From assembly GCA_038848185.1 (NCBI GenBank), contig JAWCNV010000013.1, positions 1 through 56,356 of the forward strand: 56,356 nt of DNA, read 5' to 3'. Below are positions 1-56,356 of this stretch, piece after piece. The position numbers were made by a program, and so were the translations under genes. Position 1 is the stretch's first letter. Each line of letters opens with the position of its first letter. This stretch comes from Thermoproteota archaeon (GTDB lineage Archaea; Thermoproteota; EX4484-205; JAAOZP01). The notes under the pieces are model-generated. The model did not search any database. It was not told the DNA's origin and worked only from the letters and a program-made list of their open reading frames with translations.

Positions 1-255
1 CCCGCCTCTTCTATTTTCTCCCATATTATAAAAACATATTCTTCCAGCGTAAAGAATAGGCTCAATGATAAAAACGTCAAGACCTGTTAACCACGATGGG
101 TTACGCGGAACAATAAAGTAATTAATCCCTAAGTTTAGAGAACAATTTAATGCCTGTTACGAAAACATTATATTCAGAATAATAGTGAATCGCCTTTCAC
201 TTAAAGAAGCCTTACATAATGCTTATAAACAATGCCTGGTTCACCCTGCTAATTC

Positions 256-987
256 ATGAAACAAGCTATAGAAGTAAAAGACCTTGTGAAAACCTTCGGA
301 AACATTAAGGCGCTTAACAATCTGAGTTTTCAGGTTGCGGAAGGAGAGATGTACGGGTTGATTGGGCCAAACGGTGCGGGTAAAACAACCACTCTAAGAA
401 TAATTTCGACTCTAATACTTCCCGACTCAGGTTCAGCAAGGATCTTTGACTATAATGTTGTGAGTGAAGCATCAGAAGTACGGAAGATAATAAGCTATCT
501 TCCTGAGGAGGCAGGAGCCTATAAAAACCTCTCCGGGTTGGAATACTTAAGGTTCATGGCACAGTTCTATGTCGAGAATAAAGAGGATTTGGAGAACCGG
601 GTTAAGGAGGCGGCTGAAATCTCAGGGTTGGGAGAGAGGCTTAAGGACAGAACTAAAAGCTACAGTAAGGGAATGAAGAGGCGGCTTCTAGTTGCCAGAA
701 GCCTTATGCATAGACCTAAGCTTGCAATATTAGATGAGCCCACTAGCGGTCTAGATGTTTTCCACAGCCAACATGTGCGAAGAATAATAAAAAAATATGC
801 GGAGGAACATGGTGTCACAGTATTGCTTTCTAGCCACAACATGCTGGAGGTGGAGTATCTCTGCGACAGGGTCGCGTTGATAAATAAGGGCATGCTGGTC
901 GCGGAGGGAACGCCACTTGAGCTTAAGGAAAAACATAGAGCATCAAACTTAGAGGAGGCTTTTACGAAGGTGGTGGCCTATGCTTAA
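256..987 (+). CDS. ABC exporter ATP-binding subunit (NatA/CcmA-like)
   Basis: Walker A GPNGAGKT, signature YSKGMKRR, Walker B ILDEPT, H-loop SSHN; overlaps the downstream permease start. Confidence 0.95.
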   Translation: MKQAIEVKDLVKTFGNIKALNNLSFQVAEGEMYGLIGPNGAGKTTTLRIISTLILPDSGSARIFDYNVVSEASEVRKIISYLPEEAGAYKNLSGLEYLRFMAQFYVENKEDLENRVKEAAEISGLGERLKDRTKSYSKGMKRRLLVARSLMHRPKLAILDEPTSGLDVFHSQHVRRIIKKYAEEHGVTVLLSSHNMLEVEYLCDRVALINKGMLVAEGTPLELKEKHRASNLEEAFTKVVAYA

Positions 988-2275
988 AGGTTTACGTAAC
1001 ATGGTTTTGAAAGAGCTTAAGGAGCTTATCAGAGATCCCAAAATACTTCTGGGAATGCTAATCTTTCCTGTTTTAATGCTCCCTTTGATGGGTGGCGCAG
1101 TCAGAGTTTCCACTCAAACGGCAATGGAGAGTTTTAAGACCTTGTCAATAGGAGTCGTAGACAGAGATTCTACCGCACTCTCACAAATGTTCATAAGTTT
1201 TCTAAACTCTTCTCCCAGCGTGGCTAAGGTAACAGTTTTCCAGAATATTGAGGAGGCAAAAGAGCAGCTTGAGAAATACAGTATTATTGGAATAATAGAG
1301 ATCCCCCAAGAGTTTAGCAGTAACATAACTAGAAACGAGAAGGGTAGGCTTGAGATCTATACACTTTTCAAAGGGGGAAGCGTGTTCGGCTCGCTTGGCG
1401 CATCAATACTAGTCAACCTTGCAAATAATTTTGGAGACTATTTAATTGTTCAAAAGGTCAGGGAGAAAATCCCAGGTTTCGAGAGAATAGTCCTAAATCC
1501 AGTATATGTTTCAGAGAAAACTATTGTGAAGGGGGAGGAGGTACCTATAAGCTCAAGCGTTCTCTCCACCATACTTGCACAGCAGAGCATAGGGTTGATC
1601 TTTGGCCCCACCATGTTAATCTTTTTTGCAATGCAGCTCGGTGCTGCCTCAACAGCATCTGAGAAGGAGGATAAAACCCTAGAGACACTTTTAACAATGC
1701 CTATTGACAGGATAACCATACTCATAGGTAAACTGAGTAGCGTGATTCTCGCTTCAGCGATAAGCGCCTTAGCATTCATAGCCAGCTGGAACTATTATAT
1801 GACCTCCTTCTTCGAAGGTGTTTCTCAGGACCAGATTAACATAAGCCTCGAATCCCTAGGTTTAGCCCCTACGCTTCCAATGTATGTGATGACAGGCGTT
1901 TCCCTGTTTCTTACAATCCTATTCGCCTTAACTCTTTCAGTATTAATATCCTCGTTTGCTGAAGATGTTAGAAGTGCGGAGGCCTTAATAGGATATATGT
2001 ATCCAATTCTTTTTATCCCAATGTTCCTCCTGATGTTTACAGACATTAATACCCTTCCAATACTTCCGAGGATCACCATGTGGCTATTGCCCTTTATCCA
2101 TCCTTCTCTAACGCTTCAAACTCTCTTCAACGGAGACTATTTGACACCTTCTCTTGGGATATGCTACGTTGCGATCCTCACAGTAATAGTTCTCTATCTC
2201 GCAGCAAGATTCTTCTCGACAGGAAGAATACTGACCGCTAAAATACGTTTCAAGAAAAGAAAAGCAGGGGAATAA
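980..2275 (+). CDS. ABC-2 type exporter permease (NatB-like)
   Basis: N-terminal KELKELIRDPK plus TM, large extracellular domain, EKEDKTLETLLTMP motif, several C-terminal TMs; 8-bp overlap with the ATPase gene. Confidence 0.9.
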   Translation: MLKGLRNMVLKELKELIRDPKILLGMLIFPVLMLPLMGGAVRVSTQTAMESFKTLSIGVVDRDSTALSQMFISFLNSSPSVAKVTVFQNIEEAKEQLEKYSIIGIIEIPQEFSSNITRNEKGRLEIYTLFKGGSVFGSLGASILVNLANNFGDYLIVQKVREKIPGFERIVLNPVYVSEKTIVKGEEVPISSSVLSTILAQQSIGLIFGPTMLIFFAMQLGAASTASEKEDKTLETLLTMPIDRITILIGKLSSVILASAISALAFIASWNYYMTSFFEGVSQDQINISLESLGLAPTLPMYVMTGVSLFLTILFALTLSVLISSFAEDVRSAEALIGYMYPILFIPMFLLMFTDINTLPILPRITMWLLPFIHPSLTLQTLFNGDYLTPSLGICYVAILTVIVLYLAARFFSTGRILTAKIRFKKRKAGE

Positions 2276-2319
2276 GCAATCTTTAAATAAACAGCTAATG
2301 CTCTTTAAACAGATGTTTC

Positions 2320-2496
2320 ATGGCTTCAGGAGTTTCAAAGAGGTACAGGTGCACAGTATGCGGATACATTTATGACCCATCTATGGGAGACTCTGAGTCA
2401 AAGATTCCTCCGGGAACACCTTTCGAAAAGCTTCCAGAAAGCTGGGTCTGCCCGCTTTGCGGAGCAAGTAAGGATCTTTTTGAACCGGAAGATTAA
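2320..2496 (+). CDS. Rubredoxin (58 aa, not in the ORF track)
   Basis: Manual translation [58 protein letters not shown]; two CxxC knuckles (CTVCGY, CPLCG) and [10 protein letters not shown]; TTTAAATA ~30 nt upstream. Confidence 0.96.
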
Positions 2497-2540
2497 TCCT
2501 TCATAAGAAAGCAGGTATTCTACTTTACTCGTTTAAACCG

Positions 2541-5015
2541 TTAGATACTCAAAACATAACTTAAAACGAGCAGCGTGACATTATAGGCAGCGTGAAGAGC
2601 AATTGGACACCAAATCCTATAGCTTCTCTTTCTGAAAAGATATCCCAGTATAAGACCTAGGAGGAAGGCGGGCAGGAACTGCCAAGGATTCAGATGGAAA
2701 AGACCGAATAAGAGGGATGAAGCCACTATTCCCCAGTTTCTCCCTAGGCTCATCTCGAACCCTCTTTGCACAAAACCTCTGAACAACATTTCTTCGCATG
2801 GAGCCGCAAAAAATATTGTGAAGAAGGATAATGCAACCAGATCCTTAAAGGAAGAGGGAGAAATGGTTGAGAATATTCTTTCAAACCAAGGTGGAATAGG
2901 AACTAGTATTTGAACAACTATTCCGGCGAAGAACCCTGTTAAAACAGTTAAAGGCAGAATGAGCAGAGCAAGCTTAAACTCTTGTAGAGCACTCCTAGAA
3001 TCCAGCCCGATAAACTCCACGCTTATCCCTTTACTAACCATGTAGAGCAACATAGGAATAATTATCGCAACCTCTCCTAGAAAAAGCAGCGTCAGATCAT
3101 TGGCACGACCGCTTGAAGACAGTGTTAAAAGAGGAAACTGTAAGACTGATGGGAGAACCAGAGCAAGAAGCAGAATAAGGATGGTTTGAGAGGCCCTCCA
3201 AGGGACTTTTGACGGAATATTTTGTATTGTTTTTGCATCCTGACCTGCGGCTTTTCTTTGTATTAGAATAGAGGCTACGAGCATAAGTCCCATTAAGACC
3301 GCTAGGGGTAGGCTATAGTGTCTTCCACTTGGATCAGTGCCTGATCCGAAAAAGAACCCGGTTAGACCTACAACCATGAGAATTAAAGAAGCTAAGGTTG
3401 AGAAGTTTAAAATGTAATGTTTGTAGTTCCTCTGAAACGGCATCTGGGGAACTATTTCTTCAGCAGGAGCTTTATCGAAGAACGTTTTAGACTTTATCAA
3501 GACGTACCTAGACAGCAGAAAGGCGATAAGTGTCGTGTAAAGAATTAGTATGAGGAGTATGCTTGGAGGAGGCACGTCTGCAATGCTTATGGTGGTTCTG
3601 GCAAGTATGACGGGCATCGACAGGAACAGGGCTCCGAACAAAGGTATGAAAACGTACAGCAGGGCGCTGAGAGATAACGCGTTAGAAGGCTTAGATAGAG
3701 TTAGTGCTGCAGCAACAGACAGTATTGAGGCGAAAAGCGTTATCGAGAAAAGCAGTAGGAAGTCAAGTATTATGAAGGGGGTTCCCGCCAACAGTATGTT
3801 GAAAGCACCGTAGAAAATCAATGCGAAGCTGAATGTTGCTACAAAGTATGCTATGAGCATGCCCTTCACATATTTTTTGAAACCGTCTTCAGATACAGCT
3901 GTTGCCCAAAGGCTTTCACGCTCTACGATACCCCAGTTTATCGAGAAAATTGCAGGGATGAGCGGCGTGTAGAGAATGTTGAAGGTCAGGGTGGCTAGCG
4001 CGGAGAAACTTACCTGCCTGATTAGGATGGGGAAGCTCAGGTTGGCTAGCGTAGCAATACCGAACAGCATTAGAGCAGTGAAAAGGCTCCCGTCCCGCAG
4101 TATCCTTAAGAGGTTCAGCTTAACTGTTAAAGCCATCGGTTTCTCGCTCATCTTGGGCGAGAGCACCTGCATAAAGAACCTTGGAACCCCTCTCAATATC
4201 CTACGGTTGCTCGAAGGCATCTCCATCAGAGCAGTTGTCAGGAGAGGAGTAACATCTGGAAGAAAGTTAATTCTCATCGCAGCAAAATAGGCGCTGACAA
4301 TCAACATTAAGTAGATTAAACCCAGAGCAATATCCCAAAGGCTTAGATAGCCAAAAGCATATCTTGAGAGAATGGTTGAAGGGTAGGGAAGGTCAGAATA
4401 GTTCACTTCAAAACCCAGCGCCATACCCAGCAGCGGGGTGAAGAGCAGCGCGAGAAGGACCCAGCCGAAAGCCTCTACCGCAACATCATTCCACATGCTC
4501 TTCAGGACGCCGAGCGTCTGAGCTATTAGTGAGGAGGTGAGAAGCATAAGCTCGTAGAAAAGGAAAACCATAGGTAGATTGCTGAAATCAGGGTAAAGCA
4601 TCACAGCGCTGAAAGAAACCAGGGGTGGGGTGACAGCAACGTTTAGAAAGACGAATTGAAACAGAAGGTCTGCCAGCATATATGTTGAAGGCTTGACGGG
4701 GGAAGTTAAGACAAAATCTATCTCGGGCTCGAGGGAAGTAATCCCGCCTTTAAGACCAAGGAAAATACCCATGGCGATCACGCTTGAAAAAGTCACAGAT
4801 ATTATGTTCATCAACTCTTTCTCGCTTATATCTGAGAAGCCGTAGAACCCTCTTACGAAGACCCCGCTGAAAAGCGATGAAAATACGATAATAAGATAAA
4901 ACATTAGTGTTGAAAACTTAATTGACGCGCTTTTTCTTAAGGGACCATAATACTGGAGAAGCTTAAACATCAGGATTTGACGAAGTCTAGAATCCCCCAT
5001 GGCTTCCTCCTCCAA
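2541..5015 (-). CDS. Multi-TM ABC exporter permease fused to a C-terminal CPBP (CAAX/Abi) intramembrane metalloprotease
   Basis: N-terminal ~510 aa polytopic with EIDFVLTSPV permease motif; C-terminal CPBP motifs EEMLFRG, FGLFH, HAAYN; directly downstream of an ABC ATPase. Confidence 0.8.
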   Translation of the reverse strand: MEEEAMGDSRLRQILMFKLLQYYGPLRKSASIKFSTLMFYLIIVFSSLFSGVFVRGFYGFSDISEKELMNIISVTFSSVIAMGIFLGLKGGITSLEPEIDFVLTSPVKPSTYMLADLLFQFVFLNVAVTPPLVSFSAVMLYPDFSNLPMVFLFYELMLLTSSLIAQTLGVLKSMWNDVAVEAFGWVLLALLFTPLLGMALGFEVNYSDLPYPSTILSRYAFGYLSLWDIALGLIYLMLIVSAYFAAMRINFLPDVTPLLTTALMEMPSSNRRILRGVPRFFMQVLSPKMSEKPMALTVKLNLLRILRDGSLFTALMLFGIATLANLSFPILIRQVSFSALATLTFNILYTPLIPAIFSINWGIVERESLWATAVSEDGFKKYVKGMLIAYFVATFSFALIFYGAFNILLAGTPFIILDFLLLFSITLFASILSVAAALTLSKPSNALSLSALLYVFIPLFGALFLSMPVILARTTISIADVPPPSILLILILYTTLIAFLLSRYVLIKSKTFFDKAPAEEIVPQMPFQRNYKHYILNFSTLASLILMVVGLTGFFFGSGTDPSGRHYSLPLAVLMGLMLVASILIQRKAAGQDAKTIQNIPSKVPWRASQTILILLLALVLPSVLQFPLLTLSSSGRANDLTLLFLGEVAIIIPMLLYMVSKGISVEFIGLDSRSALQEFKLALLILPLTVLTGFFAGIVVQILVPIPPWFERIFSTISPSSFKDLVALSFFTIFFAAPCEEMLFRGFVQRGFEMSLGRNWGIVASSLLFGLFHLNPWQFLPAFLLGLILGYLFRKRSYRIWCPIALHAAYNVTLLVLSYVLSI

Positions 5016-5769
5016 CTATTCTGAAAAATGCTTCTTCAAGCGTTCCAGAAGAGTCTAATCCAACAGAGTTTTTAAGTTCCTCTATAGTCCCCTCCGCAAC
5101 GCTTTTGCCAGAATCTATTATTGTCGCACTGGTGCAGAATCTTTCAGCCATGTCAAGCATATGCGTACATATGAGTGCTGCCCCACCATCATCAACAATA
5201 TTCTTAACAATGTTTTTAACGAGGCGCTGACCATCAGGATCCAAACCTATGAAGGGCTCATCCATTATGATGAATTTAGGCTGGTGTATAAATACTGTTG
5301 TTAGAGCAAGCCTCTGCTTCAAACCCTTTGAAAGCTCAATGATAAACCTGTTTTCACACTCGTTAAGCTCAAACATGTTCAGGAATTCTTCAACTCTCCT
5401 CCTCGTCTTCTCTCCGGGCTCCACCCCCCTGATTCTCGCGATATAGCCTAGAAACTCTTTGGGAGTAAGGTAGTCAGGTAGGGAAGGTGTTTCAGGCAGA
5501 TATCCAAGGAGTTTTTTAAAGCCATAGTCATTCCTCACGTTTCTTCCCATGACCGTTATCATGCCCCTATCGGGATTAAGGAGCCCAACGATGCATTTCA
5601 CCGTGGTTGTCTTGCCAGCACCATTAGGACCTATCAGGCCATGTATCTCTCCTGAGGCGACCTTCATGGATAGCCCTGCTACTCCTACTGTTTTCCCATA
5701 CGTCTTCCAAAGATCCTCTATTTCAAGCAAAACACTGTTGCCCAAATGCCTTTCACTATCAGGTAGCAA
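4987..5769 (-). CDS. ABC transporter ATP-binding subunit
   Basis: GPNGAGKT, LSKGLKQR, IMDEP, CTH; the true start may lie a few codons downstream. Confidence 0.93.
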   Translation of the reverse strand: MLPDSERHLGNSVLLEIEDLWKTYGKTVGVAGLSMKVASGEIHGLIGPNGAGKTTTVKCIVGLLNPDRGMITVMGRNVRNDYGFKKLLGYLPETPSLPDYLTPKEFLGYIARIRGVEPGEKTRRRVEEFLNMFELNECENRFIIELSKGLKQRLALTTVFIHQPKFIIMDEPFIGLDPDGQRLVKNIVKNIVDDGGAALICTHMLDMAERFCTSATIIDSGKSVAEGTIEELKNSVGLDSSGTLEEAFFRIVGGGSHGGF

Positions 5770-5909
5770 GACTGCTGAACAATAGAGGACGAGAGTAGAA
5801 TTTTTAAGCTTTTAACAAGTCATAAAAACACTAACAAGTTTTCAAAGAAAAGTGAAATAAAATACTCGAGTTATAATTCTAAGACGCATGGAAAAATTTA
5901 ATAAGCTTA

Positions 5910-6293
5910 TTGAGGGGTGTGGAAAGAATGAACACTAAGATAATCCTTGGAATCTCAACACTAATTCTACTCGTCCACGGAGTAATTGAACTGCTCTCCA
6001 TACTTAGCATTTTCACCGGAGAAGCACCGTTTTTCATCTTTCAAGAGCTTAGGGAGAATTGGCAGCAAACAGTATTAATAAGTATAGTCTCCGGGATCAT
6101 CAGGATTGTTGCAGCCGCAGGCATTTCAAAGGGTTTTAAATGGGGCTTAATGCTGGGAATCTTTTTCTCAGTAGCCACTTACTCAGGATTAGCCTTCTAT
6201 CTTCCCTACGGTATGATGGATGCATTGTTATCGGGTCTTGCCCTAGTGCTTCTCACCATGGCTTACTGGGGCGGTAAGAAAATAGACGTTTGA
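5910..6293 (+). CDS. Hypothetical 4-TM membrane protein
   Basis: Four hydrophobic segments; likely start is the internal ATG (MNTKII). Confidence 0.7.
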   Translation: MRGVERMNTKIILGISTLILLVHGVIELLSILSIFTGEAPFFIFQELRENWQQTVLISIVSGIIRIVAAAGISKGFKWGLMLGIFFSVATYSGLAFYLPYGMMDALLSGLALVLLTMAYWGGKKIDV

Positions 6294-6386
6294 AGAAAAT
6301 GTTATGGGAGTAAGTTATGTTTTCCCCAAGTAGATTTTGGTAAAGACTTATATACTTATTGCCTAAACTATTTAAACCGGATAAAA

Positions 6387-6794
6387 ATGGCGCAAACTAC
6401 AGTAACAGAAGCTAGAAACCTTGCAAATTGGTCATATCTTTCTCTACTGATACTTGGAGCACTGATGGCTTTAGGTGGAATATGGTATATTATCAGTTGG
6501 ATCTCGGTTGCTTGGGTGTGGTACTTCGGATTTGGTGGCTTCATAATCACGGGCATCGTTTTACTTGTATTGGGAGGCTTTGGCGCCTTCACAGCTTTCA
6601 CGGTGTGGAAGCCTAAGATAGTTGACGCGATAGATCAGGGAAGGTATGCTGATGCTTATCATGTTGCTTCCAATCCTATCCAACTCATAATAGGACTCAT
6701 ATGCGGCGGCGTTATTCCATGTATCCTGCTGTATCTAACTCAACAGAAGCTTGCTTTAATAGTGGGGCCAGCGCCTCCACCTCCGCCTCCATAA
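6387..6794 (+). CDS. Hypothetical membrane protein with C-terminal polyproline tail
   Basis: About 3 TMs; ends GPAPPPPPP-stop; TTATATA ~35 nt upstream. Confidence 0.8.
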   Translation: MAQTTVTEARNLANWSYLSLLILGALMALGGIWYIISWISVAWVWYFGFGGFIITGIVLLVLGGFGAFTAFTVWKPKIVDAIDQGRYADAYHVASNPIQLIIGLICGGVIPCILLYLTQQKLALIVGPAPPPPPP

Positions 6795-6857
6795 GAAAAC
6801 TATCTTTCATCCTATTTTTTCTCAATATTTTAAAGAATATCCGAGTATGAAACAGGA

Positions 6858-8078
6858 TCATCCAACAATATAGGGTATGATTATTATGCCTATTATGAGG
6901 CACAGTATAGTTAAGCTTACTGTGTAAACCATCCTGTCAACCATCTTGACGCTTATCCTGCTACCAAGCTTCCTTCTGCATAAAAGCTTGAACATTATCC
7001 CGCCGTCCATCGGATACAGGGGGAGGGCGTTGAATATTCCGAGGTTGAAGTTTACGAACCAGATCCAGAAGAAAAGGTTCACTAAGTAATGATAATCCGC
7101 ACCTAGAAGAGTTGAAACATAGTATTTTTGAAGCAGGCTGGAGAACGGAATGTTCTGGTAAACCCATGGGAACGGGACTGTAGGAATCATCAAGTATGTT
7201 ACAACCCCTTCAACAGGTGAACGCATGAATGCGGAGGAATAGTTTTCGAGAACATCTTTAAGCGGAACCACATCCAGTATTCCAGTAGCGTTAAGGTCTC
7301 TTCCAAGCGCGAAAGTATAGTTTGATAAGCCGTTTCTGGAAACTGTGAAAGACATGTTTTCACCCTGCTCGTAAGCCTTATTCATCGCCTTGGCAAAACT
7401 GTTCCAGTCGGGGGTTAACTCACTGTTCAACCCTATTATTACATCCCCTGGTCTCATACCCGCTTGGTAAGCCGACCCATTGGAAACAAGCCCTACAACG
7501 AGAATACCGTTGTCAACCGGCTTCAAAGAGAGTATTAGAAGTATGAAGATGGCTAATGAAGCGAAGGCTGCGATGATGTTTGAAACAGGCCCGGCTGAGA
7601 GAACTCTGCTTGCTTCTCCAAGCTCCGCCTCCTCAAGCTGCTTCTCATCTACTTCTGCGAAAGCACCTATGGGTATAATTAGGAACAGGACTAAGCCCGT
7701 CGACTTGACGTTAATCTCGTGGGCTCTTGCCTGAACCCCGTGTGAACACTCATGTATGATCATAGCTATGAGAAGCGCTACCCAGCCATAGAAGACGGGT
7801 AGGTAAGGGTTCACTCCAGGAAGAAGTATGTTTGCAGCAGGCCCCAGCTCCCTAATCATCCTGCTCACATTAGGGCTACTCAACATGTTGCTAATAGAGT
7901 TGAGCAGAAGATAGATCATCACAGCACCTAGGAAAGGCATTATGACCGTGAAGACCAAGCCTATTTCCTTGGAGAGCCTTTTCTTCCCAAGCCTATCCAT
8001 CAGAGATAAGCCTATCCTGGTCTTGATTAGAATGAAGGGAAACTGGACTTCAACTATGCTCGGCAGGCGTAGACGCAT
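6858..8078 (-). CDS. Site-2 protease (M50 family) with PDZ domain
   Basis: HECSH zinc motif, GAFAE, AGPVSN, PDZ segment SAYQAGMRPGDVI, distal NALPLYPMDGG. Confidence 0.93.
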   Translation of the reverse strand: MRLRLPSIVEVQFPFILIKTRIGLSLMDRLGKKRLSKEIGLVFTVIMPFLGAVMIYLLLNSISNMLSSPNVSRMIRELGPAANILLPGVNPYLPVFYGWVALLIAMIIHECSHGVQARAHEINVKSTGLVLFLIIPIGAFAEVDEKQLEEAELGEASRVLSAGPVSNIIAAFASLAIFILLILSLKPVDNGILVVGLVSNGSAYQAGMRPGDVIIGLNSELTPDWNSFAKAMNKAYEQGENMSFTVSRNGLSNYTFALGRDLNATGILDVVPLKDVLENYSSAFMRSPVEGVVTYLMIPTVPFPWVYQNIPFSSLLQKYYVSTLLGADYHYLVNLFFWIWFVNFNLGIFNALPLYPMDGGIMFKLLCRRKLGSRISVKMVDRMVYTVSLTILCLIIGIIIIPYIVG

Positions 8079-8146
8079 TTAAAATCTTTCAGCTTAACCT
8101 CCTTTTTAAACATAGCTTCAAAATTCACTGTGCTTCAGGAAAGGTT

Positions 8147-8947
8147 TCACCCGACCAAGAACATTTTAGCCTCAAGAGCATCTAGCAACACGTTAGATAT
8201 GGCGATGCTGAAGGCGCAGCATACGAATGCTTGGCTAGCGTTAAGCCCAAGCGTCTCCTTAGCAAGCAATAGCAAGAGTATGAAGAACCATGCGAAGAAT
8301 ATTTTTGGAAGAATTACGTCGGTTATGAAGAGAAGGTATTCGGCTTTGAGAAGCTCCATTACTATAAGATACGGTTTAAATAGGGTAATAAGGCTGGAGA
8401 CTATGAGTGGCTGGAACGTTGTAGGATAGCATATAACCGTTCCTAGGACATTCTTACCTTTATACAGGTATCTGCCTGTGAGAACTACCCAGATTATTGG
8501 GAGGGAAAGGTTTAGGAAAAGCTGAAGCCCGTTGACACCAGCGTAAAGAGAGATTAAGACTGATAAAACTCCAATCATTATGCTTGAGAATATATGGATG
8601 ATACTGCCTTTCGCAACCAGTTTAAAGGCGAGTGAAGGCCTTATGAGGAAGTCTAGAAAAGACAAAGGGTTGAACCTGATACCTGCTGGCTTCAAACCTT
8701 GAAAAGATTTTAAAATATTATAGGCCTTAAGACCCTGTTCTGAAGCCCTGTATAGTCCTCCTTCAATCTCTAAGAGAAGCTTCATCTTCTCAAGATGGTA
8801 GTTAAGCGTACCAGGCTTTAAATCAGTCTTGGTGAGGATAGCCGTGTAGGATAAGGGGCCCTCCTTGACAATCAGCTCTAGGAGCCTCCTCCTTACCTCA
8901 TGGGAGAGAGATTCAAAGAGGCTGTCAAGCAGCTCATCGTCTTTCAT
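8147..8947 (-). CDS. Membrane-tethered transcription regulator: N-terminal ArsR-like winged HTH plus C-terminal ~5-TM (Yip1-like) domain
   Basis: LFESLSHEVRRRLLELI...PGTLNYHLEKM...YRASEQG wHTH; then LIRPSLAF and several TM helices. Confidence 0.8.
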   Translation of the reverse strand: MKDDELLDSLFESLSHEVRRRLLELIVKEGPLSYTAILTKTDLKPGTLNYHLEKMKLLLEIEGGLYRASEQGLKAYNILKSFQGLKPAGIRFNPLSFLDFLIRPSLAFKLVAKGSIIHIFSSIMIGVLSVLISLYAGVNGLQLFLNLSLPIIWVVLTGRYLYKGKNVLGTVICYPTTFQPLIVSSLITLFKPYLIVMELLKAEYLLFITDVILPKIFFAWFFILLLLLAKETLGLNASQAFVCCAFSIAISNVLLDALEAKMFLVG

Positions 8948-9055
8948 TATTTACAGCTACCTCTACAGACTGCTCAGGTAAATTGGTTATTCTTTCCCTA
9001 TATAAGTGCCTTGCTAAGAAATATAGGATGGCTATGCTTAATCGATGGTTATAGG

Positions 9056-9317
9056 TCATTTCTCAACAGGCTTAAAGATCTCCGACCCTACTTTTTTAAT
9101 AAGCTCGACCACTCTTCTCCTTCTCTCAGTTTTACCCATACCTGAGATCATGGCTGTCAACTCCACATTCCTTTTCGCATCCAGCATCGGTAGGAGAGGA
9201 AAACTCCAAAAATGCTCCTTCTTTGACGACCAGACTAAGATTATCAAGAGCCTTCGTAACACTGTTCCCCTGACTGTAAACCTTGCTTATGCCAACCATC
9301 TCAATAAAGGCACCCAT
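9056..9317 (-). pseudogene. Remnant of a LolD/MacB-type ABC ATPase
   Basis: One frame gives MGAFIEMVGISKVYSQGNSVTKALDNLSLVVKEGAF; a shifted frame gives SFPLLPMLDAKRNVELTAMISGMGKTERRRRVVELIKKVG; Walker A, signature and Walker B are missing. Confidence 0.75.
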
Positions 9318-9445
9318 CGCCTGATTCACTGCAAAGCCGTTGAAAAACGCTGTTATATTGCTTTTTAACGAGGACTCTTGACACGAAGCTTCTCGTGAAA
9401 AACCTTTATCTTTAATGCATCTGCCCGCTTTTCGAGTGAGGAAAA

Positions 9446-9865
9446 ATGGCTAATGAGCATCATGGTGACGATGATGGGGTGCTTTCACTCTTAGCAGACT
9501 TAGGTAGAACGATAGAGGAATACTTGGCGAACCCGCTTATAATGATACTTGTAATAATAATCGCATGGTTAAACCATGCTGTAGGTGCAGTAATATTAAC
9601 GCTACTAGTTATTGGGATTCATCTTAGAAGGAAGACTCCGCCTTCTGGAGGCCCTGAGCCTCCAACGGGGTTGCCTCCACCTCCAAGTGCAGAAAAACAG
9701 GGTGAGAACGGTTTCATTATACTGGTGGGGGTGGTGATACTGCTCGCCGGGTTCTACTGGCTCATTAGAGACATCTTTCCTCTGGTAGATATCCCTTGGG
9801 CAGCTACACTCATAATACTCGGAGCAGTTTTCCTCTTACTAGGGGTTAAAAGTGGTAAAAAATGA
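9446..9865 (+). CDS. Membrane protein with Pro-rich loop and LiaI/LiaF-like C-terminal TM pair
   Basis: TM pair, then RRKTPPSGGPEPPTGLPPPPS loop, then GVVILLAGFYWL...WAATLIILG; ATGA-type overlap with the next gene. Confidence 0.6.
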   Translation: MANEHHGDDDGVLSLLADLGRTIEEYLANPLIMILVIIIAWLNHAVGAVILTLLVIGIHLRRKTPPSGGPEPPTGLPPPPSAEKQGENGFIILVGVVILLAGFYWLIRDIFPLVDIPWAATLIILGAVFLLLGVKSGKK

Positions 9866-10959
9866 GCAGTGCAAGCAGTCTATCCAGAAACATAGGTAAG
9901 CTTCTGATTTTCCTCGGAGTACTATGGATATGTCTCAGATACATTGACGTATACGCTCTCCCATCTTACACAGGACCTCTACTGTTGATCGCTGGCGGAA
10001 CGATGATCATAGTCTCCACATTAGCGAGAAGAACAGCTAAATCGACAGTCATCGCTGAAATACTGAGCATTGTTAACATAATTATACTTGCAGTCATAAT
10101 TGCAGTAGCAATATCTTTCATAATATCTTTCCCAGGCTACATCAGGGGGCCATATACTGCCCGAGTTGAGAAAAATCTTCAGGTTGAGATAGAGGATGTG
10201 AACCTAGTTGAGCTCACATTAGGAACAGTATCAGGAGACATTGTGGTTAAGAGTTGTGACGAACCCAGGTTTAACATCAAGATTACTGTGGAGGCAGGAG
10301 GTATAAGTGAGAGTGCTGCAGAATCCTTTGCGAAAAGAATACTGGAGGAGGTTGATTTCAGAAAAGAGGTTAGTAGTAGTGGAGTATTAAGGGTTCAAGT
10401 CTCAACGAAGTCAAGGACATGGGGATGGCTATCGAACTATATGATACATGTTGAGGCATCCATCTATAAGAATCTGAAAATAACTGTGAACACGGACACT
10501 GTAAGTGGAGACACAGTTATAACAGGCTTGACTGGAGAACGCCTCAGCATCGGCTCAGTAAGCGGAGAAGTTAGGATAAACAGCACTTTTGAATCAGTAA
10601 GTATTTCACTCGTAAGTGGAAACCTAGATGGGTCCTTAACCCTTAGAAACTTGGATTTAAACATGGTCAGTGGAAACATTGATTTGACATTGACTCCAAG
10701 TGGAGTGGGAACCTATGATGCGAGTACTGTAAGTGGCGATGTTAGACTTACATTAACCACTGGCGAAAACATTGGATATAAGATAAGTTGCAGCACAGTA
10801 AGCGGAAGTATAAACATATTCAATATTCCCAATATGCTAGTAACATCTAAGGAGGACCGTAGCGAAGAGGCGGTGACCGCAAACTACAATGAGAAAGATA
10901 TTAGAATTACAGTATCAGTATCAACCATAAGTGGAGACATAGGGGTTTCTGGAAAATAG
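9862..10959 (+). CDS. DUF4097 (LiaG/YvlB-like) beta-repeat protein with N-terminal TMs
   Basis: Repeated (T/S/M)VSG(D/N/E)(I/V) motifs about 8 times; three N-terminal TM helices. Confidence 0.85.
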   Translation: MSSASSLSRNIGKLLIFLGVLWICLRYIDVYALPSYTGPLLLIAGGTMIIVSTLARRTAKSTVIAEILSIVNIIILAVIIAVAISFIISFPGYIRGPYTARVEKNLQVEIEDVNLVELTLGTVSGDIVVKSCDEPRFNIKITVEAGGISESAAESFAKRILEEVDFRKEVSSSGVLRVQVSTKSRTWGWLSNYMIHVEASIYKNLKITVNTDTVSGDTVITGLTGERLSIGSVSGEVRINSTFESVSISLVSGNLDGSLTLRNLDLNMVSGNIDLTLTPSGVGTYDASTVSGDVRLTLTTGENIGYKISCSTVSGSINIFNIPNMLVTSKEDRSEEAVTANYNEKDIRITVSVSTISGDIGVSGK

Positions 10960-11000
10960 AGTAGAACTAGAAACAGAGTCCGATCGGCAGTATTAGATTA

Positions 11001-11549
11001 CTACTGTTTAAAACTATTGAAAGAAACTATTTCGCTCAGAGGCTTTCTAGCATCGGGTTCTCTAAAGCCTTCACCAGCAGGATAACCGAGCGGGGTTATA
11101 GCAACCACATTGTACTCCTCAGGTATTCCGAGAACCTCCTTAACCTTACTGTTATCGAATGAGCCTATCCAGCAGGTTCCAAGTCCCTCAGCCCTAGCTG
11201 CAAGAATCAAATGCGTAAAAGCTATTGAAACATCTACAAGCATGCTCATCGAACCCATGTATCCGCCTCTGTTCCACCCGATATCATAACCACACGCAAC
11301 AATAATAACTGGGGCTTCAGCTATGAAAACTTGGTTGCCGCATGCAGGTGCAAGCCTCCTCTTCAAATCTTCATCTTTCACTACTATGAACCTCCAAGGC
11401 TGACGGTTTGAGCCTGAAGGAGCTATTCTCGCAGCATCAAGAATCCTGTTTAATACGTCATCCGGTATAAGATCAGGCTTATAAGACCTTATGCTTCTCC
11501 TAGTCCTCACCACCTCATAGAAATCCATCTTATCCGCCAGCTTTATCAC
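11001..11549 (-). CDS. Nitroreductase family protein
   Basis: RRSIRSY, APSGSNRQPW, AEGLGTCWIG. Confidence 0.93.
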   Translation of the reverse strand: MIKLADKMDFYEVVRTRRSIRSYKPDLIPDDVLNRILDAARIAPSGSNRQPWRFIVVKDEDLKRRLAPACGNQVFIAEAPVIIVACGYDIGWNRGGYMGSMSMLVDVSIAFTHLILAARAEGLGTCWIGSFDNSKVKEVLGIPEEYNVVAITPLGYPAGEGFREPDARKPLSEIVSFNSFKQ

Positions 11550-11726
11550 GATAAAGAGAAGAATAAAAGTTTTAGCATAAGCAATAGAATATTAAATTCA
11601 ACATAAGGCTTCACTTGCTTTTCTAGTTTGGGAAAAGCGTGTGGACAAATAGAAACATTAAATACGCCATTTAGAACCTTTATGTTAAAAAGGTTTACAA
11701 ACGCACGAGTATAGAGATGAGAAAGA

Positions 11727-12635
11727 ATGAAGTTGGATTGCGTCGGTCTCGGATTTAGCTGTGTTGACTTTCTCATTAGAATTCCATATATACCTTCTTT
11801 TAGAGAACAATCTTTCACTCCTGTTTTAAACTTCGAAATTCAGGGCGGAGGACCTGTTTCAACAGGACTAGTCGCAATGTCTCGGCTTGGAGCTAAAGTA
11901 GGGTACATTGGTAAGGTTGGTGATGACCAGTGGGGAGAGGTTATCCGAAGAGAATTTGCTAAGTATGGAGTGGACACTACTCGTTTAGCCGTTGACAAGG
12001 GGAAAAGAAGCAATTGCTCATTCGTGCTGATAGAGGCATCTACAGGAGAAAGGGTCTTTATGGTTTTCCCGTCTGATGTTTCACCCTTAGAACTAACCGA
12101 GAAAGACGAAGACTATATTAAAAATTCAAGGATGCTGTTTCTCGATGGAAGCGGTGGGCAAGCAGCAGTAAAGGCTGCGAAAATAGCTAAAGAGAAGGGC
12201 TTAATAGTCTTTATAGACGGCTTGGCAATTGGAGAGCTTAAGGGTTTAGTGGATATAGCTATCTGTAGCGAACAGACGGCGTATAGGGCTGCTGACACTA
12301 GGAATCCTGAAGACGCCTTGGAGAAGCTTTACCAGGAAGAATATAGAATTCTCGGAGTCACCTTAGGTCCTGGAGGCAGCATATTCCGGGAGGGAAATAA
12401 AATCTACAGGCAAACAGCTTTCAAAGTGAAGGCCGTAGACACAACGGGTGCAGGAGACGTATTTCACGGCGCTTTCGCTTACGGCGTGCTGCAGGGCTGG
12501 AGTCTCGAGAAAACTGCCGAGTTCGCAAGCGCCGTTTCAGCACTCAAATGTATGAAGATCGGCGGGAGAGCAGGCATACCGTCCATCAATGAGACTCTAA
12601 TTTTCCTTAAGGAGCAAGGAAGCAGATTCTTTTAA
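11727..12635 (+). CDS. PfkB/ribokinase-family sugar kinase (YihV/sulfofructose kinase-like)
   Basis: GGGPVSTG...GKVGDD; DTTGAGDVFHG; C-terminal LKCMKIGGRAGIP resembles E. coli YihV. Confidence 0.88.
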   Translation: MKLDCVGLGFSCVDFLIRIPYIPSFREQSFTPVLNFEIQGGGPVSTGLVAMSRLGAKVGYIGKVGDDQWGEVIRREFAKYGVDTTRLAVDKGKRSNCSFVLIEASTGERVFMVFPSDVSPLELTEKDEDYIKNSRMLFLDGSGGQAAVKAAKIAKEKGLIVFIDGLAIGELKGLVDIAICSEQTAYRAADTRNPEDALEKLYQEEYRILGVTLGPGGSIFREGNKIYRQTAFKVKAVDTTGAGDVFHGAFAYGVLQGWSLEKTAEFASAVSALKCMKIGGRAGIPSINETLIFLKEQGSRFF

Positions 12636-12692
12636 TTAGAAAAACTTATACGGATAGAATAATCTAGAAGAACAATCTCCGGAGGGGTAATC

Positions 12693-13415
12693 TTGAGCCA
12701 TATAGGAAAAAGCGTTAGAGCATCTAGATTCTTCAAGGAAGACGGAAGGACGCTAATAGTACCCATGGAAACGCTTGGAGAAAGACCTTGGAGCGAAATT
12801 CTTCGAGAAGTAATTAATGCTGGAGCTGACGCTATCCTTGTCACCTATGGTATACTTCGGCAATATTACCGAGACATTGCCGGTAAGATACCTTTCATAC
12901 TTACCACACCTATTGACTGTCCTGAATATGTTGAAATTGCAAGTAAGGTTGGTGCGGATGGGGTTAAAGTGCACTATTTTGGGCAACTCAAAGAGTTACC
13001 TATGACGCGGATTGCGTTGATAGCTAAGGAATGCGATATGAGAGGATTACCATTGCTCTTCGAGCCTGTTCCGATGAAGGAAAACGAGATAGATGTAAAC
13101 CCTGAAGCTTTGAAGCTTGCGGTAAGACAAGCAGTGTCCTTAGGAGCAGACATCGTAAAGATTTACAGTGAACCTCAAGCATTCGCGGAAATTACGAAAT
13201 CATGTCCAATTCCAGTAGTCATAGCAGGGGGACCAATAACTACAGATCAAGAGACGCTTAAGATGATTAAGGATGCGGTTGACAATGGTGCTTCAGGTGC
13301 AGCCTTCGGAAGAAGAATCACACAACACAAGACACCAGGTAAGATGTGCAAAGCCATAGCAAGGATCATACATGAAAACTGCACGGTTGAGAAAGCAATG
13401 AAAGAACTGGAATAG
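12693..13415 (+). CDS. Class I aldolase, DhnA/FbaB/LsrF-like
   Basis: LGADIVK Schiff-base Lys, PVVIAGGP, GAAFGRRI; TTG start after GGAGGGG. Confidence 0.85.
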   Translation: MSHIGKSVRASRFFKEDGRTLIVPMETLGERPWSEILREVINAGADAILVTYGILRQYYRDIAGKIPFILTTPIDCPEYVEIASKVGADGVKVHYFGQLKELPMTRIALIAKECDMRGLPLLFEPVPMKENEIDVNPEALKLAVRQAVSLGADIVKIYSEPQAFAEITKSCPIPVVIAGGPITTDQETLKMIKDAVDNGASGAAFGRRITQHKTPGKMCKAIARIIHENCTVEKAMKELE

Positions 13416-13511
13416 CTTTTTAGAAACATGATTTTAAGTACTTACTCGCCAAATAGTAATCCTTCTGCCTACTTCCTCCATAAAGAAAAAGAGGGAAAAA
13501 GCATCGGGACA

Positions 13512-14432
13512 CTAGCACGGCGGTGGAGGGGGAGGTGGGGCATATGTGGGCGGAGGTGCAGACTTCCTTCTTAATAGCAACACCACTACAACTACCACAG
13601 CCACTGCTACACCAGCACTGATTACTAGAAGCCACGGAATCTCGGTTGAAGGAGCAGGAGTTTGCGTAGGAGTTGGTGTAGGCGTGGAGGTTGGTGTTGC
13701 AGTTGGAGTAGCGGTTGGTGTAGGAGTTGAAATTGGCTCTGAATTAATAAATTCAATTGATAAAAGCACATATTCCGTCTGGTCACCTTCTTCTGACTCA
13801 AAATAGATGCGGACAATAATGTTGCCGAAGCTGACAGGAGCATACCAGTATTCAGCGATTCCATGCCAAGCTGGCGGAGCATCAGCATACCCTTCCCACC
13901 TGTATTTATAGACCAAGAGTCGAGTAGGGCCGAATGTCTGAACCTCTGAACCTAAGGATATGAAACGCCCATATCCAGCTTCCGCTCCCCTACGCTCCGT
14001 GTCAAAGTCTAAATAATCTTCTCGCGAAGCCACCCAAGCAGACCAAGCGTTCAACATACCCCCTCCGTAAAACCGAGCAAGGTCTCCAGTATATGTTTCA
14101 CCCTCAAACTCAGCTTTTAGAAACTCACCCGTTGACTTTGAAATCCATAGAACCAAGGTTTGCGGCTCAAGCGTATCCTCAGCATACTTCCATTCAACCC
14201 TCCATGTTGCCTCCCCATCAACAGAATCATCTCCAAGTATTCGAAAGCCTATTTCTCCACTATCTCCCCCACTAGACGAGTAACGATAATGTGCTGACTT
14301 AATTCTATTCAACAAGACTATTATGCTATCGTAAACTGATTCTTCCGCCTCTAATATCCTGAGGCCCCCGATAATTGAAAACGCTACTACAACTATTAGA
14401 CAAAAAATAATTGCTTTCTTGACTTCCGCCAT
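13512..14432 (-). CDS. Secreted/surface protein with Thr-Pro linker, C-terminal TM anchor and polyproline tail (paralog A)
   Basis: Signal-like N terminus, PT-rich linker, TM, RRKSAPPPTYAPPPPPPPC. Confidence 0.85.
   Translation of the reverse strand: MAEVKKAIIFCLIVVVAFSIIGGLRILEAEESVYDSIIVLLNRIKSAHYRYSSSGGDSGEIGFRILGDDSVDGEATWRVEWKYAEDTLEPQTLVLWISKSTGEFLKAEFEGETYTGDLARFYGGGMLNAWSAWVASREDYLDFDTERRGAEAGYGRFISLGSEVQTFGPTRLLVYKYRWEGYADAPPAWHGIAEYWYAPVSFGNIIVRIYFESEEGDQTEYVLLSIEFINSEPISTPTPTATPTATPTSTPTPTPTQTPAPSTEIPWLLVISAGVAVAVVVVVVLLLRRKSAPPPTYAPPPPPPPC
13640..13737 (-). repeat. Thr-Pro low-complexity linker (paralog A)
   Basis: Encodes PISTPTPTATPTATPTSTPTPTPTQTPAPSTE. Confidence 0.8.
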
Positions 14433-14599
14433 TTTAAAGAGTTAAAACACTATAATTATTTAAAGATTATGTTGCCTTCGAAATGTAAAAAATTCAACAA
14501 ACGCTTTTCCTCTTTTTCTAAAAACATATCCTATACCTTTCTGTAGACTTACAAGTAATAGAAACGATAGAAAAATAAGGGAATTGTTTGGAAGATTTT

Positions 14600-15634
14600 T
14601 TATGGTGGTGGCGGTGGTGGAGGAGGAGCAGTATATGCTGGCGGAGGCGCCGGTTTCTTCCTCCTTAAGAGTATTACTATCACGATTATGACTGCTACTG
14701 CTGCAACAACACCAATAATGATAAGCGTGTCAGGAGGAAGCCCGAGAGTCGGGGTAGGAGTGGGTGTGGCGGTAGGCGTTGGAGTAGGAGTTGGTGTAGG
14801 TGTTGAGGTTGGTGTAGGCGTAGGTGTAGTCGTGGGAGTTGCAGTTGGAGTAGCGGTTGGTGTAGGAGTTGATGTGGGTGTTGATGTTGGAGTAGGGGTT
14901 GATGTAGGTGGAGGAGTAGGCTGCGGGCTCGTCAGATCAATAGATAAAAGTTCTATTTGCCCCCAATCTCCCTCGGATTCCCAGTAAAGTTTGACGATAA
15001 TAGAGCCGAAGCTAACAGGAGCGTACCACCATTCTGTAGTTCCTTGATAATCCTCTGGAGCAGACGCGTATGCTTCCCAACGATACTTGTACACCGTAAG
15101 CAGAGTAGGGCCTATTGTTTTAAGCTCCGTGCCGAGGAAGCTTAATGTGCCGTATCCAAGTGCCTCATACTGGTGAACTGTCTCATAACTCCACATTTCC
15201 GAATATGCGCCGACCCAAGCAAACCAAGCAAGTAGCATAAGGCCGCCGAACATCTCAGCAGTCTCTCCTGTATATGTCACTCCCTCCGTCTCTACCTTCA
15301 AGCATTTGCCTGTTGACTTTGAAATCCACAGAATCATGATTTGCGGCGTCTCACCTTCCTCAGCATACGACCATTCAACTTTCCACGTTGCTTCACCACC
15401 AACAGAATCATCTCCAAGTATTCGAAAGCCTATTTCCCCAGGAGTTGAATCACTAGCCGAGAAACGGTATTTTGCTGATCTGACATTGTTTAAAAGTACT
15501 ACAAGATCCTCATAATTTTCATCTTCCTGCGCGTATGAAACCAGTAGGTTTCCTCCGGTTGACGAAATTATTGTTAGAATAATCAAGCAAAGTGCAATTG
15601 GCTTATGAATATTTACATCCCGTATTAAACTCAT
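14600..15634 (-). CDS. Secreted/surface protein with long Thr-Pro linker, TM anchor and polyproline tail (paralog B)
   Basis: Clear homolog of 13512..14432 (GEIGFRILGDDSV.GEATW, LWISKSTG, YKYRWE, WYAPVSFG); ends RRKKPAPPPAYTAPPPPPPPP. Confidence 0.87.
   Translation of the reverse strand: MSLIRDVNIHKPIALCLIILTIISSTGGNLLVSYAQEDENYEDLVVLLNNVRSAKYRFSASDSTPGEIGFRILGDDSVGGEATWKVEWSYAEEGETPQIMILWISKSTGKCLKVETEGVTYTGETAEMFGGLMLLAWFAWVGAYSEMWSYETVHQYEALGYGTLSFLGTELKTIGPTLLTVYKYRWEAYASAPEDYQGTTEWWYAPVSFGSIIVKLYWESEGDWGQIELLSIDLTSPQPTPPPTSTPTPTSTPTSTPTPTATPTATPTTTPTPTPTSTPTPTPTPTPTATPTPTPTLGLPPDTLIIIGVVAAVAVIIVIVILLRRKKPAPPPAYTAPPPPPPPP
14747..14926 (-). repeat. About 60-codon Thr-Pro repeat linker (paralog B)
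   Basis: PTPPPTSTPTPTSTPTSTPTPTATPTATPTTTPTPTPTSTPTPTPTPTPTATPTPTPT. Confidence 0.85.
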
Positions 15635-15889
15635 TTCGGATGTTAATAGTCAACAGCTATATAAACATTGCTTTTAACAGGTTTAGAGCACTATGGCTCT
15701 AACTCAAAAGAGGGTTAAACATTCTTAACGCTATTTGCAAAAAGGATTTTCGTAAAAAGTCTTTAAGGTCAGAATAACTCTACCAGTAATTATTTCGCGT
15801 TTTTCTCAGAACAAGTTTACAAGCCTTAGCTTCCTTTAAGATGCTAAACCCTTAAATAAGAACCCTGTTTTCTCATAGCGAAGACCTTT

Positions 15890-16564
15890 ATGAAAAAGGG
15901 TTTGAGTGCCGAAGATGTTGCAACTTCTATATTGGAGAACCTTGGTTTCTCAATCTTGGAGAGGAGGAAATCTGTGATTGTTGGAGGAGTCAAAGTTGCG
16001 GAGGTAGATATAGTTGCTAAAGACCCTGAGGGGAACGTTTTAACTGTGGAGGTGAAGTCGGGGAAGGCGTCTGTAACTGATGTCCGGCAGGTTTTCAGCA
16101 ACTCTAAGCTTTTAAACGCTAAGCCCCTCTTAATCTGTAAAGGCTTCGCAGACTCTTCTGCAGTCAGCTTGGCCAGTGAGCTTGAGGTAAGATATCTTCT
16201 TCTACCCGAATACTACCTTTTCACCCTAGAGGACTTCAAGGAGGTTGCTAACGAAGTAATATATGGAATACTAACCCTATACTTATCACTAGACATTGAC
16301 AACATGACTGAGGAAGATTTGAAGATTATTGAAACTGTCTCCAGCTCAAATAGTTTCAGCGAAGCTGCTGCGAAACTAAACATTTCTGAAGAAGAATTAG
16401 GGAAACAGATTTCAAACATAGGTTTTTTTAAAACTGGAGAAAAGCATACGTTCAACAATTTAAAGCTGCAGGCATTACTCATTAAGAACAGGCTTAATCA
16501 GAAGAAACAGCTGGAAAACATTGAGAGAAAGATTGACAGGCTGGAAAAGAAAATCGAGAATTAA
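15890..16564 (+). CDS. PD-(D/E)XK restriction endonuclease-like protein (Mrr/YraN/RecB-like) with C-terminal HTH-like and coiled-coil regions
   Basis: AEDVA...EVDIVA...VEVKSG...VRQ; FSEAAAKLNIS; LENIERKIDRLEKKI. Confidence 0.78.
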   Translation: MKKGLSAEDVATSILENLGFSILERRKSVIVGGVKVAEVDIVAKDPEGNVLTVEVKSGKASVTDVRQVFSNSKLLNAKPLLICKGFADSSAVSLASELEVRYLLLPEYYLFTLEDFKEVANEVIYGILTLYLSLDIDNMTEEDLKIIETVSSSNSFSEAAAKLNISEEELGKQISNIGFFKTGEKHTFNNLKLQALLIKNRLNQKKQLENIERKIDRLEKKIEN

Positions 16565-16593
16565 AATGATTAGGAAAAAAGAAAATAGTTTGT

Positions 16594-17286
16594 TTATTTT
16601 GCCTCTTGCTTAAGTTTCCTGTAGCAGAACCACCAGTCGAAACATTCGAATTCGCCTGATTTAACCTTCTCAAGACGGTTTTTCGCTGTCTCCACATCCC
16701 TAGCCGGAGGGATGATGACTTGATCCTTAATCAACTCATTGCTCGGCCAGTTAGCGGGCATTGCAACACCATTTTTATCGGCTATCTGTATGGCTTCAAC
16801 AATTCTTAAAATTTCATCCATGTTTCTACCCAGCTCCTGCGGATAATAAAGGATGACACGTATTTTCCCCTTTTCATCAACCACGAAAACCGCTCTAACA
16901 GTGTTAGTACCCTTTCCAGGGTGTATAAGCCCAAGCGTTTTGGCAACTTCACCAGTGTCAGCTATTATCGGAAACTTTACCTCGACGCTGAGCTTCTCCT
17001 TTATCCAATTTACCCAATTTATGTGAGAGAAAACCTGGTCGACACTAAGACCAATCAGCTCGCAGTTCAATGCCTTAAACCTGTCGTATCTCTTTTGAAA
17101 AGCAACGAACTCTGTTGTACAGACAGGTGTAAAGTCTCCGGGGTGGCTGAAGAGTATGAACCATTTTCCTGAAAAAGCTTTAGGAAGCTCCATTATTCCA
17201 TGTGTTGTTTGAACTTTCATTGTTGGAAAATCTTCGCCTAGAAGAGGCATGCCTCTTCCCTCAATCTCCATAATCCTCTCTTCCAT
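16594..17286 (-). CDS. Peroxiredoxin (archaeal Prx6/TDXH type)
   Basis: [23 protein letters not shown]-terminal ECFDWWFC. Confidence 0.96.
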
Positions 17287-17361
17287 TTCTTACCACTAAT
17301 GCTCTTGTTTTTCACCCAAGATATAGGTTTTCCCCGAATTAATTTTCGAATTTAGCGATAT

Positions 17362-18894
17362 TTAACTCCAGGCAATCCTGTATTCAGGTATTTTCCCAAG
17401 TAGCATTCCACCTATTGGCACTGGAATAAGCTTCTGAGCTAGGGCTTTAGCCCTTTCAAGCTTCATGCTGCTTTCAGCATAGATAGTATAAAGCTTATCT
17501 CCTTTTTTAACTTGGCTTCCCATTTTCTGCCATATAATCATTCCCGCCCCCTTATCCTTAGGTGCTCCCGCTGTACGGCATATCTGTGTCACAGCAGTAT
17601 TGCTGACTGTTTGAACATACCCGTCTTCCCAAGCAGTTGCATCATAACTGTATTTCCCAATCTTAATGTCTTCAGAAGTGATGCTAGGGTTACCGCCCTG
17701 AGCCTCCATTATCTCCTTAAGCTTCGAAAGTGCTCTACCGCTTCTCAGCGTTTCCTCAGCAAGCTCTCTTCCCCCACCTCTTTCAGCGACGCCAGCCACC
17801 TCTAGGAGTATGCCAGCTAGAGCACACGACTTCTCCACAAGGCTGCGGGGCGCGTATTTTCCTTCCAGAGCCATCAGGGCTTCCCTAGCTTCAAGTGCTG
17901 GTCCAACAGCTCTTCCCAACGGTTGTGAACCATAGGTTATTGCACATTCAACCCTTATTCCTACTCTCCTCCCGAGCTCTATGAAGTCTTGAGCCAGCCT
18001 CCTAGCTTCATCCTCAGTCTCAACCTTTGCACCCCTTCCAGTCGGAATGTCTATGAGGAGGAGTTCTACGCCAGCAGCCTTCTTCTTAGCTATGACTGAT
18101 GCAAGTACTTGGGGCTTAGGATCTATGGAGAGCGGGTATTCAACCCTGATTATCTTGTCGTCGGCAGGAGCAAGGTTTACGCTTCCACCCCAGACAAGGG
18201 TTCCGCCAACATTTTCAGCAATATGCTTTATCTTCTGAACAGTATGAGATACGGGTGCCAGCACCTCCATCGTGTCAGCTATCCCAGATGGGCTTGTTAT
18301 GGCTCTTGAAGAGGTTTTAGGTATTGTAACACCATTAGCTGCAACTATGGGGACTGTGAGAAGAGCATACTTGTTCCCGGGTATTCCTCCAATGCTGTGA
18401 ACATCCACTATTGGAGACTTGTCGAATTTTATTACGTCTCCTGTTTCCACCATTGCGTTCACCATGTCGGTTACTTCATCCATATCCATGCTGCGAATCG
18501 TGATTGCACTCACGTATGCTGAAAGCTCTACGTCTGAAAGACTATTATCCACAATATCCTTAATTATCGCCCGTATTTCGTTACTCGCGAGTTTTTGACC
18601 ATCCATCTTCTTCCTGATGTATTGCAGGGAGGATGGTCTTTCCCCAGGCACAGCGTTAACAATGTCACCTTCCTTAAGCCTAAGGGCATCAGCCACTTCG
18701 GAGAAAACCCCTATTTCCCCTTGTCCTATCAATGTGTCGGTTATGTTTACGACAGACGTTAACGAACCGTTTTCACAAGAGATTTTGACGCGATCCAGCG
18801 GATGAACCCCAAGCTCCTCAGCATCCTCAACATTAAGGAGAACCTCATAAGCCCCCTGCTTGATGTCGATAAGCCGTACTTTAAACATTTGCAT
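17362..18894 (-). CDS. deoA: AMP (NMP) phosphorylase
   Basis: N-terminal double-psi-barrel-like extension, DVHSIGGIPGNK, KTSSRAITSPSG, GAPKDKGAG; 510 aa. Confidence 0.93.
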   Translation of the reverse strand: MQMFKVRLIDIKQGAYEVLLNVEDAEELGVHPLDRVKISCENGSLTSVVNITDTLIGQGEIGVFSEVADALRLKEGDIVNAVPGERPSSLQYIRKKMDGQKLASNEIRAIIKDIVDNSLSDVELSAYVSAITIRSMDMDEVTDMVNAMVETGDVIKFDKSPIVDVHSIGGIPGNKYALLTVPIVAANGVTIPKTSSRAITSPSGIADTMEVLAPVSHTVQKIKHIAENVGGTLVWGGSVNLAPADDKIIRVEYPLSIDPKPQVLASVIAKKKAAGVELLLIDIPTGRGAKVETEDEARRLAQDFIELGRRVGIRVECAITYGSQPLGRAVGPALEAREALMALEGKYAPRSLVEKSCALAGILLEVAGVAERGGGRELAEETLRSGRALSKLKEIMEAQGGNPSITSEDIKIGKYSYDATAWEDGYVQTVSNTAVTQICRTAGAPKDKGAGMIIWQKMGSQVKKGDKLYTIYAESSMKLERAKALAQKLIPVPIGGMLLGKIPEYRIAWS

Positions 18895-18937
18895 TATACA
18901 TAGGAAGAAGGCTTTTTAACTTTTCAAGAAGACAGCT

Positions 18938-19516
18938 CTAAGCAGTTTTGAAACTTATAGAAACACCTTCTTCAGTCGGCACTATAATTGTTTTCCACCC
19001 GTTCCCAGATGCTTCGTTTAAAAAGGCATTGACAGACCCATAATGGCGATTCACATTATGTGCAAGAACTACTCCCCCAACCAGAATACTATCTTTAATC
19101 AATTGGAAGAGATTCAAGTAGTGTTCTTTCTCGATGTCTATAAAAACAAAATTTAACTTGTTTTCAACATTCCGAGCATATTCCATTACATCACCGTTAA
19201 CAGGGATAATCAAGCGGCTTAAGCCATACTTGCCAACAAGCTCTTTAAGCCTCCTGAATCTTTGAATATTTTTCTCGACAGCATAAATCCTGCCCTCTCC
19301 ACCAGATTCGTAAAGGGCTTTCGCCACCCATACTGTCGAGAAACCGGCTCCGGCACCAGCATCAATAGCCTGCAGTCCTCCAAATCTTAAAGCAGTCAAG
19401 TATGCCACCGAGTATATGACGTAAGTATCATCCCTTCTTATTACTGGAACATTCAACTTCAAAGAGTTACCTAATGCCTCTTCTATCACTTCATCCCAAT
19501 CGAGGTGGCTCATCAA
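18938..19516 (-). CDS. Class I SAM-dependent O-methyltransferase
   Basis: IDAGAGAGFST motif I, FVFIDIEKEHY, GGVVLAHN. Confidence 0.88.
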   Translation of the reverse strand: MMSHLDWDEVIEEALGNSLKLNVPVIRRDDTYVIYSVAYLTALRFGGLQAIDAGAGAGFSTVWVAKALYESGGEGRIYAVEKNIQRFRRLKELVGKYGLSRLIIPVNGDVMEYARNVENKLNFVFIDIEKEHYLNLFQLIKDSILVGGVVLAHNVNRHYGSVNAFLNEASGNGWKTIIVPTEEGVSISFKTA

Positions 19517-19593
19517 GCAAAAATAAAGCTACCATACTTTAAACATTTTTCAAGTAAGGCTTATGAGATGGCAGGACTTTCTGAAGTAGGCAA

Positions 19594-20472
19594 ATGTTAG
19601 GAGGAACATCTGATAAAGAGATTGGAAATAGGGTTCTGGCTTTCCAGCAGAATGAGTTGACTGAATACCTGTTCTACAAAGCCCTATCTAAAAGAGCTAA
19701 AGGCAAGAATTCAGAGCTTTTAAGAAAGATATCAGAGGACGAGCTTCGCCACTACGGTGAATGGAAAACATGCAGTGGAGTAGATGTGCCTCCGAAAAGG
19801 CTTATGCTTCTGAAATACCTGCTTATCTCAAGAATATTCGGCTTTACTTTCGCAATAAAGCTCATGGAGAAGGGGGAGGAGAAGGCTGAGAAATCATATT
19901 CTCAAGTATCCAGAATCTTTCCGAAGGCAGAGGAGATAATGCGTGACGAAAAGGAGCATGAAGATATTCTCGTAAGCATGATCGATGAGGAGAGAGTGAA
20001 GTATGTTGGATCACTGGTTCTAGGCATTAACGATGCACTCGTCGAACTGAGCGGAGCACTCGTCGGCCTAGCTTTAACGCTTCAAAACAACAAGCTTGTA
20101 GGTGTAGCAGGATTGATAACTGGTGTTGCTGCAACCCTTTCAATGTCCGCCTCAGAATACCTGTCCCAAAAGGCGGAGAAAAGTGGGATAATCCCCTTGA
20201 AAGCAGCATCTTACACCGGCATCGCCTACATGCTAACAGTAATCCTGTTAACAATGCCATACTTGACTCTGCCCGACTATCAGACTGCTCTCCTAGTAAT
20301 GTTGACGAGCGTAATCCTAGTAATCCTCGTATTCACGTTCTTCATCTCAATAGTTAAAGATGTTCCATTCAAGAGAATTTCTCTGGAGATGCTGTTGATA
20401 ACCCTTGGGGTTGCGGCAGTATCCTTCATCATCGGATGGTTTGCAAGAAGCGTTTTCAACGTAGAAGTCTAA
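19594..20472 (+). CDS. VIT1/CCC1 transporter with N-terminal ferritin/rubrerythrin-like domain (MbfA-like)
   Basis: DELRH and DEKEH di-iron motifs; VLGINDALVE, SMSASEYLS; C-terminal TMs. Confidence 0.9.
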   Translation: MLGGTSDKEIGNRVLAFQQNELTEYLFYKALSKRAKGKNSELLRKISEDELRHYGEWKTCSGVDVPPKRLMLLKYLLISRIFGFTFAIKLMEKGEEKAEKSYSQVSRIFPKAEEIMRDEKEHEDILVSMIDEERVKYVGSLVLGINDALVELSGALVGLALTLQNNKLVGVAGLITGVAATLSMSASEYLSQKAEKSGIIPLKAASYTGIAYMLTVILLTMPYLTLPDYQTALLVMLTSVILVILVFTFFISIVKDVPFKRISLEMLLITLGVAAVSFIIGWFARSVFNVEV

Positions 20473-20507
20473 AGCTTTTAGAAAGCCTTACATGTTGCTA
20501 TAGAGAG

Positions 20508-21134
20508 ATGCTGATTAAGAGGTTCGTAGTGGGCCCCCTCGAGACTAATTGTTACCTTGTTGCCTGTCAGGAAACACTTGACGCCATATTAATCGACGCC
20601 GGATTTTCTGAAGAATCGGATGCCTTAAGCATTCTTAAAGAGATAGAAGTGAACAGTCTTAATGTTAACTGTGTTTTGAGCACTCATTGGCATCCTGACC
20701 ATACTTCGGGGAACGAATATGTTAGGAGGAAGCTTGGAGCGTCAATCCTCATCCATAAGGATGATGCTCAAATGCTTAATACAGAGGGTTTTTTACTAGG
20801 TTTCAGAGTGAAACCGCATAAGCCTGATAGAACCTTGGCAGAGAGGGATTTCATAAGTGTTGGAAGAACACGTCTTAAAGTTGTTCATACACCGGGCCAC
20901 ACTGAGGGAAGCATATGCTTGCTGGGAGAGGGATTCGTCTTCACTGGAGATACACTTTTCGCAGGATCTATCGGGAGGACTGATCTTCCCGGCGGGTCTT
21001 TTGAGGAAATAATCAGTTCTATAAGAACCAAGTTAATTGTGCTTCCTGACGAGACCTTGGTTTATCCTGGCCACGGATCGCCTTCAAGCATTGGCAGAGA
21101 AAGGAGAACCAATCTTTTCCTGCGTAGTCTTTAG
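20508..21134 (+). CDS. MBL-fold metallo-hydrolase (glyoxalase II/YcbL-like)
   Basis: THWHPDH, HTPGHT, TGDTLF, YPGHG; start moved to ATG 20508 (MLIKRFVVGPLETNCY) to remove the overlap with the upstream gene. Confidence 0.92.
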   Translation: MLIKRFVVGPLETNCYLVACQETLDAILIDAGFSEESDALSILKEIEVNSLNVNCVLSTHWHPDHTSGNEYVRRKLGASILIHKDDAQMLNTEGFLLGFRVKPHKPDRTLAERDFISVGRTRLKVVHTPGHTEGSICLLGEGFVFTGDTLFAGSIGRTDLPGGSFEEIISSIRTKLIVLPDETLVYPGHGSPSSIGRERRTNLFLRSL

Positions 21135-21546
21135 TTGAATCGCTCTCGCCAATATATCGTAATTCTGCAGTGTCGAGTTTTTCGATGCCACTGTACCATT
21201 GGTTTTTGTCCATATAGTAACTGTTCTAATGCACAAATTACCAGAGAAATAGCAAGTTAACTAAACCTGAACTCGTCTTGCGAAGAGCTTAGTATTCTTT
21301 AAGTTTCTCTGGGCGCGTTGCAGAATTAAGTTTCTCTCACTTGGATTAGTCCAATAAGCTTTAATGAAGCCTCGGGAAAACGACGGAAAGAACAGTAGCA
21401 ATGTTCACCCTAGTTACACCACCAATCTTAATAGCATCTAGGAGTGTACCTCCATCCTTAAGAAGAATTATGCCTTTTCTATACTTTATAAAAACTTTCC
21501 TTCAAAAGAGGTTATAAAGCCTAGTTTCTTTCACCCTTAAACGAAA

Positions 21547-22623
21547 TCAAGTCAAGTATTTAGCAATATACTTCTTATTCCCATACTCCTCAATTAGGTT
21601 TCTATCGATTGGATATTGGCCATACTTCTTCGTCAATTTCACCATGAGAAGGTAGTTCGAAGGTTTAACTGCTGGATGAATGCTGTTGCTTGAAGCCATT
21701 ATATGGCCTCCCCCTGGAGAAGCTTTTGCAATAGTCTCCTTAACTGCTTCCTCGACTTCCATCTCACTACCTAAAGGGAGAACATAAGAGCAATCGACAT
21801 TACCTATAACAGCTATTCTTCTCCCATACTTTTCCTTTATTTCTCCTATGTCCATCCCTGCGATAGGCTCTATTGGATCAAGGGCATCTATCCCGGAGTT
21901 GACGATCATATCCAGAACAGGCAGAAGGTTCCCGTCAGTATGTTTTATGAATGGAGCTCCAAGCTTCTTAGCAGTTTGAATGGCCTTTTTCAAGTAGGGC
22001 AAGACGAACTCCTCAAACTGTTTTACGGACATCAGCGGCCCTTTCCTATTAGCATAATCGTCTCCAGTTAAAACTACATCCGCCCCAATCTTGACAGCTC
22101 TCTCGATAACTCTACATTTATATTGAGAAATAATCTCACTCAGCCTGTGAACAAAATCTTTATTTCTGTAGTAATGCAAGAAAAGGCTCTCTAAACCGCC
22201 AACCAAATAGTGAGAAAACTCAAATGCCTCATGGCCTAAAAAAACTATTGCTTTTTCTCCCTTAAACCTATCAACATAATATTCAAGCGTTTTAAGCCTC
22301 CAACTCGCATCTGGATCTGGAGGAGAGTACTCTTCCAAATCCCTTTTTTCTCTCAGAGGACCTTTAACAGGATAGTTTACCCCTGCAGAAATAGTCTTCC
22401 ATTTTATTCCCCATTCATCCATTAAATATTCTCCGTTTTTCTCAAACTTTTGATCTTCAAACACTGTTATTCCATCTAATTCCGCCCACTCAACAAAATC
22501 AACGTAGCTCTTACCGGGAAGCAGGCTTTCTATAACAGGCTCATTTATTATCAATTCCCATATAGGAACCCTATCGGGCTGCTCCTTGGCTAAAGCTTTT
22601 AGGAATCTTGTCCTAGAATTCAT
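21547..22623 (-). CDS. Uroporphyrinogen decarboxylase-like / MtaA-CmuA superfamily protein
   Basis: MNSRTRF...PDRVP, DEWGI, GDDYA, KHTDGN, GNVDC, PGGGHI. Confidence 0.85.
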   Translation of the reverse strand: MNSRTRFLKALAKEQPDRVPIWELIINEPVIESLLPGKSYVDFVEWAELDGITVFEDQKFEKNGEYLMDEWGIKWKTISAGVNYPVKGPLREKRDLEEYSPPDPDASWRLKTLEYYVDRFKGEKAIVFLGHEAFEFSHYLVGGLESLFLHYYRNKDFVHRLSEIISQYKCRVIERAVKIGADVVLTGDDYANRKGPLMSVKQFEEFVLPYLKKAIQTAKKLGAPFIKHTDGNLLPVLDMIVNSGIDALDPIEPIAGMDIGEIKEKYGRRIAVIGNVDCSYVLPLGSEMEVEEAVKETIAKASPGGGHIMASSNSIHPAVKPSNYLLMVKLTKKYGQYPIDRNLIEEYGNKKYIAKYLT

Positions 22624-22737
22624 GATAAACTTTTTCTACATCAAGTGGTTTATAAGGCTTTCAAGATGTTTCCATCATTCTTTTTCACCCTTTCAAGGCG
22701 ATGAACCGGATATAAAACATGTTTCGATTGACTTGAT

Positions 22738-23787
22738 TTAGCGTAGAGTCGCTCTATACTTATCCGCAGCCTCATACAGCGATATTATGTTTTCGATCGG
22801 TGTATTTCTAAGAATTGTGTGGCTCGGTCTTAAAGTGTACCCAGTTGGTCCAAGAACTTCAATGGCTTCTCTTACTTCTTTTTCAACCTCTGTTCTATTT
22901 TTGAATGGAAGCGTTTGTACTCCTATCCCGCCTTCAAAGCTCAACATATCACCAAATTTTTCCTTTATTTTTCTTATGTCCATGCTCTCCGGCTGAATGG
23001 GTTCTAGAACATCTACACCTATTTCAATCAAGTCCTGAACTATTGGTTCTATCCAGCCGTCACTGTGAAAATGAAAAAAAGCGCCCCCCTTATGTATCAT
23101 GTCAGAAAGCCTCTCATATCTTGGTTTCAAGAATCCTCTCCACTGGGCGGGGGAAATTAGCATGGTTGTTTGCGCTCCGACATCATCACCATTGTAAACT
23201 TGGTCTACACCTGCTTCAGTAAGAAGCTTCGCCTGCTTACAAGATATTTCGAAAAGCCGGTCTAGAACGAACTCTACTTTTTTAGGCTCCTTGACCATCA
23301 GCTTAAAAATCTCGTTGTATCCGAAGAGTGCACAAGCCGTTTCAAAAGCCTGTAACGAAAAACCTACTACGCAATAGTTCTCGTATCTTTTTCTAAACTT
23401 TTCAACTTTCTCAAAATCCTCTTCCCTTACTTCAGGAAAAGGATAGTCTTCCACCTCAATATGCTTCAAAGGATGATCAATGTAAAAATTCGTTAACCCG
23501 TCTCTGGAAACCATTGAGACAACACCCCAATGATTTCTGTGAAGTACCCTATCTTGAGGGTCTCTAAATGTTTCCTCCTTAAAGCCCCCTTTCAAATCAA
23601 TACTCGTACTACGATAATCTATTTTGAAAAACTCGTATAGTTTCTCGGTACTGTTCAAATTAAGAGAGTTCAACAGGCTGTTCAGAGGCTCTGGAGAGTC
23701 TATCCAAATGTTGATAGGAATAAGGTCAACTTCCTCCCTTTTCACAGCTCTGAAACACCTTTCTCTCGAATTGTATCTCGCTTGCAT
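22738..23787 (-). CDS. Uroporphyrinogen decarboxylase-like / MtaA-CmuA superfamily protein (second copy)
   Basis: SRERC...VDLIP, GDDVG, HFHSDG, LEPIQPESMD, TPIENI. Confidence 0.85.
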   Translation of the reverse strand: MQARYNSRERCFRAVKREEVDLIPINIWIDSPEPLNSLLNSLNLNSTEKLYEFFKIDYRSTSIDLKGGFKEETFRDPQDRVLHRNHWGVVSMVSRDGLTNFYIDHPLKHIEVEDYPFPEVREEDFEKVEKFRKRYENYCVVGFSLQAFETACALFGYNEIFKLMVKEPKKVEFVLDRLFEISCKQAKLLTEAGVDQVYNGDDVGAQTTMLISPAQWRGFLKPRYERLSDMIHKGGAFFHFHSDGWIEPIVQDLIEIGVDVLEPIQPESMDIRKIKEKFGDMLSFEGGIGVQTLPFKNRTEVEKEVREAIEVLGPTGYTLRPSHTILRNTPIENIISLYEAADKYRATLR

Positions 23788-23921
23788 CCTCTCGCTTAGA
23801 AGTAGTATTTGATTTAAATTTTTTACCAGCGATGACTGAGGCTTTATGCGTCACCTGAATAAGATGCCAGATTTACTACTGATTCGTTCTTCACGATTAC
23901 ATTTGACGCGGAGAAACCTCT

Positions 23922-24947
23922 TCACCAGACTAGCGGGATTTGAAACCCACATTTAGGGCACTTTCCTCCAGACGTTACCCTATTGCTTAAAACATTAAAA
24001 CCTAGACGTTGAATCAGCAGTTCGCTGCATGCAGGACACCAAGTGTTCTCGTATCTGTGCCCCGGAACGTTTCCAACATACGGGAATAACACGCCTAGGG
24101 ATCGGGCGAGTTCCCTTGCTTTCTCAAGGGTTTTAACTGGCGTAGATGGTGCGTTAAATTTATACTCCGGATGGTAACGGGTGAAGTGGAGCGGCGTATC
24201 AGACCCGAGTTCCTTAATATGTTTCTCCACCAGCTGTTTAAGGCAATCTTCATCATCATTAACTCCCGGGATAACTAGGTTAACTATCTCAACATGTAGA
24301 CCAAGCTCCTTAGCCCTATGAGCGTTCCTCCATACAACTTCCTCCCTAACTCCGCCGCAATACTTCTCGTAAACCTCCTCATCCCCCTTGACATCAAACT
24401 TTATGGCGTCTAAGCCAGACTCCGCCAAGGCATCTAAAACCTTCATCGTCATATAACCGTTTGAAACATAGGTATTGTAAAGCCCCTTCTTCTTAGCTAG
24501 GGGAAACAAGTCGAGACTATATTCTAAGAGAAGAGTTGGCTCGTTAAAAGATATGGATGTACCGTCGCAACCATGGTTTAAAGCAATCTCCACGAATCTT
24601 TCTGGCCTAATATAGTTAGCTTTCCTGGGATCAGGCGGGGTCTTAGAAATCTCGAAGTTTTGGCACCAAAGACAGGTGAAGTTACAGCTCCAAGTGCCTG
24701 CAGTCAATGCAAGGGTTCCAGGGTGGAAGTGGAAGAAAGGTTTCTTTTCTATGGGGTTCGCCGAAATCGATGAGATATCACCGTAGACAAGAGTGTAAAG
24801 CTTACTGTTTATATTCACCCTGGTTTTGCAGAAGCCTTTTAGGCCACTCCAGATTCTACACCTCCGCTCGCAAGTCATACAAACTACTTCACCTGATTCA
24901 GAAGCTTCGTAAAACAGTGCTTCCTTAACCGTAGGTAAACCTATCAA
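23922..24947 (-). CDS. amrS: AmmeMemoRadiSam system radical SAM enzyme
   Basis: N-terminal CxxC...C...C, PIEKKPFFHFHPG, CNFTCLWCQN, NEPT, YVGNVPG, C-terminal CPAC/CPKC zinc ribbon. Confidence 0.92.
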   Translation of the reverse strand: MIGLPTVKEALFYEASESGEVVCMTCERRCRIWSGLKGFCKTRVNINSKLYTLVYGDISSISANPIEKKPFFHFHPGTLALTAGTWSCNFTCLWCQNFEISKTPPDPRKANYIRPERFVEIALNHGCDGTSISFNEPTLLLEYSLDLFPLAKKKGLYNTYVSNGYMTMKVLDALAESGLDAIKFDVKGDEEVYEKYCGGVREEVVWRNAHRAKELGLHVEIVNLVIPGVNDDEDCLKQLVEKHIKELGSDTPLHFTRYHPEYKFNAPSTPVKTLEKARELARSLGVLFPYVGNVPGHRYENTWCPACSELLIQRLGFNVLSNRVTSGGKCPKCGFQIPLVW

Positions 24948-25137
24948 CCTAGAATCTTATTGTTATGTGGTAGATGAATCTTTTTTGTTTTACGTTTTCA
25001 ACTTCAATTAAGGACATGTGGTATAATTATGGTTTACCTACAAGATTGTGTTTGAGTAGACGTATGGTAAAAACGTTAATTTTGCTTTTGAGACGAAAGA
25101 GTTATAAAAAAGCGATTACTATTTAAATAGGAGAAAA

Positions 25138-25526
25138 ATGGCAGAAAAACCTACGGTTGCTTTTGTACTCTCTTTGGTTGGAGCAATTTTGGTCATCATC
25201 AATGGGCTGATAATTGCAGTGTTAATTTCTGTATTAGGAGCATGGGCAAGCTTGTTAGTACCTGGCGTTGGAGGCTTAGTTATAATTATTGGATAGGTTC
25301 AATTGTGATAGGGATACTGATGCTTATAGGTGCACTTATGATTAACTCAACAAGTAAAAGCAGAGTGACGATGGGGTCAATACTTGTCATAATATTCTCA
25401 ATAATTGCCGTTTTCATCGGAGGCGGTTTCTACTACATAGGAACCATACTAGGAATAATTGGCGGTATACTCGGTCTGATTTGGAAACCTTCTGCAGCAA
25501 TACCTCCACCACCCCCTCCTTACTAG
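25138..25526 (+). pseudogene. Frameshifted 4-TM membrane protein with PPPPPPY tail (1-nt deletion or assembly error at ~25293)
   Basis: ATG 25138 gives MAEKPTVAFVLSLVGAILV...GGLVIIIG-TAG(25294); a shifted frame continues seamlessly IGSIVIGILMLIG...IWKPSAAIPPPPPPY; GGAG upstream of 25138. Confidence 0.8.
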
Positions 25527-25663
25527 AATCTAAAATCCACCTCTCTTTTTTCTGTTCTCAAGTTAACTATAACTAGTTCAGGATTTAAAGCATAGAAAAA
25601 CATTTCCAATATCTTAAAAGAGAGGTACAGGGAAAAATCGGTTTTTAAAAGCTACAAACAGAC

Positions 25664-26170
25664 TCAGAAACCCATTAAAGATTCAACTTTTTTCCTAAGA
25701 GGTTTAAGTTCAACGTTCCCAAGCATATTGAATATTTGCTTCCTAGTTTCCTCCTCTATTCTAGTAGCATCATACCCTATTCTTAAGTATCTTCTTGCCT
25801 GAATATTTGTAGAAAGAAGGTCGCACAGCTTCGCCACCTTGGCTTCCCTCGTTTTTTCCTCCGAGAATTCTGAAAACAGCTTTGGAATACCCTCAGACTC
25901 TATCTCCATCGCAGCTTCAATATCGATCCTGGTCATCCTTGAGGAGGTCCACTTGGGGATATCGCCCATCACCGCCTCGGGTAAATCATGGATGAGTGCT
26001 AGCACAGCAGCCTTCTCAGGATCAGCTTCTACAACAGAGGCTAATTCTAGAGCTAGCACAGCGGCTTCAAAAGAGTGGCTTGCTACAGTCTCGGCATCTG
26101 GTACACCTAGCTGCATCCAACCAGTCCGCCTAAGGCATTTTACAGCATTTATCGCATCCAATATACTCAT
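25664..26170 (-). CDS. HD-domain hydrolase (YfbR/HDDC2-like 5'-deoxynucleotidase)
   Basis: RRTGW, ETVASHS, IHDLPEA..GDI, CDLL. Confidence 0.9.
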   Translation of the reverse strand: MSILDAINAVKCLRRTGWMQLGVPDAETVASHSFEAAVLALELASVVEADPEKAAVLALIHDLPEAVMGDIPKWTSSRMTRIDIEAAMEIESEGIPKLFSEFSEEKTREAKVAKLCDLLSTNIQARRYLRIGYDATRIEEETRKQIFNMLGNVELKPLRKKVESLMGF

Positions 26171-26221
26171 GAACCGTGTCCGTATGCCTTATAGAAAAAC
26201 TTAACCATCCGGATAATGCTT

Positions 26222-27877
26222 CTACCTTATTTTGGCGTCGATGCGACCAGCTGCACCCCAGAATCTTTCAACGATCCTCTCGAGACCATGAGGTTTACGC
26301 TCAGAAAGCCATAGCTTGCAATACTTGTTTGAAAGAGATATGAAGTCAGATGGTTTAGCTTCATTATTCAACCTTCTCAACCCGGCTTCAACACAACTCC
26401 CTATAAATTCAAGATCTTCAGGAAGATTTACCATGCGGATTTCCTTAAGAAGTCTCCCCCACGAGGCTTTCAGCGATTCCTTGTCTTCTTTTGACATTCT
26501 ATGATACCAGAAGTCTGCAAACAACACGTGTTTCAACATTTCTGAAACATCAGGTTGCCCAAATGCCTTTCTAACCTCAACTACTTCCTTAGATTCGCCC
26601 GTCAAAACATGCCATTTATCCTCCCACTCGCCGTTTCCCTCCGCATACTCCATACAGGCAAGCATCAATGGCTCCAGAAACGAGAAGAGACATTCCTCAC
26701 CGTCATCACCCCAAGCCGTCAATAGGAAGCCTGAAAGACCCTCGGCCCTAGCTGCTAACGTGAAGCCCCTCATGTTCTCCAAAGCTGTTTTAAAGTTCGG
26801 ATAATACTTGTTCCAGTTTGAGAGGCCGGGACATGCAACCTGCTGGCTTTTTCTCTCTCCGAAGAGTTTTATCTTTTCTCTGAAATAAGTCTCATCTCCC
26901 GAGCTGTAGTCCCAATTTGCGATCACTACATCCTGCCATATTGGGCTTTTAACAACCTCGGACCATTTAGATTTTTCATCCTCTCTCAGATACATTCCAG
27001 TAAGCATATCGCCCCAAAGGATTGGAGTCTTACCCTTCTCCTTCACGATGTTAATCATGTTTCTATGATGAGTCTCATAAAGCATTGGTCCTTCGAACCT
27101 CCAAGTTTTATCTAGGCTTCTTCCCCTTCCCATTGCCCAGGTCTCATCCCCACCTATATGGATATGTTTCGAAGGAGAGGTTTCAAGTGCTTCTCTAAGT
27201 AGGCTGTATACGAATTCTCTGGCTTCCTCATTACTTACGTCGAGACATCCCTCGCTTGGATTATGCCATTCGCTGAAGCCCCAATACTCTGGTAGTGATA
27301 ATATGTGCTCCATATGGCCAGCCAGTTCTAGAGATGGGAAAACCTCTATTCCAAGCTTACACCCATATTCCACTATCTCAAGATACTCGTCTTTCGAAAG
27401 CCTACCTCTGTGAACACCTATGTCCGGATACTTGTCCCATGGAAAAAGGTCTTCGAAATAGATTGCGAAATAATTATATTTGAGGAGAAATAACCATCTT
27501 AAAATCTTTTTAAAAGTTTCTACGGTAGGAACCCCTCCGCGTGCAATATCAAGATGATAGCCTCTAAACGAGAATTTAAGCTCCTCTTCCACTTTAACCT
27601 CAGGAATGTAGCCAGCCCTTTGTTTAAGAAGCTGAATAATTGTGGCATAGCAATTTTTTTCATCACCCCAAATAACCACCTCTTTACTCTCCCCCTTCAC
27701 TTCAACGCCATTCCCATCAGTCTCAGATTCAACTATCTTCCATGAACCTCGGGGAATGCGAAACTCCTTGTTCAGGAACTCAGGAAGGTCTAGCCCATCA
27801 AACTCAAACCATTTTCCAGAAAATGTTAACCTTTTTGGCTCAGGAACTATTTTAACATTTTTCTCAACATGGCCCAT
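26222..27877 (-). CDS. Glycoside hydrolase family 20 (beta-N-acetylhexosaminidase-like), no signal peptide
   Basis: FRGYHLDIARG, GHME, HIHIGGDET catalytic DE pair, WGDM, TAWGD. Confidence 0.9.
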   Translation of the reverse strand: MGHVEKNVKIVPEPKRLTFSGKWFEFDGLDLPEFLNKEFRIPRGSWKIVESETDGNGVEVKGESKEVVIWGDEKNCYATIIQLLKQRAGYIPEVKVEEELKFSFRGYHLDIARGGVPTVETFKKILRWLFLLKYNYFAIYFEDLFPWDKYPDIGVHRGRLSKDEYLEIVEYGCKLGIEVFPSLELAGHMEHILSLPEYWGFSEWHNPSEGCLDVSNEEAREFVYSLLREALETSPSKHIHIGGDETWAMGRGRSLDKTWRFEGPMLYETHHRNMINIVKEKGKTPILWGDMLTGMYLREDEKSKWSEVVKSPIWQDVVIANWDYSSGDETYFREKIKLFGERKSQQVACPGLSNWNKYYPNFKTALENMRGFTLAARAEGLSGFLLTAWGDDGEECLFSFLEPLMLACMEYAEGNGEWEDKWHVLTGESKEVVEVRKAFGQPDVSEMLKHVLFADFWYHRMSKEDKESLKASWGRLLKEIRMVNLPEDLEFIGSCVEAGLRRLNNEAKPSDFISLSNKYCKLWLSERKPHGLERIVERFWGAAGRIDAKIR

Positions 27878-27938
27878 GCTTTTATTCGGTTTCGGTTAAA
27901 ACATATAAAGTTTAGCACCATTAGGAAGAAGGTAGGGA

Positions 27939-28442
27939 TTGTCGATCAATAAGGAGTTCAATAAAATACTGGTTCTCGTCTTAACTATAGTTATCATCTT
28001 ACTATTTACACTCCTTTTAATAGGAACAGGGCCGGTTCGTCACCGCGGTCCTTGGAGGCTTTTCCCCGTTGATGTAGCACACTGGTTTGGATGGGTCGGC
28101 GGGATCCTGCTCCTAGTCTCGGCAACATATTCAGCTCTTAAAAGAGGCTTCCCGAAAAGTATCAAACTATGGTTGAGCGTTCACTGTATCCCCGGCATTA
28201 TCTCGCTCTTAATGACGGGCATCCATTTGATTAACAGGGTGTTTTTCGCAAGACCAGAGCATTTCCTGAGTTTTTTCACTTTCGGACTTATGGTCGTGAT
28301 AGTTGTAGGCGGAATCTTGGGAAGGTATGTGAATAAGTCAAGGGTAATTAGGGATTATTGGAAAACCCTTCACATACCCTTAACAGCAATATTCTACTTG
28401 ACGCTAAGCATACACGTGCTCACTAAAACGGGTATACTGTAA
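27939..28442 (+). CDS. Membrane protein with paired TM histidines (cytochrome b / ferric-reductase-like)
   Basis: About 5 TMs; HWFGW, WLSVH...GIH, WKTLH...SIH. Confidence 0.6.
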   Translation: MSINKEFNKILVLVLTIVIILLFTLLLIGTGPVRHRGPWRLFPVDVAHWFGWVGGILLLVSATYSALKRGFPKSIKLWLSVHCIPGIISLLMTGIHLINRVFFARPEHFLSFFTFGLMVVIVVGGILGRYVNKSRVIRDYWKTLHIPLTAIFYLTLSIHVLTKTGIL

Positions 28443-28564
28443 TCTTTATTCTCACTCCTTCGTTTCTCCGTCATCATCCTGTCAAGAAACATTTCCGATT
28501 TTTATAACCAGCAACTTAAAATTCGAGAGATATTTATATAACCCGGCTATAGGCTTATTCAGGA

Positions 28565-29779
28565 TTGAGTAATCTGAAAAACGTTAGAGAGCTTCTGAAC
28601 TACCATGGAGAGACAGGACGAGAAGTATACTTGGATTTAGAAAACTCCACCCCAGTCCCCAGCGAGGTTCTCGAAGAGATGCTACCCTACTTTTATTCCA
28701 AGGCTTACGGTAACCCTACACTCACCCATAAGCAGGGCTGGGAGGCTTATGAAACAATCATGGAGGCAGCTAGCTTCGTCGCGAGGCTTATAGGTGCCTC
28801 CTCACCTGAGGAACTGTGTTTCACAAGCGGCGAGGCTGAAGCTAATAATCTTGCCATCTTGGGCTCTGTTGCAGGCAGAAAAGGAAGGATTATTGTTTCA
28901 ACCATAGACCCCTTAACGATCCTGCTGCCGGTCGAGATGCTTGAGAAAAAGGGTTTTGAAGTGATTAGGATCCCAGTTGATCCAGAGGGCTTCATCAACC
29001 TAGATGAGTTTTCTAAGGCAGTAAGTAAGAATACGGTGTTGGTGAGTACGAGTATTGTTAACAACGAGATCGGTACGATACAGCCTTTTAAGGAGATTAT
29101 AGAAATAGCTAGAGATAAGAATCCTGATGTAGTTATTCACATGGATGCTTCAGACGCTTATGGCAGGATCGGGTTCAACGTTAAAGATATGGGTGTTGAT
29201 TTGCTAACTCTAAGCAGCTATAAGATAATGGGGCCCAGAGGGATTGCAGCATTATATGTTAGGAGCGGAGTTAGGGTTGAGAAGGTCATTGAGGGCCCAA
29301 TAGGAACTCAAGCCCTCTGGCCAGGTGTTGAAAACACTCCACTGATAGTTGGCTTTAAGAAGGCTTCTGAAGTTGCTTTCAAGAATTTCGACAACAATAT
29401 TAACCATATGAGGAGACTTAGAGACATGCTGATAAATGGGCTTCTGAGCATTGACAACACTATTCTAAATGGACCCAGAAGTGACAAGAGATCCCCTGAC
29501 AACGTTAACGTGAGCTTCCTCCATTGTGAGGGAGAATCTCTCACGATAGAACTCAGCTTCAAGGGGATTTATGTTTCAAGCGGAAGCGCTTGCACCAGGA
29601 GGATTCTTCAACCTAGCCACGTCTTGACAGCCATAGGGAGAGAGTACGAGGCGGCCCACGGAAGCATTCTCATGAAGGTTTCAAGATACCATACTGTTGA
29701 AGACATAGAGTATGTTCTAGAATCTTTTAAACCGGCCGTTGAAAGGATAAGAGGCATTAGCCCTACGAGGAGGATTTAG
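28565..29779 (+). CDS. iscS: IscS/NifS-like cysteine desulfurase family protein (divergent active site)
   Basis: YGNP, FTSG, NNEIGTIQ, SSYKIMGP, SSGSACT; directly upstream of iscU. Confidence 0.88.
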   Translation: MSNLKNVRELLNYHGETGREVYLDLENSTPVPSEVLEEMLPYFYSKAYGNPTLTHKQGWEAYETIMEAASFVARLIGASSPEELCFTSGEAEANNLAILGSVAGRKGRIIVSTIDPLTILLPVEMLEKKGFEVIRIPVDPEGFINLDEFSKAVSKNTVLVSTSIVNNEIGTIQPFKEIIEIARDKNPDVVIHMDASDAYGRIGFNVKDMGVDLLTLSSYKIMGPRGIAALYVRSGVRVEKVIEGPIGTQALWPGVENTPLIVGFKKASEVAFKNFDNNINHMRRLRDMLINGLLSIDNTILNGPRSDKRSPDNVNVSFLHCEGESLTIELSFKGIYVSSGSACTRRILQPSHVLTAIGREYEAAHGSILMKVSRYHTVEDIEYVLESFKPAVERIRGISPTRRI

Positions 29780-29781
29780 AG

Positions 29782-30288
29782 ATGTCTAGGTCACCCCTAC
29801 CATACAGCCGGAAGATACTTGAACTATTTAGGAACCCTAAGAATTTTGGAAGAATGGAGGATGCAACGGTTTCGGCAATGGCTGGAAGCCCAGCTTGCGG
29901 AGACATGATAGCGTTCTACCTTAAGATCGACGAGAACATGGTTATAACTAGTGCAAGCTTTGAAAGCTACGGGTGTGCTGCGAACATAGCCACTGCCAGC
30001 ATACTTACTGAAATGGTGAAAGGTAAAAGACTTGAGGAAGCTTGGAAGATAGGTTGGAAAGATGTTGCGGATGAGGTGGGAGGCTTGCCGTCAGTTAAGT
30101 TTCACTGCGGGGTTCTAGCGGTTGGTGCGTTGAGAAGAGCCATTAGAGAATTTTTCAAGGATAAAGAGAGGCCTGATTGGATACCTGAGAAAGATACTTT
30201 AGAGGAGAGACAGGCTTTGGAGGAAGAGGAGTTGGCCAAGATTATTTCCAAGAAACTTATGTTTGAGGAGGATTCTGACGCTAAATGA
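29782..30288 (+). CDS. iscU: Fe-S cluster scaffold IscU/NifU-N with acidic C-terminal extension
   Basis: YS...F.NPKN.G, GSPACGD, GCAANIA, KFHC. Confidence 0.93.
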   Translation: MSRSPLPYSRKILELFRNPKNFGRMEDATVSAMAGSPACGDMIAFYLKIDENMVITSASFESYGCAANIATASILTEMVKGKRLEEAWKIGWKDVADEVGGLPSVKFHCGVLAVGALRRAIREFFKDKERPDWIPEKDTLEERQALEEEELAKIISKKLMFEEDSDAK

Positions 30289-30554
30289 TTGAGGATTATG
30301 TAAGCAGGATAGAAGAGGCTTGTGGAGCATCTAAGACTAAGGATTACGTGGTAATACTGAAGCATGATAAAAGGGAAGACGCTTTGAAGAAGACTCTTGA
30401 AAAGGCAAAGGTCTTAGCGGAGGTTCAGGGAGTAGCTGTTAAGGCAAGTTTCATGGATAAAGAGTTCACCGTATTCATGAATGGAAGGTTGATGTTTAAG
30501 TCTCTTAAAGACAGGGAAGAGTTGAACACCATACTTGGAAAATTATTAGAATAA
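30285..30554 (+). CDS. Small hypothetical protein translationally coupled to iscU
   Basis: ATGA overlap with the iscU stop; GAGGA upstream; single Cys (EEACG); FTVFMNGRLMFK segment. Confidence 0.7.
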   Translation: MIEDYVSRIEEACGASKTKDYVVILKHDKREDALKKTLEKAKVLAEVQGVAVKASFMDKEFTVFMNGRLMFKSLKDREELNTILGKLLE

Positions 30555-30670
30555 ACATTATAAAACTCTGCAGCAAGATTCTTACCGCCTCGTCTAATTA
30601 GAGAAGGGAGACGGAGTGTTTTCATTCAGAATTTAGAAACATTTTTAAAGACCTTTTTAAGCAGAAATCA

Positions 30671-31528
30671 TTGTCCAACCGGAAATCGGAGCTAACGGGG
30701 TGCCTCTATATCGCGGTTGCAGCAGTCATCTGGGGATCTAACGGTGTGATCGTGAATCATGTTCCGCTAGACGCTTACAGTATAGCTTTCTTCAGAGTTT
30801 TATTCGCCAGCCTCGTTCTAACCCCCCTACTATTCCTGACTCAGAGGAACGAGATGCTGAGGACAGCTAAAGCTTGGAGAAGCATGTTTGCACTAGGAGC
30901 ATTCCTAAGCTTAGGTTGGGTCTTCCTCTTCCAGTCGATGCAGCTGATAGCTATCGCTAGCGCTGTTCTACTTAACTATATGGCCCCGGTTTTCGTAGCT
31001 TTACTAGCACCCCTATTCCTGAAAGAGAAGGTTGAGAAAACAACTGTGTTTGCACTAGTCCTGTGCATAGTAGGGATGCTCATAATCTCGTTTCCACATG
31101 GTCTTTCTGGAGACCTAAATCTTTCTGGCGTCTTATTTGGGCTACTCGCCGGTCTAGCATACGCTGGGTTCATTATTCTATCGAAGAAGACTGTTTCAAG
31201 CTACTCTGGTACTTCCGTAGCCCTCTATTCATATTTAGCTAGCACTGTCTTCCTGTCTCCTTCTCTTGTAAGCACTAATATATCCTTAGACTTTGTTTCA
31301 TGGCTACTTCTGCTCTTCCTCGGTGTTTTTAACACTGGGTTCGCTGTCACACTCTACTTGAACGGCCTCAGGAGTATAAAGGCTCAGAGAGCAGTGGTCT
31401 TCACTTACCTAGAGCCTGCGAGCGCCGCCTTCTTCGGCTTCCTGTTCCTAGCCCAGCAGCCGACTATTAACATGCTAACTGGCGGACTGCTCATTCTATT
31501 CGCAAGCTATCTCGCATCCTCAAAATAA
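30671..31528 (+). CDS. EamA/DMT family transporter
   Basis: 10 TMs, IWG, FFR, YMAPVFV, EK, YLEP motifs. Confidence 0.92.
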   Translation: MSNRKSELTGCLYIAVAAVIWGSNGVIVNHVPLDAYSIAFFRVLFASLVLTPLLFLTQRNEMLRTAKAWRSMFALGAFLSLGWVFLFQSMQLIAIASAVLLNYMAPVFVALLAPLFLKEKVEKTTVFALVLCIVGMLIISFPHGLSGDLNLSGVLFGLLAGLAYAGFIILSKKTVSSYSGTSVALYSYLASTVFLSPSLVSTNISLDFVSWLLLLFLGVFNTGFAVTLYLNGLRSIKAQRAVVFTYLEPASAAFFGFLFLAQQPTINMLTGGLLILFASYLASSK

Positions 31529-31574
31529 ACCATATATTTGCGAATCCTACATGTTTTGAAAAAATGTTTAGGCA

Positions 31575-32705
31575 TTACCTTCCTCTCAACCCTCTCAAAT
31601 ATATTTCTCTGACATCTTCAGGAGTTAAGGGAGATGGATGCTTATCCAAGTTCCTGCTGTAAGAGAACACGTCTGCAGCCATTATATCCAGCTCTGAGGC
31701 TTTAACACCTAGTTCCATAAGGCTTCTCGGAATACCTGTTTTATCTGCAATAGTTTCAACCTTTTCAACAAGGCTTCTTCCGTTTTCTAAACCCAGTCTT
31801 ACAGCAGCATCCTCAAGTTTCCCACAGTTCTTCTCAAGCTCAAACCGTAGAACATATGGTAATAAAACTCCATTGGCGAGCCCATGATGAACATCATGGT
31901 AGTTGGTAAGGTAGTAGCCCATGGCGTGAACCGCAACGGTTCCAGCACAGTTTATCGCTATTCCTGCAAGCATGCTTGCGTAAAGCATATTCTCCCTAGC
32001 CTCAGGCGAGCCCTCCGCAGCTTCAATAATCCTCTGAAGTATTATGTGCATGGATTCTAAAGCGAAAACATCTGAGAAGGGAGTGGATTCTTTTGAGAGA
32101 TATGCTTCAACAGCATGGGAGAGCGCGTCGAAACCAGTGTAAGCAGTAAGCTCCTTTGGAAGATTGTTAAGCAGGTCCGCGTCAATCAATGCGACACTAG
32201 GTATAAGCGGGTTTCCGAGGAGGACCTCCTTCCTCCTCTTCTGGAGGCTTGTTATGACTGCATACTTAGTAACCTCGCTTCCAGTACCGCATGTCGTTGG
32301 AATAGCTATTACTGGTAGTGCTTCCGCAACCTCCTTCGGAGCAAAATTGTCTTCAAGCCTAGCACTGCTCTTCAAGATGAAAGCCATGCCTTTCGCAGCG
32401 TCCATCGCGCTTCCGCCTCCGAGTGCCACTATAAGATTACAGTTTTTTCTCCTACCTTCCTCAGCCCCCTTATAAACAGTCTCTATAGAGGGATTGGGTT
32501 CAACTTGGTCAAAAACAAATATCTTTAAACCTGCCTCCTCAAGGCTTTTGACGATAGCATTCAAATACCCGCTTCTCCTTGCAAAACCTCTTCCAGTTAC
32601 GAGTAGACATTTGTCTCCAAGCCTACTGGCTTCAACACCTACCTTGTTCAAGCTTCCCCTGCCGAAAACCAGCTTAGTCGGCAGACGGAACGTAAATTGC
32701 TTCAT
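31575..32705 (-). CDS. Iron-containing alcohol dehydrogenase
   Basis: GGGSAMDAAK, PTTCGTGSEVT, DALSHAVE, VHAMG...HHG. Confidence 0.94.
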   Translation of the reverse strand: MKQFTFRLPTKLVFGRGSLNKVGVEASRLGDKCLLVTGRGFARRSGYLNAIVKSLEEAGLKIFVFDQVEPNPSIETVYKGAEEGRRKNCNLIVALGGGSAMDAAKGMAFILKSSARLEDNFAPKEVAEALPVIAIPTTCGTGSEVTKYAVITSLQKRRKEVLLGNPLIPSVALIDADLLNNLPKELTAYTGFDALSHAVEAYLSKESTPFSDVFALESMHIILQRIIEAAEGSPEARENMLYASMLAGIAINCAGTVAVHAMGYYLTNYHDVHHGLANGVLLPYVLRFELEKNCGKLEDAAVRLGLENGRSLVEKVETIADKTGIPRSLMELGVKASELDIMAADVFSYSRNLDKHPSPLTPEDVREIYLRGLRGR

Positions 32706-32815
32706 GAGAAAAACAATCAGACTGTCGAATACTTATCTTTTTCCCCTCGTAAACCTTGATCCATGCATAATCCAAGCTTAATCATAGACCAGCTTCCTTA
32801 AAGCTTATTAGAAAA

Positions 32816-34042
32816 GTGCTTGAAAATAGTCTGATGAAAACGTTCCGTCTACTGGTCTCTCTTGAGGAGGCGCTTCAAAGAGTCTACAGCAGGATAAGTC
32901 AAGTTGAAAGATTTGAGGAAGTGGATCTGGATGACGCTGCCGGAAGAGTTTCGGCGGAGAACGTTAAAGCACCTTTCGACGTTCCTTCCTTCGACAGGTC
33001 TGCAATGGATGGGTACTGTATCAGGGCTGAGGATGTTTACGGTGCAAGCCAGTTTAAACCCATTAGGCTCCGGATTACTGACATCATAGGGGTTGACGAG
33101 GAGCCTAGGAAGCCTCTGAGGAGAGGAGAGTGTATCCAAGTGGCTACAGGAAGCATTATTCCTGAAGGGGGTGACGCAGTAGTAATGTATGAACATACAG
33201 AGAGGGATGGTGACGAGGTTCTGGTTTACAGGCCTGTCTATCCGGGGGAGAATATTTCTAAAAAAGGTTCAGATATTCCTGCGGGGAAGGAAATTATTAA
33301 GAGCGGAGACTACTTGAACGCTTCTAAAATAGGTGTTCTAGCGGCGCTTGGAATATCTAGGATCAAGATTTACGAGAAGCCTAGTGTTCTGATAATACCA
33401 ACTGGAAGCGAGCTGGCTAGAGTTGGGGAAAACAGGTCCGCCACGCAGATATATGACATAAACTCACACACCCTTGCAGCAGTAATCAGGGAGAATGGGG
33501 GAATACCTGTTTTACATGACATTGTTCCGGACGATGAAGAGAAGATTGGGAAGGCTTTGGAGAAAGGCTTTGAAAAAGACCTAATCATAATAACAGGCGG
33601 GAGCTCTGTTGGAACAAAGGACGTTATCTATGATTTACTCAGCAAGAGGGGGGAAGTGCTTTTTCACGGTGTGCAGGTTAAGCCCGGGAAACCCACTGTG
33701 GGTGCAGTATTCGAGGGCAAGGTTGTGCTGGCGATGCCTGGGCACCCTACTTCATGCTTGAGCAACGCCTACCTGTTCCTAAGGCCTGTTTTGAGAAGAA
33801 TAGCGAGGCTGCCTGAAACAAGCCTGAGGACGGTTAAGGCTAGACTCAGCAAAAGAGTTGTTTCAACATTGGGAAGAAGGTTCTTTCTAACAGTTAGGCT
33901 GAGAAACGGGGAGGCCGAACCTGCCTTCAAAGAGTCTTCGGCAATAACAAGCATGGCTGAGGCAGATGGGTATATTGTAATACCTGAGAACGCTGACACT
34001 GTTGAAAAAGGAGACTGGGTAGAGGTTTATCTGTTTGAATAG
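32816..34042 (+). CDS. moeA: Molybdopterin molybdenumtransferase MoeA
   Basis: PSFDRSAMDGY, TGS, TGSEL, DINS, GGSSVG, KPGKP, MPGHP. Confidence 0.95.
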   Translation: MLENSLMKTFRLLVSLEEALQRVYSRISQVERFEEVDLDDAAGRVSAENVKAPFDVPSFDRSAMDGYCIRAEDVYGASQFKPIRLRITDIIGVDEEPRKPLRRGECIQVATGSIIPEGGDAVVMYEHTERDGDEVLVYRPVYPGENISKKGSDIPAGKEIIKSGDYLNASKIGVLAALGISRIKIYEKPSVLIIPTGSELARVGENRSATQIYDINSHTLAAVIRENGGIPVLHDIVPDDEEKIGKALEKGFEKDLIIITGGSSVGTKDVIYDLLSKRGEVLFHGVQVKPGKPTVGAVFEGKVVLAMPGHPTSCLSNAYLFLRPVLRRIARLPETSLRTVKARLSKRVVSTLGRRFFLTVRLRNGEAEPAFKESSAITSMAEADGYIVIPENADTVEKGDWVEVYLFE

Positions 34043-34100
34043 GAGCCTTTTAAAGCGATCAGGCGTCAGGTTTATATTCTCAACGGTTTTAAGAAACTAA

Positions 34101-35423
34101 ATGATTAGGAAAAGAGAAGCAGAGATACTCTTCACCACAGTGATCCTCATTCTTACTGTGGTAGCACCTATATGGGTTAAGGCTCAGGAGGAGATAAAGA
34201 TTAACTGGGTTGTCGAGAACAATCCAAGCCTCTTTTTCGACGTGCCGTTCTCTACCTGTGAGAAAGACTCTCATGTTTATGTGGTCGGCTTCGACTATTC
34301 TACGGAAATCGGTATTCTTCAGCTACGTATTGAGAAGAGGTTTAAAACCGATGGCTCACTAGTCAAGAATTGGACGTATAAGTCTTCAGATTACGGAGGC
34401 CTGCTATACGACTGCACAGTTGTCGGGGAAAAACTCTATGCGGTCGGCACGTCATACTCGCTCATCGACAGCAACTGGATACTTGTAGTTCTCGATCTCG
34501 ATTTGAATCTGCTTAACTATGTTAATTTAACAGAGATATCTGGAGCAGCCACTTCAGTCATCTCAGACCAGGATTTCCTCTACGTTGCTGGTGTGGCTAC
34601 AAATGAGACCAACTGGGGGATATGTGTTGAAAAGATTAGGCTTAGCGACCTAAGCGTGGTTAAGGAGTATGTTTCTAACCTGCTGGAGTTTCAGGAGGCA
34701 TACAGTATTGAGATAAACCCGGTGAGCAACCAGATATGGATTGTTGGCAACACTAACTCTGAAAAGTGGAGGATTGAAATACTGGATAAGGATCTTGCGC
34801 AGATCAAAAGTATAGAGACAGAGATAGGGGCCTCAGCCATCTCAATAGGCTTCGATGAGGAAGGCTACTCCTATGTGGCTGGTGAAGGAGGCATTATTAA
34901 GCTCAGTAAAGATGGTGAAGAGATTAAAACATACGCTCAGCCAGCAGTTTTTGCGAAAACACGGTTTTTAAACAATCGTCTTTACGTAGCTGGTGGAGAA
35001 AACATTGAAAACTATGCTAGACAGGTCTTATATGTTTTCGACCAAGAGCTCAACTTGCTTAACAAGACTATTGTAAGCAGAGGAATAGATGCTGACGCGA
35101 TATTCCTAACAGGTAGAATGACTTCTGACGAGGATAACCTGTATATTTCAGGTCTTGCCTATGTTGGTTACAACGATTACGAGTGGGTTGTCTGTTCAAT
35201 CAAGGTAGGTGGTGCCCCCTGGTACTTGAAAAACTGGCATCTGATAGCAATACCGGTGACCGTGACAATCATTATCCTAATAACATACTTTGTTTTTAGA
35301 ATGAGGAAAGCTAAGCTGCAACAACCACCTGAGGAGGCACAACCATCAACTGTTGAAAGCAGCCAGCCTTCCTCCGAAACTGTTCAGCCTTCCGAGAATC
35401 GGGATAAGAGCACTATAGACTAG
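34101..35423 (+). CDS. Secreted beta-propeller-like protein with C-terminal TM anchor
   Basis: Signal-like N terminus, repeated (L/V)Y(V/A)(A/V)G blades, C-terminal TM, RMRK and Q/P/S-rich tail. Confidence 0.75.
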   Translation: MIRKREAEILFTTVILILTVVAPIWVKAQEEIKINWVVENNPSLFFDVPFSTCEKDSHVYVVGFDYSTEIGILQLRIEKRFKTDGSLVKNWTYKSSDYGGLLYDCTVVGEKLYAVGTSYSLIDSNWILVVLDLDLNLLNYVNLTEISGAATSVISDQDFLYVAGVATNETNWGICVEKIRLSDLSVVKEYVSNLLEFQEAYSIEINPVSNQIWIVGNTNSEKWRIEILDKDLAQIKSIETEIGASAISIGFDEEGYSYVAGEGGIIKLSKDGEEIKTYAQPAVFAKTRFLNNRLYVAGGENIENYARQVLYVFDQELNLLNKTIVSRGIDADAIFLTGRMTSDEDNLYISGLAYVGYNDYEWVVCSIKVGGAPWYLKNWHLIAIPVTVTIIILITYFVFRMRKAKLQQPPEEAQPSTVESSQPSSETVQPSENRDKSTID

Positions 35424-36418
35424 GTTTCAACAAGGAGTTCTCCGCCTTCTTCGGCAGACTTTCGAGCAGAGAGAACCAAATTCAGGCTTCTAGCACCCTC
35501 TTCTATCGGAACCCTAGTAGGCACATCACTCTTCACAGAGTTCAGCAAGTCTAGGGTTATTGCTTCCTGAAGGTTTTTCTCAGACGAGACTGTTAAAACT
35601 TCACCCCAACGCCCGTCTGTCTTTGTGAAGACAGCATTATTAGCATCAGTGAAATGCGCTGTAATACGGTTGGCAACAATGTCGAACTCGTGTAGCCAAC
35701 GTTTCGGTATCGCGAAGTTAGATGCTGAGATTGACCCAAGACCTCCGTCCTTAAACTTTATTATGGTAGTACTGACATCCTCAGAAGTATAGCCTTCAAC
35801 TTCTCTATGGAAGAGATTATCCATCCTGCAGTAGATGCTTCGAGGCTCGCCAACTATGAATCTTGAAAGATCATAGAGATGAATTATCTGCTCCACTACT
35901 TGGCCTCCACTTTTAGATTTGTCTCTCCACCAAGGAGCGTGAAGAGAATTACAGTAGTATTTTGCGAGAAAAAGACCTATCTGGCCAGCCTCCCCTTTTT
36001 CTACCATGCTTTTAAAAAACTCTACAGCAGCCCCAAACCTAAGCTGGAACCCGACTTGAGTTTTTATACCGTGCCTCCTGGCTGCGGCAACCATGCTTCC
36101 CGCTTTCTCCATGCTTAAAGCGATAGGCTTCTCGATAAACACGTGAACCCCTTTTTCGGCAGCAAGCTCAACCTCATTAGAATGGGCAAACGGCGGCAAG
36201 CATATGTAGACAATGTCTAGACCCTCCCTTTCAATCATCCTGGAGAAATCGTTGTACACGTTTGCATTTCCCCCAGCATATTTCAAGTTAAACTCTTTAG
36301 CTCTATCCTCAACAATGTCGCAGAAGGAAGCTAGCTGAACCTCCCTGATTCCAGAGAGAACCTGCATATGTACGTTTGCTATTCCTCCACATCCTATTAA
36401 GCCGATTTTAAAGACCAT
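35420..36418 (-). CDS. Gfo/Idh/MocA family oxidoreductase
   Basis: IGLIGCGGIA, EKP, GFQLRF, SGGQVVEQIIH. Confidence 0.93.
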   Translation of the reverse strand: MVFKIGLIGCGGIANVHMQVLSGIREVQLASFCDIVEDRAKEFNLKYAGGNANVYNDFSRMIEREGLDIVYICLPPFAHSNEVELAAEKGVHVFIEKPIALSMEKAGSMVAAARRHGIKTQVGFQLRFGAAVEFFKSMVEKGEAGQIGLFLAKYYCNSLHAPWWRDKSKSGGQVVEQIIHLYDLSRFIVGEPRSIYCRMDNLFHREVEGYTSEDVSTTIIKFKDGGLGSISASNFAIPKRWLHEFDIVANRITAHFTDANNAVFTKTDGRWGEVLTVSSEKNLQEAITLDLLNSVKSDVPTRVPIEEGARSLNLVLSARKSAEEGGELLVET

Positions 36419-36485
36419 GGTTCAATAAGCTTTAGACAGACGTATAAACCTAACTCCAAACCATAGCTGTACGAGTATGGCTGTT

Positions 36486-37532
36486 TCACTTATACCAGTC
36501 TAGGCTGTTCTCTATATAGGCGATCAGCGAATTAAAGAATCCTTTAACCTCTCCAAGCATGCTTGTCATAGCGATCAGGCTCTTAGCCTCCTCAGCATGT
36601 TTCCTCAAATCTCTCTTAGCATTATCTAATCCCCCAGTGCGTCTAACTAGGTTTCTCACCGACTCAACCTCTTCCTTATCGAGGCTTTTTCTGCCACGGA
36701 GGCTCTTCAACATTCTTGACGCCTCCGGATCCAGTGATTTCAAAGTGTAGACTATGTGAAGAGGCTTCTTACCCAGTTTTAAGTCTCCGCAGGGAGGCCT
36801 ACCATACTGCTCCTCGGAGGCGAAAGTATCTATTATATCATCTTGAATGTCGAAAGCATAGCCTATGTTTAAAGCAGCATTCCCCAGGAGCCTCAAATCC
36901 TCCTCCGGAGCATCAGCAAGGAGCCCTCCCATAACCATAGTAACCTTGAAGAGTGAAGCCGCCCTCTTGGAAGCCATGGTCCGCCACTCCTCTACATCCA
37001 CATTCTCGTATTCGAAAAGCAGGTCAAGCACTTGGCTCTCGTTAACCTCCCTATAGCCTTGTGAAAGTAGAGATACTGCCTCAGCCACCTTCTCCGGAGG
37101 GAAACCGGAGCCCATTATTGTTTGGACTGCCAAAGAGTAAGCTATGTTTCCCAAGAATACTGCCACCCCCTCTCCAAGTCGTTCATCATGCTTATCTGAG
37201 AAAAGCCTGTGAATAGTTTTACCTCCTCGCCTTGTCTCCTCCATGTCAACAAGATCGTCGTGGACCAGAATACTCTGCCGATAGAGTTCGATACCTGCAC
37301 TTGCTTTAAGAATCCTCTCGTCCACAACACCGGCATAACCCCTATATGTAAGAAGTGTGCTGCATGAAGCTAGCCTCTTACCCCTCCTAAATGCGAATTC
37401 TCTCAGACTAGTGTAAACATCCCCTATGAAAGAGTGGTATCTCGCAGCCTCCTTAATTACTTCTAAGAAGATTTTTTCAAGCCTCTCCTCAACCAGCAAA
37501 CCGTATTCTTCAAGAGTCCTTTCCCAATCCAT
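36486..37532 (-). CDS. trans-Polyprenyl diphosphate synthase
   Basis: GKRL, FARM HDDLVD..RRG, Q.LD, SARM QDDIID, GDL..GK. Confidence 0.93.
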   Translation of the reverse strand: MDWERTLEEYGLLVEERLEKIFLEVIKEAARYHSFIGDVYTSLREFAFRRGKRLASCSTLLTYRGYAGVVDERILKASAGIELYRQSILVHDDLVDMEETRRGGKTIHRLFSDKHDERLGEGVAVFLGNIAYSLAVQTIMGSGFPPEKVAEAVSLLSQGYREVNESQVLDLLFEYENVDVEEWRTMASKRAASLFKVTMVMGGLLADAPEEDLRLLGNAALNIGYAFDIQDDIIDTFASEEQYGRPPCGDLKLGKKPLHIVYTLKSLDPEASRMLKSLRGRKSLDKEEVESVRNLVRRTGGLDNAKRDLRKHAEEAKSLIAMTSMLGEVKGFFNSLIAYIENSLDWYK

Positions 37533-37652
37533 CTCAAAGCTAAAAGAGTTGCATACTCATAAACCTTCGCTTAAAGCTATATTTAATCCTCTAATGTAAA
37601 TAAATGTGCAGAAAATCATATAAGTATGAGGTGCGCGACGTTTTTCATCAGA

Positions 37653-38639
37653 ATGGTTAAAAACACTCAACGAGAAGAACTTGTTAAAACCGGGATTCTC
37701 AGGATTCTTAGCGAAAGCAACGGTCCGGTCGGATCCACAACCATAACTAGGGAACTCGTTAAAAGAGGATTTTTTATAAATGAAAGGACCGTGAGAAACT
37801 ACTTGAAGTCTCTCGAGGAAAAAGGATTTGTTTCAAGCCATGGTAAAAACGGGCGGTCAATAACTGAAGCAGGCCTCCAAGACCTAGTCGGTTCCCTAAC
37901 ATACCAACGGCTAGATTTTGTTCTAACACGCTATCTTTCGCTCGCATATTCTGTTACCTTCACACCTAGATCGAGCAGAGGTAGAATTGTCGCAAACGTG
38001 ACTATTCTGAACAAAAACAGCCTAGAGAAGGCGCTCAGGGTTTTAGGCAATCTTAAAGACGCCAATCTTCTTCTTGCACCTTACCTTAAAATCATAGATG
38101 AAGAAGAGTCTTACGAGAACATTTCTGTTGATAAGGGTAAAACTGTTCTACTTACAGTATGCAACCTTACTATCGACGGCATCTTCATAAGGTCAGGAAT
38201 ACCTATAATACTGAAATATGGTGGAATACTGCAGTTTGTGAATAAGATGCCCATTCGGTTCGTTGAATTAATGTCCTATGAGGGGACTACGGTTCCTCCC
38301 CTCGAAGTATTCACCTACAGCAACATGACCTCTATAACAAGCTTTTTGAAAACAGGCTCAGGGATGATCCCTGCGAATTATAGGGAAATACCTAAAGAAG
38401 CACTGGACAAGGTTAATTCAACGCTTTCAGAGCTTTCATCAATAGGCTGGAAAACTCTTTCGATAATTGGGCTTCCAGAGGAACCCTTGCTTGGGATACC
38501 CGTCGGCACAGGAAGATGCGGAGTCACGATAGTAAGCGGGGTGACGCCTACAGCAGCCCTAAGAGAAATAGGCTTGGATGTAGAGGTTTTCGCACCTCAC
38601 TGCCTAGCCAAGATAGAGGATATGAAGCTAATGGAATAG
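37653..38639 (+). CDS. nrpR: NrpR-type nitrogen regulator (wHTH plus single NrpR regulatory domain)
   Basis: GS..I.REL..RG..INERTVRNYL..L wHTH; TVCNLTIDG..I.SGIP, RFVELMSYEGTTVPPLEVF, GSG.IPANYREIP; lies upstream of glnA. Start could also be 37626. Confidence 0.88.
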   Translation: MVKNTQREELVKTGILRILSESNGPVGSTTITRELVKRGFFINERTVRNYLKSLEEKGFVSSHGKNGRSITEAGLQDLVGSLTYQRLDFVLTRYLSLAYSVTFTPRSSRGRIVANVTILNKNSLEKALRVLGNLKDANLLLAPYLKIIDEEESYENISVDKGKTVLLTVCNLTIDGIFIRSGIPIILKYGGILQFVNKMPIRFVELMSYEGTTVPPLEVFTYSNMTSITSFLKTGSGMIPANYREIPKEALDKVNSTLSELSSIGWKTLSIIGLPEEPLLGIPVGTGRCGVTIVSGVTPTAALREIGLDVEVFAPHCLAKIEDMKLME

Positions 38640-38751
38640 ACAGGGTCACCTTAGAATTCTTTCTCCTTCCTTAACTAATGTCTAATTTTTAAGTCAAAAA
38701 TTGTTTATTTGTCTTAATTGGGCTAATATTTACTGCATAATGTTAATAAAG

Positions 38752-38759
38752 TTTATATA
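38752..38759 (+). promoter_or_regulatory. TATA box of glnA (likely leaderless transcript)
   Basis: TTTATATA ending 26 nt before ATG 38785. Confidence 0.65.
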
Positions 38760-38784
38760 TGGGTCTGTACAGCTCTATGCCGAA

Positions 38785-40248
38785 ATGTCGTCTAGGAGCG
38801 AAAGCGTTTCGAATTTGATGAAGAGGATTGCTGAAGAAGGAGTTAGGTTCATCGACTTACAGTTTACTGATGTTCCTGGCCGTTTGCAGCATGTTACAGT
38901 TCCGGTGGGAAGGTTTTCCGCTAAGTATTTTGTTGAAGGCGTTCCGAAGCTTGACGGTTCTTCAATAAGGGGTTTTGCCGAAATATTTGAATCAGACCTT
39001 GTTTTAAAACCGGATCCGTATACGTTTGCAGTCATACCTTGGGGGAGTGTTGAGAACAGGTGTGCAAGGTTTCTCTGCGATGTTTACGTGGGATATGGTG
39101 GTGGTCGGTTGTCCAAGGATCCCAGGTTTGTCGCGCAGAGGGCTGAGGAGTATGCTTTGGAGCACGGTTTCTCCTCATACTGGGGTCCTGAGGTGGAGTT
39201 CTTCGTCTTCAAGAAGGCTACGTGGGATGTTTTAAATCCTTATAGGGGGCAGTCCTACTTTATTGAATCGCCTGAGGCAGCTTGGTCTTCCGGCGACGGG
39301 TATCCGATCAGGTTTAAGGAGGGATATTTCCCAGCTCCTCCACATGATAGTCTGATGGAGTATCGTTCAACCGTTGTGAGGCTTATGGAGGATTACTTTG
39401 GAACAGCCTGTGAGGCGCATCACCATGAGGTTGCTACCGCTGGGCAAGGAGAGATAGACATGGTTAGAGATAGGCTGGTTAAGATGGCTGACAACGTTAT
39501 GACTTTGAAGTATGTTGTTAAGAACGTTGCTTTCCAGCAAGGTATGGTTGCAACGATGATGCCTAAGCCGATTTTCGGGGATAATGCGAGCGGGATGCAT
39601 GTTCACGTCAGCCTCTGGGGCGACCCGCCTTCAACCAAGGTTGAGGAGGAACAGCTTGTAAACATGTTTTACGATGCTGAGGATAAGTATGCTGAGCTGA
39701 GCCAGCTTGGAAGATACTTCGTTGGAGGCATGCTTGAGCACAGCAGGGCTCTTACGGCGATAACCAACCCTACGACGAACTCGTATAGGAGGCTTGTCCC
39801 AGGTTATGAGGCTCCTGTCTTCATAGCTTGGAGCAAGGCTAATAGGTCTGCAAACGTCAGGATACCGGTCTATGAGAAGGGTGCTGAAAACGCTGCTAGG
39901 AAGAGGGTAGAATTTAGAACTCCAGACCCATCATGCAACCCTTACCTATGCTTCGCTGCAATAATGAGTGCGGGGCTTGACGGGATAAGGAGGAAGATTG
40001 ATCCGGGTGATCCTGTAGACGAGAATATTTACCATCTTACTCCTGAAAGGAGAAAACAACTAGGGGTAAAGGAGCTGCCTGGAAGCCTTAAAGAGGCGGT
40101 TGAATGTCTTAAGAGCGATAAGGAGTTTCTGAAACCGATTTTCTCGGATGAGCTGATAGAAACGATAATCGAAAACGATTTACGTGACCATGTTCAAGTA
40201 TCTGCAAGAACCCACCCATATGAATTTTACCTTTACTTCGACATATAA
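38785..40248 (+). CDS. glnA: Type I glutamine synthetase (GSI-beta-like insertion)
   Basis: LDGSSIRGF, GPEVEFF, HHHEVA, MPKP..GDNASGMHVH, NSYRRLVPGYEAP, NRSA.VRIP, RVEFR.PDP; start reset to ATG 38785. Confidence 0.97.
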   Translation: MSSRSESVSNLMKRIAEEGVRFIDLQFTDVPGRLQHVTVPVGRFSAKYFVEGVPKLDGSSIRGFAEIFESDLVLKPDPYTFAVIPWGSVENRCARFLCDVYVGYGGGRLSKDPRFVAQRAEEYALEHGFSSYWGPEVEFFVFKKATWDVLNPYRGQSYFIESPEAAWSSGDGYPIRFKEGYFPAPPHDSLMEYRSTVVRLMEDYFGTACEAHHHEVATAGQGEIDMVRDRLVKMADNVMTLKYVVKNVAFQQGMVATMMPKPIFGDNASGMHVHVSLWGDPPSTKVEEEQLVNMFYDAEDKYAELSQLGRYFVGGMLEHSRALTAITNPTTNSYRRLVPGYEAPVFIAWSKANRSANVRIPVYEKGAENAARKRVEFRTPDPSCNPYLCFAAIMSAGLDGIRRKIDPGDPVDENIYHLTPERRKQLGVKELPGSLKEAVECLKSDKEFLKPIFSDELIETIIENDLRDHVQVSARTHPYEFYLYFDI

Positions 40249-40273
40249 ACTTGCGACTTATGCTTGAATACTA

Positions 40274-40828
40274 ATGACTGAACCAGTAAGGATTACTTGT
40301 GCACTTGACGAAGAAACCGCAAAGCTGTTAGATATAATGAAGGATGAGCTTAAACTTTCTAGAAGCGAACTTATTAGGAGGGCAATCAAGTTTCTTAACG
40401 AAAATAAGGGCTTTATGCAAAACGATATGAAACATAGGCTTGAAATCATGTTAGACATGCTTTTTAGTGAGGAACATGTTATTCTAGATATTGACCATTG
40501 GCTTCTTTTCCTTAAACTGATTGATTCTCTTCCTGATAAAGAAGTCTTCTGGAAAGAACATGAGGGAATTGCAAAATCTCATGCAGACCAGTTTTTAAAC
40601 AAAATGTACTCGGCTGAAAATGTTTTTAAGCGTCTAGAAGCATGTAACCTTCTGAAAGTGACTAAACTTTCTAATACAGATTTCACTCTTATCCTTCGAT
40701 CAGAAGCCTCTAAAGAGTTTATTAAAAGATTTATCCAAAGCCTATTGAGCCATATGGAATATAATGTGAGCATTCAAGAAGACCTGACGAAACTGCGTGT
40801 GAACATAATAAAGCTCAGCAAACTATGA
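40274..40828 (+). CDS. Ribbon-helix-helix (CopG-like) regulator with C-terminal domain
   Basis: VRITCALDEE...SRSELIRRAI RHH motif, followed by EEHVILDIDHW segment. Confidence 0.8.
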   Translation: MTEPVRITCALDEETAKLLDIMKDELKLSRSELIRRAIKFLNENKGFMQNDMKHRLEIMLDMLFSEEHVILDIDHWLLFLKLIDSLPDKEVFWKEHEGIAKSHADQFLNKMYSAENVFKRLEACNLLKVTKLSNTDFTLILRSEASKEFIKRFIQSLLSHMEYNVSIQEDLTKLRVNIIKLSKL

Positions 40829-40932
40829 TCAAGAGATATAATTCGCTTTTAATATTTTTTCACAATTTTTATTAAAGTATCTCAAATAGATTTAAAAATA
40901 TATTATATTGGGGGCTATCGGTGAAATGAAAG

Positions 40933-41712
40933 ATGCCGAAACTGAAAAAAACTAGGTCACAAGAATTAGAACAAACCGAATTAATAAGTAAAATAAAATG
41001 GATTGATCTCGGTATCGAAGGTCTGACTAACTTTATACCAGGTCTGCCTAGTGGTGACGCTATATTGGTGAGAGGAGAACCCGGTACTGGAAAGACAATC
41101 CTCTGTCTTCAATTCTTACATAAAGGCGCCGAGAAAGGCGAGAAATGCATATACATAACCACGGAAGAAACTCCAGAAACAATTTTGAGAACAGGTAACG
41201 AACTCTTCCCGGACTTCCAAGCTTTAGTAGAAGAAAAACAAATCGTTGTAGTGAACTTATCTATTAGTGCAAGCTATGCAAGCGAATACTCCCTAATTAG
41301 TAAAGAAGAGGCTGTAGAGATACTTATTAGGGGGCTTAATACCCAACCAAATGCAAGCAGGATTGTAGTGGACTCTCTCTCATCACTTGAGCGAAGACTA
41401 GCAGACCCTACTGAATTCAGAGAGATTTTCATGAAGCTCCTTTTAGAAGTTAAGAAAAGAGGAGCCACAACAATATTAACAGCTGAAGGCATACCAGCAA
41501 ATCCGGATATTACAGAATATCTTGTTGACCATTTAATATATCTTGATTATCATAAACATGATGTCGTTTGGACAAGAGTGTTCGTTTTAAGAAAATCTAG
41601 AAGTGTGCCGTTAAAGCCACAAATATTAAAATTGAACATAGAGAAAGGAGGCTTGTCTGTAGAAGAAATTCCGATTTCGTTAAAACCGGTGTGGTTCGCA
41701 AGTAAGCTGTAG
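40933..41712 (+). CDS. Single-domain KaiC/RAD55-family ATPase
   Basis: GIEGL...GLP.G, Walker A GEPGTGKT, YITTEE, Walker B IVVDS, EYLVD, KSR finger. Confidence 0.9.
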   Translation: MPKLKKTRSQELEQTELISKIKWIDLGIEGLTNFIPGLPSGDAILVRGEPGTGKTILCLQFLHKGAEKGEKCIYITTEETPETILRTGNELFPDFQALVEEKQIVVVNLSISASYASEYSLISKEEAVEILIRGLNTQPNASRIVVDSLSSLERRLADPTEFREIFMKLLLEVKKRGATTILTAEGIPANPDITEYLVDHLIYLDYHKHDVVWTRVFVLRKSRSVPLKPQILKLNIEKGGLSVEEIPISLKPVWFASKL

Positions 41713-41722
41713 GTGATGTAGA

Positions 41723-43045
41723 ATGTCGGAAAATCCTGAGGAAATTTTTGCAGCAATACAGCAGGTTTTCATCGTAGGATGGGCACCAGTTGCCATACTT
41801 ATTATGGCTACTGCGGGCTTTGCTCTCTTATATGCGGGAATGGTACGTAAGAAAAATGTCGCCCATACTGTAATAATGTTAAATGTTGGCTGGACTCTTG
41901 CATTCATAATGTATTACTTAATTGGATTTCCTATTTCATACTACACTGATTCGCCATTTTTATCATTCCCAAAGTACCTGCCTACAATAGCAAACCCATT
42001 GCCTGCAACATTATCTGACAGCGGAGCCTACGGAATACCGCCAAGCCCATCAGGATATGGAGATTTAGCTTTATGGTTTAAAATGGCAATGTTTACAATA
42101 ACCACTATAGCGATAGTACCGGGAGCCATAGCTGAGCGGGATAAGCTGTGGGGGTGGATAATTGCAGCGGGAGCCATAGCCACGTTTCTGTATCCTGTTG
42201 TTGAGCATTGGGTATGGGGAGGAGGATGGTTAGCTCAGATGGGTTTCATCGATTACGCAGGTTCAACGGTTGTACATCTAACAGGAGGCATGTTTGCATT
42301 GGCAGGGGCTCTTGTAATAGGTCCAAGAATAGGAAAGTTTGTCGGTAAAAGTAAAGAAGCAAGGTCCTTCTTTGGACATAGTTTACCATTATCTGTAATT
42401 GGCGCATGGCTACTTGTCTTCGGATGGTTTGGCTTTAACGTAGGATCGAGCATAGCGAATACGGCTCAAACAATAAATGTCGAGTTAGCATGGGTTGGAG
42501 TTACAACGGCTATGGCTATGGCTGGAGGTCTTTTTGGCGCAGCACTGACTTCGAGAGGACACGCATTAACATCGATGGCTGGTCTACTCGCAGGCGCTGT
42601 TGCTATATGTTCAGGCACAGTGGTAATGAATCCAATATTCGCATTCATAACAGGCACCATCGCCGGAATACTCACGACATTTGTTCAAGGGTTGCTCGAA
42701 CACAAATTACATGTAGATGATGCTTGTGTATGTGTTTCGGTGCATGCAGCCTGTGGATTTTGGGGAGCAATTGCAACAGGCCTATTCAGCCTTAATATTC
42801 TCGGTGCGCATCCTTTGTATGGTGTGAATACTTTAGGCGAATGGTTAAACACCATAAGTGTGCAGTTTATTGGCGCATCGGTGATAGCAGTATGGTCAGG
42901 ATTAACGGGATACTTACTCTTCTACCTTATAAATAGGGCGGGGTTACTACGTGCAAAAAGAGATGCAGAACTATTTGGCTTAGACATTGCAGACCATAAA
43001 GCATACGCCTATCCGGAAGACGAGTTAGAAAAAGAGTTCCCGTAG
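41723..43045 (+). CDS. amtB: Ammonium transporter
   Basis: GAIAER, HWVWGGGWL, DYAGSTVVH, GPRIGKF, GWFGFN, DD...VH, ELFGLD..DH..AY. Confidence 0.97.
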   Translation: MSENPEEIFAAIQQVFIVGWAPVAILIMATAGFALLYAGMVRKKNVAHTVIMLNVGWTLAFIMYYLIGFPISYYTDSPFLSFPKYLPTIANPLPATLSDSGAYGIPPSPSGYGDLALWFKMAMFTITTIAIVPGAIAERDKLWGWIIAAGAIATFLYPVVEHWVWGGGWLAQMGFIDYAGSTVVHLTGGMFALAGALVIGPRIGKFVGKSKEARSFFGHSLPLSVIGAWLLVFGWFGFNVGSSIANTAQTINVELAWVGVTTAMAMAGGLFGAALTSRGHALTSMAGLLAGAVAICSGTVVMNPIFAFITGTIAGILTTFVQGLLEHKLHVDDACVCVSVHAACGFWGAIATGLFSLNILGAHPLYGVNTLGEWLNTISVQFIGASVIAVWSGLTGYLLFYLINRAGLLRAKRDAELFGLDIADHKAYAYPEDELEKEFP

Positions 43046-43054
43046 GTGATAAGT

Positions 43055-43210
43055 ATGAACCAAACTCAAGAAATAGGCAATATAAATGAAGCATGTACAG
43101 AAAAAGAGGAACTTAAGGCGAAAATAGAGAGGCTTGAAAAAAGAGTGGAGAGGCTTGAAAAAGAACTTCAAATGATAAAATCAAGAATTGTAGGAAGAAA
43201 ATGGGTGTAA
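43055..43210 (+). CDS. Small coiled-coil protein (51 aa, not in the ORF track)
   Basis: MNQTQEIGNINEACTEKEELKAKIERLEKRVERLEKELQMIKSRIVGRKWV; GGTGA SD overlapping the amt stop; fills the amt-PII gap. Confidence 0.75.
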   Translation: MNQTQEIGNINEACTEKEELKAKIERLEKRVERLEKELQMIKSRIVGRKWV

Positions 43211-43228
43211 ACCTGGAGGAGAGAAGAA

Positions 43229-43567
43229 TTGAAGAAAATAGAGGCAATAATTAGGCCCGATAAGTTCTTTTACGTGAAGGAGGCACTTTCTAAAGCAGGA
43301 TATACGAGTCTAACTGTTTACGATGTTAAGGGTCGTGGAAGACAAAGTGGCATAATACAAACAATTAGTGGGAAAACGATCAGGGCTGATCTTCTGCCAA
43401 AGGTTAAGATTGAAATAATTGTTGGTGATGAAGAGGTTGAGAGAGTGGTCGAAATCATTTTAAATACTACAAAAACAGGAGCTATTGGTGATGGTAAAAT
43501 CTTTGTGTCTAGCATCGATGATGCAATCAGAATAAGAACAGGTGAAAGAGGAAATCAGGGCTTATAA
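43229..43567 (+). CDS. glnK: PII nitrogen regulatory protein
   Basis: MKKIEAIIRP, GRGRQ, LLPKVKIEI, TGAIGDGKIFV, RIRTGERG; 112 aa; GGAGG SD with TTG start. Confidence 0.96.
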   Translation: MKKIEAIIRPDKFFYVKEALSKAGYTSLTVYDVKGRGRQSGIIQTISGKTIRADLLPKVKIEIIVGDEEVERVVEIILNTTKTGAIGDGKIFVSSIDDAIRIRTGERGNQGL

Positions 43568-43571
43568 CTAC

Positions 43572-43580
43572 TTCTTTTTT
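43572..43580 (+). terminator. Oligo-T tract after glnK, possible archaeal intrinsic terminator
   Basis: TTCTTTTTT just after the glnK stop; a TTTATAAG box follows before nadE. Confidence 0.35.
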
Positions 43581-43644
43581 AGCGCGTGCTAATAGAATGG
43601 AACTAATCTTTATAAGATGTTTCAACTTCAATAAATGATTAAAC

Positions 43645-45327
43645 TTGTGCAAAATTAAGATTGCTATGGCTCAGGTAAATTGTACAGTTGGAGATATTGA
43701 AGGAAATATTGGGAAAATAAGAGAATATATGAAAATGGTCAAAGGATGTGGGGCAGACCTTGTAGCGTTTCCAGAGCTAACTGTAACCGGGTATCCTCCT
43801 CAAGACTTGCTGCTTGAAAAAGCCTTCGTAAAAAGCCAAAGGAAAATGCTGTTTAAAACTATTAGAGAAAACAGCGTTTCAATAGCTGGGGTGGTTGGGT
43901 TTGTCGATTATAAGAGGGGGAGCTTGTATAATGCTGCTGCTGTTTTCAATGGGAGTAGGATTGTTAAAATAGTTTACAAAACACTCTTACCAACATATGA
44001 TGTGTTTGATGAAGCAAGGTATTTCAAGCCAGCACTGGTGAACGAGATAAAACCAGTGTTAATAGACTTGAACACGGTTAAATTTAAACTCGGCGTTGAG
44101 ATATGTGAAGACCTATGGGATAAAAAGTATGATGTGAAAGTAACTGATTTACTGGCGAATCGGGGAGCGCAGTTGATAATTAATATTTCGGCCTCTCCAT
44201 TCTACGCTGGGAAAAGATTCGAGAGATTAAAATTGTTAAGGGAGAAGTCTAGAAAGAACAGGATTCCGATGTTTTACGTTAATCTGGTTGGAGGGCAGGA
44301 TGAACTGGTTTTCGACGGGCAGAGCATGGCGGTTGACAGTTCAGGTAATCCGATAGCTATTGGTAAACAATTTGAAGAAGATTTGATAATTGCTGACATC
44401 GATCTTAAAACCGGAAGAGGTAGGAAGATCAAGCCTCCGCCATACCATAAGGAACAGGAAATGTTTAACGCTATAGTCCTCGGAATACGTGACTATTTCA
44501 GGAAAACAGGCTTCAAAAAGGCGGTTGTAGGAATGAGCGGTGGAATAGACTCGTCTTTAACAACATGCATAGCAGTGGAGGCTTTGGGAAGAGAAAACGT
44601 TATTGGCGTCTACATGCCTTCCAAATATTCTAGCCAGCATAGTAAAGAAGATGCTCAAAAAGTGGCTGAAAACCTTGGAATATGCTTTGTGGAAATCCCT
44701 ATTCAAGAAATAGTTGAAGCCTATCGAAAGGTCTTGGAGAAACCCTTGGAAAAAATAAGGCGTCGCTTCGGCTTAACGAAGGAAAGGGACGATCCCGTTG
44801 CCGATGAAAACATACAGCCCAGGATAAGGGGGAACATTCTGATGGACATATCGAATAGGTTTAAAGACTTGAAAATACTCGTTGTGAATACTGGTAATAA
44901 GACTGAACTCGCACTCGGCTACTGTACTCTATACGGGGACATGGCTGGCGGAATTGGTACCCTTGGCGATGTGAGCAAGCTTGAGGTTTACAATTTAGCG
45001 AGATATTTCAATGAAAAAGCTGGAAGAGAGATTATTCCCAGAAGAGTTTTTGAGAAGAAGCCTTCGCCAGAATTGAAGGAAGGACAGTATGATCCTTTCG
45101 ACTTCGATATTGTCAGCCCATTGGTAGACAAAATAGTGGAAGAGCGTCGGGGCAAACAGGAGTTGATAAAGGCAGGTTATCCCGAGGAGGTTGTGGAAGA
45201 CATTTACAGAAGGATTAGAAACGCAGAATATAAGAGATGGCAAGCCTCTCCTTGCATAAAAATTACGCCTAAAGCATTTGGTATCGGATGGAAGATGCCA
45301 ATAGTTAACATGTGGAAAGGACGATAG
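43645..45327 (+). CDS. nadE: Glutamine-dependent NAD+ synthetase (nitrilase plus synthetase domains)
   Basis: FPEL..TGYPP.DL, K.LLPTYDVFDE.RYF, ICEDLW, SGGIDS, ENIQPRIRG, TGNKTE, GY.TLYGD, EYKR.Q. Confidence 0.96.
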   Translation: MCKIKIAMAQVNCTVGDIEGNIGKIREYMKMVKGCGADLVAFPELTVTGYPPQDLLLEKAFVKSQRKMLFKTIRENSVSIAGVVGFVDYKRGSLYNAAAVFNGSRIVKIVYKTLLPTYDVFDEARYFKPALVNEIKPVLIDLNTVKFKLGVEICEDLWDKKYDVKVTDLLANRGAQLIINISASPFYAGKRFERLKLLREKSRKNRIPMFYVNLVGGQDELVFDGQSMAVDSSGNPIAIGKQFEEDLIIADIDLKTGRGRKIKPPPYHKEQEMFNAIVLGIRDYFRKTGFKKAVVGMSGGIDSSLTTCIAVEALGRENVIGVYMPSKYSSQHSKEDAQKVAENLGICFVEIPIQEIVEAYRKVLEKPLEKIRRRFGLTKERDDPVADENIQPRIRGNILMDISNRFKDLKILVVNTGNKTELALGYCTLYGDMAGGIGTLGDVSKLEVYNLARYFNEKAGREIIPRRVFEKKPSPELKEGQYDPFDFDIVSPLVDKIVEERRGKQELIKAGYPEEVVEDIYRRIRNAEYKRWQASPCIKITPKAFGIGWKMPIVNMWKGR

Positions 45328-45396
45328 CATTATGACCTCTTCAAACATCCTTCATTATACGTCTGATTGAAAGATCTAAAAACCAGAACAACGTCT

Positions 45397-46944
45397 TCAT
45401 TCCCATTCTATTGTTGCCGGTGGCTTATGGGTTATGTCGTAAACAACCCTAGTGACCTCTGGTATTTCATTAGTTATTCTCGTTGAGATTCCTTCAAGTA
45501 TCTCATACGGGATTTTCGCGAAGTTCGCGGTCATGGCTTCACGGCTCTCAACAATCCTCACTGCGACAACATAACCGTAAGCCCGTGCATCGCCCTTAAC
45601 ACCCGTGCTCATCGTATTGGTCAGGACAGCGAAATATTGCCACAAGTGTTCTCCCAATCCACCCCTATCGATTTCCTCCCTTACTATTTTATCAGCCTTC
45701 CTGACGACCTCAACCTTCTCCTTAGTTACTTCACCCACAATCCTTACAGCAAGACCTGGGCCTGGGAAAGGTTGTCTGGAAACTAGTTCCTTGGGCAGAC
45801 CAAGGATTTCAGCAACCCTTCTAACTTCGTCCTTATACAAGTCCCGCAGTGGCTCAACTATCTTTCTAAACTTTATGCGTGTAGGAAGCCCGGCTACATT
45901 ATGATGGGTTTTTATCTTGTCCGAAAACCTTCTGAACCCGGATTCAATCCTGTCTGGATAGATAGTTCCCTGGATTAGGCATTCAGCCCCTGTCTTCTCA
46001 GCCATTTCCTCGAAAACCCTGATAAATTCCTCGCCGATGATCTTCCTCTTCATCTCCGGGTCGACGATGTTCTTAAGCCTTTTAAGAAAACGGTCTTGCG
46101 CATCCACCATTACGAGGTTTATCCCAAACGCTTGGAAAAACCTTCTAACGGTCTCAGACTCGTTCTCACGCATAAACCCATGGTCGACGAAGACTGCAGT
46201 AAGCCTTTCCCCTATAGCCTTTGCCGCTAAAACCGTGGCAACGCTGGAGTCAATGCCCCCGCTTAAAGCGATTATCGCCTTGCTCTCATTGATTTCAAAC
46301 CTTATTTCCTCAATCATCCGGTCTATAAAATTATCCATTTTCCAATTCGCTTCGCACCCGCATACTTCGAATAGGAAGTTGCAGAGCATTTGAACACCTT
46401 TTTCCGTATGGTTCACTTCAGGATGCCACTGTAAACCGTAAATCGGTTTTTCCCTGTGTCTGAAAGCAGCAACGGGAGAGTTTTCGGAATACGCTAGAAC
46501 CTCGTAATCATTAGGGATCTTAAAGACAGTGTCGCCATGGCTCATCCAGACTTTCTCCTTCCTGTCTAATCTCTTCAATATTCCAATAGGCTTGTCAATC
46601 GTGACGTATGTTACACCGTACTCTTTTATTTTAGCGTGCTCAACCTTCCCGCCGGCGATATGGGCTATGAGCTGGTGGCCATAGCAAATACCTAGGACTG
46701 GCAGACCCAGGTCTAATATCCTAGCATCAAGCCTCGGGGCATTTTCCTCAAAGATGCTGGAGGGCCCTCCAGATAGTATTATGCCTTTAATGTTAAGTTT
46801 CTTGTCTAAAAGCCTTATTTCCTCCACCTTAGTATCGTAAGGAACGATTTCCGAATAGACTCCTTGCTCCCTTACTCGCCTCCCTATGAGATGGCAATAC
46901 TGGCCTCCGAAATCTAAAACCAGCACAGTATCGTAGCGTGTCAT
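45397..46944 (-). CDS. guaA: GMP synthase (fused GATase plus ATPPase)
   Basis: LDFGGQY, GICYGHQ, QWHPEV, SGGIDS, QGTIYPD, IKTHHNV, PFPGPGL, KPPATIEWE. Confidence 0.97.
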   Translation of the reverse strand: MTRYDTVLVLDFGGQYCHLIGRRVREQGVYSEIVPYDTKVEEIRLLDKKLNIKGIILSGGPSSIFEENAPRLDARILDLGLPVLGICYGHQLIAHIAGGKVEHAKIKEYGVTYVTIDKPIGILKRLDRKEKVWMSHGDTVFKIPNDYEVLAYSENSPVAAFRHREKPIYGLQWHPEVNHTEKGVQMLCNFLFEVCGCEANWKMDNFIDRMIEEIRFEINESKAIIALSGGIDSSVATVLAAKAIGERLTAVFVDHGFMRENESETVRRFFQAFGINLVMVDAQDRFLKRLKNIVDPEMKRKIIGEEFIRVFEEMAEKTGAECLIQGTIYPDRIESGFRRFSDKIKTHHNVAGLPTRIKFRKIVEPLRDLYKDEVRRVAEILGLPKELVSRQPFPGPGLAVRIVGEVTKEKVEVVRKADKIVREEIDRGGLGEHLWQYFAVLTNTMSTGVKGDARAYGYVVAVRIVESREAMTANFAKIPYEILEGISTRITNEIPEVTRVVYDITHKPPATIEWE

Positions 46945-47957
46945 CCTGTTCCACTAAGCTTCTCCACTAGCTTCGGAACTATTTTAAACATGTCTTCCAC
47001 TATTATGTAGTCCGCGTCCTCGAATATGGGGGCCTTAGGATCCTTGTTTATGGCTACGATAACCTTCGCGTTTCTCACGCCAACCGTATGATGCATCGCT
47101 CCCGAGATTCCGCACGCCACGTATAGATCTGGCCTCACTGTTTTACCGCTTTCACCTATCATGCATTCCGGGGGAAGCCATCCTGCATCTGTTACTGGCC
47201 GGGTAGCCCCCACCGTTCCCCCTAAGGCTTCCGCAAGCCTTTTAAGAATCCTGACTCCTTCAGGGCCTCTCGCCCCCACTCCCACTCCGACAACTACCCT
47301 TGCGTTCTCAAGCTCAGACTCCTCGGGGCCTCTTTCAACCTCGAGAACCTCCACCTTGTCATCGTCTTTTATCAGATCAACCTTAACGTGGAAAACCTTT
47401 CCCTTACCCGGGGCTTTCGCCGGAACCGGAAAGGTTCCTGGTCTGACTGTAGCGATCTGCGGCCTATGGTAGGGGGTGACTATTGTTGCGACGACGTTTC
47501 CTCCGAATGCTGGAACTATTTGATACAGGATTCTCTCAATCTTCTCACCCTTCTCCTTATCCTCGAAACAACCTATGTCTAAGTCGATGCAGTTCGCGGT
47601 TAAGCCTGTCCCAAGGCTCGCAGCCACCCTCGGCGCCAAGTCCCTGCCCAGACTGCTTGCTGTGAACAAAACTATCTCCGGCCTATGGCTTCTAATAAGC
47701 TCCGTCAGCAGCCTAGTGTACGTAAGAGTCCTGTATTCTTTAAGCGTTTCATCGTCAGCAAGGTAAATCTTGTCGACGCCATATTCAGCCAACGTGTTTA
47801 CGAGGCGGCTTACACCATGGCCGAAGAGAACCGTTGCCAATTCAACTCTGAGTTTGCCGGCTAGTTCACATGCCTTACCGATTATTTCCAACGTGCTCTT
47901 GCTGACGACGCTATTCCTATGCTCAGCATACACCCATACTCCTGAGTAGCCGTTCAT
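46941..47957 (-). CDS. etfA: Electron transfer flavoprotein alpha subunit (FixB-like)
   Basis: GRDLAPRVA..L.TGLTA.C, PAFGGN, TVRPG, GATRP, GKTVRPDLY.ACGISGA, AINKD..APIF. Confidence 0.93.
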   Translation of the reverse strand: MNGYSGVWVYAEHRNSVVSKSTLEIIGKACELAGKLRVELATVLFGHGVSRLVNTLAEYGVDKIYLADDETLKEYRTLTYTRLLTELIRSHRPEIVLFTASSLGRDLAPRVAASLGTGLTANCIDLDIGCFEDKEKGEKIERILYQIVPAFGGNVVATIVTPYHRPQIATVRPGTFPVPAKAPGKGKVFHVKVDLIKDDDKVEVLEVERGPEESELENARVVVGVGVGARGPEGVRILKRLAEALGGTVGATRPVTDAGWLPPECMIGESGKTVRPDLYVACGISGAMHHTVGVRNAKVIVAINKDPKAPIFEDADYIIVEDMFKIVPKLVEKLSGTG

Positions 47958-48757
47958 TGTTCAGCAGCCTCCAACATTATGTCATGTTCCTGCAGCCTTC
48001 TTAAGAGATTATTCACTACCTCTTCAACGCTCTCGCCTTCAATCAGAATTCTTCTCCTCTGGGCGCTTACTTTCTCGACTTTCATTATTTTAGTGGGCGA
48101 GCCTGCTAAGCCAACCTTATCAACCTCGGCACCAATATCCTCAAGAGACCATGTTACAACAGGCTTCTTAACAGCTTCAAGTATTCCTGAAAAAGTAGTG
48201 GCCCTGGGCTTATTGACATTTTTCAAAACCGTCAGCAAGGCGGGCAGCGCTATCCTAAGTTTCTCGAAGCCCTCTTCAACTCTCCTCTTTAGCACAACAT
48301 GATTTCCGTTGACTTCGAATTCCTCCACGAATGTTGCCTGCGGTATTCTCAGGAATTCGGCAAGCTCCGGACCCACTTGGGCAGTACCGCCATCGCTAGA
48401 TTCAAGTCCGCATAAGATTAAGTCATATGGCCCCAGCTTCTCAATAGCCTTGTAAAGGACATATGATGTTGCTAAAGTATCTGAACCCCTGAGCCTCCTA
48501 TCCGAGATTAAGAAAGCGTCGTCAACGCCCATTGCTAGAGCCTCTCTGAGAGCATCCTCAGCCTTAAGTGGACCCATGGAGACAGCTATCACTCTAGAGT
48601 TGAACTTCTCCTTAAGCTGAAGCGCCGCCTCTAATGCGTTTTTGTCACACTCGTTTATCACCGCCCTCGCCCTCTCCCTGTCAAGGGTTCCGTCCTCTCT
48701 CACCCTGACATACTCTCTAGGATCAGGAACCTGTTTTACCAGGACTATGATGTTCAA
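47954..48757 (-). CDS. etfB: Electron transfer flavoprotein beta subunit (FixA-like)
   Basis: LVKQVPD, GTLDR, D.NALE.A, SMGP, GSDTLAT, DGGTAQVGP, GLAGSPT. Confidence 0.94.
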   Translation of the reverse strand: MNIIVLVKQVPDPREYVRVREDGTLDRERARAVINECDKNALEAALQLKEKFNSRVIAVSMGPLKAEDALREALAMGVDDAFLISDRRLRGSDTLATSYVLYKAIEKLGPYDLILCGLESSDGGTAQVGPELAEFLRIPQATFVEEFEVNGNHVVLKRRVEEGFEKLRIALPALLTVLKNVNKPRATTFSGILEAVKKPVVTWSLEDIGAEVDKVGLAGSPTKIMKVEKVSAQRRRILIEGESVEEVVNNLLRRLQEHDIMLEAAEQ

Positions 48758-48759
48758 CC

Positions 48760-51282
48760 TTAATCACCCGTCTCATACCTGCTTAAAGCGGCAACCTGGA
48801 TCGGAACAACCTTCCTATACACTTCCTCAGGCCTCCTAACTACTCCCTTGACCCTTAGAAGGTCTTCAACCCTTATTCCGAAAAGCTTCTCGTTCTCCAT
48901 TAGCAAGGGGAGTATTCTATTCCAGTCTTCGCTCGTGATGCTTTCAATCTTCCCGCCGTTAAGCTGGTCTTCACCAACGGTCTTCCTAGGATCCCTCATA
49001 TATACTGCGCCAGCAGCAGCAAGGGGAAGGAGGTTTCCACCGTGATAGGGCGTTTCCTTCTCGACAAGCTTACCCTGCTCATCGAACCTGACCCCATTGA
49101 GTATGATGAGGCCTTTGGCAGCCATGAAGGACTCCCCCATGTAATCCATACAGGATCCGTTTATAACTGCGGTTGCGCTTCCGACAGCGTTTATCAAAGG
49201 TCTGTCTATTAAGTCTCCTTGGATAAAAGTTACACCCCCCTTCGCACCGTACTCGAATGCTTTTCCCGCATCACCGTATACGACGAGTTTCCCAGACCTA
49301 AAGCAGTAAGCAACAGAATCCTGCACGCTTCCATGCACGTAGAACTCTGGGCCGTCTGCGAATGCTGCAAGACAGTCGCCAACCCTCCCATACACATCTA
49401 TCCTGACCCTTTCCCTTGCTACGAGGCCTGCGCCGAAATTCCTCTGGCCCCTGAAGTTGTAAGCTATGAATCTTCTCCACCCGAGTCTACACGCTTCCTC
49501 AAGCAGACTGCAGATTCCTTCATCGCCTTCAGGTGGGAAATCGTAAGCATCTATCACTAGAACACTGTCCTCCCCAGGAGGTTCTGTAAGCCTTCCTTTA
49601 GAGCCCCAGTCGACCCGTCTAAACCTGCTTAGCGATGCTGTTCCTATTAGCGGCTCTCTGCTCAGAATCCTGTAAACCGCTTTCTCGAAAACGGGTATTA
49701 AACGGCTCCTCGTTACTTTTGATGGGTACCTCCTGTCCATGAGGAGTGTCAGCAAGTCCACTGCCCTCATTGTCTCGACATCGCCTTTCGCACTGTATTC
49801 TTCTAAGATTTCTACGAATGAAGTGATCTCATTGATGGACCGGTATCCAATCCTTCCGGAAAATAGTTTAAACAGTTCTGCGGTATTAAGCTTACTAAAA
49901 GCCTCCTCAACATTCTTATCCTCCACGCAGGCAGCGTCTTCTGATTCTAGCCCTGCACCGTTGAACCCCGTTTGGACAATGGTCGCTTCAACAGTCGCTT
50001 TTTTACCAAATTTATCAGTGCAGATAAGGCTCCCATGCCCATCCACAGTATATATGAAGGCTCCGCCATCAGTATAGCTTCCCCCTCTCGCGTACCAATA
50101 TGAATCCGCCATCGGATGGAACCTCTCATCATGCTTTGAAAGCTCTTCCAGCATAGCGTCTATCGCCTGCCTCTCGGAAGCGATAATCCCAATCTTAACA
50201 GCGCCCTCTTGGAGGGCGAAGACCTGTGGTCTGAGCATGGACGTGTCTGTTATACCTATTAACTGGAAAACCCTGTTTTCAGCGTCATTCCTAGCTATTA
50301 TGAAGAACCATGGGCCATCCGGTGAGCCGTGAATATGAGTGGCCTGAATGGCTTTGTATATTTTTTTCTTTTCATCCGGCAGCATTGCGAAATCCCTTTC
50401 AGTCGTGGGGGCAATCGCCTCAATCGCGTACTCCAACGGATACTTGTAGACTCTGGTCAAGAGATCCCAGTATAGGACGGCAACCTCAGTATCGGTCAGG
50501 AACAGTGGGTATATTTCTCTCTGCTTAAGATATTCTGTTATCGAGAAATAGTTAGCGAAATCACCGTTATGGACAAGGGCATCGTTTAAACCAATGAAGG
50601 GATGTGACCCTCCTGGATGCCACACCTTTCCCTTAGTAGGGTACCTCTGGTGGCCTATCCAGACGTAAGCCTCAAGGTCTTCAAGCATGTAGTATTTTAT
50701 GACTTGCTCGGCATAGCCAACGATCTTTAGAACAAACATGTTTCTCCCATGCGACAATACAAATGCCTTCTTCAAACCTGAAGTATAATACTTCCTGTTT
50801 AATGTGAAGCTATTCCTATATATGAACTCGTCCTCCATGCCTCTCTGGTTTAGCACTTGTATGCCACGTTCTTCAGCGAACTTTTTTAACGCGTCCTCAT
50901 CAACTCTGACAAAGTATCGCCAGACTTCTGGAGGCTTCACACTTAGGCCAATGCTCTTATGGTCCCTGAGTGTTGGGAGCTTTTCAAAATGTTCAATTCT
51001 CATATGCGGTTTTATGAATTCCGATTCCAGCCTCCTCCTTATGCTTGGAACCAAATAGGCTACCTGAAGCAGGTAGCAGTCCTCCAGAACCTTTTTAGAA
51101 ACACCCAGCTGCTTAGCTGAGAGTCCTACTGCAGCTATGCCACCGCCCTTACCGTTGCCCCTGTTATGCATCTGCATGAGGGGCCTAAGCAGAAACATTC
51201 CCTTTACTGGTATTGAAGAAGCCACACCGATTACGCCACAGCCACCTTCCTCAACCCTTTCTAAACCTTCCAAGCCCATCAC
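48760..51282 (-). CDS. gltB: Glutamate synthase subunit: Ntn glutamine amidotransferase (GltB1) fused to GXGXG beta-helix (GltB3)
   Basis: EEGGCGVIG (Ntn Cys after a short propeptide), RGNGKG, HQRYPT, HPF, HNGD, TDTE, DGP; C-terminal GQR.FGAG, G.VGD, GDAG, AAAG. Confidence 0.85.
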   Translation of the reverse strand: MMGLEGLERVEEGGCGVIGVASSIPVKGMFLLRPLMQMHNRGNGKGGGIAAVGLSAKQLGVSKKVLEDCYLLQVAYLVPSIRRRLESEFIKPHMRIEHFEKLPTLRDHKSIGLSVKPPEVWRYFVRVDEDALKKFAEERGIQVLNQRGMEDEFIYRNSFTLNRKYYTSGLKKAFVLSHGRNMFVLKIVGYAEQVIKYYMLEDLEAYVWIGHQRYPTKGKVWHPGGSHPFIGLNDALVHNGDFANYFSITEYLKQREIYPLFLTDTEVAVLYWDLLTRVYKYPLEYAIEAIAPTTERDFAMLPDEKKKIYKAIQATHIHGSPDGPWFFIIARNDAENRVFQLIGITDTSMLRPQVFALQEGAVKIGIIASERQAIDAMLEELSKHDERFHPMADSYWYARGGSYTDGGAFIYTVDGHGSLICTDKFGKKATVEATIVQTGFNGAGLESEDAACVEDKNVEEAFSKLNTAELFKLFSGRIGYRSINEITSFVEILEEYSAKGDVETMRAVDLLTLLMDRRYPSKVTRSRLIPVFEKAVYRILSREPLIGTASLSRFRRVDWGSKGRLTEPPGEDSVLVIDAYDFPPEGDEGICSLLEEACRLGWRRFIAYNFRGQRNFGAGLVARERVRIDVYGRVGDCLAAFADGPEFYVHGSVQDSVAYCFRSGKLVVYGDAGKAFEYGAKGGVTFIQGDLIDRPLINAVGSATAVINGSCMDYMGESFMAAKGLIILNGVRFDEQGKLVEKETPYHGGNLLPLAAAGAVYMRDPRKTVGEDQLNGGKIESITSEDWNRILPLLMENEKLFGIRVEDLLRVKGVVRRPEEVYRKVVPIQVAALSRYETGD

Positions 51283-52826
51283 CCTAAGTGATCCAGATGA
51301 ACCAGATAGTTGTACCGTCCTCTCCTAAACTTGACCTCGTCCTTCGGACGGAGCTCCCTGATGCTCCTTAAACCGAGCTTTGAAAGAATATAGTCAAACT
51401 GTTTCTTCCATGAACAGTACATGTTTATTATCCTCTGTGCTCCCCATTCAGAATCTATAAGGAGGCTTAAAGCAGGATCTGTGGTTGCTATTCCGGAGGG
51501 ACATCCTCTCCCCCTTTCACAGTTTCCACATCTCTTACATCCAAGGGCAACGAGTTCGCTTGTGCCTATCACCGCGCCATCAGCCCCAAGCGCTATTATC
51601 TTAGCCACGTCGAAGGCTGTTCTTATTCCCCCACTAGCCATTATGGTTATCTCATCCCTCACGCCCTCTCTTACAAGATAGTTGTGGACAATGGGAATAG
51701 CATACTCAACGGGCATAGCGATGTTCTTCTTAGCTACATCCGGTGCAGCCCCCGTTCCACCGAAACCCCCGTCTATCTGGAGAATATTGGCTCCTGCATA
51801 ATAACTCCCAATGGCAACCATATCAACGTCCGTGGGCGTGGATACTTTCACGGAGACGAGTGCCTTAGGATTGATGTCCTTTATCAGCTGCACATGCCTA
51901 TAATGGTCTTCTACGGAGTAAACGTTGTGAAAGGGGAATGGAGAGAAGAGGCTTATGTTAGGCACAACCTCCCTTATTTCAGCGACCTCAGGGGTAACCT
52001 TGTCAGCGAGAAGATGTCCACCTAGACCCGGCTTAGCACCCTGAGCATACTTCAGACAAACTATTCTTGCCCTCTTGATGGTTTCAGCACTCACGCCGAA
52101 GTGTCCAGTTGCGACTTGAGTTATCACGTTGTCTTTAAAGGGTATGAGTTCTTTAGGATAACCTCCTTCACCTGTGCTCGTGAACGTTCCCCAGGTCTTA
52201 GCTGCAATAGCCCTAGCAATCATAACTCTAAGGCTTATGGAGCCGAATGACATGTCGGCACTATAAACCGGGATCGGGATTACTATTTCGGGTCTCTCAT
52301 CTTTCCTTTTGTTTAAGACTATGGACGTATCAAGATCCTCAACCTCAAAGATTTCATCGAGAGTTATCTTTTCCTGAAGCTCAAAATCGAACCTTATCCT
52401 ATCAAATCCCCCTCCCGAGTCACCTACTTTAAACTCATATCTTCCAGAAGGTCTTCCACTTTCAGCCTGTTCCCAGGTTGAGAGGACGAGGTCGGCCGTC
52501 CAACGCTTGTCTCCGAGAGTAAGATACTGAGGGTTAATCCTAACTGTTAAAGCACCTGTCGGACATGCTTCTACACATCTTCGACAATCCATACCGATAC
52601 AGCGACTGCAAGCATTAGCTATGCGAAGGACCCCATCGGGCTTCTTGAATGCTTCGTATTCGATGTGGGCGGAACCTATGTACTCTGGACAAACTTCGGT
52701 GCAGATGCCGCATGCGGTGCATTTAGCTCTCTCTAAGATAACATCATACTTGTCTATGACATAAGGTTGCTTGAAGAAGGCAGGTTTCACTTCTGGTTTT
52801 TTAAAAACAAGCTTACTCTGCATCAT
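51279..52826 (-). CDS. gltB: Glutamate synthase FMN-binding subunit (GltB2) with N-terminal 2x[4Fe-4S] ferredoxin domain
   Basis: CTACGICTEVCP and CSRC...CRRCVEACP; MSFGSIS, TGEGG, QVATG.FGV, KYAQGAKPGLGGHL, SPFP.H..YSVED, DG..GGTGAAP, SGGIR, CKRCGNC...CPSGIAT. Confidence 0.92.
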   Translation of the reverse strand: MMQSKLVFKKPEVKPAFFKQPYVIDKYDVILERAKCTACGICTEVCPEYIGSAHIEYEAFKKPDGVLRIANACSRCIGMDCRRCVEACPTGALTVRINPQYLTLGDKRWTADLVLSTWEQAESGRPSGRYEFKVGDSGGGFDRIRFDFELQEKITLDEIFEVEDLDTSIVLNKRKDERPEIVIPIPVYSADMSFGSISLRVMIARAIAAKTWGTFTSTGEGGYPKELIPFKDNVITQVATGHFGVSAETIKRARIVCLKYAQGAKPGLGGHLLADKVTPEVAEIREVVPNISLFSPFPFHNVYSVEDHYRHVQLIKDINPKALVSVKVSTPTDVDMVAIGSYYAGANILQIDGGFGGTGAAPDVAKKNIAMPVEYAIPIVHNYLVREGVRDEITIMASGGIRTAFDVAKIIALGADGAVIGTSELVALGCKRCGNCERGRGCPSGIATTDPALSLLIDSEWGAQRIINMYCSWKKQFDYILSKLGLRSIRELRPKDEVKFRRGRYNYLVHLDHLG

Positions 52827-54220
52827 CCAGAATCACCAAACACCTTTTCCTCAAGCTCCTTGTAGAATATGGCTCTACCGAGCTCACCCCTCAGCCTCCT
52901 CACCTCTCTCAAACCCATTCCGCCAAGAACTTCGAGAAGCTGGTCTCTCCAAGCACTGACGAGGTTCACAATCCTTTGGGAAGCAAGGTTGATGTCTGCA
53001 TCTTCAACCCTCATCAGACAATCATCTCGATGTCTATCACCATAACACACTCTGCATCCTAATGCAAGCTGGTATGCTAATCCTATTGCAACCGCGTCTG
53101 CGCCGAGAATTATGGATTTAGGAATGTGTGCAGCCTCAGCAACTCCTCCGCTTGAAATGATAGAAACCTCGTCCCGCACACGCTTTTCAACAAGACGGAT
53201 GTGGACGCTTCGGATAGCGTTTACTATAGCATCAGGTTCCCTTTCGATAATGCATTCATCAACATGAATATGTATAATTTCTACCCCGGCTTTCGCTAAA
53301 GTTTCAGCATCCTCCGCTGCTTCATCGATATTTGAAATCCTAGTACAAACTATTATAGAAGGATTGATCTTCCTCACCTGTTTCAAATAATCCCTTATTT
53401 TCCACTCGCTTGCCTTTTCCTCTAGATAGTGTAGTTCAATGATTCGTGAGGATTCGATAAGCTTGGAGAACTCCATAATTCTGTCGGAGCGAATTCTAGG
53501 CATCAGGTTGAAAACATATGGCGATAAGTCGTCGAAGTAATCCTCCGCCTTTAGGATTGTAAAAGTGTCGAGCATACTGGCAGCCTTGGCTAGTGCAAGC
53601 GTCAGACTCCTGTCAGATGAGGAGGAGAGCGGAGCGTCGAGAATTATGGGAACAGGTATCTCAACCACCCTTGGAGGCTCTGAAACAAGCGTGGAGCCTT
53701 TGAAAACCAAGCTGGGGGGCTTCCTGCCCAGGTCTACTGTGGTTGAAATGTGCTCCCTTCCATGTATCCCGTCCCTCGTAGGTCTAACTATCTCAGAGAA
53801 GTCGAACCAGAAACCGTCGAAACCCTTGCCAGCGAACGACCCTCCATATCCTGATCCCGAAACAGGTATTCTGCCCGTTTCAGCCTCAAAGTAAATGTTT
53901 TCTATCTGCTCAGGTGTGAAGTAGGAATTTCCCCGTTTCTCAAACTCCGGATTTAATTCGACACATATTGCTCCTTTAGGACAAGACAACACGCATCGAT
54001 GACATCCATGGCACCGCTCATCAATAGGCTGAGCAAGCCTCCCGTCCTCGCCGGCTCTCTGAGCCTCGAAAACACATGCTTGTACGCACTCTTGAAGGTT
54101 CACACAGTTATTATACACTCTCACCCTAAACTTAGGAGGGCACCCTGTTTTCCAAGGGGCTTCTTTAACCTCTACATGGTACCGCTTGAAACCAGCCTGT
54201 TTTTCAGGGAATTTTACCAT
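52823..54220 (-). CDS. Second, degenerate glutamate synthase FMN-domain paralog with ferredoxin domain
   Basis: CVNLQECVQAC, CHGCHRCVLSCP, RPTRDGIHGRE, RDEVSIISSGG, LGADAV, GLREVRRLRGE; lacks TGEGG and KxAQGAKPG. Confidence 0.82.
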   Translation of the reverse strand: MVKFPEKQAGFKRYHVEVKEAPWKTGCPPKFRVRVYNNCVNLQECVQACVFEAQRAGEDGRLAQPIDERCHGCHRCVLSCPKGAICVELNPEFEKRGNSYFTPEQIENIYFEAETGRIPVSGSGYGGSFAGKGFDGFWFDFSEIVRPTRDGIHGREHISTTVDLGRKPPSLVFKGSTLVSEPPRVVEIPVPIILDAPLSSSSDRSLTLALAKAASMLDTFTILKAEDYFDDLSPYVFNLMPRIRSDRIMEFSKLIESSRIIELHYLEEKASEWKIRDYLKQVRKINPSIIVCTRISNIDEAAEDAETLAKAGVEIIHIHVDECIIEREPDAIVNAIRSVHIRLVEKRVRDEVSIISSGGVAEAAHIPKSIILGADAVAIGLAYQLALGCRVCYGDRHRDDCLMRVEDADINLASQRIVNLVSAWRDQLLEVLGGMGLREVRRLRGELGRAIFYKELEEKVFGDSG

Positions 54221-54258
54221 CGTTCAATCATCAGTTTTTGAGAACTTAACTTTAGTAT

Positions 54259-54288
54259 TATATAAACTTATCGGAAATTTTTTCCGAT
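54259..54288 (-). promoter_or_regulatory. glt operon promoter: palindrome ATCGGAAA-ttt-TTTCCGAT abutting BRE/TATA (TTTATATA on - strand)
   Basis: Perfect 8-3-8 inverted repeat at 54270-54288; TATATAAA on + at 54259-54266. Confidence 0.7.
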
Positions 54289-54356
54289 TAATTAACGTTG
54301 ATAATTGCCAGCAGAACTGTAACCCATAACCATAAACCGAGTTTGATTCAAGAAAC

Positions 54357-54384
54357 CGGATACATTTTCCGATACATTTATATA
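54357..54384 (+). promoter_or_regulatory. gdhA promoter: CGGA-N7-TCCG palindrome, 5 nt, TTTATATA
   Basis: CGGATACATTTTCCG at 54357-54371; TATA at 54377-54384, ending 27 nt before the ATG. Confidence 0.68.
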
Positions 54385-54410
54385 TGATTTTTTTAGGAAT
54401 GTAAAAAATT

Positions 54411-55748
54411 ATGACTGAGGAGTTAAACCCCTTTAAAAATGCTCAAAAACAGATTGACAAATGTGCTGAGGTTCTTGGTATCGATAAAGCGACACATGCG
54501 GTTCTCAGAGAGCCTATGAGAACACTTGTAGTAAGCATACCAGTCAGGATGGATGATGGTTCTGTGAAGGTTTTCACAGGTTTCAGAGTCCAATATAACG
54601 ATGCCCTAGGTCCCACCAAGGGGGGGATAAGGTGGCACCCTGAGGAGAATCTGGATACTGTTAAGGCTCTAGCAGCCTGGATGACTTGGAAGTGTGCTCT
54701 GCTCGACCTGCCTTATGGCGGCGGAAAAGGCGGGATAATATGCAATCCTAAGGAAATGAGTGTGAGAGAGAAGGAGAGGCTCGCCAGAGCATATGTCAGA
54801 GTTCTCGCGGGCTTTATAGGACCGATGAAAGATGTTCCTGCTCCAGATGTCTACACTGATCCTCAGACCATGACTTGGATGATGGATGAGTACTCAACTA
54901 TCGTCGGGTACAATGCACCTGAAGTCATAACGGGTAAGATGCACATCACTGGAGGCTCTAAGGGAAGAGAGGACGCTACTGCTAGAGGAGGAATGTTTGT
55001 GCTCAGAGAGGCTGCGAAACACCTTAAGATAGGGCTTGAGGAGAACAGGGAGAACCTGTATAAGACGCCTCAGGAACTTGCCAGTCTCCCGGATGAAATT
55101 CCTAAAGGTAAGAATATTGTGACGGTTGCAATACAGGGCTATGGGAATGCTGGTGCCCTTGCACACTTCCTTGCTACAAGGCTCTTCAAGAATGTTAAGG
55201 TTGTTGCAGTAAGCGATTCCAAGGGAGGAATATTCAACGAGGATGGGCTGCCATATGGGAAGGTTAAAGAGGTTAAAGATAAGACGGGGAGTGTCGTAAA
55301 CTATAAGCCCTCTAAGAAAATAGGCAATGAAGAACTCCTCGAGCTTCCCGTCGACATCCTTATACCGGCGGCTCTTGAAAACCAGATAACTGGGAAGAAT
55401 GCTAACAGGATTAAGGCGAAGATCGTGCTTGAGCTTGCAAACGGTCCGACTACGCCTGAGGCCGACGAGATTCTCCACAGTAAGAATGTATTTGTAGTGC
55501 CTGACTTCTTGGCTAACGCTGGTGGTGTAACGGTATCCTACTTCGAATGGGTTCAGAACCTTTCAAGATATTACTGGGACTACGAGGAGGTTTACAGGAA
55601 GCTTGACGCCAAGATGACCAGAGCCTTCTGGGAGGTTATCGAAGCATTAGAGGAGTTCAAGTCTAAGAATATTGATCCTAGAACAGCAGCCTATGTGGTG
55701 GCGGTGCGAAGAGTCGTCGAGGCGATGAAAGCCAGAGGATGGGTCTAA
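54411..55748 (+). CDS. gdhA: Glutamate dehydrogenase (Glu/Leu/Phe/Val family)
   Basis: [63 protein letters not shown]. Confidence 0.96.
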
Positions 55749-55935
55749 CAAATAAGAAGTAGCCTTATCCCATACTTTTTTCACAAGTCTTCGGTAAGCT
55801 TCATCTTTGAACCCGTTAGTATCACCGCCCAGTATTTCATCATAAATCTGAAAACGCGAAAAGCCGGCCATTTGGTCTACGGGCATATCCTTTCGAAACC
55901 TTTTTTCATGCTACCCATTAACCGTGCGAATATGA

Positions 55936-56238
55936 CTACCCTTTCCAGAGTCCTAGCAGTAGCCCGATGATGAACATTAATGAAGAATATGGAAGAATGT
56001 TTCCGAGGCCGCTACCCAAGTTGATTATCACGGGTAGGAATTGCATGGCTTTATCAAAAAGGTCTTGGAACGTGAAACTAACGTAGCCTGTAATAATTAA
56101 GACTATGACCAACAATATTACTGCGAGGATCAGCTTTATGGTGCGTTTCACCACGAATCCGATGAGGAGCCCAATGATGAACGGGACGACAATCGGAACT
56201 ATCCAAGCAATCTCCGGGGGGACTGTTACACCGGACAT
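55936..56238 (-). CDS. Small membrane protein (FUN14-like)
   Basis: IIGLLIGFVVKRTIKLIL...GYVSF...GLLLGLWKG pattern. Confidence 0.6.
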   Translation of the reverse strand: MSGVTVPPEIAWIVPIVVPFIIGLLIGFVVKRTIKLILAVILLVIVLIITGYVSFTFQDLFDKAMQFLPVIINLGSGLGNILPYSSLMFIIGLLLGLWKG

Positions 56239-56356
56239 TGGTAGAAAAACAGTGCAGAAATCATTTAAAAAGTTATCATTTTTAATAATATTATAACACA
56301 GACCTCTAACGTATTCAAAGACATCCCGGAAAACGGAGAAACGAATTATATCCCTT

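Follow-up and report, generated by a model that had tools for sequence, protein, structure and literature searches.

A KaiC-like ATPase gene linked to a distinct clade of ammonium transporter genes in archaea and bacteria

In all 43 loci with a close relative of the KaiC-like ATPase described here, an Amt gene of a distinct type was found directly downstream, whereas an adjacent KaiC gene was seen at none of the 76 control loci with ordinary Amts (30-38% identity). The link between kaiC and amt proposed by the first-pass annotation of a single locus was thus strongly borne out by synteny, and no published description of such a KaiC-Amt pairing was found in the literature searched. Such a pairing suggests that ammonium uptake has a partner or switch that has not been described before and that can dispense with PII, the usual regulator. 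The textbook case of Amt control is built on PII, with phosphorylation in eukaryotes. If the reading is true, an ATP-using partner tied to a whole Amt clade would be another wiring of ammonium uptake to the cellular energy state, and the archaeal KaiC-like ATPases, a large and mostly uncharacterised family, would gain a concrete membrane target. As the pair is small (259 aa and 440 aa) and very conserved, it should lend itself to heterologous expression, transport assays and cryo-EM.

Gene order and linkage of kaiC and amt

The locus lies in a 56,356-nt stretch of archaeal DNA, all of which was analysed (the window), and its features are as follows.

40274-40828, + strand: RHH protein, 184 aa (Pfam RHH_1, E 1.6e-7)
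40859..40875, no strand assigned: candidate operator, an imperfect palindrome TTCAYA-N5-TATKAA in the RHH-kaiC spacer
40933-41712, + strand: KaiC-like ATPase, 259 aa (PF06745, 156.7 bits against a cut-off of 26.6)
41710..41725, + strand: junction of kaiC stop, amt Shine-Dalgarno and amt start, with a 10-nt spacer
41723-43045, + strand: Amt, 440 aa (PF00909, 310.9 bits)
43055-43210, + strand: small ORF, 51 aa from ATG (54 aa from a GTG at 43046)
43229-43567, + strand: PII (glnK), 112 aa, TTG start (PF00543, 101.3 bits against a cut-off of 25)

The five ORFs run head to tail on the + strand in the order RHH, KaiC-like ATPase, Amt, 51-aa ORF and PII, and each was found where it had first been placed. 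Both of the junctions at which a stop codon had been reported to abut the next Shine-Dalgarno sequence could be seen: the kaiC stop (TAG, 41710-41712) reads into GGTGAT and is followed after 10 nt by the amt ATG; the amt stop (TAG, 43043-43045) reads into a second GGTGAT, and the small ORF has its ATG 9 nt on. The TTG start of glnK is preceded by GGAGG. A kaiC-amt gap of 9-17 nt with a stop-adjacent GGTG-type Shine-Dalgarno was common to most archaeal loci, and the gap in Chloroflexota loci was 24-181 nt. To judge by its layout, the kaiC-amt junction is a translational-coupling junction, and the arrangement goes beyond chance, the 9-17 nt gap recurring in most archaeal loci.

The 43 KaiC loci comprised 37 genome loci, two metagenome loci and four further genomes. 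At a KaiC identity of at least 65%, an Amt of the distinct clade was directly downstream in 37 of the 37 genome loci; searching from the Amt side, KaiC was upstream in both informative metagenome loci; and the four further genomes, of the genus g82, all carried two KaiC genes plus Amt. The records were labelled as Bathyarchaeia, Asgard archaea, Chloroflexota (Anaerolineae) and one Clostridiaceae bacterium, the host labels being those of anaerobic sediment, hot-spring and digester lineages. Flanking genes varied by lineage, with GlnA, PucR and GlnE/GlnD-like genes in Chloroflexota, NadE in Asgard archaea and RNase P genes in g82, and the kaiC-amt pair was the sole constant among the module genes. 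Mean column identity was 78% for KaiC and 79% for Amt, compared with only 36-50% between lineages for the neighbouring genes, and the same Bathyarchaeia, Chloroflexota and Asgard groups were recovered in the KaiC tree and the Amt tree, showing that kaiC and amt co-diverge. The obligate core of the module is kaiC-amt; RHH, the small ORF and PII are optional, so that the five genes do not form a fixed unit. Of the expanded ammonium-uptake control system that had been suggested for this locus, the kaiC-amt core stands and the fixed five-gene unit does not.

The third-position GC content of the five module genes (GC3 0.27-0.36) was below that of the flanks (0.42-0.49). KaiC was found in 2/17 genomes of the window's genus (one of the 16 others, which was also the sole one of these with an Amt) and in 8/401 genomes of a phylum sample, and KaiC-Amt identity across the two domains of life was 65-78%. 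This GC3 contrast, the patchy distribution and the cross-domain identity together indicate lateral transfer.

An Rfam scan of the whole window gave 0 matches at the gathering threshold, and a scan for bacterial promoters and terminators, whose models are ill-suited to archaea, gave results near shuffle expectation. An NrpR operator at the locus was considered and rejected: with the consensus of the Methanococcus literature, there were three matches in the window, none of them less than 6 kb from the locus, and 19/100 shuffles equalled this.

The ATPase and the transporter

The KaiC-like ATPase was found to have one domain, its PF06745 match spanning residues 26-245. The intact Walker A, Walker B and EE motifs noted at first sight proved to be present and invariant in 34 orthologues (Walker A G48-T55, acidic pair E78 E79, Walker B D147; we assume for these residues the roles given in the KaiC literature), as were 118 of the 259 positions overall, including almost all of the last 16 residues. 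In an AlphaFold model of the monomer the core was confident, with residues 207-229 and 250-259 at pLDDT <50; an invariant C-terminal tail and a 207-229 segment that are predicted to be disordered in the monomer are as expected of interface segments. A prediction of a 1:1 Amt and KaiC complex scored 0.00, which weighs neither for nor against binding; the presumed natural assembly would be 3:6, with the ATPase as a hexamer like other KaiC-like ATPases.

The best solved relative of the ATPase was the CI domain of KaiC (8zn5, E 1e-35), and it belongs to the same Pfam family as the cyanobacterial circadian protein. Circadian KaiC, however, has two tandem KaiC domains in ~500 aa and a KaiB partner, whereas the protein here has one domain in 259 aa and scored 66 bits against the cut-off of 546 for circ_KaiC (TIGR02655); KaiB (PF07689) was not found in the window's genome, which is 93.5% complete. 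Single-domain archaeal KaiC-like ATPases (PH0186, 2zts; PH0284, 2dr3; SSO2452, 2w0m; and ArlH/FlaH) likewise consist of a single RecA-like domain of ~250 aa that carries both Walker motifs and the acidic pair, and sequence matches were obtained to 2zts (E 5.7e-21), 2w0m and 2dr3. The ATPase nevertheless scored below the cut-off of every NCBIfam model, and far below those of the named subfamilies, among them KaiC_arch_3 (101 against a cut-off of 249) and the archaellum ATPase ArlH/FlaH (NF052589, 47.8 bits against 215). It also differs from these proteins in having its own invariant C-terminal tail and, as its putative partner, Amt rather than the archaellum or another known partner.

The Amt scored 329.6 bits with the TIGR00836 amt model, under its cut-off of 343.3, and in a tree the 42 KaiC-linked Amts formed one clade against 102 others, with a support of 100 and a stem of 1.17 changes per site. 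Residues F124, W165, D177, H185, F238, S242 and H341 were found to align to F107, W148, D160, H168, F215, S219 and H318 of E. coli AmtB, and these seven pore residues, presumably the twin His, Phe gate, Trp/Ser vestibule and Asp, were kept and invariant across the clade. The S1-site position (F103 in E. coli) was occupied by K120/M121. The KaiC-linked Amt is the sole Amt of the window's genome and of the closed genome G167, and should therefore be a working transporter. The 72 clade-specific positions of the Amt were spread over the helices and both faces, with no enrichment at the cytoplasmic face, which counts against a dedicated cytoplasmic partner. A PDB search with a 120-aa N-terminal piece gave 0 matches.

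PII and possible modes of Amt control

A full-length PII follows Amt in 16 loci, and the PII of the module is the sole PII of the window's genome. Its T-loop has Ser for Arg47 and Ile for Tyr51, and all 16 PIIs linked to KaiC-Amt had S, N or D at position 47, as against Arg in all 45 PIIs linked to other Amts. According to a study of the E. coli proteins, Arg47 is the PII residue that blocks the AmtB pore, and GlnK with an R47A change still associates with AmtB, so that a PII without Arg47 could still dock on Amt (PMC4274968). By alignment, the GlnK-type pore-plug residue is missing from the module PII. In the four g82 genomes with two KaiC genes and Amt (94-97% complete, one of them closed), no PII gene was found. 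The earlier proposal that the ATPase joins or replaces PII gains support from the 16/16 PIIs without Arg47 and from these four genomes; that it gates the transporter is what we infer.

Compared with the canonical amtB-glnK system (E. coli AmtB-GlnK, 2nuu, 2ns1), the module is alike in that its Amt gene comes with the gene of a small cytoplasmic regulator and has its setting in nitrogen assimilation, in often having a PII gene after Amt, as in that co-transcribed pair, and in a PII that keeps the family fold. It is unlike it in that the constant partner is the KaiC-like ATPase and not PII, that its PII has neither Arg47 nor Tyr51 and can be missing from the genome altogether, and that its Amt is in a separate, long-stemmed clade.

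The reading that we favour, with moderate confidence, is that this Amt clade has in the KaiC-like ATPase its own dedicated cytoplasmic partner, a ring under the trimer that switches transport, with the other genes as add-ons. Linkage, co-divergence, conservation, motif integrity, the difference in the PII T-loop and genomes free of PII were observed, and from these we infer that the two proteins bind physically, what stoichiometry the ring has, which way control runs and what the micro-protein and the RHH protein do. The ATPase would most likely form a ring of the RecA type beneath the Amt trimer, turning transport on and off by its nucleotide or autophosphorylation state, doing the job of the PII T-loop plug in ordinary amtB-glnK systems. 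A PII without Arg47 could report ATP/ADP/2-oxoglutarate status to the complex and leave the pore unplugged, and PII, the micro-protein and the RHH protein would be lineage-specific add-ons. More doubtfully, and put forward only tentatively, the Amt clade may work solely in complex with a RecA-type ATPase ring, made of one paralogue in most hosts and of two in g82 (a possible A3B3 ring matching the Amt trimer), with ATP binding or hydrolysis gating or priming uptake; this would be a third, PII-independent form of Amt control, spread among archaea and bacteria as a two-gene cassette.

The nearest solved Amts, 8qj3 and 6eu6, would fit a signalling role as well, in which the Amt would act as a receptor or transceptor for ammonium, with the KaiC-like ATPase as its separately encoded cytoplasmic transducer and with output to PII, RHH or other targets. 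In a profile search against solved Amts, 6eu6 (which we take to be the Kuenenia sensor Ks-Amt5) scored 195.8 bits and 8qj3 (Sd-Amt1) 185.2, outscoring E. coli AmtB (169.9) and Af-Amt1 (166.6). Amt domains fused to kinase or cyclase modules would offer a parallel to such an arrangement, and Makarova et al. reportedly proposed KaiC-like ATPases as archaeal signalling hubs in 2017. The likeness to Sd-Amt1 and Ks-Amt5, in which the Amt trimer talks to a cytoplasmic module, stops at the module itself, here a separate gene of another family. It also stops at the ligands: Glu-29, Asn-45, Asp-48 and Thr-104, named as N1/N2 ligands of the receptor Sd-Amt1 in PMC11152129, are not kept, aligning to Y37, L53, G56 and A130 (HMMER; TM2 is possibly one residue off). 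At the position of Y37, the assimilatory transporter Af-Amt1 has Tyr-27 according to the same paper (PMC11152129), so that the residue here is that of the transporter. Were this Amt purely a sensor, the organisms of the window's genome and of G167, in which it is the sole Amt, would have no transporter, and RHH and PII are missing from many loci, so that no constant output partner is visible. We consider a receptor role unlikely.

Strict kaiC-amt linkage would also be expected of an energising subunit or an assembly factor. An ATPase ring coupling ATP hydrolysis to Amt, by which energy-limited anaerobes would take up ammonium actively or in an ATP-primed way, would agree with the obligate linkage, the fully conserved catalytic residues and the anaerobic labels of the hosts, and the altered S1 position hints at changed substrate handling; but the pore has the canonical residues, the PII found in many loci speaks for regulation, and no RecA-type ATPase is known to us to drive a channel-like Amt; we hold this to be improbable. 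A need for KaiC to fold, trimerise, insert or turn over a divergent Amt, rather than to regulate it, would suit the strict linkage, the translational coupling with kaiC translated first and the long stem of the Amt clade, but control is the better fit to the nitrogen-regulatory genes that accompany the pair (PII, GlnA, NrpR, RHH), and to our knowledge KaiC-family proteins are switches or scaffolds and not membrane-protein chaperones, which leaves this quite improbable. That kaiC and amt are functionally unlinked genes of a recently spread mobile block, as the low GC3, the patchy distribution and the 65-78% identity across two domains might suggest, is disfavoured as very improbable, given that the pair holds together where every flanking gene differs, that the phyla form separate clades in the KaiC and the Amt tree alike, that both proteins are under strong purifying selection and that the distinct-clade Amt was never seen without KaiC wherever upstream DNA was present.

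The micro-protein, the RHH protein and the palindrome

The micro-protein, the RHH operator and the PII without Arg47 are each open to a simple bench test. The micro-protein encoded by the small ORF (51 aa here, 38-51 aa elsewhere) consists of an amphipathic or coiled-coil helix and a G-[KR]-K-W-[LV] tail, and residues L27, R30, L34, E35, K42, K49 and W50 were invariant in 21 orthologues. It is conserved and restricted to Bathyarchaeia, being present in 19 of the 21 loci with that label and in 2/4 metagenome loci, and in 0/16 loci of other taxa. It was also found where no PII follows, and always alongside KaiC-Amt. In the partner reading, it would serve as an adaptor in Bathyarchaeia. GlnD was looked for here and not found. 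A possible precedent for an ORF between amt and glnK is sP36 of Methanosarcina mazei, which according to its report is a 61-aa protein that binds AmtB1 and GlnK1 in a host without GlnD (PMC10714827). The two would be alike, by description only, as micro-proteins of archaeal ammonium-transport control in the absence of GlnD, and unlike in that the small ORF of the module is also found at loci where PII is not adjacent.

The RHH protein was found to combine a CopG-type RHH domain (PF01402, RHH_1, on residues 6-40; 31.4 bits against a cut-off of 20.5) with a C-terminal domain of ~135 aa, which had no Pfam match and which weak matches liken to an H-NOX/V4R fold. Its structure model had a pLDDT of 73.9. 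Foldseek matches of the C-terminal domain to H-NOX were weak (E 3e-3 to 2e-2, TM 0.35-0.45), a comparison with 6mx5 (VIA) gave Z 9.0 and an rmsd of 5.3 over 138 residues, and among the structure rows of the Atlas, TM was 0.59-0.75 to H-NOX and AF_0136_C clusters. Residues invariant in 21 orthologues include E67, H68, D72, D74, H75, H103 and C124. An identity as a NikR-like nickel regulator was dropped, with no NikR_C match in Pfam.

Members of the RHH family were present in 32/401 genomes of the phylum sample, and some adjoin other Amt types without KaiC. The protein thus belongs to a wider, Amt-linked family, and it is a candidate transcription regulator of amt operons; with its putative ligand-binding domain, it may control transcription through the palindrome before kaiC. 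This palindrome, a candidate operator of the RHH protein, lies upstream of AT-rich, TATA-like boxes in the RHH-kaiC spacer and is the sole match in the window, where 0.01 would be expected. It was present in 17 of the 18 KaiC loci with a same-strand RHH gene upstream, as against 0/19 without, and it was also found in the RHH-Amt spacer of six loci that have no KaiC (L007, L008, L009, L165, L168 and L170).

The kaiC and amt genes form a two-gene functional unit

The ammonium transporter gene of the window lies in a row of genes running from nrpR to an NAD synthetase gene and spanning 37.6-45.3 kb, all on the + strand, with families assigned by profile.

Features of the locus
37626-38639, + strand: nrpR, NrpR-type nitrogen repressor (PF01995, 240.7 bits), just upstream of glnA
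38701-40248 (ORF), + strand: glnA
40274-40828, + strand: RHH protein
40859-40875, in the RHH-kaiC spacer: palindrome TTCAYA-N5-TATKAA
40933-41712, + strand: single-domain KaiC-like ATPase (kaiC)
41723-43045, + strand: amt
43055-43210, + strand: 51-aa small ORF
43229-43567, + strand: PII gene (glnK), TTG start
43645-45327, + strand: glutamine-dependent NAD synthetase (nadE)

As the first-pass annotation had described, the TAG stop of kaiC directly abuts GGTGAT, with the amt ATG 10 nt past the stop, and its account of the next junction was borne out as well, with the TAG stop of amt again abutting GGTGAT and the ATG of the small ORF 9 nt on. The TTG start of glnK is preceded by GGAGG. The 104-nt RHH-kaiC spacer (23% G+C) contains T-runs and TATA-like boxes, and as a T6 run also lies 3' of glnK, kaiC, amt, the small ORF and glnK would probably be transcribed as a single unit under their own promoter. 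Matches to the operator consensus of NrpR were absent from the 6 kb to either side of the locus. The 1.79-Mb assembly of this genome encodes one Amt, one PII and three KaiC-like proteins, two of which share just 27-31% identity with that of the module, and neither KaiB nor a GlnD-type domain was found in it (93.5% complete).

Close relatives of KaiC number in the hundreds, and the top 120 are 70-100% identical to the query (top identity 89% once the window's own entry is set aside); the minority with named sources come from Thermoproteota/Bathyarchaeota, Nitrososphaerota, Anaerolineae, Promethearchaeota and Hermodarchaeota. When one genome was scanned for each species, 39 loci were obtained, 37 holding a KaiC of at least 65% identity, and all 37 had a same-strand Amt directly downstream (62-100% identity); the remaining two, L060 and L061, hold distant KaiC-like proteins (33-34%) without Amt. 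The 37 include L023 (labelled Bathyarchaeia), which is near-identical to and essentially the window itself, L024, a contig of a genome from the window's genus (G011), and L056, where Amt runs off the contig. Scanning metagenomes from the Amt side, 80 loci were kept with only four close relatives (66-73% identity), and KaiC was upstream in both of those with upstream DNA (as a 96-aa C-terminal piece of 89% identity in L062 and at full length in L063). The remaining two close Amts begin at a contig edge. KaiC adjoined none of the other 76 metagenome Amts (30-38% identical), although at L083 a KaiC-like stretch of 30% identity lies on the opposite strand at a distance of 2 kb; of the 80 loci, 45 had PII adjoining Amt. 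Across the phylum sample, KaiC was found in 8 of 401 genomes (E 1e-60 or better) with Amt adjoining in all eight, two of these being contigs already counted (L028, L040) and four being new. Pairing thus held without exception across 43 loci overall. Within the window's genus, KaiC was present in 1 of 16 other genomes (G011), which was also the sole one with Amt, and neither was found in the other 15 (70-94% complete). Two more of the 37 loci are interrupted, L058 by frame changes that split KaiC as well as Amt, and L026 by a shift of the Amt C-terminus into a second frame; each is either a decaying copy or an assembly error.

Conservation and transfer of the pair

The Walker A motif, E78-E79 pair and Walker B D147 of KaiC are invariant in 34 sequences, as are 118 of its 259 positions overall, nearly the entire last 16 residues among them. 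Among solved structures it comes closest to KaiC CI domains and to 2zts, 2w0m and 2dr3, which are archaeal single-domain proteins, and no curated NCBIfam subfamily model scores it above cut-off. The AlphaFold model (mean pLDDT 72.6) has a confident core, with residues 207-229 and the tail 250-259 below 50; segments that are invariant yet predicted to be disordered resemble interface segments and may act as such.

In a tree of 144 Amts, a branch with support of 100 set the 42 KaiC-linked copies apart, on a stem of 1.17 changes per site, the largest within-clade distance to the window's copy being 0.94. This group was chosen by at least 60% identity to the query and coincides exactly with KaiC linkage. 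The window's Amt retains residues aligned to E. coli F107, W148, D160, H168, F215, S219 and H318, whose roles are described in the AmtB literature, plus the C-terminal region. Clade-specific invariant changes number 72 and are scattered over the protein, including a rebuilt cytoplasmic loop (277-280) and K426 in the C-terminal region. Four of them may alter substrate affinity or selectivity: K120/M121 (window 42080-42085), at the site aligned to E. coli F103 in the outer binding site, where other Amts have Phe (99/102) and Gln (86/102), and A292 and C296 (window 42596-42610), which are Leu in 102/102 and Thr in 101/102 of the others.

Mean column identity was 78% for KaiC and 79% for Amt (34 sequences each), while neighbouring proteins compared between lineages reached 38-47% (GlnA), 36-37% (NadE, Asgard loci), 38-51% (RHH) and 51-71% (PII). 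Separate, quick LG+G4 trees of KaiC and Amt each recovered Bathyarchaeia, Chloroflexota/Anaerolineae and Asgard groups. Third-position G+C was 0.27-0.36 in the five genes from RHH to PII versus 0.42-0.49 in nrpR, glnA and nadE, which fits a block that was laterally inserted between glnA and nadE. The high identity of the pair relative to its neighbours, the matching trees, the patchy presence within the genus and the third-position contrast together indicate a cassette that crossed phylum and domain boundaries on a few occasions and has since stayed intact under strong constraint.

In three Chloroflexota/Anaerolineae loci (L043, L045, L053), genes for a large nucleotidyltransferase resembling GlnE/GlnD and for a PucR-type regulator lie upstream of glnA-kaiC-amt, so in these bacterial hosts the pair is surrounded by other nitrogen-control genes. 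Several Bathyarchaeia loci (as at L025, 3075-4274) have an ACT-pair protein and an Lrp/AsnC regulator ahead of the RHH gene, and a glutamine cyclotransferase after PII.

PII, the small ORF and proposed control of the transporter

Full-length PII follows Amt or the small ORF at 16 loci (10/21 Bathyarchaeia-labelled, 3/3 Promethearchaeota, 1/9 Chloroflexota/Anaerolineae, a Clostridiaceae locus and one unclassified archaeon), with remnants or cut copies at three more. In E. coli, the T-loop tip is described as entering the AmtB exit, where Arg47 blocks conduction, and an R47A variant as still binding AmtB (PMC4274968). In all 16 module PIIs, position 47 is S, N or D and position 46 is aliphatic; the other Amt-linked PIIs of the loci collected here have Arg47 in 45/45 and Tyr, Trp or Phe at 46 in 42/45. 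The plug is therefore lost in the module, and docking not necessarily so. All four sampled genomes of genus g82 (L152-L155; G167, G323, G293, G179) have two KaiC paralogues before Amt, 69-75% identical within a genome and with motifs intact in both copies. These loci have no RHH and no nitrogen genes nearby, and no PII gene was found anywhere in the four genomes (94-97% complete), one of which is closed (2.15 Mb) with the KaiC-linked Amt as its sole Amt. These genomes show that the ATPase can also dispense with PII. In G293 an alpha-acetolactate decarboxylase gene lies between the two kaiC copies.

Of the loci labelled Bathyarchaeia, 19 of 21 have the small ORF, as do 2 of the 4 from metagenomes and 0 of 16 from other taxa, and it is present at loci without a following PII too. 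Its 21 versions (38-51 aa) have L27, R30, L34, E35, K42, K49 and W50 in common, and a basic-aromatic C-terminus. The sP36 protein of Methanosarcina mazei, reported to bind AmtB1 and GlnK1 (PMC10714827), is a precedent in kind for its product.

Taken together, the evidence shows that kaiC and amt are a two-gene functional unit. The most economical reading of its mechanism is that a cytoplasmic KaiC ATPase ring docks on the Amt trimer and controls it; PII would be an optional input, no longer a pore plug, and the micro-protein encoded by the small ORF a lineage-specific adaptor. A signal relay in the other direction, from Amt to KaiC, seems unlikely. The nearest solved Amts by profile were 6eu6 and 8qj3 (ammonium receptor Sd-Amt1), ahead of AmtB and Af-Amt1, but the ligands described for the N1/N2 sites of Sd-Amt1, Glu-29, Asn-45, Asp-48 and Thr-104 (PMC11152129), align to Y37, L53, G56 and A130 of the window's Amt, so the receptor site is not kept. 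This missing site, and the sole-Amt status in two genomes, argue for a working transporter over a pure sensor. We regard ATP-energised uptake as improbable, and KaiC acting as an assembly factor as the least probable of these readings.

Full-text literature searches, judged by titles and abstract openings, returned no paper linking a KaiC-like ATPase with Amt; a 2017 survey of archaeal KaiC-like ATPases may bear on the point. What the window contributes is the module in its most complete form, with an Arg47-less PII, a conserved micro-protein and an RHH family with its palindrome.

The putative RHH regulator and its palindrome

In the control scheme favoured here, RHH would form the transcriptional layer. 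Of the 401 genomes in the phylum sample, 32 have the protein, a number fourfold that for KaiC. It also adjoins other Amt types without KaiC, both in L165, L168 and L170 and, with divergent transcription, in G032, G039 and G046. Its C-terminal domain repeatedly, if weakly, matched folds of the H-NOX, Bet3 and AF_0136_C types, and the invariant His, Asp and Cys of the protein would be suited to holding a ligand.

The palindrome at 40859-40875 is the sole match in the window, against 0.01 expected by chance. It was present in 17 of 18 KaiC loci with a same-strand upstream RHH and in none of 19 without, between RHH and Amt at each of the six loci that join the two without KaiC (L165, L168, L170; L007, L008, L009), and near RHH in L162 and L164; L161, L163, L166 and L169 gave no exact match. 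The palindrome therefore tracks RHH rather than KaiC, which makes it a candidate operator. The phylum seems to have a wider regulon of RHH and Amt. At L007, L008 and L009 (G032, G039 and G046), the RHH genes are divergent from Amts 35-41% identical to that of the window, with the palindrome in the shared spacer.

Follow-up and report, generated by a model that had tools for sequence, protein, structure and literature searches.

The window analyzed here is a 56,356-nucleotide stretch of DNA from a hot-spring archaeon of the Thermoproteota, the genome of which is 1.79 Mb in size and 93.5% complete. According to the ORF list, six minus-strand genes lie at 45397-54220 in the order degenerate FMN-barrel paralog (gene 1), ferredoxin and FMN synthase subunit (gene 2), glutaminase and GXGXG subunit (gene 3), EtfB, EtfA and GuaA; etfBA is placed inside the operon, with the glutaminase gene on one side and guaA on the other. 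Four of the junctions are 4-bp overlaps and one, between the glutaminase gene and etfB, is a 2-bp gap (48760/48757); the ORF coordinates thus confirm the tight six-gene operon claimed in the original prediction. A nitrogen island surrounds the operon, with genes for NrpR, GlnA, Amt, PII, NadE and GDH. Between gdh and the operon lies a divergent promoter with a candidate operator region (54270..54373), which is made up of the palindrome ATCGGAAA-N3-TTTCCGAT (54270-54288) and a third copy of TTTCCGAT (54366-54373); three of the five TTTCCGAT matches in the window fall in this promoter. In loci L008, L010, L011 and L012, CGGAAA-N3-TTTCCG is found 59-92 bp ahead of where the first-gene match starts.

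GuaA (45397..46944, minus strand, 515 aa) is a glutamine-hydrolysing GMP synthase (NF000848, 720 bits) and is no part of the glutamate synthase enzyme; its gene is the last of the operon and overlaps etfA by 4 bp. Elsewhere guaA is found behind EtfA in loci L008-L011 and L013; in L014, which has no ETF, it comes straight after the glutaminase gene. An RNA-Seq contig (X3, 270 nt, 0 mismatches) crosses the glutaminase/etfB junction, and further contigs of the same library map to etfA, guaA and gene 1; these are consistent with expression, and neither a single transcript nor the strand follows from them.

Gene 2 (51279..52826, minus strand) encodes a 515 aa synthase subunit with an N-terminal 2x[4Fe-4S]-type ferredoxin domain, a 4Fe-4S dicluster match and an intact FMN/2-oxoglutarate barrel (PF01645, E 2e-92). 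The protein aligns with residues 856-1172 of GltB from 7MFM, 1EA0 and 2VDC (E about 1e-48); the FMN/2-oxoglutarate site stretches QGAKPGLGGHL and GGTGAAP match GltB and are invariant in 37 homologs. Cysteines C430, C436 and C442, which correspond in the alignment to a Cys stretch in 7MFM, are invariant in the same 37 homologs, and a fourth cysteine (C433) is found besides these three [3Fe-4S]-cluster cysteines. Gene 1 (52823..54220, minus strand, 465 aa) is a paralog of gene 2 (28% identity, E 8e-40) with a 4Fe-4S domain and a partial PF01645 match (E 4e-12, profile positions 191-368 only). Its N-terminal Fe-S domain shows Fer4 matches and two sets of cysteines, of which one is a canonical CxxCxxCxxxCP motif and the other is irregular. 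In the alignment with gene 2, its sequence is interrupted by a gap at QGAKPGLGGH, and GGTGA is absent; because of these losses the description of gene 1 as a degenerate FMN-domain subunit is fair. Gene 1 also matches the central domain of GltS alpha (PF04898, 30.5 bits, cut-off 22.8), yet its AF2 model (pLDDT 77.5) fits the FMN domain best, at GltS alpha 782-1180 (Z 24.6, rmsd 3.9, 323 aligned); a motif of its own, at residues 133-156, is invariant across 35 homologs.

Gene 3 (48760..51282, minus strand) encodes an 840 aa protein which combines a putative glutaminase of the class-II (Ntn) type with a GXGXG beta-helix (PF01493, 39.4 bits, cut-off 32.5). The class-II GATase match is weak (GATase_6, E 3e-4, below the cut-off) and phmmer finds no PDB match; the protein does match the N-terminal regions of glmS (E 2e-8) and purF (E 2e-7). 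It contains the stretches GGC15GVIG, HQRYPTKG, VHNGDFANY and TDTEV, which we take to be class-II (Ntn) glutaminase motifs, with Cys15 behind a 14-residue leader. Genome-wide, PF01645 exceeds its cut-off with E < 1e-10 only in this operon, and the trio is the only glutamate synthase of the 93.5% complete genome. Genes 1-3 are best explained as a complete, GltD-less, Fe-S-rich glutamate synthase in which the gene 1 paralog is non-catalytic. It is very improbable that the GltS-like barrels and the ETF instead carry out some other redox reaction, such as oxidation of glutamate or of another amino or oxo acid with the ETF as acceptor; the sub-threshold GATase Pfam matches, the lack of a PDB match for the glutaminase subunit, and the wiring of trio relatives to MetVF/MvhD or FAD/Fe-S proteins would fit such a complex, however the stretches of the synthase site are intact, there is no variation in the three cluster cysteines, the glutaminase subunit has putative Ntn-type motifs with an N-proximal Cys, nitrogen-assimilation genes neighbor the operon here and at many loci, and no other GOGAT candidate occurs in the genome.

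EtfB, the small ETF subunit (47954..48757, minus strand, 267 aa; PF01012, E 5e-45), and EtfA, the large subunit (46941..47957, minus strand, 338 aa; PF01012 and PF00766), have bifurcating ETFs as their closest solved relatives. EtfB matches 6FAH_B (1e-58), 7KOE_A (4e-53) and 5OL2_B (4e-53), compared with E values of 2e-35 to 5e-25 for the non-bifurcating 1O94, 1EFP and 1EFV; EtfA matches 6FAH_A (3e-82), 5OL2_A (1e-78) and 7KOE_B (2e-74). The small subunits of group-2 (bifurcating-type) ETFs have a GxxSPTxV motif, and most of them an RxGV motif (PMC10734219); EtfB has the loop GLAGSPTKI in place of the former (GFFGSPTRV in 7KOE_A), and agrees with group 2 in this loop as in its closest similarity. 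Its Arg27 is invariant and the RxGV motif reads RERA. EtfA has no N-terminal ferredoxin domain, and the RPAFGG of other ETFs reads VPAFGG in this protein. An alignment of 60 ETFs shows Val at position 148 in 6/6 members of the window's clade and Arg in the remaining 54; EtfA of G178, a genome of the sister family, likewise has Val. The RPxFGG Arg by the bifurcating FAD, a further group-2 feature, is thus absent from the window EtfA. In Thermotoga EtfABCX this residue (R140) is indispensable: ferredoxin reduction is lost in R140Q/M, and the Arg is needed for any electron transfer from the bifurcating FAD (PMC10734219). Because Val replaces this Arg, bifurcation appears doubtful in the window's clade, although the ETF resembles bifurcating ETFs.

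It is unlikely, for these reasons, that the operon encodes a bifurcating GOGAT in which the ETF splits the NADH electron pair, passing one electron to the synthase and the other uphill to ferredoxin by way of a ferredoxin-type domain, such that nitrogen assimilation would regenerate reduced ferredoxin. Besides the kinship of both subunits, this arrangement is favored by operons of the Loki/Thor type, where the synthase subunits have no ferredoxin domains; there EtfA carries a CarE/LctC-like 2x[4Fe-4S] domain, and full RPAFGG and REGI motifs are found in the operon. The 2-oxoglutarate plus glutamine/glutamate couple also lies within the potential range of the known bifurcating-ETF acceptors. 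The Val substitution in the clade and in G178, the RERA sequence and the missing ferredoxin domain on the window EtfA all count against it. We similarly give a low probability to the reading of ETF-linked split GOGATs as a new family of enzymes that carry out flavin-based electron bifurcation, with the overall reaction 2 NADH + oxidised ferredoxin + glutamine + 2-oxoglutarate -> 2 NAD+ + reduced ferredoxin + 2 glutamate; in that case the window's clade, with Val for the key Arg and its ferredoxin domains moved to the synthase subunits, would represent a mechanistic variant of the family. Nothing points to confurcation, which had also been raised as a possibility.

The two genome-wide matches to PF01012 both lie in this operon, making its ETF pair the only one in the genome. 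None of the 40 other window ORFs of at least 110 aa and four flanking genes is GltD-like, FixC-like or an acyl-CoA dehydrogenase, as had been noted for the window; the absence extends to the whole 93.5%-complete genome, which has no match to the acyl-CoA dehydrogenase families PF00441 and PF02770, the FAD-linked oxidase PF01565 or the ETF-QO/FixX families PF05187 and PF21162. The match to GltD (PF14691, Fer4_20) reaches 24.3 bits, which is below the cut-off, and lies on another contig, with none in the window. An Hdr-like cluster is present on another contig of the genome; it was counted against the reading of the ETF as electron input. Among other Thermoproteota ETFs, six of the seven loci examined have a usual partner adjoining: acyl-CoA dehydrogenase in L060, L061 and L067, and FixC with FixX in L062 and L065, as well as in L066 to judge from its gene sizes.

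The original prediction depended on conservation of the etfBA linkage among relatives, and the linkage has held. Seven of the 17 genomes of the same genus have the glutaminase gene; in six of these, some 0.8 kb downstream and in the same orientation, lies an ortholog of EtfA with 69-100% identity, and in the seventh a contig end cuts the locus. The remaining 10 lack both genes, so that ETF ortholog and synthase are jointly present or absent in 16/16 judgeable genomes; etfBA comes straight after the glutaminase gene in 6/6 same-genus genomes with intact context. G178 has the same linkage across a contig break, with its ETF genes flanked by two GltS-family genes, and 6/18 Asgard genomes carrying the enzyme have it as well; the other 12/18 have no adjacent ETF. 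In a set of 42 loci, etfBA follows the glutaminase gene in 10, an adjacent ETF is missing from 27 and five are too short to judge. The linkage occurs in two architectures, and the ETF label requires at least three changes on the glutaminase tree. L014 has the same flanking genes without etfBA, which suggests that etfBA behaves as a cassette. G653 has the trio with no ETF match at E 1e-20, so the trio must possess an ETF-independent electron entry that may operate here too; other ETF-less trio relatives have MvhD-MetVF or an FAD/Fe-S protein instead. With most trios lacking an adjacent ETF and G653 lacking any, the ETF is considered an add-on input module and not an obligatory one. At 80 metagenomic ETF loci (41-50% identical) no GOGAT genes are nearby, which counts against the ETF as electron input.

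These ETF-less trios lend some weight to a ferredoxin-dependent enzyme, like that of the relatives, with an ETF that is merely co-transcribed and serves a partner elsewhere which has escaped identification or assembly; an unseen partner is possible because the genome is incomplete, and guaA shows that the operon also carries genes foreign to the enzyme. This explanation is nevertheless improbable, somewhat more so than bifurcation, given that the known ETF-partner families were not found in the genome, that ETF and synthase are present or missing together throughout the judgeable genus genomes, that the linkage recurs in distant lineages, and that the G178 ETF genes sit between two GltS-family genes.

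Complex prediction of EtfB and EtfA residues 196-338 with the synthase subunit was carried out in three runs with three controls; the median ipSAE is 0.36 (runs 0.52, 0.36, 0.01) and the best of the controls is 0.00, with contact agreement between runs of at least 24% and partner pLDDT of at least 74. The mark applied was reached by 58/80 solved complexes and 2/110 mismatches; at 0.60 or under it was reached by seven of those 80 solved complexes and by both mismatches. Multimer modeling of all five subunits had been suggested as a check; in the present models of these parts the score is weak and one run gives 0.01, and a complex between the ETF and the synthase subunit is weakly supported.

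The ETF is probably (about 0.6) a dedicated electron-input module which passes electrons from NADH to the split GOGAT. From the evidence above we infer a physical complex, NADH as the electron donor and the following route: the flavin on the EtfB side would oxidise NADH and the electrons would pass to the mobile FAD in domain II of EtfA, from which the synthase subunit would take them up at its Fe-S clusters and deliver them to its FMN; this FMN would then reduce 2-iminoglutarate, formed from 2-oxoglutarate and glutamine-derived ammonia. The window enzyme would accordingly differ from its ETF-less relatives, which probably use ferredoxin. The role as GOGAT electron input put forward in the original prediction agrees with the conserved linkage and with the failure to find the usual partners; it is not general, as the trio mostly occurs without an adjacent ETF. 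The accompanying suggestion that the ETF feeds ferredoxin domains built into the subunits gained no support, such domains being absent from the Loki/Thor-type synthase subunits.

The window operon has its catalytic parts in common with the GltB/GltD NADPH-glutamate synthases (Azospirillum 1EA0, 2VDC, 6S6S; Bacillus 7MFM): the FMN synthase barrel with its three cluster cysteines, the GXGXG domain and a glutaminase, which in the window is putatively of the Ntn type. In the window, however, three separate proteins make up the alpha chain, the domains come in a different order, there is an extra non-catalytic barrel paralog along with fused ferredoxin domains, and the ETF is encoded at the place expected of a reductase subunit, GltD itself not being found in the genome. 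Fd-GltS from Synechocystis (1LLW, 1OFD) also lacks GltD, and the ETF-less trio relatives probably work in this manner; unlike the window operon, Fd-GltS is a single chain without fused ferredoxin domains or an ETF. Archaeal-type GltS has its domains as separate ORFs (PMC8097209), and recruitment of different electron-input modules by archaeal GltS has been put forward in the case of FrhB and a proposed F420-dependent GltS (PMC9012536); ETF is not mentioned for archaeal GltS in the available text of either source. Compared with these split enzymes, the window has a fused glutaminase and GXGXG domain, an added degenerate barrel subunit and a linked ETF. The window ETF is most similar to those of Bcd-EtfAB (5OL2), CarCDE (6FAH), Ldh-EtfAB (7QH2) and EtfABCX/FixABCX (7KOE), and as in these bifurcating complexes it is encoded beside the enzyme it would serve; it differs in the Val of its clade at the RPxFGG Arg and in its partner, which is a GltS-type Fe-S flavoenzyme and not an acyl-CoA dehydrogenase, FAD-linked oxidase or FixC. 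Literature searches found no paper on an ETF-GOGAT linkage, in keeping with the claim that the pairing is undescribed.

The classification of glutamate synthases follows the electron donor, which is NADPH, NADH or ferredoxin. The pairing of an ETF with this operon suggests, on the basis of gene content and sequence, an undescribed electron feed into nitrogen assimilation; an ETF-coupled GOGAT, if true, would add a class of glutamate synthase and provide ETFs with a kind of partner that belongs to none of the acyl-CoA dehydrogenase, FAD-oxidase and FixC families. Operon versions with and without the ETF (the window and L014), and variants with Arg (L155/L159) or Val (the window), are natural controls for this system. 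If the ETF bifurcates, part of the large drop in free energy during nitrogen assimilation would be conserved, and this central process would also serve energy conservation in energy-limited anaerobes, including Asgard archaea.

Six co-directional open reading frames on the minus strand make up the operon, and their coordinates agree with the tight junctions of the original prediction, giving four 4-bp overlaps and one 2-bp gap. Gene 1 (52823–54220) carries a 4Fe-4S domain and matches both PF01645 (E 4e-12, confined to the profile's second half) and PF04898; gene 2 (51279–52826), the synthase subunit, has a 4Fe-4S dicluster domain and a full PF01645 match (E 2e-92); gene 3 (48760–51282, 840 residues) has a GXGXG domain (39.4 bits, over the cut-off) and weak class-II amidotransferase matches. 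Gene 4 (EtfB, 47954–48757), gene 5 (EtfA, 46941–47957) and gene 6 (the GMP synthase GuaA, 45397–46944) are assigned by Pfam and NCBIfam. In the RNA-Seq metatranscriptome X3, a 270-nt contig matches 48526–48795 with 0 mismatches and crosses the glutaminase/etfB junction, reaching 36 nt into the glutaminase gene, and further contigs map to etfA, guaA, gene 1 and gdh; being contigs, these carry no strand or single-transcript information, and DNA carry-over is possible. The sequence sets X1 and X2 are probably DNA and not RNA, and of the raw RNA reads in X4, 0 map here, which bears on expression in neither direction.

Genes 1–3 (the trio) together look like a complete glutamate synthase (GOGAT, GltS) that lacks GltD, as judged from their sequences. 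Gene 2 aligns with GltB residues 856–1172 of solved chains (E about 1e-48) and retains QGAKPGLGGHL and GGTGAAP, along with three cysteines that 37 homologs all share. Gene 3 has no PDB match by sequence search; behind a short leader Cys15 lies within GGCGVIG, and HQRYPTKG, VHNGDFANY and TDTEV come after it; we take all of these to be hallmarks of Ntn-type glutaminases. Gene 1 shares 28% identity with gene 2 and is missing the QGAKPG and GGTGA stretches, so its earlier description as degenerate is apt. Pfam matches leave gene 1 between two families, one of which would make it the counterpart of the GltB central domain, but its AF2 model (pLDDT 77.5) fits the GltS FMN domain, which is the best alignment (residues 782–1180; Z 24.6, rmsd 3.9 over 323 residues); gene 1 is therefore modeled as a non-catalytic copy of the synthase barrel. 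Plain Foldseek with the same model returns generic TIM-barrel matches only. Residues 133–156 form a motif of its own that is invariant across 35 bacterial and archaeal homologs, which argues that gene 1 is under selection. The most conserved stretch, residues 121–157 (GFDxxWxDxSEIVRPTRDGIHGRE, invariant across bacteria and archaea), is also where confidence in the AF2 model is lowest (pLDDT <50), and may be an interface that orders only within the complex.

The linkage of etfBA (genes 4 and 5) to the trio is conserved in relatives, and is real but optional. Relatives of the glutaminase gene were collected at 42 loci from species-representative genomes; the trio is visible in 35, contig ends cut six, and one (L049, Methanoliparum) has a three-piece archaeal layout instead. 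etfBA lies directly downstream of the glutaminase gene in 10 of the 42, namely five close relatives (L008–L011, L013) and five Promethearchaeota/Thorarchaeota MAGs (L016–L020); L012, L015, L029, L045 and L046 are not judgeable, as their sequence stops at most 450 bases past the glutaminase gene. Among 401 sampled Thermoproteota genomes the glutaminase gene occurs in 11. Seven of these belong to the window's genus (17 genomes sampled), and in six of the seven the same contig and strand carry an EtfA ortholog (69–100% identical) some 0.8 kb downstream of it, while the locus of the seventh, G171, is cut. The remaining 10 genus genomes have neither gene; five of them have as their sole ETF one that is roughly 40% identical, and five lack ETFs altogether. 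In G178, from a sister family, one contig ends with synthase, glutaminase and a partial EtfB and another with a partial EtfB, EtfA and an FMN-binding protein of 531 residues from the GltS family, so that its ETF genes are flanked by GltS-family genes across the contig break. This 531-residue protein (L058:4478-6073) is 62% identical to one that follows the three-piece GOGAT of Methanoliparum (L049:11361-12956); both keep GQGAKAIGGE and GGGTGMSP, and neither is similar to gene 1 of the window. In the Asgard sample (251 genomes, 18 with the glutaminase gene) etfBA is immediately downstream in six: four are of the Loki/Thor type, a second ETF-linked architecture, and two (L155, L159) are of the window type, with 65% identity to the window in glutaminase, 55–58% in EtfB and 50–52% in EtfA. 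On a glutaminase tree of 54 sequences the ETF label requires at least three changes, all forced by starred branches.

An ETF is missing from most trios, and several are preceded by other redox proteins. MetV and/or MetF stand directly before the trio on the same strand at nine bacterial loci from at least five phyla (L021, L026, L030, L031, L033, L035, L040, L047, L048), four of which (L021, L030, L031, L040) have an additional MvhD-like gene upstream; L032 resembles these loci by gene sizes alone, and L038 and L039 have the MvhD-like gene only. Downstream of the trio, L040 encodes Fer4 and CCG proteins as well. Some 2.7–5.8 kb past the trio, the Nitrospirota loci L031–L033 encode NrpR (on the scans of L031 and L032), next a second synthase-like gene and next a large ORF; the L033 copy of this ORF is a GXGXG-Fer4_20-Pyr_redox_2-Fer4 fusion, a GltD-type partner. 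In two Methanomassiliicoccales MAGs and one Halobacteriota MAG (L023:3294-5126, L036:790-2829, L042:3077-5092) the trio is preceded by a 610–680-residue protein with FAD_binding_4, FAD-oxidase_C and 4Fe-4S domains, a candidate for another electron-input module. The trio stands alone among unrelated neighbours in 12 of the 18 Asgard genomes. L014, a Bathyarchaeia locus 67% identical to the window, has the window's flanking genes with guaA straight after the glutaminase gene, and its genome (G653) gave no ETF match at E 1e-20; G425 has a window-type trio, and its sole ETF is 44% identical and 1.1 Mb distant. From such ETF-less trios it follows that electrons can enter the synthase without an ETF, presumably from ferredoxin, and that the ETF is an add-on cassette. 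An alignment-based metagenome scan of ETFs 41–50% identical to the window EtfA found GOGAT genes near 0 of 80 loci.

The genome (1.79 Mb, 46 contigs, 93.5% complete), whose closest named relatives are Thermoproteota/'Brockarchaeota' MAGs, has two PF01012 matches, both being the ETF genes of this operon, and its strong PF01645 matches are likewise confined to it. Profile searches of this 93.5%-complete genome found no acyl-CoA dehydrogenase, ETF-QO/FixX or FAD_binding_4 domains, and Fer4_20 gave a sub-threshold match only. Among other Thermoproteota ETF loci a classical partner adjoins the ETF in six of the seven fetched: an acyl-CoA dehydrogenase in L060, L061 and L067, FixC and FixX in L062 and L065, and the FixC+FixX pattern, by gene sizes alone, in L066. 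The operon lies in a nitrogen-assimilation island (37626–45327 and 54411–55748) that holds NrpR (37626–38639), GlnA (38701–40248), Amt, PII and NadE, together with an RHH protein and a KaiC-like ATPase, upstream, and glutamate dehydrogenase (54411–55748), which is divergent from the operon. Within the 190-bp divergent promoter is a candidate operator, a perfect palindrome, ATCGGAAA-N3-TTTCCGAT, at 54270–54288, with a third half-site at 54366–54373; CGGAAA-N3-TTTCCG likewise precedes the operon's first gene in L008, L010, L011 and L012. An NrpR operator was considered and rejected: GGAA-N6-TTCC, which we take to be the NrpR motif, matches three times in the window and 0 times in the operon promoter, and 19 of 100 shuffles do equally well. 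Contig C16 of the same genome (about 39–44 kb; L054, L056) encodes two HdrA-like proteins, one of 811 residues with a fused MvhD (FlpD) domain and the other an Fe-S flavoprotein, along with a protein that has a CCG domain, so Hdr-type redox machinery is present elsewhere in the genome. On the minus strand at 21547–24947, a pair of neighbouring URO-D-family genes and a radical-SAM gene may encode methyltransferase-type enzymes.

Thermodynamics make electron bifurcation by an ETF-linked GOGAT attractive, and solved bifurcating ETFs are the nearest solved relatives of both window subunits; EtfB matches 6FAH_B (1e-58), 7KOE_A (4e-53), 5OL2_B (4e-53), 4KPU_B (2e-45) and 7QH2_B (8e-45), and more weakly 1O94, 1EFP and 1EFV (2e-35 to 5e-25), and EtfA follows the same pattern. 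The group-2 ETFs discussed in PMC10734219 have RxGV and GxxSPTxV in the small subunit (there called EtfA) and RPxFGG in the large subunit, with Arg140 3.1 Å from the bifurcating flavin and R140Q/M variants that lose ferredoxin reduction. In the window the small subunit keeps the Arg, with RERA at RxGV and GLAGSPTKI at GxxSPTxV, and EtfA reads VPAFGG; the Val is present in six clade sequences, and in G178 as well, and all 54 remaining sequences of the 60-ETF alignment have Arg. This change is specific to the window's clade and speaks against bifurcation there, which is considered unlikely; the window-type Asgard operons retain Arg (IRPAFGG). Bifurcation is likelier for the Loki/Thor type. There the EtfA motif reads TRPAFGG and the protein carries, at its N-terminus, a 2x[4Fe-4S] domain like that of CarE and LctC; the synthase subunits are without fused ferredoxin domains. 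In ETF-linked operons the ferredoxin domain is thus on either the synthase or the ETF; across trios all four combinations of ETF and fused domain occur, so this placement is not a strict rule. In a quick EtfA tree a 98* branch separates the window clade from the Loki/Thor clade; a single clade of GOGAT-linked ETFs is not rejected by the AU test (p 0.48, delta lnL 3.1). An insert of roughly 10 residues before VPAFGG was discarded as a docking element, as 19 of 60 ETFs have it, among them that of L068, where no GOGAT is nearby.

The ETF is best read, at a probability of roughly 0.6, as a dedicated input module that allows this Fe-S-rich GOGAT to use NADH. NADH electrons would pass from the EtfB-side flavin to the EtfA flavin, on to the Fe-S clusters of the synthase subunit, and from these through FMN to 2-iminoglutarate. 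Complex prediction of EtfB and EtfA 196–338 with the synthase subunit gave a median ipSAE of 0.36 (runs 0.52, 0.36 and 0.01), against 0.00 for the best of three controls, with contact agreement between runs of at least 24% and partner pLDDT of at least 74. In the calibration, 58 of 80 solved complexes reach this mark, as do 2 of 110 mismatches, although scores of at most 0.60 came from only 7 of those 80 complexes and from both mismatches, and the prediction, unlike the calibration, used its own alignments and three chains; it gives weak support, raising the odds of an ETF-synthase complex a little and establishing no interface. The main rival, a ferredoxin-dependent synthase with which the ETF is merely co-transcribed, agrees with the presumed ferredoxin entry of ETF-less trios and must be set beside the genus-level linkage and the absence of classical ETF partner domains from the profile searches; it is considered quite improbable. 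The predicted role as electron input stands as the best reading, and falls as a general rule since most trios are without an ETF.

The original prediction called an ETF-dependent glutamate synthase undescribed, and no description of an ETF-linked one was found in the full-text literature, as covered by main texts with few subscription journals. The nearest ideas, in the portions of the sources consulted, are split GltS ORFs in archaea (PMC8097209) and a proposed F420-dependent GltS with FrhB partners (PMC9012536). gltB, etfA and etfB all occur in PMC9365771, where, in the relevant portion, clostridial GltAB and Bcd-EtfAB are two separate enzymes with ferredoxin-NAD reductase activity; the portions consulted of PMC7325909, PMC5736913, PMC2702500, PMC6085437 and PMC11216029 have glutamate synthase only as GltD/GltA homology or a gene-list entry. 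By its sequence, the ETF-linked split GOGAT is best classed as a variant form of a known kind of enzyme. The window adds a Thermoproteota clade in which ETF and synthase co-occur at the level of the genus, and set beside L014 it gives a naturally occurring comparison between an operon that has the ETF and one that lacks it.
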